Below are positions 1-24,000 of a stretch of DNA of 24,000 nt, piece by piece. The stretch covers positions 172,568 through 196,567 of the forward strand of contig NZ_ACIS01000006.1 of assembly GCF_000174355.1 (NCBI RefSeq). The letters run 5' to 3'. A model generated the notes under the pieces. The model had not been told where the DNA came from. It was given only the letters and a program-made list of their open reading frames with translations, and made no database searches. The translations under genes were made by a program, and so were the position numbers. Within the stretch, counting starts at the first letter, position 1. Each line of letters starts with the position of its first letter. Source of the stretch: Pseudogulbenkiania ferrooxidans 2002. Its GTDB lineage: Bacteria; Pseudomonadota; Gammaproteobacteria; Burkholderiales; Chromobacteriaceae.

Positions 1-46
1 TTCGAACAAGCGGTTCATTTCGATCTCCGGGGGGACACAGGCAAAT

Positions 47-415
47 TTACCCGTGGACGTGTGGATTTCCGTCGATGGTATCGGAAATACCATTCAAATC
101 AATACTTTGCCACTATTTATGACCCACGGAAAACCTGTGGAACGCCTTCACAATCTGTGGCTTAAAAAATAGGCAGTGGCTCAAACCCGTGGATTCCCTT
201 CACCCCTTCTTTTCTCCGCTTTCTTTCTCTTTCTTCTTGTTTTTTAAAGAAAAAGAGAAAGAGAAGGGGGCGGCGCCGGAAAATGGCCCGGTGGAAAAAA
301 ACGGGCAAGCCGTGGAAATTGGAAGTGATTCCGTGGAAATTTTTGGCAAACCGTGGATTGTGTTTTCTCATAAATCAATGACTTAGGTTGGGATTGGGCC
401 GAAATCCACAGGTTT
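47..415. repeat. Iteron-like array of (C)CGTGGA(A/T)(A/T) / TGTGGA motifs; putative replication origin or cis-replication region
   Basis: Copies read directly at 51-57, 60-68, 134-142, 154-162, 187-195, 289-297 (CGGTGGA variant), 310-320, 331-340 and 351-359. Inverted copies lie at 123-133 and 404-412. The three copies at 310/331/351 are spaced 20-21 bp apart (two helical turns). The region is non-coding, AT-richer, and lies just beyond the terminator of the operon that encodes the primase-helicase. The core resembles a DnaA box (TGTGGAT). Confidence 0.5.
196..270. repeat. Polypyrimidine tract (about 196-238) followed by polypurine tract (248-270); imperfect inverted/mirror repeat
   Basis: The sequence reads ccttcaccccttcttttctccgctttctttctctttcttctt gttttttaa agaaaaagagaaagagaaggggg. 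A perfect 10-bp complementary core pairs TTCTCTTTCT (225-234) with AGAAAGAGAA (256-265). It sits in the middle of the iteron array and could act as an unwinding, H-DNA or cruciform element. Confidence 0.5.
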
Positions 416-460
416 TTTCTGATACTGCGCTACCCGATGGCGGAAGCCTGCCCCGGGCCC

Positions 461-489
461 AAAAAAACCGCGCCGTTCTCGGGCGCGGT
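461..489 (-). terminator. Rho-independent terminator ending the early operon
   Basis: The minus strand reads ACCGCGCC-CGAGAAC-GGCGCGGT followed by TTTTTT. It lies 20 nt downstream of the stop at 510. Confidence 0.75.
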
Positions 490-509
490 GTCGTCTGGGG
501 CCTGCGGGG

Positions 510-773
510 CTACAGCTCGCCGTCCCAGTCCTCCAGGAAGTCGCGGGCGGCATCGATGGCGACGGCCGGCGTGGTGTACCAGCCGCCGATCGGGATGCCA
601 CGCACCAGGGCGCGGTGCTTGGTGATGACGGCGCCGGCTTCGCCCACGCGCTTGGTGCCGTCCAGGAAGCCCTGGCTCTCGGTGATGATGGGGTAGCCCT
701 TCAGGTGGTCCAGCCGCTCGGCCGGGGTCAGGGCGGCGAACTGCTCAAAGGTAAGCGTGGCGGGGTGTGGCAT
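510..773 (-). CDS. Hypothetical protein, 87 aa
   Basis: ATG start, strong GC3 bias across the whole ORF, and a terminator just downstream. No motif recognised. The Shine-Dalgarno is poor. The conserved ACTTCGCTTTTCTG motif lies 13-26 nt upstream. Confidence 0.65.
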   Translation of the reverse strand: MPHPATLTFEQFAALTPAERLDHLKGYPIITESQGFLDGTKRVGEAGAVITKHRALVRGIPIGGWYTTPAVAIDAARDFLEDWDGEL

Positions 774-786
774 GGTGATGTTCTTT

Positions 787-800
787 CAGAAAAGCGAAGT
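787..800. repeat. Copy 1 of conserved intergenic motif CAGAAAAGCGAAGT
   Basis: Exact 14-mer shared with 23287-23300. The 12-nt core GAAAAGCGAAGT also occurs at 11736-11747. All three copies are intergenic and in the same orientation. Confidence 0.6.
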
Positions 801-808
801 GGCCGGGT

Positions 809-1006
809 TTAGCGCAGGTGCTCAGGAAGGGCTGCCAGCTCATCCTCTACTTCCGAATTGAGTTCATCACAGCATCGGGCTGCAGCTTCATGGCTGGTGA
901 ACCATCCGGTAGTTTCAAACTCGCTATCGCTAGAAATAGGAGTCCTCTGGCATGCAAATTTGTCCCCAGTCTCATTCTCGATTACGTCCCAGTATCCAAT
1001 GCTCAT
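809..1006 (-). CDS. Hypothetical acidic protein, 65 aa (AT-richer small gene)
   Basis: The ATG at 1006 is preceded by AGGGAGGAAGTC (strong SD). Alternative upstream starts lie at 1036 (ATG) and 1045 (TTG, overlapping the primase stop). The gene is visibly lower in GC than its neighbours. No motif recognised. Confidence 0.6.
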   Translation of the reverse strand: MSIGYWDVIENETGDKFACQRTPISSDSEFETTGWFTSHEAAARCCDELNSEVEDELAALPEHLR

Positions 1007-1041
1007 GACTTCCTCCCTTCGGCCAACCTTGGCCATGTTGA

Positions 1042-3837
1042 TCAATATCCACGCTCAAACACCGGCGCCGCATGCAGCCCCAGCTGGGCCAGCTTGCTCA
1101 CGCTGATGGCCACCATGTGCGCCTGGCGCCGGCGGCCGACTGTTTTCTCGACGTCCTCGTCCACCACCACGCCGCTCTGCAGCAGCTGGCGCTTGAAGAT
1201 GCGGCCGGTCTTGACGGGGAGGTGGTCGAACTTGGCGCGCAGGTGCGGCGCCGTGCTGATGTGGTCCATGACGTGCGAGGGCAGCACGAACAGGCATTCC
1301 TCCTCGCGACCGTCGACCACCAAGGTGTCCCAGCAATAGGGGTGCTCGAAGCGCTGGGCGGCGAGCTCGGACAGCAGGATCTCCATGATCCACACCCACG
1401 GCAGGCGGGTGCCGTCGGTGTCGGCGATGTGGGCGTTCATCTCGGCGATGATGTCTTCGATGAAGTCGCCCTGGCCGATGTCGATGCCGGCGAACTCGGT
1501 CAGCAGCGCCCAGGCGGTCATGATCGCGGCGTAGTTCTCCATCATCCGCTTGGCGGTGGCGTCGCCTTCACCGGCACGGCCGCGCTGCTGGCAGAACGCC
1601 ACGTAGCGCTTGTGGGTGTCACGGATGCGGGCGGCATCGATGCCGGCCAGGAACTGCAGCCACTCCCACACAGGGAACTGCGGCAGCTCGTGCGGGATGA
1701 TGGCGCCCTGTTTGGCGATGGCCAGGGTGGTGCGGCAGATCTTCGACTGCAGGCTCTCCACGTCCACTTCCTCGCCGGCCAACAGCACCGGGGCGCACAT
1801 CAGGTAGGGCGTCAGGGTGGCGCCAACGCGGGTGAATTCGAAGCGGTAGGTGGACTGCAGCAGGCCGTCGATGTCGGACAGGATGGACTTCGGCAGCTTG
1901 GAGAATTCGTCCCAGCCCACTGGGTGGGTGGTGTACGACACCGACGCCCGGCGCCGGTGGTCGGTCTTGAGCATCTGGCCGGACAGCACCTGGAAGGCTA
2001 GCGTAGCCTGCATGCTCTCCAGTAGCTTGGATTTGCCCGACCCCTTCTCGGCCTGCATCTGGAAGTGGGGGTAGAAGCCCAGCACGTTCTTCAGGTGCGC
2101 GCCCAGGCCCCATACCAGGCCGATGGCAGCGGCGTTTTCCTTGAAGGTGGCCTGATAGGCATTGATTACCGCGCGGGCGTTCTGGGTGGAACCGCGCGGA
2201 AAGCTCATGTTGTTGTACAGGCACTGCTTCTGCGGCTCGACGAAAAAGCAATCGTTGCCCTCGAGGGCGGCCAGCTCTTCGCCGCGCCAGGCGAGCCCGA
2301 CGAAGTTCACCACATCACGAGCCGCCAGATCGGCCGAACGCTCCAGGATGTTCACCATGCGGGCGAACTTGGCCGGGTTCCAGATGTGGCCGAACTTGGC
2401 CTTCCACCATTCCAGGTTGTAGAGCTTGTCGCCGGTCACCACCTCGCGCTGCAAGTGGGGGCCGTTGCGCGCCAGCTGGCAGCTGATGCCGAACACGGTT
2501 TCCGGCTGGTTGTCCGGCATGCCGTTGATGGTCGACAGGTGCGACTGAATCCGCAGGCGAGACAGACCGGCCACGCGGAAGGAACACAAGTCGCCGTAGA
2601 CCTCGCTGCGGCTCACCTTGCCGTCGTCGTCCTTGCTGTCCTTGAACTCGTCGACGTGCCGGGTGAAGTCGTCCAGTACCTGGTAGCGCCAGTAGACGGA
2701 CAGGTCGTGACCCTGCAGGAAGACGCGCTGGCGGCCATTGAGCTGGTGACGGCGATCGGCGTCGACCGACGGCTGCCCCGGGATCAGCCACTGGTCCAGC
2801 TTTTTCAGCCGGATTCGCAGCTCCTCGGCACCGTGGTCCTTCAGCACATCGTTGATGTCCTCGCCTTCCTCCCAGTCCAGCATGTCCACCAGGCGATTGG
2901 CGATATCGCTGGCGGTCAGTGCGTCAGCCACCTTCCACGCCGCTTCCATGCCGGGGCGGGTACGGGTTTTCTCGTTCAGCTTGTCGGTGTGATCGAGCGC
3001 CACGATCACTTTCTTGCCGCGCGCCCAGCTCCAGTCGAGGTTGGTGTTGGCCACGCCGCGGATCGCCACCACGGCGACGCCGGGATAGTTCTGCAGGGCG
3101 GTTTCGATCGACAGGGCGTTGATCGGGCTCTCCACCACGTAGACGGTATGCGCCCGCTTCAGGCGGGCGAGGTCGGAGGTCCAGAAAAAGCCGACCTTCT
3201 CGCCCTGGCATTGGGTTTTCACGTCGCCGTTCAGCGCCGGGTCGGCGTAGCGCAGATCCACCGCCACCACCTTGGCGCCGGCCAGGCTGCGCACGATGAA
3301 GGCGACCGCCGGGCCGCCGTACCCTGGCTCGCCCTCGGCCACCTTGGTCGAGGTCCAGGTGTTCCAGCCGATCGCACGCCGGCGGATGGCATCGTGGACT
3401 ACCTGCTCGGCGATGCCGCGCCCGGTCAGGTAGGCCACGGCCGGCTCGGTGTCCTTCAGACAGCGCTCGGCGATGTATTCCACCGTGCTCTTGCGCTCCG
3501 GTACCGCGCTCTTCTCCCGGCTGGGGCGTGGGATGGTGTACCAGTCCGCCAGCAGATTGGCGGCGTCCATCGGGTCGTTGGCACGGCCGGCGTACATCAC
3601 CAGGTCGATGCTCGTGCCGCCGATGTCGGCGGTGTGGTCCTTCCAGCCGGTGCCGTGCTTTTCATGGTTGACGTAGATCGACAGCGAGGGGTGCTTTTCC
3701 TTGCGGGACGGTGAGAAGTAATTGCCGTCGCGTCCCTGGCGTTCCATGCCCAGCCGATCGGCCAGGTCGTGCAGATCGATCTCGCTTTTGAGGCGAGCGA
3801 ACCATTCCCCCATGGCGGGGTTGTTGTTTGGTGTCAT
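1042..3837 (-). CDS. Replication protein: primase (degenerate zinc-ribbon-like N-terminus + Toprim) fused to P-loop NTPase/helicase-like domain, 931 aa
   Basis: Toprim signature YVVESPINALS ... IVALDHTD. Walker A AEKGSGKSKL and Walker B-like VGWDEF. The N-terminus FSPSRKEKHPSLSIY...GWKDHTADIGGTSIDLV matches the spacing of a CHC2 primase zinc finger but lacks the Cys residues. Confidence 0.8.
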   Translation of the reverse strand: MTPNNNPAMGEWFARLKSEIDLHDLADRLGMERQGRDGNYFSPSRKEKHPSLSIYVNHEKHGTGWKDHTADIGGTSIDLVMYAGRANDPMDAANLLADWYTIPRPSREKSAVPERKSTVEYIAERCLKDTEPAVAYLTGRGIAEQVVHDAIRRRAIGWNTWTSTKVAEGEPGYGGPAVAFIVRSLAGAKVVAVDLRYADPALNGDVKTQCQGEKVGFFWTSDLARLKRAHTVYVVESPINALSIETALQNYPGVAVVAIRGVANTNLDWSWARGKKVIVALDHTDKLNEKTRTRPGMEAAWKVADALTASDIANRLVDMLDWEEGEDINDVLKDHGAEELRIRLKKLDQWLIPGQPSVDADRRHQLNGRQRVFLQGHDLSVYWRYQVLDDFTRHVDEFKDSKDDDGKVSRSEVYGDLCSFRVAGLSRLRIQSHLSTINGMPDNQPETVFGISCQLARNGPHLQREVVTGDKLYNLEWWKAKFGHIWNPAKFARMVNILERSADLAARDVVNFVGLAWRGEELAALEGNDCFFVEPQKQCLYNNMSFPRGSTQNARAVINAYQATFKENAAAIGLVWGLGAHLKNVLGFYPHFQMQAEKGSGKSKLLESMQATLAFQVLSGQMLKTDHRRRASVSYTTHPVGWDEFSKLPKSILSDIDGLLQSTYRFEFTRVGATLTPYLMCAPVLLAGEEVDVESLQSKICRTTLAIAKQGAIIPHELPQFPVWEWLQFLAGIDAARIRDTHKRYVAFCQQRGRAGEGDATAKRMMENYAAIMTAWALLTEFAGIDIGQGDFIEDIIAEMNAHIADTDGTRLPWVWIMEILLSELAAQRFEHPYCWDTLVVDGREEECLFVLPSHVMDHISTAPHLRAKFDHLPVKTGRIFKRQLLQSGVVVDEDVEKTVGRRRQAHMVAISVSKLAQLGLHAAPVFERGY

Positions 3838-3848
3838 GCTGCGCTCGC

Positions 3849-4100
3849 TTACTTCAGTAGGAAGGCGGGGATGGCGGGCTCGTCGGCCGGCGCCGGCAGC
3901 GGTATGCCAGTGACCAGGTAGCCGCTGTCGTTTCGCTCGATCGGCAGCGCTACCAGCACGCCGACGTCGACCAGGGCGTCCAGCGCGTCGTGCACGATGT
4001 GCGCCGGCACGTGGGCCAGCCTGGGGCGCCGCAGTAGCTCGGAGGCGGTCAGCGCCCGCGGCAGCAGCTCGGCCAGGATGTCGTCTGTGATATCAGACAT
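3849..4100 (-). CDS. Hypothetical protein, 83 aa (possible winged-helix-like)
   Basis: The ATG at 4100 forms an ATGTCTGA overlap with the upstream stop, with GGGGGA upstream. GC3 bias present. Function not recognised. Confidence 0.6.
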   Translation of the reverse strand: MSDITDDILAELLPRALTASELLRRPRLAHVPAHIVHDALDALVDVGVLVALPIERNDSGYLVTGIPLPAPADEPAIPAFLLK

Positions 4101-4482
4101 GGCGGTGGTCCCCCTTGAATACCAAGTCGGCAGCAATGGCCACCTTGAGGCCGCAGTCGTGCCCGAACAGCACGGCCTTCAGTTCTGGCAGAACGCCCAG
4201 CGCCCAGCCGGCACGGTCCATCTCGGCCAGCCGCTTGACCGCCGCCGGCGCGAAGTCGATGCCGCCCAGGTCCACTTCGGAGCGAGTGGGGGTGTCGATC
4301 ACCGCCCAGGCCTCGGTCCAGGGGACCGGGCAGCCGTCCACCATGCCCTGCAGCGAGCCGTCCAGAGACGACAGCGGCGCCACGGCCACCAGCCCAGGCT
4401 CGGCGACGATGGCGTGGCCGAACGAGCGGTAGACCCGGCGGTCGCTGGAAAACGGAAGAAGGGACAGGATTTGCAGTGCCAT
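4093..4482 (-). CDS. Hypothetical protein, 129 aa
   Basis: The ATG at 4482 has AAGGTG 8-13 nt upstream; an alternative GTG lies at 4488. GC3 bias present. No motif recognised. Confidence 0.6.
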   Translation of the reverse strand: MALQILSLLPFSSDRRVYRSFGHAIVAEPGLVAVAPLSSLDGSLQGMVDGCPVPWTEAWAVIDTPTRSEVDLGGIDFAPAAVKRLAEMDRAGWALGVLPELKAVLFGHDCGLKVAIAADLVFKGDHRHV

Positions 4483-4501
4483 TGCCACACCTTGTTGTTG
4501 T

Positions 4502-5050
4502 TTACGCGCCCAGCAGATCGAGCTGGGCGAATTCCTCGAATGCGCGCAGGAAGGCGGCGCGGGCCGCCTCGGCCGGCATCGGGCGGATGCGTTCCGGCAG
4601 GGGAGCCACCCCCACCAGCACCGCCCATTCCGTGCTGTCCGCCGGCATCAGGTCGCGCCGCTCGGTAGCGAGCAGCACGATGTCGGCGCGGGTCACGGTG
4701 GCGCGGTCGGCCCCGCTCAGCTTGAGGCCGAAACGGCTGCGCACCGCGTCGTGCACCAGCTCCTCGACGTACTGGTAGCTGGCCAGGTTGCGCTTGAGCG
4801 GGCTGATCACGTCGCCTACATAGGCCTCGGCGGCGTCGTGCAGCAGCCCGGCCAGGCGCAGCGCCGGCGGCAGGATCTGGGCCACCCGCAGCGAGTGCTC
4901 CGCCACGCTGTAGAACTCGCGCACGGCGCCGCCGAAGCGGCACAGGTGGGCGAGGTGGTGAGCGATGTCACGGATCTCGATGTCGGCCGCGTTGGGGTGC
5001 AGCAGATCCACGTAGCGGCCGGAGACGGTCTGGATGTGGGCGGTGGTCAT
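4502..5050 (-). CDS. HD-domain metal-dependent phosphohydrolase (YfbR/5'-deoxynucleotidase-like), 182 aa
   Basis: H...HD...D signature: SVAEHS, LLHDAAEAYVGD. The RFGG motif is typical of the HD_3/YfbR-like group. The ATG at 5050 forms an ATGA overlap with the upstream gene. Confidence 0.8.
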   Translation of the reverse strand: MTTAHIQTVSGRYVDLLHPNAADIEIRDIAHHLAHLCRFGGAVREFYSVAEHSLRVAQILPPALRLAGLLHDAAEAYVGDVISPLKRNLASYQYVEELVHDAVRSRFGLKLSGADRATVTRADIVLLATERRDLMPADSTEWAVLVGVAPLPERIRPMPAEAARAAFLRAFEEFAQLDLLGA

Positions 5051-5679
5051 GGGGTGGGGCCTTCCGCCCGGTCGGCGGCATTCTCGGCAATCACCTTGTC
5101 GATGGCCGCATCCAGGGCAGCTGTGTCGCACTCCGTCAGGCCGCAGTACATGACCAGGATGGACAGAGCTTGGCCACCATTCTCAGAGGCGAGTTGTTTA
5201 ATGATCTGCCAGCGAGCGGCGTCTTTGAGGACTGCATCGGGGACATCGAGGCCCAGTTGAGCCTGTTCCGGAGTGGGTGTGGCGGGCTGGACGGCCAGCG
5301 TCGCCAGTTCGGTGATCACTGTGCCGGACTGATCATCAGCCAGAGACCAGCCCGAGCGAGCGGGGATACCAACGCTGGGGTCGCCGCTGTCGTGGTAGTA
5401 GGCGATGCGGGCAAACAGCTTCTCGCTCCATTCCTCCGGTTGCCCTTCAAAGGCTAAATCGTCGAAGCCAGCCCAGAGTTCTTGAACACCATCACGGGCA
5501 GCTTCGAGGCCGCGCTCAAAGCCGTCATTGACTTCGCCCACATGCGCCGCCACCAGGTAGGTCAGATCCTCGGCCAGGATGGAATCAGCGATGGTCGGGC
5601 CCATCACGCCGCCGAAATCACGGGCCGTGCGTGCGCAGGCGTTCTGCACTGCGGTGGCCAGCTTGGCAAGGTTGCTCAT
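5047..5679 (-). CDS. Hypothetical protein, 210 aa
   Basis: The ATG at 5679 is preceded by GAGGAGACCAAAGC and forms an ATGA overlap with the upstream gene. The longer 300-aa ORF in the track is an out-of-frame N-terminal extension. Confidence 0.65.
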   Translation of the reverse strand: MSNLAKLATAVQNACARTARDFGGVMGPTIADSILAEDLTYLVAAHVGEVNDGFERGLEAARDGVQELWAGFDDLAFEGQPEEWSEKLFARIAYYHDSGDPSVGIPARSGWSLADDQSGTVITELATLAVQPATPTPEQAQLGLDVPDAVLKDAARWQIIKQLASENGGQALSILVMYCGLTECDTAALDAAIDKVIAENAADRAEGPTP

Positions 5680-5972
5680 GCTTTGGTCTCCTCGCCGCAG
5701 TTGCAGTGGCCAAACATGGCATAGGTCAGCGCTCCAGGAGCACCTTCCGGAGTGACATCCTGCCGGCGCTGTTTGTAGGTGCCGCCACGCTTGACCTTGA
5801 TGGTCAGGACGTCGCCGTCGACTTCCATTACCTCGCCGTCTTTGCTGCTGATGCGCATGGTTTGGCTGCTCGGCTGGGTCGTAATGACGAAGTTGACCTT
5901 GTCGCCGACGCCGATCTTGCTGACGTCGGCCTTTTTGTACTTGCCGCACGCTTCACATTGGTAGTTGCTCAC
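5676..5972 (-). CDS. Small zinc-ribbon-like protein, 98 aa (CxxC ... CxC)
   Basis: GTG start in a GTGA overlap with the upstream stop, with GGGGG upstream. Cys pairs QCEACG and HCNCG flank a beta-rich core. Confidence 0.6.
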   Translation of the reverse strand: MSNYQCEACGKYKKADVSKIGVGDKVNFVITTQPSSQTMRISSKDGEVMEVDGDVLTIKVKRGGTYKQRRQDVTPEGAPGALTYAMFGHCNCGEETKA

Positions 5973-6169
5973 AGTTCACCCCCATCACTCTCAAACTCGT
6001 CAGCCGGGTAGGCCGACGCGATCACGTAGCCGGTGCCACAGCAGGACACGCAGCTCACCATTTCTTCCTGGCTGTTGCTCCAGCGCTGGCCGGTGCCCTG
6101 GCAGCGCTGGCACACCGGCCGCTCCACGATGTGGTGGTCGGCATAGGCCATGTAGGGCACTCGGGTCAT
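5969..6169 (-). CDS. Small DnaJ-type zinc-finger protein, 66 aa (two CxxCxGxG repeats)
   Basis: CQRCQGTG and CVSCCGTG motifs. ATGA overlap with the upstream gene. Confidence 0.65.
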   Translation of the reverse strand: MTRVPYMAYADHHIVERPVCQRCQGTGQRWSNSQEEMVSCVSCCGTGYVIASAYPADEFESDGGEL

Positions 6170-6471
6170 GCCTCGGCCCCTTGCTGCAGGGTTTCGCTGA
6201 TCGGCTTCACGGCCTTCTTCAGAGACTGGTACAGATCCGGGTGGGTCTCTTTCAGGTAGTCGACGATCTCCATGTCCTGCTTGTTGATCTTGCTGAGGTC
6301 GACGCGCTCGACGTAGACCAGGCGGAACAGTTCCTGGGTCGGTTTGGGCATGGCGCGGCCGCTCTCATAGCGGCTGCCGCCGGACTGGGTGACGCCGATG
6401 CGGCTCCAGAATTGCAGCTGGTTGAGACCGGCAAGGCGGCGGATTTCACGCGGGTTTCGGATGGTTTGCAT
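6166..6471 (-). CDS. XRE-family helix-turn-helix DNA-binding protein, 101 aa
   Basis: HTH segment IRRLAGLNQLQFWSRIGVTQSGGSRYESGRAMP. ATG at 6471. The 278-aa ORF in the track is an out-of-frame extension. Confidence 0.7.
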   Translation of the reverse strand: MQTIRNPREIRRLAGLNQLQFWSRIGVTQSGGSRYESGRAMPKPTQELFRLVYVERVDLSKINKQDMEIVDYLKETHPDLYQSLKKAVKPISETLQQGAEA

Positions 6472-6703
6472 GGTTCGAATCCTTCTGTTTCTTGGCCTCG
6501 TAGCGGGCGGCGGCCAGTTGTTTGTGTCGCAGGTTCTTGGCGATGATCTTTGGGTCGTTGCTGTAGCAGTCCTTGCACCAGGAGTGCGGCCGGCCTTTGT
6601 GGAAGTAGAAGAAATCCTTCTCTGCCGGCCAGAACTCGCCGCACTTGGCGCACTGGATCTCGGTGCCCAGCTCAGTCTCGACCGAGGGGCGTAGCCGTGG
6701 CAT
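6446..6703 (-). CDS. Small zinc-ribbon protein, 85 aa (CxxC-x21-CxxC)
   Basis: CAKCGEF...WCKDCY. ATG at 6703 with GAGGA upstream. High GC3. Its 3' end overlaps the next gene by 26 nt. Confidence 0.6.
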   Translation of the reverse strand: MPRLRPSVETELGTEIQCAKCGEFWPAEKDFFYFHKGRPHSWCKDCYSNDPKIIAKNLRHKQLAAARYEAKKQKDSNHANHPKPA

Positions 6704-7274
6704 GGTCGGCGTCCTCTTGTTGCTCGATCGGCGGCTCGGCAATCGGCGTGGGGGCGGGTTCGGCGTCCTCTGGCTTCAGGCTGTAGATGACCAGGACGAT
6801 CTTTTCGCCAAGTACCGGTCTGCCGACATAAACGAATCCACAGTCGAAGCCGACAGGTTCGCTCGTGTTCCATGCTGGCAGTAGCTGTCGGGCTTTCTCG
6901 GCGGTGGCGTCGCGCAAGATTCGGGTTTCCGGATCGAACCTGATGGCGATCCGGTCGGATTCCGTGTCGATATCGATGGGCCTCGTCTTGAAGGCCTCGC
7001 AAATCTTTTGAATATCGTCCGCGGCGGCAGCCAGGGCTGCCTCGGCACGGCGGTGACGGTCACACTGCTCCGCGATGTGCTTGGCCAGCGGGTGATCCGC
7101 CGTCAGCAGGCCACTGGGAAGGGTGCCGGGGCGGGATACCGGGACGAATTCCGCCTCGGCCAGGCCGTAGCTCAGCCCGTCGGGTTGCTGGATGTCGAGA
7201 AGGAACCATTCGGCATCAGGGTGGACACGGGCCCAGTGCGGGCCGGGTTTGACTTCATGTGCAGTCAGGATCAT
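6672..7274 (-). CDS. Hypothetical protein, 200 aa
   Basis: The ATG at 7274 is preceded by GAGGAGGAATCACGAA. GC3 bias present. No motif recognised. Confidence 0.65.
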   Translation of the reverse strand: MILTAHEVKPGPHWARVHPDAEWFLLDIQQPDGLSYGLAEAEFVPVSRPGTLPSGLLTADHPLAKHIAEQCDRHRRAEAALAAAADDIQKICEAFKTRPIDIDTESDRIAIRFDPETRILRDATAEKARQLLPAWNTSEPVGFDCGFVYVGRPVLGEKIVLVIYSLKPEDAEPAPTPIAEPPIEQQEDADHATATPLGRD

Positions 7275-7288
7275 TTCGTGATTCCTCC

Positions 7289-7468
7289 TCAATGTTCGCC
7301 GCGGCGGGCTTCTTGCCGCGCTTCGAGTTCGCGGCGCATGGCGACGGTGCGGCGCTGCTGGGCCTTCAGCTTCTGCTGGGCCAGCGGGTCGATCGGGCTG
7401 GCCAGCGCGGAGAGCGGGCGGCGGTCGGTGTTGTCTGGCTTCAGCAGCCGGGTGTTGGGGTCACGCAT
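7289..7468 (-). CDS. Hypothetical basic protein, 59 aa
   Basis: The ATG at 7468 is preceded by AAGGAGGCCCGCC and overlaps the stop of the upstream gene by 8 nt. Confidence 0.5.
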   Translation of the reverse strand: MRDPNTRLLKPDNTDRRPLSALASPIDPLAQQKLKAQQRRTVAMRRELEARQEARRGEH

Positions 7469-7832
7469 GGCGGGCCTCCTTGCCGACGGTGGAGGGCTGG
7501 CGGCGTGCCCACACCTGGGCGGCCAGCTGCTCCACCCGATCGGCGTCGCCGGGGTTGAGGTGCAACACGTGGACAGGGTGCTTGGGCAGCTGCAGCGGGC
7601 CGGCATCGGCATCGGCCACCACGATCAACATGTCCGGGCTGCTGGTGCGCATCTTGAGCAAGCTGTCGATTTGGCCTGCCTGCTGCACGCCGTCGACCAT
7701 TTCGGCGGACAGGCCGTGCTGACGGGCGATTTCCAGCAAGGTGGAGCCGAGGCGGGTTTTGCCGGTGGCCATGGCGCCGGTGATGAGCCACACGTCCATG
7801 GCGTCGGGCCAGAGGTTGCGGGGCTTAGCCAT
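7461..7832 (-). CDS. Mini P-loop NTPase-like protein, 123 aa
   Basis: Walker A ITGAMATGKT and Walker B-like MLIVVADAD. AAGGAG lies 8 nt upstream of the ATG. Confidence 0.6.
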   Translation of the reverse strand: MAKPRNLWPDAMDVWLITGAMATGKTRLGSTLLEIARQHGLSAEMVDGVQQAGQIDSLLKMRTSSPDMLIVVADADAGPLQLPKHPVHVLHLNPGDADRVEQLAAQVWARRQPSTVGKEARHA

Positions 7833-8100
7833 GGGCTTGCTCCTTCTTCTCTGCCGGCTGGGTCTTCACGGACTTGCCGCAGAAGGGGCAGTAGCTCGCC
7901 GTCACCGGGACGGTCTTGCCCTTCACAAAGCCCTTGGCGCTGGCCGTGATCTTGTAGTTCGTGACGTGGGCGAGCTTCATGGTGTTGCCTTCCAGCATGA
8001 AGGCCTCGTTCTGGCATTCCGCCTTGGCCGAGACGCCCAGATCCTCGCTGAACTTGGCGGCGAGCCGCTTTTCCAGGTCTTGCAGGCATGTGCAGTTCAT
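7825..8100 (-). CDS. Hypothetical protein, 91 aa, with split Cys motif (CTC ... CPFC)
   Basis: ATGA overlap with the upstream gene. Four Cys residues could bind zinc. Family not recognised. Confidence 0.6.
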   Translation of the reverse strand: MNCTCLQDLEKRLAAKFSEDLGVSAKAECQNEAFMLEGNTMKLAHVTNYKITASAKGFVKGKTVPVTASYCPFCGKSVKTQPAEKKEQAHG

Positions 8101-8429
8101 CGAGGCATCTCCCGTGCATCAAGGTAGCTGTTGATCCACTGCTGGGTGACGATCCCGATGTTTCTCGGGTCGATTCCAGCTGTATCGAAGGTGCTATCGG
8201 CGGCTTGAACCATGGCGGGCGATTGGGCCGCGATGGCAATCAGGTCAGGCAGCGAACGCTGGGGATAGTCGGAGCTGTAGTCGATGACATCCTGCGGGGT
8301 TTCGCAGTTGTTCATGACAAGGCAAGCGGTCCCTTGGCAGCTGGCCAGGGTCCCGATCAACTGGACTACCGCGTAGCGATACGGCCCGACCACCACGATC
8401 AGTGGAATATCTTTCTGCTCGATCTCCAT
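8097..8429 (-). CDS. Hypothetical protein, 110 aa
   Basis: The ATG at 8429 shares its A with the recombinase TGA (TGATG). An alternative GTG lies at 8432. No motif recognised. Confidence 0.55.
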   Translation of the reverse strand: MEIEQKDIPLIVVVGPYRYAVVQLIGTLASCQGTACLVMNNCETPQDVIDYSSDYPQRSLPDLIAIAAQSPAMVQAADSTFDTAGIDPRNIGIVTQQWINSYLDAREMPR

Positions 8430-9070
8430 CACCCCGCCCTCCGTTCAAAGCCCTTGCGCAGCGCGCCCATCGTGGTGCGGCGGCCGCCGTGGCCGTCGAT
8501 CGCTTCCAGGGTGTTCTCGATGTCCTCGTGGCTCGGCTGGGTGTAGATGCCGGTGCTGGCGATGCTGTTGTGGCCCAGCGCGTTCTGGACGATGCCGCGC
8601 GGGTCGTGCGCCTCGCTCGAGCGCATGATGTTCATGGCCCGGGTGTGGCGGAAAAAGTGGGGGGTGACCTTGATCGACAACCCGGCTTCCTTGGCCCAGT
8701 GGGCGACGCGCTGCTGGTAGTTGCGCACCGTCAAAGGTTGGCCGAAGCGCCCCGGCACCAGCGGTTCGCTGGCCAGCTGGCTGTCGTTCATGTTGAGCAG
8801 GGCCACCAGGTGCAGCCGCAACGGACGGGTCACGAAAACCTTGTGGTCGCGCTTGCCGCCCTTGCGGTTCTCGCGGGGGATGAAGAGGTAGCCGGTTTTC
8901 AGGGCGTCCCAGGCATCGCCCAAGGTGATCAGGCTGAATTCGCCGATGCGGCAGCCGCTCAGAGAGAGCGCAGCCATCACGTGGTAGTCGCGCTGCGCCA
9001 GCGGGTCGTTGACCCGGCGCGCGGCGTTGAGGAGCTGCTGCAGCTCCGTCGGGGTGAGATAACGTTCCAT
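8429..9070 (-). CDS. Tyrosine recombinase, catalytic domain only, 213 aa
   Basis: Catalytic signature R (SGCRIGEF), HxxR (HFFRHTRA), H (LGHNS) and Y (STGIYTQ). The protein begins exactly where the catalytic domain begins (LTPTELQQLL). There is no core-binding or arm-binding domain. GGGAGGA lies 5 nt upstream of the ATG. Confidence 0.8.
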   Translation of the reverse strand: MERYLTPTELQQLLNAARRVNDPLAQRDYHVMAALSLSGCRIGEFSLITLGDAWDALKTGYLFIPRENRKGGKRDHKVFVTRPLRLHLVALLNMNDSQLASEPLVPGRFGQPLTVRNYQQRVAHWAKEAGLSIKVTPHFFRHTRAMNIMRSSEAHDPRGIVQNALGHNSIASTGIYTQPSHEDIENTLEAIDGHGGRRTTMGALRKGFERRAG

Positions 9071-9103
9071 GTGTCCTCCCAGATCACAGGGGTTAAAAAG
9101 CGG

Positions 9104-9448
9104 TCAGGCGGTGGCGGCAGCCAGCACCATGGCAATGTCGGCGGTACGGTCCTTGCCGGCGTCCACCAGCACGTGGGTGGCGGAGGCGGCGCGCACGACG
9201 ATCAGCAGCGTCTTGCCGTCCACCTGCAGCTGGATTTCGTCACCCGGCAGCACCACGCGGCGGGTCTCGGTGATGCCCAGCGCCATGTGGTACAGCGCCA
9301 GCTCGCCGTTCTCGCGGCGGAACGTAATGCTGGCGATATCGGCGTGGCCGTAGATCAGGGCCGGATCGCCCAGGGCGATGTGGAAACGGGCCAGGCCGCG
9401 CTGCGGGCCGGGGGTGATCAGCTCGATCACGTTGTCGGTAGTGCTCAT
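9104..9448 (-). CDS. Hypothetical protein, 114 aa
   Basis: ATGA overlap with the upstream gene. GC3 bias present. No reliable motif. Confidence 0.6.
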   Translation of the reverse strand: MSTTDNVIELITPGPQRGLARFHIALGDPALIYGHADIASITFRRENGELALYHMALGITETRRVVLPGDEIQLQVDGKTLLIVVRAASATHVLVDAGKDRTADIAMVLAAATA

Positions 9449-9645
9449 CTGCGTGTCACTCCTCGTTTCAGGGACAAAGCGCTGTTTCTCAGGCAGATCG
9501 CCAGCGCCGGGTTGTCCATGGCTTTCTCAAACGGCAGTTGCAGTCCTGCGCGGCGGTGTGCCACGCGCAGTTCTTCCTCGGTCAGCTCACCGGCAGAGGC
9601 TTCGAGCGGGAGGCCGAGTTGCTGGCGGTTCCGGGTTTGTCGCAT
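9445..9645 (-). CDS. Hypothetical protein, 66 aa
   Basis: The ATG at 9645 has GGAGG 7 nt upstream. It overlaps the 3' end of ORF 9582-9791 by 64 nt in another frame. Confidence 0.5.
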   Translation of the reverse strand: MRQTRNRQQLGLPLEASAGELTEEELRVAHRRAGLQLPFEKAMDNPALAICLRNSALSLKRGVTRR

Positions 9646-9791
9646 CGCAGGGCCTCCACGAGTTCCGCGCCGAACAGGCGGACCAGTTCCTTGGCGAGCC
9701 CGCCTACGGCTTGGCCGGGCTGCAGGTTGTCGCGCACGCCAGTAATGCCGTGCTTGGCCAGACAGGGGGGAATGGGGCTATTGAGCTGCAT
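9582..9791 (-). CDS. Hypothetical protein, 69 aa (3' end uncertain)
   Basis: The ATG at 9791 overlaps the CII-like gene end by 14 nt. GC3 is high. The last 64 nt overlap the next ORF. Confidence 0.45.
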   Translation of the reverse strand: MQLNSPIPPCLAKHGITGVRDNLQPGQAVGGLAKELVRLFGAELVEALRCDKPGTASNSASRSKPLPVS

Positions 9792-10242
9792 GGATCACCA
9801 GCCCCTTGAAGCGCGAGCGCAGTTCCAGGATGGCGGCGATCCAGTCATGCAGATCGCGCTCAACCGTCTTGAACTCGTCGAGGGTGACGACGCCGTCGTC
9901 CAGCGCATCGCCCATGCTGCGGTGGGCTTCGCCGGCTTCGACGTGCACCTGGTTGACCAGGTCGAGCAGTGCCTCGTCGGACACGTTGCTCATATCCGGC
10001 AACTGGTAGGTGACGCAGTTGAACAGGCTGTTCAGCGCCTTGAGCGGGCGCAGGTTCCGGCTGTAATCCAGGATCTGGATGAAGTCGGACAGGGTGGGTT
10101 TATGGAGTGCGTTGGGTTTTTTCAGCGAGACCTTGTTGTAGAGGGTGCCCTTGTGCACCTTCATCAGGCCTGCCAGCTTGGGCACCCCGAAAGCGTGCGC
10201 TGCCTGTTGCAGCTCTTCGAACACGTCGATCGACTGTTCCAT
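9778..10242 (-). CDS. Putative CII-like early regulator, 154 aa
   Basis: It is the second gene of the rightward-promoter-equivalent operon after cro. HTH-like segment GVPKLAGLMKVHKGTLYNKV. ATG at 10242 with GGAG upstream. The family assignment is positional and from memory only. Confidence 0.45.
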   Translation of the reverse strand: MEQSIDVFEELQQAAHAFGVPKLAGLMKVHKGTLYNKVSLKKPNALHKPTLSDFIQILDYSRNLRPLKALNSLFNCVTYQLPDMSNVSDEALLDLVNQVHVEAGEAHRSMGDALDDGVVTLDEFKTVERDLHDWIAAILELRSRFKGLVIHAAQ

Positions 10243-10363
10243 GTGATAGCTCCGCAAAAAAATCGTCTTGTACGAATTTCTTCCGGTGCCGATACTGTGG
10301 TTGCCACACCGTAGTACCTGCACCACCGTGCCGTGCCCACCTAGCCCGTGGGTGCGGCGCTTC

Positions 10364-10561
10364 CTAATGCTTCTCGTTCGGGTAAAGGATCTTCACCACG
10401 TCCAGCCCCAGCTCGACAGCCAGCCGCTTTGCCAGATCCGGTGAGACTTGTTCCGTCCCGTTTTCCAACTTGCTGATATGTGCTTGTGACGCACCTACAG
10501 CTTTAGCCAGATCGTTCTGTGTCAGCCCCAAGCGCTTTCGCGCCTCCTTCATGGGGGTCAT
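10364..10561 (-). CDS. cro: Cro-like XRE HTH repressor, 65 aa
   Basis: HTH LGLTQNDLAKAVGASQAHISKLENG. AGGAGG lies 6 nt upstream of the ATG. It is divergent from the CI-like gene across a 108-bp operator region. Confidence 0.75.
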   Translation of the reverse strand: MTPMKEARKRLGLTQNDLAKAVGASQAHISKLENGTEQVSPDLAKRLAVELGLDVVKILYPNEKH

Positions 10562-10591
10562 GACGGCCTCCTATGCGTTTGTGATGGCTGA

Positions 10592-10620
10592 AATATAAGC
10601 ACTGCGAATATTCATGTCAA
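10592..10620 (-). promoter_or_regulatory. Early lytic promoter (PR-like), sigma70 type
   Basis: The minus strand reads TTGACA (10620-10615), a 17-nt spacer, then TATATT (10597-10592). This gives a leader of about 24 nt with an SD before the cro ATG. Confidence 0.7.
10594..10610. promoter_or_regulatory. Operator-like imperfect palindrome TATAAGC-ACT-GCGAATA
   Basis: It overlaps the -10 and spacer of the PR-like promoter. It shares the TATAAGCAC half-site with the perfect palindrome at 10644-10659. Confidence 0.55.
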
Positions 10621-10632
10621 CAGTCTATGCGA

Positions 10633-10661
10633 ATTTTCTAGGATATAAGCACGCTTATAAA
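10633..10661 (+). promoter_or_regulatory. Possible maintenance promoter for the CI-like gene (PRM-like), near-leaderless
   Basis: TATAAA at 10656-10661 ends 8 nt before the ATG at 10670, and there is no SD. The -35 is weak (ATTTTC at 10633-10638). This is an inference by analogy with leaderless lambda cI. Confidence 0.35.
10644..10659. promoter_or_regulatory. Operator: perfect 16-bp palindrome TATAAGC-AC-GCTTATA
   Basis: Read directly from the sequence. It overlaps the putative -10 of the CI-like gene. Confidence 0.6.
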
Positions 10662-10669
10662 ATGCCGGG

Positions 10670-11029
10670 ATGATTATTGGATTCCGCATCAAGGAAGCGC
10701 GTAAGGCGCGGCGCCGCACTCAGAAATGGTTGGCGGACGAAGTGGGCGTGAAGCAGTCCAGCGTCAGTCAATGGGAGATGGGTGAAACCGAACCCACCAC
10801 AGCCAATTGCTCTTCTGTGGCCCAGGCACTGCGCATCAGCTTCGAATGGCTGACCACCGGCCGCGGGGAGATGGACGTGACCTATGCGTCGGCCGTGGTG
10901 CACGTGGCCGAGCCCGGCCAGGACCTGGACGACGACAAGAAGGAGCTGCTGGCCTTGTTCGATCAACTGCCCAAGAAGAAGCGCCAGATACTGCTGCAGT
11001 TCATGCGTGACTGGGCCGCCACCAAATGA
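10670..11029 (+). CDS. cI: CI-like XRE HTH repressor without a peptidase S24 domain, 119 aa
   Basis: HTH RRTQKWLADEVGVKQSSVSQWEMGETEP. It is divergent from the cro-like gene. No Ser/Lys autocleavage domain was seen. Confidence 0.75.
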   Translation: MIIGFRIKEARKARRRTQKWLADEVGVKQSSVSQWEMGETEPTTANCSSVAQALRISFEWLTTGRGEMDVTYASAVVHVAEPGQDLDDDKKELLALFDQLPKKKRQILLQFMRDWAATK

Positions 11030-11394
11030 AAGCTGTCCTTGCCTTCCTCGCTCTCGTCCTGTCCGCCTTGGCCGTGGCCGCCACGCCGCGCGATGACGCG
11101 GTGCAGCTGCTCGCCTGGCTGAATCACTCCCGCGGCGAGATCAACCGCGCCGGCCGGGCCGGCGACACCGTGGCGCTGCAGCGAATCCAGCGCGAGGCGG
11201 TGCGTCGATCTGACGCCTGGCCTAATCAGCTGTCACACGCCCCGTTCATGGATTGCCACACCGCGCTGACCGACCAGATCGGCTTCCTGCAGGCCGTCGA
11301 ACGCAAGGATTCCCATTGGCGTGACCGCAAGGCGCGGCAGTTCCGTGAGGATCTGGCCAGCTGTGACCGCGCCGTTTACCCGCTGAAACCATGA
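11026..11394 (+). CDS. Secreted/periplasmic hypothetical protein, 122 aa
   Basis: Signal peptide MKAVLAFLALVLSALAVA/ATP. ATGA overlap with the repressor gene. Helical, with two Cys. Family not recognised. Confidence 0.65.
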   Translation: MKAVLAFLALVLSALAVAATPRDDAVQLLAWLNHSRGEINRAGRAGDTVALQRIQREAVRRSDAWPNQLSHAPFMDCHTALTDQIGFLQAVERKDSHWRDRKARQFREDLASCDRAVYPLKP

Positions 11395-11735
11395 TCGACC
11401 TCGAGCGCTTCGCCGATCGCCTGGTCCAGCACCTGGGCGCACTGCAGGAGGGCCGGCACACGCTGGCCTCCGCCATCGATGGCAACCGCTTTTTCATCCA
11501 CGCCGAACTGCCGCACGCCGACCTGTTCCCCTTGCCGGCGAACTACATCGACGGGCTGCGGGCGCGCCAGGAACTGCTGATCGATATCGACGCCGTGCTG
11601 CGCCAGTACCGGCGCTTGGGAGTGAAAGACGATGCCCGGCTGCAGAACCTCCCGTTTTTCTGCGAGGCCGTCAGCCGCTGTGTCTGGCTGATTGAGGAGG
11701 GGCAGCCCGCCAATTTCCGGCTGGCCTTCAAGTAG
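11391..11735 (+). CDS. Hypothetical cytoplasmic protein, 114 aa
   Basis: ATGA overlap with the upstream gene. Strong GC3 bias on the plus frame. The antisense 147-aa ORF is rejected. Confidence 0.65.
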   Translation: MIDLERFADRLVQHLGALQEGRHTLASAIDGNRFFIHAELPHADLFPLPANYIDGLRARQELLIDIDAVLRQYRRLGVKDDARLQNLPFFCEAVSRCVWLIEEGQPANFRLAFK

Positions 11736-11747
11736 GAAAAGCGAAGT
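11736..11747. repeat. Copy 2 (12-nt core GAAAAGCGAAGT) of conserved intergenic motif
   Basis: It lies immediately after the TAG of the last cI-operon gene. Same orientation as the copies at 787-800 and 23287-23300. Confidence 0.5.
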
Positions 11748-11904
11748 CGAAGCCCTGGTGATGGCGGGGCCGATGGGTGGATTGGGTAAGGGGTAGTGAA
11801 ACATGTATTTGCTCGGCATGATTTATGCAGAACAAATGTAACAATGCCGATGCGTATTGAATATCGCTAAACCGGCAGAAATCACGTGCGTAGTAGTACC
11901 TAGC

Positions 11905-12636
11905 TCACGGCGCCGGAAAATCCAGTCCAAACAGGATCGACATCAGGTGGCAGCGGTTGGTCGCCCCATATAGCAGTTTGATTTTGTTGATCTTGTCGCG
12001 CACCGTGCGCGTGGTCAGGCCCACCCGTTCGGCGGTTTCATGGTCGGGCAGGCCGTTGGTCATGCAATGTAAGATGTGACATTCCCGCTTGCTCAACCTC
12101 GACAGGTTCGGTCGGGCGCTGACAATCCTCACTGCCACGTCGGCCAGCCTGGGCATCAGGCATTCCAGCAGATCCTGGGCCGCGCGGTCTCGCTCCGCTT
12201 CCACGCCTGCCACACTCAGAATCACCCGATAGTCGCCCCGTTCCTCGATCCAGCTGAAACCCCGAGTCAGGCCGTAGCGCGCGCACAGATGGAAAAACCG
12301 GTTCTCGTCACGGGTAGGGGGGATGGACGCCATCAGGTCCGGCCAGACGATCGGGACATGCGGCGCGGCCCGTAACACCGGGTCGACCAGGTAGAAGGCT
12401 TCCTTGCGGTACAGGCTGAGCCACTGGCCGGGCCAATCCACCCCGGCAAGATGATGCAGGACGAGCGCCGGCAGCGCCGATTGGGTCACCACCAGCAGCA
12501 GCCTGCTGTCGGTGGGCAGGTGGCTTTTCATGCTGTTTAGATAACGATTGAGCTGGTCTGGGTGATTCACTGTGACCAGCTCGTCCAATAGGATGATGAC
12601 GGAATTCGCCAATCTTCCTAAGTATCTGTTTCGCAT
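11905..12636 (-). CDS. LuxR-family quorum-sensing receptor homologue (AHL-binding domain + GerE/LuxR HTH), orphan/solo, 243 aa
   Basis: The N-terminal domain aligns by eye with LasR: QWLSLYRKEAFYLVDPVL...PIVWPD...RYGLTRG. It keeps the W, Y, D, P, W and G hallmark residues. The C-terminal SKRECHILHCMTNGL...TVRDKINKI keeps the E, L and G hallmarks. No luxI-type gene is in the window. The ATG at 12636 has no clear SD. Confidence 0.85.
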   Translation of the reverse strand: MRNRYLGRLANSVIILLDELVTVNHPDQLNRYLNSMKSHLPTDSRLLLVVTQSALPALVLHHLAGVDWPGQWLSLYRKEAFYLVDPVLRAAPHVPIVWPDLMASIPPTRDENRFFHLCARYGLTRGFSWIEERGDYRVILSVAGVEAERDRAAQDLLECLMPRLADVAVRIVSARPNLSRLSKRECHILHCMTNGLPDHETAERVGLTTRTVRDKINKIKLLYGATNRCHLMSILFGLDFPAP

Positions 12637-12679
12637 TAAAAAGGTACTGCGCCGCCGTGTTTCTACTAGGCGACACAAT

Positions 12680-12706
12680 AAACCAAAACCCGCCGTGGGG
12701 CGGGTT
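12680..12706 (-). terminator. Rho-independent terminator ending the tail operon
   Basis: The minus strand reads AACCCGCC-CCAC-GGCGGGTT followed by TTGGTTTATT. It lies 12 nt downstream of the stop at 12718. Confidence 0.7.
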
Positions 12707-12717
12707 CGGGTTTGGCT

Positions 12718-13146
12718 TCAGGCTAGATCGGCGTTCTGCATGACATCGCCACCGAAAAGCGCCGGCCCGAACCGCGCCACCGCCCCGGCGTACAGCCACA
12801 CCCGCCACGGCGGAGCCCCGGCTAGCTGCAGCAGCTCAGCGAACACCCGCACGGTGGCGCGCTGGCGGATCGGGATCTCGCGCTTCCACTGACACAAGGC
12901 GTCATGCACCAGGCTGGCATGGTAGGTCAGCGGCCGGCCATCGATGCCAAGCGGTCCGTCCGGGGTGCCCAGCCACAGCCCGCCCGGCAGGCGCCAAGCG
13001 GGGCTGCAGCCGTCCCAGGCGTAGCCGGGTTGGATCATGATCGAGCCGCGGGGGTGGATGTCGATCCAGTCGTTGCGGTACTCCACGCCGACCAGGTGCG
13101 GTGATCCGTGGCGGAAGGGGTGGTCAAGACGGTAGCGCCAGGTCAT
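12718..13146 (-). CDS. DUF1353-like phage protein, 142 aa
   Basis: GYAWDGCSP and ASLVHDALCQW resemble the DGAS(I/V)P and HD motifs of DUF1353. It sits in the typical position after the fibre/chaperone genes. Confidence 0.6.
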   Translation of the reverse strand: MTWRYRLDHPFRHGSPHLVGVEYRNDWIDIHPRGSIMIQPGYAWDGCSPAWRLPGGLWLGTPDGPLGIDGRPLTYHASLVHDALCQWKREIPIRQRATVRVFAELLQLAGAPPWRVWLYAGAVARFGPALFGGDVMQNADLA

Positions 13147-13156
13147 GGGCAGGCTC

Positions 13157-13708
13157 TTACGTCAGGCTGGGCTCAGGCCACTGGATCGCGGCCAACTGCT
13201 CGGCCGCATCCGGCGCCGCCAGATCGACCGCCATCAACGCATCCTCCAGCGCCTGGCGCTGGCCGATGATCTGTCCACTGGCCACAGCATAGGACAACAC
13301 CTTGGCGCGCACCCGTTCGGCCAACGTGGCGACCGTCAGTCCGCGGGCGGTGGCGATGGCGGTCAGCAGTGGCGTGGAGGCGACGGGATCGGCCACTAAC
13401 GCCTCGGCCTCGCGGGTTTGCTGGGCCCAGCTTTGCACCTCGCCGTCGGGGTAGCTGGCGGACAGGGTGGCCAGCAGGGAGGCGGCGTGGGTATTGATGT
13501 CAACCAGCCTCTGCGTGAGAAGCTCGGCCAATACGATCGGCTCGGGCGGCAGCGCGACCACTTCTCCATCGACGATGTGAAACGCCCCGCCGGAACGAAT
13601 GCGGATGTAGTCGTCCTCGCCGATCTCAACCAGCCCATCGGGATCGACACCACTGCCCATGAACGCAGCTTCTACAATCCCCTGCTGGTCTACTTTTGCG
13701 AAAAACAT
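13157..13708 (-). CDS. Tail fibre assembly/chaperone-like protein (DUF4376-like C-terminal half), 183 aa
   Basis: SYPDGEVQSWAQQTREAEAL...TPLLTAIATARGLTVATLAERV pattern. It lies immediately downstream of the fibre gene. AAGGGGGAATT precedes the ATG. Confidence 0.65.
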   Translation of the reverse strand: MFFAKVDQQGIVEAAFMGSGVDPDGLVEIGEDDYIRIRSGGAFHIVDGEVVALPPEPIVLAELLTQRLVDINTHAASLLATLSASYPDGEVQSWAQQTREAEALVADPVASTPLLTAIATARGLTVATLAERVRAKVLSYAVASGQIIGQRQALEDALMAVDLAAPDAAEQLAAIQWPEPSLT

Positions 13709-13717
13709 AATTCCCCC

Positions 13718-14791
13718 TTAGTAGGCTGCACGAACGATGATTTCGGAGTCAGCCTGCGACCAAACCGACGCATCAGTAGGCCCTGGGTTAAATACGGCAG
13801 CTGCTGCAGACTGGTTATTCCAAATTAAGGAAATGGTGTACGACCCGGCGGCCAATACCCCCAGATAGGTAGATCCGTTGAACGGCAGGTTGTACGCGTA
13901 ACCGGCGCCCGAGCTGCCAACATGAATCCGACTACTTCGGGACTTCTGTGTCGCACCCAGCATCAGACGGGCATCACCATAAACAACCGAACCCGCGTTA
14001 GAACCAAACCACGTCCGCCAATCCACAACGACAGGCGTTGCCTGCGCCAGCATGAAGTTGAGCGTCATCACCGTGGTGTCGCCACTAGCGGCAACCACAG
14101 CTCGTGTTGCTGTAAAAAGGCTGGCAATGATCTTGCCTGACCCAGAAGAGATACCCGTAGCTGGGTTGAGCAGCACCCACTTATCCAGCGCTTGGTCGTA
14201 CTGGAGTTCGATCCAGTGACCCACCCCGGCAATATCACCAGCAGCCAACGCCGAGCCAGCCCCTTTGACGATAGTCTTGGCTGCGATGGTTCCGTTGTTC
14301 GGTGTGAAGGTCGGCGTGGTCGTCGTATTGGCCGATGCAGCGCGGACGAATAAGGACATACCGTTGGTCAACGCGGTGATGGCCGGGGTGTAGCTGGCGG
14401 TGATCGCATCGGCAGCACCACCTGCGCCGGAAGTGATCGCCGCGCTACTTTGTACCGCGTTCTGCAGGGCCGCCATGTTCGCCAGTTGGGTGGTATTGGT
14501 GCCAACGGCGGCTGTTGGTGCGGCCGGGGCGCCGGTGAATACCGGAGACGCCAGCGGCGCCTTGTTCGCCAGAGCAGCCAGCAGCAGGGTTTTGATCTGG
14601 TCGCGCCGAGCAGGGTCAAGAGCCTCACCAAACCCCTCCACCAGGTTGGCCAACTCCTCCTGGATGGCGTTGTAAAACTCATAGCCCGGCGTAGTAGCTG
14701 GCGCCACGCCCGGGCTCCCCGCCTTGAACCCATGTTTGCCGACGCCGAACAGATCCAGCGCGGGATTTCGGGTAGCCAATACACGTTGCAT
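13718..14791 (-). CDS. Tail fibre protein, 357 aa, mosaic
   Basis: The GC-rich N-terminus is typical of fibre attachment domains (...LASPVFTGAPAAPTAAVGTNTTQLANMAALQ...). The AT-richer C-terminal two-thirds is rich in Thr, Ala, Gly and Ser. GGAGGTAATTAAGA precedes the ATG. Confidence 0.75.
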   Translation of the reverse strand: MQRVLATRNPALDLFGVGKHGFKAGSPGVAPATTPGYEFYNAIQEELANLVEGFGEALDPARRDQIKTLLLAALANKAPLASPVFTGAPAAPTAAVGTNTTQLANMAALQNAVQSSAAITSGAGGAADAITASYTPAITALTNGMSLFVRAASANTTTTPTFTPNNGTIAAKTIVKGAGSALAAGDIAGVGHWIELQYDQALDKWVLLNPATGISSGSGKIIASLFTATRAVVAASGDTTVMTLNFMLAQATPVVVDWRTWFGSNAGSVVYGDARLMLGATQKSRSSRIHVGSSGAGYAYNLPFNGSTYLGVLAAGSYTISLIWNNQSAAAAVFNPGPTDASVWSQADSEIIVRAAY

Positions 14792-14793
14792 TC

Positions 14794-15381
14794 TTAATTA
14801 CCTCCATAGGCGATCAGCGCCGTGCTGATTGCCGGCGCCTCGCGTTGAATGACGCACTCCAGGACGCTATCGCCCCAGGTGCGCAAGGGGTCTTCACAGC
14901 TGGATTCGCAGGTGGAGTCCACCACACGGGTGCCAGATGGCAGGGTGAGCGTCCAGGCAAACCGCCAGTCTTCGTCCTGGATCGGGTCCTCACAGGTCTG
15001 CTCACAGGTGTGGGAGCGGTACCGGGTCACGGTGGCGCCGGGATAGCCCAGCGCTTCAGCCAGTTTGATGTAACGGGTGACGCGCGCTCCGCCGCGGTCG
15101 GTGAGCTTGGCCACCACCGACTTCTGACGATCGATGATGGTCTGCTCACCCACCGTGCAACTGTCTGGCAGTCCGAGCGAGGCCTCCCATTCGTCCAGCA
15201 GGTACACCGCCTGGCGCGGATCGGATTCGGCGAGCAGGATGCTGGCGCGGGTGTCAACCTCGGCCAGGAATGTGGCGATGCTGCCCAGCACGATGGCCAT
15301 GTCGCTGCCGGGCTCGGCCTGCAGGGCCTGCCCGGGAGGCAGCAGCTTGGCCAACTGGTCGGCGTAGCGATCCTGGTTCAT
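14794..15381 (-). CDS. Mu gp48-like tail/baseplate protein (DUF2313/YmfQ-like), 195 aa
   Basis: N-terminus MNQDRYADQLAKLLPPGQA. It follows baseplate J with an ATGA overlap. Confidence 0.75.
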   Translation of the reverse strand: MNQDRYADQLAKLLPPGQALQAEPGSDMAIVLGSIATFLAEVDTRASILLAESDPRQAVYLLDEWEASLGLPDSCTVGEQTIIDRQKSVVAKLTDRGGARVTRYIKLAEALGYPGATVTRYRSHTCEQTCEDPIQDEDWRFAWTLTLPSGTRVVDSTCESSCEDPLRTWGDSVLECVIQREAPAISTALIAYGGN

Positions 15382-16475
15382 AGCCACGTGATCGTCCCCA
15401 TGGTGGCCAGCTCGCCGATCGCGCACACGATGTCACCGGCCGGCTCCACGATGGCGTGATCCCACTCGCCGGACGAGTTGGACGCAGCGGCGTCAAGGTG
15501 GGTTTTCGGGATGGTGACGCCTTCCGCTGGCAGCGCAGTCAGGCCGCTGCTGTCCCGCTTCACCGGGCTGCCTTCCAAGCTGATGACGCCGGCGAGCGCA
15601 GCCGTCACGGCCGCGCGGATTTCGGCGGTGTCCGGCGACAGGCTGATGCTGAAGTTGATCGGCTTGTCGGTAGGGGAGACGGCGAAGATCTCACCAAATG
15701 TCGTACCGGTGGCCTCCAGGTGCGCCAGCACCGTGGCCTGTTCGTTGGCGTCTGGGAAGATGCTCGCGTCGTCATCCCGCACGAAAAACACCGTCATGCT
15801 GCCGGCGCCTACCAGCTTGGGCGCGGCCCAGGCGCGGGTGACACCGGAAATTTCCTTCGCCCACCGCTCCCAGTCTGCGGTATTGCCCACGCCTTCGGAC
15901 TTGGCGCGGGCCTCCACCACCCGGGCGCGCAGGTCCTCGATGTCCTCGATGTCGGTGCCGCCCGAGAGCCCCGGGCTCTGCACCACCACTTCGCCGTTCA
16001 CACCGTCCACCGGATTGGAGAAGCGCAGTTTCGCGCCCGGCTCGGTGTTGCCGGCGAGGCTTGGTGTCTGGCACACCACCGAGGCCAGAACGGTGCCGTC
16101 GCTGCCGACGGTGGTACCGGCGGTGAAGCTGTAGAGCATGCCGTCACTGCGGGTGAGGGTATCGGACTGATCCACCGGCATGCCGGCGGTGCCGGTGATC
16201 AGCACCGTGCCGCTGGCCGAGGTAGCGGAATTCCGGCCGTCAGGCAGTTCGAGCGGCACATGGATGTTCAGTAGCGTGTCTTCGTCGCAGGTCTGCGGGA
16301 ACAGCTGATCCTTGATGCGGTCTTGGTGGCCGTACAGTCCGTGCACCGCACCAGCCAGCGCGCGCGCCAGCGGGGTGAACAGGTTGCGGCGCAGTGCCTC
16401 GCTGGCGGTTTCCAGCGTCAGCTCAGCGTCGGCCCGGCGCGAGAGTTCGGCCAGGGAGGGCCGGTCGATCGTCAT
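15378..16475 (-). CDS. Baseplate J-like protein (Mu gp47-like), 365 aa
   Basis: Supported by size, position, and the N-terminal ...LAELSRRADAELT...LRRNLFTPLARALAGAVHGLYGHQD... pattern typical of Baseplate_J proteins. Confidence 0.8.
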   Translation of the reverse strand: MTIDRPSLAELSRRADAELTLETASEALRRNLFTPLARALAGAVHGLYGHQDRIKDQLFPQTCDEDTLLNIHVPLELPDGRNSATSASGTVLITGTAGMPVDQSDTLTRSDGMLYSFTAGTTVGSDGTVLASVVCQTPSLAGNTEPGAKLRFSNPVDGVNGEVVVQSPGLSGGTDIEDIEDLRARVVEARAKSEGVGNTADWERWAKEISGVTRAWAAPKLVGAGSMTVFFVRDDDASIFPDANEQATVLAHLEATGTTFGEIFAVSPTDKPINFSISLSPDTAEIRAAVTAALAGVISLEGSPVKRDSSGLTALPAEGVTIPKTHLDAAASNSSGEWDHAIVEPAGDIVCAIGELATMGTITWL

Positions 16476-16870
16476 GGGCTTACCTCCAGATTGATGGTGA
16501 TGCCGTCGAGGGTGATGGCGAGCAGCATGGTTTCATTGCCCAGGTCGCTTGCGGCCACGGCCAGCGTGCTGCTCACGCCGTCGGCCACCATCCATTTCAG
16601 GGCGTCCCGGGCATAGTCCTCGGCTCGGCGCAGCGTCTCCGGCACGTTCTTGGCGCGGCGGGCCAACAGCCACAGCTGGCCGCCCCAGGTGTCGCCGGCA
16701 TGCTCCGCCAGGGCATCGCCCCACCATCCGCGCGGATCCGGTAGGGCCTCGCTGTCTGGGGCCCGGGCATCGGAAAACAGCGACAGCACGATGGCGGCGT
16801 CGATCGGGTCGGCGAATAGCTCGAGCGGGAGCGGCTGGGAGAGGTCGAGAATCAGGCGGCGTGTGGTCAT
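16472..16870 (-). CDS. Mu gp46-like baseplate protein, 132 aa
   Basis: PRGWWGDAL...GGQLWLL motif. ATGA overlaps on both sides. Confidence 0.75.
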   Translation of the reverse strand: MTTRRLILDLSQPLPLELFADPIDAAIVLSLFSDARAPDSEALPDPRGWWGDALAEHAGDTWGGQLWLLARRAKNVPETLRRAEDYARDALKWMVADGVSSTLAVAASDLGNETMLLAITLDGITINLEVSP

Positions 16871-17451
16871 CGCGGGCCATCCGTGTTGTCACCGCCGCGG
16901 GTGACGCCGCCGTGGTTATGGGTGTGCACGGTGACGCCATTCGACGACAGGCTGCCGTCGGTGTGGGTGATGTCGCCGCTGATCTGGGTGCCGGCGCCGC
17001 CGCCGGTACCGGACATGCCGGCCTTGTAGCTGAACAGCCCATTCACGGTGGCGGCCTGGCTGAAGGTCGCCAGCGGGGTGTTGACCTGCACGCCTTCGCT
17101 CGCGTTGACGGTGAAGTTCTTGCAGGTCAGCGTGGCGTTGCCGTTCTGGTCGAACAAGAACAGCACGCCGTGGGCGTTGTAGGTGGCCGACTCCCCGGGC
17201 TGCAGGTTGCGGGGCCGGCTCGCCTCGTCGTCCACCGCCACCGCCACCAGGTGGTCACGGCTGCCGGCCACCGCCACCATCACCGGCACGGATCCGCGCG
17301 GAGGGTGGCTGGTCTGGCCGAAGTTCTGCACGCGCTCGACCTCGTCGCCGACCTCATCTTCCAGGGCTCCGACCTGCAGCTGCTGCAGGCCGCCGGCGTC
17401 GTTCACCAGGTTGACGATGCCGCGGGCGACCATGAGCCGGAGTTTCTGCAT
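16867..17451 (-). CDS. Baseplate assembly protein V / spike (Mu gp45-like), 194 aa
   Basis: MQKLRLMVARGIVNLVND...RVQNFG... N-terminal OB-like region and a Gly-rich C-terminus. The 500-aa ORF in the track is an artefactual extension. Confidence 0.8.
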   Translation of the reverse strand: MQKLRLMVARGIVNLVNDAGGLQQLQVGALEDEVGDEVERVQNFGQTSHPPRGSVPVMVAVAGSRDHLVAVAVDDEASRPRNLQPGESATYNAHGVLFLFDQNGNATLTCKNFTVNASEGVQVNTPLATFSQAATVNGLFSYKAGMSGTGGGAGTQISGDITHTDGSLSSNGVTVHTHNHGGVTRGGDNTDGPR

Positions 17452-17456
17452 CGGGT

Positions 17457-18584
17457 TCACAGATCGCTCCAGTCTTCGGTCTTCTTCCCCTTCTTCTTGC
17501 CGTCCTTCCGGTCGCGGCCGGTGGCCAGCCCCTTGTCGCCGGTGCGGGTGGACTTGAGCGAGGCGGTGCGGATGCCGGAGAGCAGGTCGAACGCCCTCGG
17601 GTCGGCGATTTCCAGGTCGGTCACCGTGCCGTCGTTGGCGTTCTTCAGGTAGGTGACGCTGGCGATCAGCATCTCGGCATCGATGCGCAGCCGCGGCGAG
17701 GTCACCGGCACACGCAGCCCCGGCACCCACAGCGGCCCGGTATCGCCAGCCTGGCGCCAGCTCTGCACGCGGATGATGGCGCGGTTGGCCCGCCCCTGGC
17801 GCACTGTGCGCTCCCATTCGGCGCGTTGCAGAGCGGTTGGGCTGTGCACCTGGTCTTCGGCCAGGATGATCAGCGGCCGGTGGCGCGTCACCACCTGATC
17901 GGTGGCCACGCCCTTGGCGTTGTGCTGGCCACGCGCCTGGCCTTTGACGATGTACTGGCTGTAGCGCTCGCGCCAGCTCAGCGTCACGTCGGCGCGCAGA
18001 ATGTTCTCGCCCTCCACCAGGGCGGTGACGGCCTTGGTGGAGCCGGGCAGATCGATCACCAGCCGCCCGCGGCCGTCGGTCCACAGCATCACCGCCTTCA
18101 GCCTTGCCGCGCGCTCCAGGCAATCGAACACGGTTTCGCCCTCCTCGAGGCGGAAGGAAGGGATGGCCGCGTTTGCCCGTTGCTCGGCACGTGGGCCCAC
18201 CACCACGTCGATGCCGTAGGCGGCCAGCAGGTCGAGGGCGATGCGCTTCAGGCTCGCCCCTTTCCACTGGCCGCTCTTGAAGATGGCGCTGCAGTCGATC
18301 AGGTCGGCGGTCTTGTCGCGGCCGGACACGTTGAACCAGGTGTTCGTGGCGTCGTAGCCGGGGCGGCATTCATCCATCCAGCCGGTGACCACCGGTTCGC
18401 CGTCGAGCGTCACCACGCCGGCTTGTCCTGGGCGGATCGGCCGCGGCTCGCTCTGCCCGGGCCAGCGCTCGGTCACCTGCAGTGAGAACTGGCCAGACAC
18501 CTGTTCCAGCCCACGCTGAATCTCGATGTCGGTCCAGCCGCCGTAAATCATCCCGCCCACCTTGAGCTCGCACACGTCAGGCAT
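17457..18584 (-). CDS. Baseplate hub / late control D-like protein (Mu gp44-like), 375 aa
   Basis: N-terminus ELKVGGMIYGGWTDIEIQRGLEQVSGQFSLQV. Position and size fit. Confidence 0.8.
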   Translation of the reverse strand: MPDVCELKVGGMIYGGWTDIEIQRGLEQVSGQFSLQVTERWPGQSEPRPIRPGQAGVVTLDGEPVVTGWMDECRPGYDATNTWFNVSGRDKTADLIDCSAIFKSGQWKGASLKRIALDLLAAYGIDVVVGPRAEQRANAAIPSFRLEEGETVFDCLERAARLKAVMLWTDGRGRLVIDLPGSTKAVTALVEGENILRADVTLSWRERYSQYIVKGQARGQHNAKGVATDQVVTRHRPLIILAEDQVHSPTALQRAEWERTVRQGRANRAIIRVQSWRQAGDTGPLWVPGLRVPVTSPRLRIDAEMLIASVTYLKNANDGTVTDLEIADPRAFDLLSGIRTASLKSTRTGDKGLATGRDRKDGKKKGKKTEDWSDL

Positions 18585-19809
18585 TTTTCAGCACCTCGAT
18601 GTCGCCGGCCGGGACAAAGCCCGGGTGCATCACGCCGTTTCGCGCTACCAGGTCGTCAGCAACCTCGATCGCACCGGTCACCTGGTACGCCACCACCAGC
18701 GCCGGCAGCGAAGTTTGCGTCGTCACCGTGGCCACGTCGGCGGTGGCCGGCAGGCGCGCCTGAATCGACGTGGCCACCGTCACGCGCAGCGCCTGCAGGG
18801 CGGGGTAGAGCGTGTCGGAAGCGGACTGCATCTCGGTGTTCAGAGCCTGCAGGATCTGGGCGCGAGCGTTCTGCACGTCGGCCTTGGTGGTGAAGGTGGC
18901 GGTGGGCAGCGTGCGGGCGGCCTCGATCACCAGCGTGCGGCGCACGTAGGCGGCGAGCGCCGGCGGCATGGAAGGCAGATCGCCCGCGCGGCGGGAAGGG
19001 TTCGGCAGGGTCCAGTCCGGTCGCGCGCTCGATGTGCTCGAGGTGGAAAGGATCGTGCTGTAGCTGCCACCCGTGCGCCACGGGTTCAGCACTTCGTCCT
19101 TCAGCAGCTTGCGCCAGGCGGTGACCCCGGAAAACGGGGTATCCAGCTTGCCGACCAGCGTCTGGATGCGGCTCTGAATCCGTGAAACCACCAACAGCGG
19201 GGCGTTGATGATGGTCTGCACCGAGTGGATGATGCGATCCACCTTGGCCATCGCTGCGTCGTAGGCCTCGAAGTAGCTCTCGAACGTGGCGCAGGCAGCT
19301 TCCACCGCCGCGGCAGCCTCGTCGGCATAGCCGGCGATCTCGTCCAGCCAGGACGATGCCAGCTCGCTGTCGGCCGCGGCCTGGGCGCTGTCGGCGGCGG
19401 CCTCCAGTTGGGCGTCGGTGTCGGCGCGTGCTGCCGGCTCGCTGTTCTCGCCGGCCTCGCGTAGATCCATCTCGACGACGATGCGCCCGCCCAGCGCCCG
19501 GGGGTAGCGCACCCGGGCCGGGCGCTCCAGCTGCACGAACTGGGTGCCACGCCAGGGATGCACCAGCGTGCCGGCGCCTTTCGCTTCGAGCACGTCGATC
19601 AGCCGGTCGGAATCGTCCCGGGCGGAGGGGCCGATGAAGATGGCCGACACGGTGAAGCCACGCGCGGCCCGGCCCATGTCCTCGCCGAACGGCACGTCGC
19701 GGTAGGGGTATTCGTGTAGCACCGTGCGCCGGCCGACTTCCATGTCGGTCTCGGCGACGCGGAAGCCAACGCCCTTGAACGAGGCGGGGCGGAGTGGGGT
19801 CTCGGCCAT
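18577..19809 (-). CDS. DNA circulation protein-like tail protein (Mu gp43-like), 410 aa
   Basis: N-terminus ASFKGVGFRVAETDMEVGRRTVLHEYPYRDVPFGEDMGR. It follows the tape measure gene with a TGATG overlap. Confidence 0.8.
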   Translation of the reverse strand: MAETPLRPASFKGVGFRVAETDMEVGRRTVLHEYPYRDVPFGEDMGRAARGFTVSAIFIGPSARDDSDRLIDVLEAKGAGTLVHPWRGTQFVQLERPARVRYPRALGGRIVVEMDLREAGENSEPAARADTDAQLEAAADSAQAAADSELASSWLDEIAGYADEAAAAVEAACATFESYFEAYDAAMAKVDRIIHSVQTIINAPLLVVSRIQSRIQTLVGKLDTPFSGVTAWRKLLKDEVLNPWRTGGSYSTILSTSSTSSARPDWTLPNPSRRAGDLPSMPPALAAYVRRTLVIEAARTLPTATFTTKADVQNARAQILQALNTEMQSASDTLYPALQALRVTVATSIQARLPATADVATVTTQTSLPALVVAYQVTGAIEVADDLVARNGVMHPGFVPAGDIEVLKNA

Positions 19810-21636
19810 CAGTTAGGCCCTCGCATGGTGGGGCCCACCGGCAACCTGGTGCGGTTGTTCGCCGGCGTCGCCGTGGTGGTGGCGGTCACGCCCGGGGCGG
19901 CGGTGACCTGGATCTGGATAGTGCCGCCGATCTCGGCCTGCTGCAGCTTCTCGGTCATGGCCACGGCGCGCTTGGCATCCTCGTTGCCGAACATCGCCAG
20001 GATGCGGGCTACGCCCCCGCCGACCTTGTCGACCAGGAAGTCCCCGGCCTTGGTTCCCTCCATGGCCTTGTAGGCGACGGTGCCGGCGCCGTAGCCAACT
20101 GCGCCGGCGGCAGTTGCTGCCGCGGCCGTGGTTCCGATCGCACCGATGCCCAGCTTGAGGAAATCCTTCAGCGGCAGGCCGCCCGCCATGGCCGCGCCCA
20201 CTTTCCACTTGCTGGCCACCTTGCCAGCCAGGCCAGCAGCTGCGCCGCCGGCGGCACCGTCGATCGCGCCACCACCCGGTCCGCCATTGGGCATGTTGAC
20301 CACGAACACCGGCGTCACGCCGGCGGTGGCCTCGAGCGCCTTGCCGGTGGCCACGCCGGCGGCAGTTCCTCCAGCCTTGCCGATCAGTGAGCTGACCAGC
20401 TTGCCGCCGTATCGCGCCGCCAGTGCGGTGCCGGCCGTCAGCGCTACAGCACCGCCGATCATCTCCTTGCCGCCCAGCGCCAGCCCGCCGTTGGCCTTGC
20501 TATCCATACCCCACTTGATCACCTGGGACAGGGTGTCGTTGATCGGCTGGGCGAAGCTGTCGGCGGCCTCGCGCAGGGCGGCCTTGAGGCGACCAGTCTG
20601 GTCGACGGCGTTGTCGATCGCGCTGCCCATGTCGCGCTTGAGGGTGCCGCCGGCGCCGCCGATCTCGCCGCTGAACTGGTTGATCTTGTCGAGGGTGTTG
20701 CCCGACAGCAGGATCTTCATCCCCTTGATCGTGTCCAGGTCGGCCTTGCCGAAGGCCTTCTGTAGGAAGGTGGCACGGCCCTTGTCGGTGCCGAGTTTGT
20801 CGTATTGCTTTTTGATATCCGCGATGACGGCCAAAGCATCTCGTCGGCTGCCGTCGGTGTTGAAGAACTTCACGCCGGTGGCTTTGGCGGCATCCTTCAT
20901 GTAATGCAGATTGTTGAACAGCCGCAGCGTGGAATCGGCCAGCGTGGCCAAGCGCTCCGGCTGACGTTCCATCATCGACAGGCCTTCGATGAACGCCAGC
21001 GTCTTGTCGAAGCCCATGCCGGCACTGGCGGCGCTGGGCCACCCTGGCGAAGATATCCGACAAGTTTTCCAGTTCGGCATTACCCTTGCGGCCGGCCACC
21101 GTCATCTTGTCGAGCAGTTGCAGCGCCAGCCCCGGGTTGGCCAGGTCGAAGTGGAAGGCTTCAGACGCCACGCTCAGGCCGCCGGTCAGCTTGTCGGCCT
21201 TGGCGTTGGTCACGGCCATGGCTACGTTGGTGGCGTCGATCTCCTCCCGCGCTGCTTTCCAACTCTGGCCGGCCTGCACCAGGTTGTTGAAGCCTTCCTT
21301 CAGATCCTCCACGCCGCGGCCGGATTCCTTGGCCATGCGGAACATGTCCTCCCGCAGCGCGTTGGCTTCCTCGCGCGTCGCCTCGGCGGTCAGGCGAATG
21401 CCGGTCAGGCTCTTGTCCAGGTTCGCCGAGTCGGCCGCCACCTTGAGGGCCGTGATGCCGCCGGCCAATGTGGTGAGCTGGCCATGCAGCGAGCCCATGA
21501 AGCCCTTCACCGACTCCAGCTCGTGCTTCACGCTGGCGGCAAACTTGCTGGTCTCGCGCACGCCCGAAGCCAGGCCTGCCGCATAGCGGGCGGCATCGGC
21601 ATAGATCCGGACGGACAGGGACAGCTCGTTACTCAT
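19809..21636 (-). pseudogene. Tail tape measure gene split by a frameshift (N-part 21037-21636, C-part 19809-21035)
   Basis: The frame starting at 21636 reads sensibly to ...ELENLSDIFARVA, then turns Arg/Gln-rich until it stops at 20500. The +1 frame reads sensibly from ...SAASAGMGFDKTLAFIEGLS to the stop at 19809. The switch point is at the GGG/CCC run 21036-21038. Confidence 0.75.
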
Positions 21637-22077
21637 CGTCTTTGGGCTCGGTGGCCTTGATCAGGGTGTCGCGGTAGTGCAGAAACTCGTGCACCGGGAG
21701 CCGGCCGATCTCGGCCCGGCTCCAGCCGGTTTTGCAGGCGATCAGGAGGATGCCGTCGAGGAATCGCTCTCGGCGGCGGCAGACGCTTCCCCCAGGCGTT
21801 CGGCCTCGTTGAGGCCGGCCACCAGCTTTTGCCAGTCGCCGTTGCGCACTTTGAGCATGCCCGGCGTCACAGGGATGGCCTCGCCGTCGAGAGAAACGAT
21901 CTGGTGAGCCACCAGGGCACGGCGGTAGGCAAGAGGTGAGAACGTCGAGTTCGCTTCAGCCTCGGCCTCGATCATGTCGTCCAGCATCGGTTCACGAAGG
22001 ACGACCGTTTTGAGATTGCGGCCTTTGAAGGGAATACCGTGTGTCAGGGTGACGGTGACGGTTTTGAGTTCGGACAT
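21629..22077 (-). CDS. Predicted -1 frameshift fusion product of the chaperone gene (GT-type)
   Basis: The -1 frame is open from about 21957 to a TAA at 21629-21631. That stop overlaps the tape measure ATG (GATGAGTAA). The frame encodes ...LIACKTGWSRAEIGRLPVHEFLHYRDTLIKATEPKDDE. Candidate slip sites are CUG GGG GAA (C-run 21789-21793 on the plus strand) and CAA AAG (21826-21831). Confidence 0.55.
21742..22077 (-). CDS. Tail assembly chaperone (Mu/FluMu gp41-like, G-type), 111 aa
   Basis: MSELKTVTVTLTHGIPFKGRNLKTVVLREPMLDDMIEAEAEA pattern. It lies directly upstream of the tape measure gene. GGGAG SD present. Confidence 0.7.
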   Translation of the reverse strand: MSELKTVTVTLTHGIPFKGRNLKTVVLREPMLDDMIEAEAEANSTFSPLAYRRALVAHQIVSLDGEAIPVTPGMLKVRNGDWQKLVAGLNEAERLGEASAAAESDSSTASS

Positions 22078-22208
22078 GCCAGCTCCCGGTAGATAAGGTG
22101 GGCGGGCGCTTCGCGCCCATGCTGGCATTCTGGGTGGTGGTGTGGTGCGGAATAAGGGGGGGATTTGGTGCTGGCTAGGTTTGATAGAGCAGCATCAAAG
22201 GGAGCGAT

Positions 22209-22706
22209 TTACTTCATACCTACCAAGATACTGGCTTCAGGCATCAATTGAATAGATTGCGTTTTGCCTGATGCGAGTACTACGGTTCGATTGAGGGAGA
22301 AATCCTGAGTGATCACGGGCACTCCTTCGGGAATCGTAGTTGTTATTTCGGTGTTAGGGGTCTTGAAAGTACCCGCTTTGCCGATTTTTACTAGTGCATG
22401 AAGCGCAATTTTGGCATGTTGGGGAGTCTGCTCAAGCAGTGTCAGTTCGCTAATAATGGTTACCACGCCTTGACGGCAAGAGTCAGGCGTTTCGCATCGG
22501 CGAATAATGAATGGTGACTGAAGGACCGTCTTTTCCTCCCCCTTTTCCAAATCAAGAACCCCACCTCCTCCAAGGGGTTGTTTCGCAAAAGGATGCACAT
22601 GGTAGAGGTGAAAGGTGAATTGATTCCCTGGTGCACCGTTATCTTTATCGGTGGTTGCGCATCCAGCCAACAATGCCAATGCAGAGATGTAGGCTATGTA
22701 TTTCAT
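22209..22706 (-). CDS. Lipoprotein, 165 aa
   Basis: MKYIAYISALALLAG/CATT: signal peptide plus lipobox LAGC. ATGA overlap with the upstream small ORF. The 187-aa ORF in the track is an N-terminal over-extension. Confidence 0.75.
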   Translation of the reverse strand: MKYIAYISALALLAGCATTDKDNGAPGNQFTFHLYHVHPFAKQPLGGGGVLDLEKGEEKTVLQSPFIIRRCETPDSCRQGVVTIISELTLLEQTPQHAKIALHALVKIGKAGTFKTPNTEITTTIPEGVPVITQDFSLNRTVVLASGKTQSIQLMPEASILVGMK

Positions 22707-22885
22707 CGGGTGCACACCTGCCGCGACTTGCTGATAGTCCCATCCTTGCAGACGAACTTCCCGCCAGAGCAATGTGACACGCCACCCTTCTTTCCCGAGC
22801 AGGGCGTGTTACGGGCTTCGGCCAGCGGGGCGAGGAGAGTGAGGGACAGGACTGCCATCAGTAGTGCTTTCATATTGTGTCTCAT
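22703..22885 (-). CDS. Small secreted cationic Cys-rich peptide precursor, 60 aa (36-aa mature)
   Basis: Signal peptide MRHNMKALLMAVLSLTLLAPLAEA/RN. The mature peptide has 4 Cys and about 8 Lys/Arg against 1 Asp. CKDGTISKS resembles the CKDGTxSxS motif of DUF3761-type small secreted proteins (from memory). Alternative starts lie at 22873 (ATG) and 22894 (TTG). Confidence 0.6.
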   Translation of the reverse strand: MRHNMKALLMAVLSLTLLAPLAEARNTPCSGKKGGVSHCSGGKFVCKDGTISKSRQVCTR

Positions 22886-22890
22886 GGTGA

Positions 22891-23253
22891 TCAATGCAGA
22901 GTCTGAGGGGAGGAGGTGGCCGCCTTACTCCATTCCGCTAGATCGCTCTCTGCCCTCGCATGCTCCTCTGCCATCTCCGACAGGGACAACGGTTTATCAA
23001 CTTCGAAGGTCTCAATGCGGTGAATGTTGGGGCATTTGTCGACCAGCCCTTGGAACATCGTATCGAGCTGCTTGACGGTGAAGGCCAGACGAATCTTGCG
23101 TGAGAAGAACAGACGGACCAATGTGTAGTCGTTGCTGTTACAGCTGCTTTGTATGCTCTGCACCTCTTGGCGAAGCCAGCCCCGGAATTTAAGAGGCGTA
23201 ATATGGTCGGGGAGGTTGAGGATGGAGATGCGGAGCTTGCCTGAAGTGCTCAT
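22891..23253 (-). CDS. Hypothetical cytoplasmic protein, 120 aa
   Basis: ATG at 23253; an alternative GTG lies at 23265. No signal peptide. The residue pattern suggests a beta-alpha-beta-beta-alpha-beta fold followed by an acidic helical tail. Family not recognised. Confidence 0.6.
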   Translation of the reverse strand: MSTSGKLRISILNLPDHITPLKFRGWLRQEVQSIQSSCNSNDYTLVRLFFSRKIRLAFTVKQLDTMFQGLVDKCPNIHRIETFEVDKPLSLSEMAEEHARAESDLAEWSKAATSSPQTLH

Positions 23254-23286
23254 GGTAATGCCCACGGAAATGACTTTTGCATTTTC

Positions 23287-23300
23287 CAGAAAAGCGAAGT
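23287..23300. repeat. Copy 3 of conserved intergenic motif CAGAAAAGCGAAGT
   Basis: Exact 14-mer shared with 787-800. It lies between the mazEF terminator and the first gene of the three-gene cassette. Confidence 0.6.
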
Positions 23301-23310
23301 CACAGGCAAG

Positions 23311-23334
23311 AAAAACCCCGCGCTAAGCGGGGTT
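23311..23334 (-). terminator. Rho-independent terminator after the toxin gene
   Basis: The minus strand reads AACCCCGC-TTAGC-GCGGGGTT followed by TTTCTT. It starts 5 nt after the stop at 23339. Confidence 0.8.
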
Positions 23335-23338
23335 GGTA

Positions 23339-23677
23339 TCACTCTGGAAGGATGGATCTGAACTTATCCAGCACCTCGTTAAGAACATAGTCGGGGACTG
23401 ATTCTTTCTTTTTTGCTCCTCTTGCCCGCCAGTCGAGAGTTTTGCTCTGGTGCGAGAGGATGATGCCTTGAGTTTCCGTGCCACATCCCATTAGGGAAAC
23501 GGCGAAGCCCGCCGTTCTGGCATTGTCCTGGCTACCTTGCGTTATGGGGCAGACCAAGGCCATACCTGACTGATTGAAGTCATGCAATGAGATCACCAGT
23601 CCAAAGTGGGGACCTTTCATCTCGCGGCCGGCAGCAGGATCAAAATTCAGGTGGATAATGTCACCAGGGTTAAACAA
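23339..23677 (-). CDS. mazF: MazF/PemK/ChpB-family endoribonuclease toxin, 112 aa
   Basis: GDIIHLNFDPAAGREMKGPHFGLVIS, LVCPITQG and LDWRARGAKKKESVP align by eye with E. coli MazF/ChpBK. TTG start with AAGGAG 6 nt upstream. Confidence 0.85.
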   Translation of the reverse strand: MFNPGDIIHLNFDPAAGREMKGPHFGLVISLHDFNQSGMALVCPITQGSQDNARTAGFAVSLMGCGTETQGIILSHQSKTLDWRARGAKKKESVPDYVLNEVLDKFRSILPE

Positions 23678-23687
23678 GTAAGTCTCC

Positions 23688-23933
23688 TTACCAAATTTCT
23701 TGGCCCTCCGGCGGCAGGTCGTCCCAGACTGGCATCAGGTATTCAGGAGGAGTCTGAGCAAGCAACTCTTCCACGTTGTAGCGCCTTCTTCTGAGAGCTG
23801 AAACAACCATGCTCGGGCCTTCGATATTCACATCCACCATGTCACCGGCAGACAGGTGGTTTTGCTCGGCAAACGCCGAAGGGATCGTCATGATGAGCGA
23901 CCCGCCCGAGCGGCGAAGCGTTGCAGTAGTCAT
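23688..23933 (-). CDS. mazE: MazE/PemI-type antitoxin (AbrB/SpoVT fold), 81 aa
   Basis: RRSGGSLIMTIPSAFAEQNHLSAGDMVDV swapped-hairpin motif. Acidic, Trp-containing C-terminus. It lies 10 nt upstream of the toxin gene. Confidence 0.8.
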   Translation of the reverse strand: MTTATLRRSGGSLIMTIPSAFAEQNHLSAGDMVDVNIEGPSMVVSALRRRRYNVEELLAQTPPEYLMPVWDDLPPEGQEIW

Positions 23934-23970
23934 TTCTCTATCCTTACGCTCAATCAGAGTCGTTGTCAGT

Positions 23971-24000
23971 GTCGTAGTCGTAGGTCGTAGTCGTAGTCGT
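23971..24000. repeat. Tandem hexamer array (GTCGTA)2-G-(GTCGTA)2-GTCGT, truncated by the window edge
   Basis: Read directly from the sequence. It lies 38 nt upstream of the mazE ATG. It may be an operator array, or the 3' end of an upstream minus-strand ORF ending at the TGA at 23950-23952. Confidence 0.6.

Follow-up and report, generated by a model that had tools for sequence, protein, structure and literature searches.

A quorum-sensing receptor encoded among phage genes raises the questions of whether it is still a working receptor and whether it would serve the phage or its host. We addressed them for a luxR-type gene of Pseudogulbenkiania ferrooxidans 2002, located in the 24,000-nt stretch of DNA analysed here (the window); the span concerned (11736-12717) consists of the luxR coding sequence and the intergenic flanks on both sides. 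Receptors of the LuxR type have been on record in phages since 2019, and this gene is thus a further case of a known phenomenon; what appears to be new is a distinct prophage-associated LuxR clade, under purifying selection and of accessory status. To our knowledge, phage quorum-sensing eavesdropping has been worked out experimentally only in Vibrio VP882, the Aeromonas linear plasmid phages, and Roseobacter prophages.

Receptor gene and ligand-binding signature

The luxR gene (11905..12636, minus strand) was delimited from its ORF and sequence, Pfam, a hallmark-residue alignment and AF2/Foldseek. It runs from an ATG at 12636 to a TGA at 11905-11907 and encodes a 243-aa product, with an autoinducer-binding domain (about residues 1-170) followed by a GerE HTH (about residues 178-235). 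The choice of this ATG was backed by the N-terminus M[RK]N[RK]YLG[RQ]L, which is kept in homologues down to 39% identity, and it agrees with the AlphaFold model, in which residues 2-20 form a confident helix. The first-pass annotation had described a LuxR-type receptor with these two domains, and both scored above their Pfam cut-offs: Autoind_bind PF03472 (E 6e-12, 45.7 bits versus 23; residues 65-161 only) and GerE PF00196 (E 1.5e-6, 28.1 bits versus 23.5; residues 180-233). The AF2 model (pLDDT 94) and the Foldseek comparison span the entire ligand domain, beyond the Pfam-matched 65-161.

In a MAFFT alignment with TraR and LasR, whose sequences were checked for agreement with the published residue numbering, W72, Y76, D85, P86, W98, G126, and G195 formed invariant columns, corresponding to W57, Y61, D70, P71, W85, G113, and G188 of TraR; E185 and L189 matched TraR E178 and L182. 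All nine hallmark residues put forward earlier were therefore in register (9 out of 9), and the same was true of the DNA-binding-domain residues E185, L189, and G195 in the family alignment. The six ligand-domain residues were retained across 58 LuxR family members, and S141, the equivalent of CviR S155, was also kept across the family. The loop said to be two residues shorter was recovered as well, with a D-to-W spacing of 13 residues versus 15 in TraR and LasR.

The best solved match was CviR of Chromobacterium violaceum (PDB 3QP1, 3QP5, and 3QP6; sequence E 1.3e-21), the ligand domain of which, in its AHL-bound form, matched the LuxR model with a Foldseek TM of 0.81 and an rmsd of 2.5 A. 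Both proteins have the same two-domain layout and come from the same host family, and the CviR pocket residues W84, Y88, D97, W111, and S155 are all kept in the window LuxR. The two nevertheless differ: the window protein shares about 27% identity with CviR, lacks about 20 N-terminal residues relative to it, and is prophage-encoded, with a Trp in place of Y80, no cviI neighbour, and no enrichment of the CviR DNA box. Given this low identity, the absence of cviI, and a separate branch from a CviR-like sequence in the neighbour-joining (NJ) tree, it is probably not a CviR orthologue. The identity and the branching also argue against a recent capture from the host, a question raised by the first-pass annotation. 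Moreover, the protein failed the NCBIfam equivalogs for SdiA (23.6 bits versus a cut-off of 350) and TraR (17 bits versus 250). It resembles the chromosomal LuxR solos SdiA and QscR in being an AHL-type receptor with intact hallmark residues and no adjacent synthase, but differs from them in that luxR genes of its clade were found in prophages in every inspected case.

Overall, the intact AHL-type pocket signature and the GerE HTH make the product a LuxR-type receptor by sequence and predicted fold, and the gene is predicted to encode a functional LuxR-family receptor and transcription factor. The dN/dS ratios (0.17 for the window versus L011, and 0.21 for L013 versus L014) indicate that luxR is under purifying selection, with its function apparently maintained.

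One residue of the pocket counts against an AHL-responsive regulator: position 68 is a Trp, where TraR, LasR, and CviR have a ligand-contacting Tyr (Tyr53/56/80). Trp, Phe, and other residues were found there in other family members; W68 was considered as a clade signature and dropped, as other LuxR relatives, too, have Trp or Phe there. The substitution would suit a LuxR solo that responds to another small molecule, or that acts as a ligand-free apo-repressor as some solos do, and so would the partial Autoind_bind match and the divergence of the ligand-binding domain, in which family members differ most (30-35% identity versus 41-55% for the DNA-binding domain). A solo of this kind is also compatible with the lack of luxI in the window, where, as previously stated, no Autoind_synth domain was found in any ORF scanned with Pfam or PHROGs; no LuxI-type domain was found among the genes called around the sister loci either. 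We nevertheless consider it improbable, because the six ligand-domain hallmarks and the S155 equivalent are kept, whereas known non-AHL solos (PluR, OryR/XccR type) carry substitutions at W57 or Y61, because the fold matches AHL-bound CviR, and because members of the host family make AHLs.

Prophage setting and a phage-associated lineage

Phage genes flank luxR on both sides, with tail-fibre assembly and Mu-type baseplate genes on one side, and cI, cro, a 186-type cII, primase, and integrase-family gene on the other. The tail-fibre assembly chaperone (12718..13146, minus strand; PHROG 1158, E 9e-25) is the final late gene ahead of the terminator and luxR. The gene itself is monocistronic behind this terminator, and the nearest XRE-type gene, cI, is convergent; the location described in the first reading, with the tail-operon terminator on one side and the 3' end of the convergent cI operon on the other, was thus confirmed. 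IMG/VR classes the syntenic luxR-bearing regions as viral. A megablast search of the window against isolated phages gave no match, nor did a BFVD fold search with the LuxR model yield a full-length viral one.

The luxR gene is therefore a phage gene inside a temperate prophage, as had been proposed, and not part of a host flank. That it might be flanking host DNA or a decaying remnant could be argued from the copy in P. denitrificans, which is split by a frameshift; this was dropped as a sign of decay, as most genes of that locus are frameshifted, which points to long-read sequencing errors in the assembly. We regard this explanation as refuted by the phage genes on either side, the viral classification, the conservation of the luxR slot in at least seven prophages, including syntenic ones in other species, the purifying selection, and the ORF being intact in the window and in L011, L002, L003, L014, L018, and L021.

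The convergent operon starts with a cI-type repressor of 119 aa (10670..11029, plus strand; HTH_3 and Phage_CI_repr by PHROG and Pfam), consisting of an HTH only, without a peptidase domain. Operators TATAAGC-N2-GCTTATA were found in the cI-cro spacer; on the other side of the immunity switch is a cro-like HTH gene (10364..10561, minus strand), with a PR promoter TTGACA-17-TATATT at 10592-10620. Co-transcribed with cI is orf122 (11026..11394, plus strand), which encodes a signal-peptide protein and was kept in every luxR-carrying family member. It is followed by orf114 (11391..11735, plus strand), a gene with no assigned function, inserted so that it separates orf122 from the conserved element 3' of luxR. 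This insertion is specific to the window phage: the alignment with L011 shows a gap there, no homologue was found in L001-L003, and no Pfam or PHROG match was obtained. Within the window, LexA boxes (CTGT-N8-ACAG) occurred at chance level. As the repressor has no cleavage domain and no LexA box was found, quorum-sensing input could be a main induction route.

In the NJ tree, the window LuxR and all phage-context homologues formed one clade, apart from the CviR-like sequence. All clade members with readable surroundings (11 out of 11) were located in prophages, which belonged to at least three architectures (Mu-type-tail, P2-like, and lambdoid), and all named members came from Chromobacteriaceae. 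From this tree and these surroundings, the window LuxR appears to belong to a distinct, previously undescribed lineage, so far seen only in prophages. The first-pass annotation correctly took it for a known kind of phage gene, but underestimated its spread, as it is one member of a phage-restricted clade distributed over several prophage types.

The slot occupied by luxR was the same in five out of five IMG/VR prophages, which had been retrieved via the neighbouring integrase-family gene and not via LuxR. The Mu-tail family has luxR 3'-to-3' with the repressor operon, as do four lambdoid prophages, where luxR takes a rex-like slot between PL and cI. In L015, a distant clade member, an HTH_3 gene precedes luxR. 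The P2-like L004 carries luxR about 7.5 kb from the repressor, between tail-fibre-assembly and sheath genes; this is a classical accessory-gene slot and speaks against a role in the phage switch.

One sister phage, L022, has no luxR; its tail-fibre assembly chaperone homologue adjoins the cI region directly, and orf122 is missing as well. It follows that luxR is accessory and dispensable. An RsaL-like gene, considered as a partner of luxR, was unsupported, as it is present in L022 too; RsaL boxes were at chance level. LuxR was also the most diverged syntenic gene relative to L002 and L003, the more distant sister prophages (36-37% identity versus 49-75%), and DNA-binding domains were 18-29% identical between subclades. 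The movement of luxR between unrelated backbones, together with its absence from one member, fits an accessory, possibly host-directed role rather than a part in the phage switch.

Intergenic flanks and small ORFs of sister lineages

The intrinsic terminator of the tail/tail-fibre operon (12677..12706, minus strand; stem 12686-12707; terminator scan), previously placed about 45 nt from the luxR ATG, proved real, with its T-tract ending about 40 nt before this codon. The same stem, ACCCGC-N6-GCGGGT, is present upstream of luxR in L001, L002, and L003, and L007 has a terminator at the same position. The luxR leader of about 40 nt (12637..12676, minus strand), defined from the sequence, a promoter scan, and a three-way alignment, is partly conserved in L011 and L001, as TTTATTGTGTC ... 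GCAGTAC.TTTTT.ATG. No recognisable Shine-Dalgarno sequence precedes the ATG, in agreement with the earlier reading, and sigma-70 scans of the luxR surroundings and of the 3' element detected no consensus promoter. With neither a recognisable promoter nor a ribosome-binding site, expression of luxR in the lysogen is only presumed, which counts against a direct role in the switch.

No lux-box-like palindrome was found, as the first-pass annotation had noted; the CviR-box consensus CTGNCCNNNNGGNCAG, with up to two mismatches, gave 25 matches versus 26 expected, none of them intergenic near luxR, and the terminator stem was the only palindrome common to six loci. That no binding site for the window LuxR was found also weighs against a phage-switch function. 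An Rfam scan of the whole window gave no match.

Past the 3' end of luxR, we observed a conserved non-coding element. A dyad GGTA-N4-TACG (11889..11900, minus strand) lies 5 nt past the stop codon and recurs at the equivalent place in L011 (GGTAGTAATACC) and L001 (GGTACTTATACG); motifs of the form GTA-N2-8-TAC have a background of about 0.2 per kb. Because it stands for one independent lineage, we regard the dyad only tentatively as a candidate site for protein binding. It is followed by an invariant 27-nt block, ATTTCTGCCGGTTTAGCGATATTCAAT (11856..11882, minus strand; alignment), which is shared letter for letter by three phages with LuxR proteins 68-87% identical to one another, and which occurs once in the window, with zero copies expected by chance. 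Further on, the alignment revealed a conserved GGCATTGTTA.ATTTGTTC and then a hairpin (11807..11848, minus strand) with one compensatory pair, G-C to A-T, between the window and L011. This hairpin is not a canonical terminator, as it has no U-run, and the interval from luxR to the repressor operon contained no intrinsic terminator in the window, L002, L003, or L006. A protein encoded across the element (41 aa in L011, 38 aa from a TTG in the window, and 9 aa in L001) was rejected, since conservation is confined to the first 9 codons.

In the sister lineages, the place of this element is taken by a conserved, mostly unannotated small ORF, located 106-122 nt past luxR and co-directional with it, which ends 2-17 nt from the convergent repressor-operon gene or overlaps it. 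The first-pass annotation had noted no small antirepressor gene nearby: this holds for the window, where the small-ORF families S1 and S2 have no homologue, but not for the sister lineages. Examples of these families are L016 8866-9054 (S1) and L004 10845-11096 (S2). A conserved -10-like GTATAGTT was present in three out of the four sister small-ORF lineages; in each of these three, the -35 is poor and there are palindromes specific to the phage. For the window phage, the lack of S1 and S2 and of a consensus sigma-70 promoter in the 3' element again speaks against the phage switch.

Proposed function and relation to known systems

We favour, with a probability of roughly 45%, a reading in which LuxR is a phage regulator that responds to AHL and passes information on host cell density to the immunity region, its ligand and target both being inferred. 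LuxR would bind an AHL made by a CviI-type synthase of the host, dimerise, and bind DNA; transcription would then start 3' of luxR and enter the convergent repressor operon. This transcript would carry the conserved small ORF, a candidate antirepressor, in the sister lineages, and the conserved non-coding element in its place in the window lineage. Host cell density would thereby bias the lysis-lysogeny decision, although whether towards lysis or lysogeny is not readable from the sequence. Among the hosts of sister phages, at least Chromobacterium vaccinii possesses a LuxI/LuxR system (PMC7716238).

Nearly as likely is a host-directed accessory role, in which a lysogenic-conversion solo, produced by the lysogen, would sense AHLs and regulate genes of the host, without any direct role in the phage switch. 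Alternatively, such a solo may interfere with the CviR-controlled genes of the host, for example those for phage receptors, defence systems, or public goods. The slots occupied by luxR are classical accessory ones (post-late-terminator here, tail-fibre-assembly/sheath in L004, and rex-like in lambdoid phages), and yet luxR lies against the repressor operon in two phage types that are unrelated, with the conserved small ORFs or the non-coding element in between. Portability between unrelated backbones infecting one bacterial family, with one member lacking luxR, is as expected for such a gene; its retention in all five independently sampled IMG/VR family members is less so. That no phage target site was found (CviR box, shared palindromes) would also fit host targets, but the low DNA-binding-domain identity between subclades would be unexpected for one conserved host promoter target. 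Two further points favour it: the neighbouring secreted-protein gene orf122 was gained or lost together with luxR, and there is a precedent in a Phaeobacter prophage that activates host quorum sensing (PMC13345283).

The regulator of the immunity region that we favour has parallels in two groups of phages. Aeromonas phage LuxRs bind host C4-HSL and cause lysis via a small antirepressor ORF (PMC6456758, PMC10432266). As in the Aeromonas phages ARM81ld and Apop, the window LuxR-type receptor is phage-encoded without a phage luxI and is likewise predicted to sense a host AHL; sister lineages also pair luxR with a small ORF near the repressor. However, Aeromonas phage LuxRs (phage-collection sequences) share 27% identity over 81% of the window LuxR, and ARM81ld and Apop are linear and plasmid-like, whereas the window phage is an integrated myovirus-type prophage. 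The Aeromonas-type xre operon partner (a co-activator) is absent from the window luxR; the divergent small antirepressor ORF is also absent in the window, and the small ORF of the sister phages is downstream and co-directional.

The second group comprises the Phaeobacter/Roseobacter xre-luxR-luxI operons (Bunsick et al. 2026 preprint, PMC13345283), in which LuxR is likewise encoded at the immunity region of an integrated prophage. Phaeobacter prophage LuxRs activate a lysogeny promoter, and the modules behave as cassettes that can be exchanged and that diversify inside a phage genus (PMC13345283). Similarly, the window LuxR is highly diverged relative to its syntenic neighbours and moves between phage types. 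In contrast to the Roseobacter type, the window phage region has no luxI, so that it can only listen; its luxR converges on the repressor operon instead of lying within it, and the host is betaproteobacterial. Phage eavesdropping would extend to a betaproteobacterial family with the CviI/CviR system, through its integrated myovirus-type prophages, and to a LuxR lineage apparently maintained by phages and swapped between unrelated backbones. CviI/CviR is a standard laboratory model AHL system. The 27-nt invariant element of the window and the unannotated small ORFs of the sister phages are the testable parts, and could be the missing output.

A more far-reaching proposal, which we hold to be unlikely as it stands, is that the phage-restricted lineage forms a self-contained sensor and output cassette, composed of luxR and a LuxR-dependent promoter 3' of it and docked tail-to-tail against repressor operons, through which host AHL would switch prophages by convergent transcription and/or antirepression. 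Its output would be a new small antirepressor ORF (S1, S2) or, in the window phage, a non-coding antisense transcript. If true, prophages could be switched by a route that does not need SOS, a point of relevance for phages such as these, whose cI has no cleavage domain.

Two candidates from other loci were set aside. The CTAC-N5-GTAG repeats upstream of luxR in L005 and L006 were rejected as lux boxes; the same motif in the cI-cro region of L006 suggests that they are immunity operators. The 61-79-aa ORFs divergent from luxR in lambdoid loci were considered as TF-smORF partners; they are more likely the first genes of a PL-type early-left operon that has a long leader and a conserved hairpin.

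LuxR-type domains and ligand pocket

The luxR gene is located on the reverse strand at 11905-12636 and extends over 243 codons, from ATG to TGA. Its product matched the Pfam autoinducer-binding domain with 45.7 bits (cut-off, 23) and the GerE/LuxR helix-turn-helix domain with 28.1 bits (cut-off, 23.5), which confirmed the LuxR-type domains proposed in the first-pass annotation. The hallmark residues named there were also found as invariant columns (W72, Y76, D85, P86, W98, G126, and G195, equivalent to TraR W57, Y61, D70, P71, W85, G113, and G188, respectively) in an alignment with TraR and LasR, the sequences of which agree with the published residue numbering. In this alignment, E185 and L189 matched TraR E178 and L182, and the loop described as two residues shorter was indeed so, with a D-to-W distance of 13 versus 15 residues. 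Moreover, S141 is the conserved equivalent of CviR S155, the serine that hydrogen-bonds the ligand in this Chromobacterium AHL receptor.

An AlphaFold2 model, based on 58 homologues, was confident (mean pLDDT 94, pTM 0.81), and its top structural matches were CviR, RhlR, LasR, QscR, SdiA, and TraR; the modelled ligand domain was superposed on C6-HSL-bound CviR at 2.5 Å (TM 0.81). CviR was the closest solved protein, at about 27% identity, and LuxR is not an orthologue of CviR, SdiA, or TraR. An AHL is the probable ligand. The use of a non-AHL ligand, or of none, would be compatible with the other readings of luxR but appears unlikely. The tryptophan W68, found at the position of TraR Y53, LasR Y56, and CviR Y80, is no mark of a non-AHL receptor, because Trp and Phe also occur at this position in other family members.

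Homologues down to 39% identity share the N-terminal sequence M[RK]N[RK]YLG[RQ]L, in support of the ATG start. Database annotations with later starts (235 and 211 aa) are probably too short. As noted previously, this ATG is not preceded by a Shine-Dalgarno sequence, the terminator 5' of luxR is real, and none of the window ORFs scanned contained a LuxI domain.

Prophage setting and phage-restricted lineage

The gene had been described as phage-borne, and phage genes were found on both of its sides. Upstream of luxR, at higher window coordinates, the tail genes (12718-21636, - strand) encode a tail-fibre assembly chaperone, a tail fibre, Mu gp48/gp47/gp46/gp45-type baseplate proteins, gpP, a DNA-circularisation-type protein, and a tape measure. 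Downstream, a cI-type repressor operon (10670-11735, + strand) converges on luxR, followed on the - strand by cro, a 186-type cII (CP76), an integrase-family gene, and the gene of a 931-aa primase. The window had no DNA-level match to isolated phages. Syntenic prophages carried luxR at exactly the same slot: a Paludibacterium denitrificans prophage (L001; about 73% nucleotide identity), an IMG/VR prophage (L011) whose LuxR is 87% identical and matches P0002, a 211-aa protein of Pseudogulbenkiania sp. MAI-1, a Chromobacterium vaccinii prophage (L002), and several assembled contigs. The P. denitrificans luxR is split, but most genes at that locus are frameshifted in the same assembly, so that the split is no sign of decay. 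Host flanking DNA and a pseudogene were both rejected as explanations of luxR.

Close relatives of LuxR were few: when 1.8 billion representatives were searched exhaustively with HMMER, 7 clusters scored E < 1e-30 and 29 scored E < 1e-10. In a neighbour-joining tree (without support values), LuxR and about 25 relatives formed one clade, apart from a CviR-like sequence and other LuxRs. Phage DNA surrounded all 11 clade members whose surroundings could be read, and every member with a source name came from the Chromobacteriaceae. LuxR belongs to a phage-restricted clade, a result that goes beyond the first-pass annotation.

The clade is spread over several phage backbones: Mu-tail-type prophages with the same luxR slot (the window, L002, L003, and L007); a P2-like prophage of Paludibacterium paludis (L004), with luxR between sheath and tail-fibre-assembly genes; lambdoid prophages from C. 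piscinae, C. violaceum, assembly GCA_002081815.1, and metagenomes (L005, L006, L016, and L009), with luxR between the early-left promoter region and the repressor; and two shorter phage contigs (L008 and L015). When IMG/VR prophages were sampled via the neighbouring integrase-family gene rather than via LuxR, five out of five had luxR at the slot. By contrast, a 40.7-kb metagenomic relative (L022) has the tail-fibre-assembly module of the window but lacks luxR and the cI-operon gene orf122, which are replaced (L022 6222-6492) by a 39-aa hydrophobic ORF (MTTILLAFIALLFCKLQDPEAAAGIAISALLTSPLLCYL) and a bidirectional terminator. Therefore, luxR is an accessory cassette that is common yet dispensable. 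Purifying selection acts on the gene (dN/dS of 0.17 and 0.21 in two pairs), and LuxR was the most diverged syntenic product relative to the more distant sisters L002 and L003 (36-37% identity versus 49-75% for its neighbours).

Overall, the earlier finding is real and its interpretation is supported, and luxR very likely encodes a maintained, phage-borne LuxR-type receptor. Its location in accessory-gene slots, its portability between backbones, and the existence of a luxR-less relative favour the main rival, in which luxR would be a host-directed accessory gene, a reading only slightly less probable than the preferred one.

As a system, luxR falls among the phage-encoded LuxR receptors, which were first demonstrated in Aeromonas phages (PMC6456758, PMC10432266). 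Unlike the Aeromonas genes, it has neither an xre partner nor a divergent small ORF, and its product is only 27% identical to theirs. The Roseobacter xre-luxR-luxI lysogeny operons (PMC13345283) contain a luxI, which the window lacks, and have luxR inside the repressor operon, whereas the window luxR faces that operon convergently. The literature searched contained no account of prophage-encoded LuxRs from Chromobacterium, Pseudogulbenkiania, or Paludibacterium. C. vaccinii 21-1 carries, besides a host LuxI/LuxR, two different prophage LuxR solos (L002, CP017707.1; and the P0010 cluster), which belong to different subclades and different prophages; this strain would suit the study of quorum-sensing cross-talk between co-resident prophages.

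Candidate output elements 3' of luxR

In the lambdoid lineage, a small ORF (S1; 49-62 aa, motif VRLRxDGSLxLEEWG) is conserved 3' of luxR, at L005 10870-11043, L006 10880-11035, L016 8866-9054, and L009 8864-9013. Its start lies 106-122 nt beyond luxR, and its end either overlaps the convergent gene of the repressor operon or stops 2-17 nt short of it. A conserved -10-like sequence, GTATAGTT, whose -35 is poor, stands before S1 in three of these four loci, as do phage-specific palindromes, such as the 22-bp CGTATAAATACGTATTTATACG in L006. Its place is taken by a second family (S2; 79-83 aa) in L004 (10845-11096) and L008 (1016-1255), and the 3' ends of ORFs of both families abut or overlap the convergent gene. 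S1 is unannotated in two of four loci (three unannotated ORFs across both families), and neither family had a PHROG match.

Such ORFs are absent from the window's own lineage, where a non-coding element takes their place (window 11807-11900, - strand; L011 10740-10830; L001 10735-10830) and shows higher conservation than the coding DNA of luxR. On the - strand, it comprises a GGTA-N4-TAC(C/G) dyad directly after the luxR stop codon (11889-11900), a 27-nt block that is invariant (11856-11882), and, at 11807-11848, a conserved stretch and a hairpin with one compensatory pair. All three parts are common to phages with 68-87% identity between their LuxR proteins. No consensus promoter, terminator consensus, U-run, or Rfam match was found in this element. 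The region immediately 3' of luxR is not neutral, and these putative output elements add to what had been described.

In the Mu-tail family and in lambdoid L006, L009, and L016, the 3' ends of luxR and of the repressor operon face each other, and no intrinsic terminator separated the two in the four loci scanned. We favour, with a probability of about 45%, a reading in which LuxR would be a phage transcription factor that responds to AHL, with an output that would start 3' of luxR and run into the repressor operon, thereby coupling host density to the lysis-lysogeny switch. Action of LuxR on this switch is, taken by itself, a tentative proposal. In agreement with the previous search, no lux-type box was found near luxR or across loci: the CviR consensus box occurred in the window at chance frequency, and no palindrome besides the terminator stem was common to several loci. 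That no phage target site was found also favours the host-directed role. CTAC-N5-GTAG repeats near luxR in lambdoid relatives were rejected as lux boxes: the cI-cro region of L006 contains them as well, which identifies them as immunity operators.

Immunity region and early-operon genes

The cI-type repressor (119 aa, 10670-11029) has no peptidase (autocleavage) domain and the window contains no LexA box, so that, from these sequence features, SOS-independent induction is plausible. A recognisable antirepressor (Bro-N, Ant, or KilA) was absent from the window. The cI-cro spacer (10562-10669) contains, besides a strong PR (TTGACA-17-TATATT), an operator palindrome, TATAAGCGTGCTTATA, and a second half-site copy, GTGCTTATAT; in sister phages, the operators at these places differ in sequence.

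Co-transcribed with cI, orf122 (11026-11394, + strand) encodes a protein with a Sec-type signal peptide (MKAVLAFLALVLSALAVAA), possibly a periplasmic protein made in the lysogen. All family members with luxR also have orf122, and L022 lacks it. The following gene, orf114 (11391-11735, + strand), separates orf122 from the conserved 3' element and is an insertion found in the window phage alone; it matched no family, and sister loci lack a homologue. A box, GAAAAGCGAAGTC (11736-11748), follows the last cI-operon gene in four phages (window, L011, L001, and L022), whichever gene ends the operon (orf114, orf122, or cI), and may be a module-boundary sequence.

The integrase-family protein (213 aa, 8429-9070, - strand), encoded midway along the early operon, consists of the catalytic domain only, is 57-86% conserved in all sister phages, and is distinct from the full-length integrase at the prophage end in L002. 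At the other side of the window, a PemK/MazF-type toxin gene (23339-23677, - strand; Pfam E 1e-19) lies inside a low-GC stretch (21900-24000; about 50-54% versus about 65% elsewhere), beyond the last gene with a tail-related match (21742-22128); the L011 comparison extends to window 21990.

The early operon also encodes a 101-aa RsaL-like HTH protein (6166-6471, - strand; Pfam HTH_92 E 8e-22). RsaL represses the AHL synthase gene in Pseudomonas, and the window phage therefore has two quorum-sensing-type regulators. The protein matched P. aeruginosa RsaL (PDB 5J2Y) with E 2e-5 and the common motif FWSR.G..QS.GSR.E.G, and the RsaL-box consensus was not enriched in the window. Homologues were present in all sister phages, in lambdoid L016 (68%), and in L022; since the latter lacks luxR, the RsaL-like gene is not strictly linked to it.

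Follow-up and report, generated by a model that had tools for sequence, protein, structure and literature searches.

Outer-membrane-type lipoproteins encoded by phages near their tail genes are represented by Cor (phi80, N15, HK022) and by Llp of phage T5. Llp of T5 guards progeny phage from receptor on cell debris. The structure of Llp has been described (PMC9586334). [quoted passage not shown] Phage morons of this kind, including Tab of Pseudomonas phage JBD26, deviate in nucleotide composition, are variably present in related phages, and are set between conserved late genes.

In this study, we analyzed a window of 24,000 nucleotides from Pseudogulbenkiania ferrooxidans, in which a 1.1-kb stretch (22209–23310) had been described as an autonomous three-gene envelope cassette embedded in a tail operon. 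We found that this stretch probably makes up the downstream half of a larger mosaic island of cargo (moron) genes, at least 1.9 kb in length, which would have been built by separate acquisitions in a recombination-prone slot of a Mu-type myovirus prophage and would not be a dedicated three-gene system. Deviant composition, variable presence and a position between conserved late genes are features that the island shares with Tab and other phage morons. A 120-aa cytoplasmic orphan encoded in the island resembles Tab in size and position class, but sequence similarity to Tab-like families is lacking. Classical morons have their own promoter and terminator, whereas no promoter was detected here and the sole hairpin lies upstream of the genes. 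Like Cor and Llp, the lipoprotein of the island is phage-encoded and lies near tail genes, and it has a lipobox and a predicted outer-membrane targeting signal according to the E. coli +2 rule. However, it has neither sequence similarity (PHROG, Pfam, NCBIfam, PADLOC) nor fold similarity (Foldseek against PDB and BFVD) to them, its mature form is much larger (150 aa), and its family also occurs outside phages.

A cargo slot in the tail operon

The three minus-strand open reading frames of the preliminary description are real, and the features of the island and its flanks are listed in Table 1. The G+C content across positions 22000–24000 was 0.48–0.55, compared to 0.60–0.72 for the tail genes, which supports the view that accessory cargo of foreign composition lies inside the tail operon. 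The same contrast was seen at third codon positions, where GC3 was 0.46 in the lipoprotein gene and 0.74 in the chaperone gene. The AT-richer stretch noted before is real in its low G+C content, but it does not stop at 23310 and extends through mazF and mazE to the end of the window.

Table 1 Coordinates of the cargo island features and adjacent sequences in the window.
Feature	Position	Strand	Evidence
mazE/chpS-like antitoxin, 81 aa	23688..23933	-	Pfam MazE_antitoxin E=1.9e-7; NCBIfam MazE and ChpS models
mazF/chpB-like endoribonuclease toxin, 112 aa	23339..23677	-	Pfam PemK_toxin E=1e-19; NCBIfam ChpB-family E=3.7e-30; phrog_1936
G+C-rich hairpin followed by a T-run, intrinsic-terminator-like	23306..23334	-	folding; conserved in L002 and L023
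Conserved leader (GACTTCGCTTTTCTG.AAAATGC.AAA.TCATT)	23269..23305	-	alignment A2; common to all three slot variants
Strain-specific 391-nt insert holding the 120-aa CDS (22891-23253)	22878..23268	-	alignment with L002
YdcA-family secreted peptide, 56-aa precursor (most likely start)	22703..22873	-	phrog_6000, NF007463/PRK10040, PF27300
Lipoprotein, 165 aa, lipobox LAGC, Cys16, Ala at +2	22209..22706	-	open reading frame; family alignment; model
Spacer before the chaperone gene	22078..22208	-	alignment A3; terminator scan: no terminator-like site
Tail assembly chaperone, 111 aa as called on identical contigs	21742..22077	-	phrog_508 E=4e-11; Pfam Phage_TAC_7 weak

We compared three variants of the slot, namely those of the window and of two related prophage loci, L002 and L023. 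The slot of L002 has the order mazEF-hairpin-ydcA-lipoprotein, lacks the 120-aa gene, and is otherwise collinear with the window. The order in L023 is sheath-tube-hairpin-ydcA-unrelated lipoprotein-chaperone-tape measure. From the latter arrangement we infer that the slot is flanked by the tail tube gene on one side and by the tail assembly chaperone gene on the other; in the window strain its position is placed from L023, and the tube gene lies outside the window. Past the cargo, the tail genes resume with the chaperone gene, and tape measure, DNA_circ_N, and GpP-like genes come next. The chaperone-proximal part of the spacer (about 22100–22168) is conserved in the window, L002, and L023 and forms the right edge of the cargo slot, with homology to L023 resuming at position 22168 of the window. 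The flanks align among the three loci, while the 120-aa gene, mazEF, and the lipoprotein gene vary. The tail genes of L023 and of the window prophage share 83% DNA identity, and the content of their slots nonetheless differs.

Immediately upstream of the three genes and in the same island, a gene for a PemK/MazF toxin domain is preceded by a gene for a MazE/AbrB-type antitoxin, and the two are clear members of the MazEF/ChpBS type II toxin-antitoxin systems. This pair lies outside 22209–23310 and is separated from the three genes by the hairpin. The mazE gene was present in L002, and mazEF was absent from L023. In the comparison with L002, mazF had a dN/dS of 0.01.

These arrangements do not support the view of the three genes as one unit. 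Only one strain was found to have the trio: L002 and L023 lack the 120-aa gene, and the contigs that carry it are 99.9–100% identical to the window. L023 pairs the same ydcA gene with an unrelated lipoprotein, and relatives of the window lipoprotein were found at 11 loci without ydcA in their vicinity (flanks examined up to 6 kb on each side). The constant content of the slot would consist of the hairpin, the conserved leader, and the ydcA-family gene, and the lipoprotein gene, translationally coupled to ydcA, would be exchangeable. In the lineage of the window strain, mazEF would have been gained upstream of the hairpin and the 120-aa orphan gene precisely between the leader and ydcA. A trio that appeared unexplainable can be read as part of a defined hot spot for cargo that a Mu-type prophage family carries between its tube and chaperone genes; there, one constant passenger (ydcA) is accompanied by freely swapped companions.

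Searches of the wider region yielded little. Megablast of positions 21700–24000 gave no match to phage records, Rfam gave only sub-threshold chance matches for positions 21500–24000, and a search for att-like or flanking repeats found only short chance pairs and a hexamer repeat at the end of the window.

Hairpin and transcription signals

The hairpin that the preliminary description placed upstream of the three reading frames is present. Its stem (23334–23314) has 8 bp, including 6 G-C pairs, and is followed by TTTTTCTTG. The folding energy was -16.1 kcal/mol (z = -2.5), and the structure was conserved in both related loci; in L023, one base pair is altered on both sides with pairing kept. 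The suggestion that the genes form an autonomous transcription unit was not supported. A consensus scan, which atypical promoters may escape, found no sigma-70-like promoter in the leader, the window, L002, or L023, and a terminator scan of the interval from the lipoprotein gene to the chaperone gene found nothing terminator-like. Moreover, L023 has the hairpin as well; there the tail tube gene lies directly upstream, and the hairpin follows it at a distance of about 95 nt. Transcription may proceed by read-through of the hairpin together with the tail genes, or may be driven by a non-consensus promoter within the conserved leader.

The 120-aa orphan gene

L002 aligns with the window up to position 23269 and again from position 22877, and 16 nt take the place of the insert. 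Among 5.8 billion proteins, the 120-aa protein matched only itself (ORFan). Phages and viral contigs gave no match to it, PDB sequences gave none either, and no family of Pfam, NCBIfam, or PHROG rose above noise. The only collinear match was a weak one (26% identity, E=0.04) to the N-terminus of WP_005742632, encoded on plasmid pMPPla107, and the neighbourhood of this match was uninformative. The three codon positions of the gene differ in composition (GC3 0.69 > GC1 0.52 > GC2 0.41). The protein has no export signal, and this cytoplasmic product would be an independent add-on to the slot.

The YdcA-family peptide

The preliminary description recognized none of the three products as tail, lysis, or known exclusion proteins and found the set hard to explain. 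With regard to tail proteins, spanins, and Cor or Llp this was supported, as none of the three matched such a family, and PADLOC returned no defence family for any of the five island proteins. However, the middle gene encodes a member of the named YdcA family. The peptide matched phrog_6000 (E=3e-26) and NF007463/PRK10040 (E=8e-25), although its NF007463 score of 86.4 bits is under the equivalog cut-off of 93, and on L003 and L004 the identical gene is annotated as PF27300:YdcA.

The start of the peptide is most likely the ATG at 22873, because gene callers picked it on identical contigs and it is also where the L002 and L023 homologues start. This start leaves a gap of 17 nt after the 120-aa gene, while the precursor of 60 aa with a 5-nt gap described before requires the alternative start at 22885. 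The predicted signal peptide ending in AEA and the mature part of 36 aa with four Cys agreed with that description, and the computed net charge was +6.8.

The peptide was 54% identical to YdcA of E. coli K-12. The mature sequence follows the motif PCSGxKGGxSHC...FxCxDGxxSxSxxxC with four invariant Cys (alignments A5 and A6, which take in E. coli YdcA plus phage and prophage homologues), and the mature-peptide alignment A6 has 17 invariant columns. Both ydcA (dN/dS 0.08–0.17) and the lipoprotein gene (dN/dS 0.27) are under purifying selection.

The family has members in at least 271 species genomes, in 294 viral contigs, and on 57 plasmids, and their contexts vary. In phage HP2, ydcA follows cI and precedes int. 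In the Moraxella phage Mcat15 and the Acinetobacter phage Ab11510-phi a few genes separate it from a large downstream gene, which is annotated as a tail protein in Mcat15 only, and in enterobacterial prophages it adjoins a gene that we read from its sequence as an integrase. In E. coli K-12, ydcA (b1419) stands alone between rydC and hokB, whereas the ydcA of the window lies in a tail operon and is coupled to a lipoprotein gene. An E. coli strain with a ydcA deletion is sensitive to 3-hydroxypropionate, and ydcA has been reported to be acid-induced (PMC7642389). A peptide that is near-invariant from Enterobacterales to Neisseriales and Rhizobiales and that rides phages, plasmids, and chromosomes is the true puzzle of this locus.

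The YdcA precursor would be exported by Sec and cleaved after AEA, and the mature peptide would fold in the periplasm as a strongly cationic domain of 36 residues with two disulfides. The mature sequence is near-invariant across distant orders, and for this reason the peptide may bind a target shared by many Proteobacteria.

Each of the two lobes of Dis2 (Lpg0823; PDB 7MUC chain AN) of the Legionella Dot/Icm system weakly resembles YdcA in the pattern C.SK.GG[IV]..C...G..VCN[DN]G..S. Dis2 is a small, disulfide-pinned periplasmic protein located close to the outer membrane (PMC8486379). It differs from the YdcA peptide, with its 36 aa and 4 Cys, in having two lobes and five disulfides and in belonging to a type IVB secretion system. 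The match had E=0.003 with the signal peptide included; with the mature-only profile, the value was 0.1 for the sequence and 3.9 and 21 for the two matched stretches. We keep this weak resemblance only as a lead to a possible homology, since its significance is lost when the signal peptide is left out.

The lipoprotein

As noted in the preliminary description, two of the products carry export signals, namely the Sec signal peptide of the YdcA peptide and the lipobox of the lipoprotein. The lipobox LAGC with Cys16 was confirmed, and 17 of the 19 aligned family members retain the lipobox. The ATGA overlap at 22703–22706 was also confirmed, and it indicates that the lipoprotein gene is translationally coupled to ydcA, both here and in L002. 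Taken together with this coupling, a functional partnership of the two products is possible. The lipoprotein would be acylated at Cys16 and is probably located on the outer membrane according to the E. coli +2 (Lol) rule, which may differ in Neisseriales.

The family of the lipoprotein is rare, with seven representatives among 1.84 billion and 17 proteins found by profile; its alignment (A4) is too divergent for pattern scanning, and no close relatives were found in IMG/VR. A Cys71/Cys77 pair is conserved in the family. The AlphaFold2 model was all-beta (pLDDT 85, pTM 0.74), and a single-sequence run gave a pLDDT of 35. In a Foldseek search of PDB and BFVD, nothing matched the fold of the model (best E=0.04, TM-score ≤0.37). 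A rare family with a confident model and no PDB or BFVD relative merits a wider fold search.

Possible functions of the cargo

Jointly or singly, YdcA and the lipoprotein may alter the envelope of the prophage carrier, and the change could confer stress tolerance or mask a surface structure against superinfection or progeny loss. The cargo may have a role in exclusion or lysogenic conversion. In the specific form of receptor masking, the outer-membrane lipoprotein, possibly aided by the cationic YdcA peptide, would block the receptor of the phage itself or its DNA entry, as Cor or T5 Llp does, and would protect the lysogen or avert the loss of progeny on cell debris. The lipoprotein gene adjoins tail genes, with which co-transcription would suit the shielding of progeny from debris receptor; ydcA of HP2 lies within a cI-int lysogeny module; and relatives of the lipoprotein occur alone, often directly after integrases in genomic islands, some of which harbour CBASS, AbiEi, or KAP NTPase genes as well. 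We nevertheless regard receptor masking as rather doubtful: no exclusion or defence family of PHROG, Pfam, or PADLOC and no fold in PDB or BFVD was matched, an unrelated lipoprotein takes its place in L023 despite the similarity of the tail genes, and the closer relatives P0005 and P0007 reside in ordinary chromosomal contexts. The location inside the tail operon, with no promoter or terminator setting the genes apart, might also suggest accessory genes for tail assembly or lysis in the lytic programme of the phage itself. This is extremely improbable given that the slot varies between prophages whose tail genes share 83% DNA identity, that its composition is foreign, and that YdcA also occurs in bacterial chromosomes and plasmids. 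A spanin was considered and rejected, as the 150-aa mature lipoprotein is not Pro-rich and has no i-spanin partner, its neighbours are ydcA and the tail chaperone gene, and no spanin, holin, or endolysin family was matched. The layout of a small, cationic, exported peptide with four Cys followed by a coupled lipoprotein gene had been likened to a toxin with its immunity protein; the toxin would be bacteriocin-like. The two do not co-vary: YdcA is near-invariant, and its putative immunity partner is unrelated between loci or absent, as in E. coli K-12. Together with the occurrence of the lipoprotein family apart from ydcA, the lack of a dedicated exporter, and an E. coli deletion that is harmful under stress and not neutral (PMC7642389), this makes a toxin-immunity pair highly improbable.

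The neighbours of ydcA bear on a further possibility, in which YdcA would serve in the periplasm as a general partner (adaptor, stabiliser, or inhibitor) of the exported protein encoded just downstream, so that ydcA and the lipoprotein gene would form a true two-component module with the lipoprotein as its exchangeable effector. The ATGA coupling of the window has counterparts in overlaps or gaps of ≤10 nt at many ydcA loci. Among the tightly coupled downstream ORFs, 16 of 22 have an N-terminal signal or transmembrane segment, against a background of 21%, a comparison that depends on a crude signal-peptide heuristic and on non-independent loci; three more encode C-tail-anchored DUF4236 proteins. 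The partners range from secreted SNase nucleases and a trypsin-PAN protease to an OB-fold protein and a number of unrelated lipoproteins. This enrichment hints at more than a random juxtaposition of cargo. However, ydcA often stands alone, both in E. coli K-12 and in the enterobacterial prophages, where an integrase-like gene comes next, and nothing recognizable is common to the partners, so that we consider a general partner role decidedly unlikely. A broader proposal, to which we also give a small chance, holds that YdcA peptides are a conserved periplasmic module spread by mobile elements with an interchangeable exported partner from the adjoining downstream gene, that YdcA and the lipoprotein act here as an envelope system altering the phage or stress susceptibility of the lysogen, and that the 120-aa protein could be a Tab-like cytoplasmic defence moron; it seems unlikely as a whole. 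Under the favoured reading, a mosaic cargo island filled by separate acquisitions, the frequent coupling of ydcA to exported partners and its repeated pick-up by prophages offer a handle on the YdcA peptide.

Gene layout and transcription signals

The window carries three minus-strand ORFs (the trio) encoding a 120-aa protein, a secreted peptide and a 165-aa lipoprotein, as the preliminary description had them, and the lipoprotein ATG overlaps the peptide TGA in an ATGA at 22703–22706. The peptide gene itself was confirmed but its proposed start was not: instead of a 60-aa precursor, it most probably encodes one of 56 aa, because gene callers on identical contigs chose the later ATG and the homologues begin there. 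The G+C content was 0.48–0.55 over 22000–24000 versus 0.60–0.72 in the tail genes; the AT-richer stretch described for the three genes is therefore real but was bounded too narrowly, as it extends to the window end and takes in mazE and mazF. This MazE/MazF (ChpB-like) toxin-antitoxin pair lies directly upstream of the trio in the same low-GC island. Between them, 57 nt upstream of the ATG of the 120-aa ORF, is a G+C-rich hairpin (folding energy −16.1 kcal/mol, z = −2.5) followed by TTTTTCTTG.

Features of the window discussed in the text
Feature	Position	Strand	Basis or match
Toprim-domain protein gene (931 aa)	1042–3837	−	
Phage integrase gene	8429–9070	−	
CII/CP76-type regulator gene	9778–10326	−	
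LuxR-type regulator gene	11905–12678	−	autoinducer-binding domain
Unassigned ORFs	13157–13708; 13718–14791		
DNA_circ_N, GpP-like, Baseplate_J and Mu Gp48 genes	downstream of trio		
Tape measure gene, two overlapping ORFs	19809–21636 (20500–21636; 19809–21080)	−	PhageMin_Tail
Tail assembly chaperone gene	downstream of trio		phrog_508
Lipoprotein ORF	22209–22706	−	ORF reading
YdcA-family peptide ORF	ends 22703; likely start ATG 22873	−	ORF reading, gene calls, homologues
120-aa ORF	22891–23253	−	ORF reading
Hairpin stem	23334–23314		
MazF/ChpB-like toxin gene	23339–23677	−	profile matches
MazE-like antitoxin gene	23688–23933	−	profile matches
Tandem hexamer-type repeats (CTACGA-like units)	23955–24000		

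A mosaic cargo slot in the tail operon

The genes downstream of the trio form a Mu-type contractile tail module, and two related prophage loci were compared with the window. L002 (Logan assembly of SRR5177929; 79–90% DNA identity to the window) runs from mazE and mazF through the hairpin and leader seen in the window to ydcA, a lipoprotein of 68% identity and the chaperone gene; it lacks the 120-aa gene, and 16 nt stand in for window positions 22878–23268 (391 nt). In L023, an IMG/VR prophage with tail genes of 83% DNA identity, the tail sheath and tail tube genes precede the shared hairpin and leader, after which come ydcA, an unrelated 246-aa lipoprotein, chaperone and tape measure; neither mazEF nor the 120-aa gene is present. 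The L023 YdcA shares 86% protein identity with that of the window (alignment A5 of YdcA homologues), and one hairpin base pair is changed on both sides with pairing kept. These comparisons indicate that the constant content of the slot between the tail tube and chaperone genes is the hairpin, leader and ydcA, that the lipoprotein gene is exchangeable, and that mazEF and the 120-aa gene were added later; the region is best read as a mosaic of cargo genes at a hot spot in the tail operon.

The trio had been taken for an undescribed, autonomous three-gene system. The genes are there, but that reading was supported only in part: the trio is not conserved, the 120-aa gene being missing from both related loci, and ydcA is paired with this lipoprotein family in just two loci, which are close relatives. 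The proposed independent transcription unit gained no support from a promoter scan that found no sigma-70-type promoter in the leader of the trio and a terminator scan that found no terminator-like site between the lipoprotein and tail chaperone genes. Moreover, the tail tube gene immediately precedes the hairpin in L023, and the hairpin is therefore better taken as belonging to the tail operon than as marking where a self-contained unit begins. The trio is a further instance of prophage cargo including a YdcA-family gene, here with a rare lipoprotein and a strain-specific orphan gene. Its main interest lies in how extremely YdcA is conserved and how repeatedly it is coupled to exported partners.

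A 251-aa public record from L002 (P0001, 656–1411) is a gene-calling artefact that joins the lipoprotein ORF to a stretch of leader and ydcA translated in the wrong frame; the actual protein is a 165-aa lipoprotein starting at 914.

The YdcA-family peptide

The peptide, previously listed as unrecognised, matched phrog_6000 (E = 3e-26) and the NCBIfam PRK10040 models (best E = 8e-25), and Pfam PF27300 is recorded for a gene identical to the window's ydcA. E. coli K-12 YdcA shares 54% identity with it. The mature part has 36 residues and a charge of +6.8. Its sequence, with the four-Cys motif PCSGxKGGxSHC...FxCxDGxxSxSxxxC, hardly varies among the copies on phages, prophages and chromosomes of Pseudogulbenkiania, Haemophilus, Moraxella, Acinetobacter and Escherichia. 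Relatives were found in 294 viral contigs, at least 271 species genomes and 57 plasmids, and in the species-genome search family matches reached alphaproteobacterial genera such as Brucella and Rhizobium. The dN/dS values were 0.08–0.17 for ydcA and 0.27 for the lipoprotein gene (against L002), indicating that both genes are under purifying selection, with export signals intact.

Phages carry ydcA in classical cargo positions: between cI and int in Haemophilus HP2, a few genes upstream of a large one that has a tail-protein annotation in Moraxella Mcat15 and no annotation in Acinetobacter Ab11510-phi, and adjoining a gene read as an integrase from its sequence in enterobacterial prophages. The HP2 ORF (L009, 2920–3102), unannotated in its record, has cI on one flank and orf1 on the other and is on the lysogenic side of the switch; similar ORFs are also without annotation in the records of S2, Ab11510-phi and several Mcat phages.

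The YdcA motif weakly resembles both lobes of Legionella Dis2 (Lpg0823; PDB 7MUC chain AN), with E = 0.003 including the signal peptide and E = 0.1 with the mature-peptide profile. Dis2 is a disulfide-pinned, outer-membrane-proximal Dot/Icm component for which no structural relative was reported (PMC8486379). The resemblance is a weak lead only; a true relationship would make YdcA a single-lobe relative of Dis2.

Partners of ydcA

Among tightly coupled ORFs downstream of ydcA, 16 of 22 had an N-terminal signal or membrane segment versus 21% of background ORFs, an enrichment that is a lead rather than a result, given a crude heuristic and non-independent loci; three more encode C-tail-anchored DUF4236 proteins. 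The partners include secreted SNase nucleases (Brucella, Xanthobacter and other alphaproteobacterial genomes), a trypsin-PAN protease, HP2 orf1 (a secreted tRNA_anti-like OB-fold protein) and several unrelated lipoproteins, suggesting that coupling to exported partners may be a recurrent pattern. The suggested toxin-plus-immunity layout failed the co-variation test: YdcA stays constant, but different loci pair it with unrelated partners or with none.

A secreted staphylococcal-nuclease homologue follows ydcA within a few bases in Brucella, Xanthobacter, Methylobacterium and other genomes (L123, L128, L130, L137, L139, L152, L158, L161 and L162, from about position 5170). Pfam SNase matched for L123 (E = 1e-12) and the other eight were recognised by a common motif; ydcA and the nuclease gene form a recurrent pair.

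The lipoprotein and the 120-aa protein

The lipobox LAGC (Cys16, Ala at +2) and the Cys71/Cys77 pair are kept across a small family, with seven representatives among 1.84 billion proteins and 17 proteins by profile search. A confident AlphaFold2 model (19-sequence alignment; pLDDT 85, pTM 0.74) was all-beta with eleven strands, and Foldseek against PDB and BFVD gave no significant match (best E = 0.04–0.1, TM-score ≤0.37). Several distant relatives in Paraburkholderia/Caballeronia lie directly after an integrase (L011/L012, 6001–6615; L184/L185, 6001–6606), in islands that also hold SMODS (CBASS-type) or AbiEi genes. Another lies close to a KAP NTPase gene in a region associated with transposase (L013, 6001–6618), one is inside a Mu-like prophage and two have ordinary chromosomal surroundings. 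None of the 11 loci had a ydcA-like gene within flanks of up to 6 kb each side.

The 120-aa protein has one public record, a hypothetical protein of Pseudogulbenkiania ferrooxidans, and no match in family, PDB sequence, phage or viral-contig searches; all contigs with its gene were 99.9–100% identical to the window. The ORF occupies 93% of the strain-specific insert and has the codon-position pattern of coding sequence (GC3 0.69, GC2 0.41), so it is probably a real gene. A weak collinear match was seen to the N-terminus of a hypothetical protein of Pseudomonas megaplasmid pMPPla107 (26% identity, 99 positions, E = 0.04).

Possible roles

YdcA would be exported by Sec and form two disulfides, and the lipoprotein would be acylated and then, by the E. 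coli +2 rule, sorted by Lol to the outer membrane. They may act on the host-cell envelope, affecting stress tolerance or masking a surface structure. The genes could be transcribed together with the tail genes, by read-through, or the conserved leader could hold an atypical promoter. T5 Llp protects progeny phage, and late expression with the tail genes would fit such a role here. The Llp structure has been described (PMC9586334). Cargo in late operons can also be prophage-expressed defence genes such as Tab (PMC10884400), which for the trio is a precedent only. Deletion of E. coli ydcA confers 3-hydroxypropionate sensitivity, and the gene was reported to be acid-induced (PMC7642389).

Other features of the window

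The tape measure gene is split because of a 2-nt gap relative to two independent read assemblies of the strain (L003, L004), in which one 609-aa PhageMin_Tail gene is called; either the source record was misassembled here or the gene is a pseudogene. The repeats just upstream of mazE coincide with the window end, where four independent short-read assemblies of the strain end exactly. The Toprim, integrase and CII/CP76 genes could serve this prophage as its lysogeny and replication module, or they could belong to a second element. Just past the Baseplate_J/Mu Gp48 genes and the two unassigned ORFs, the LuxR-type regulator is a possible LuxR solo and may be further prophage cargo.
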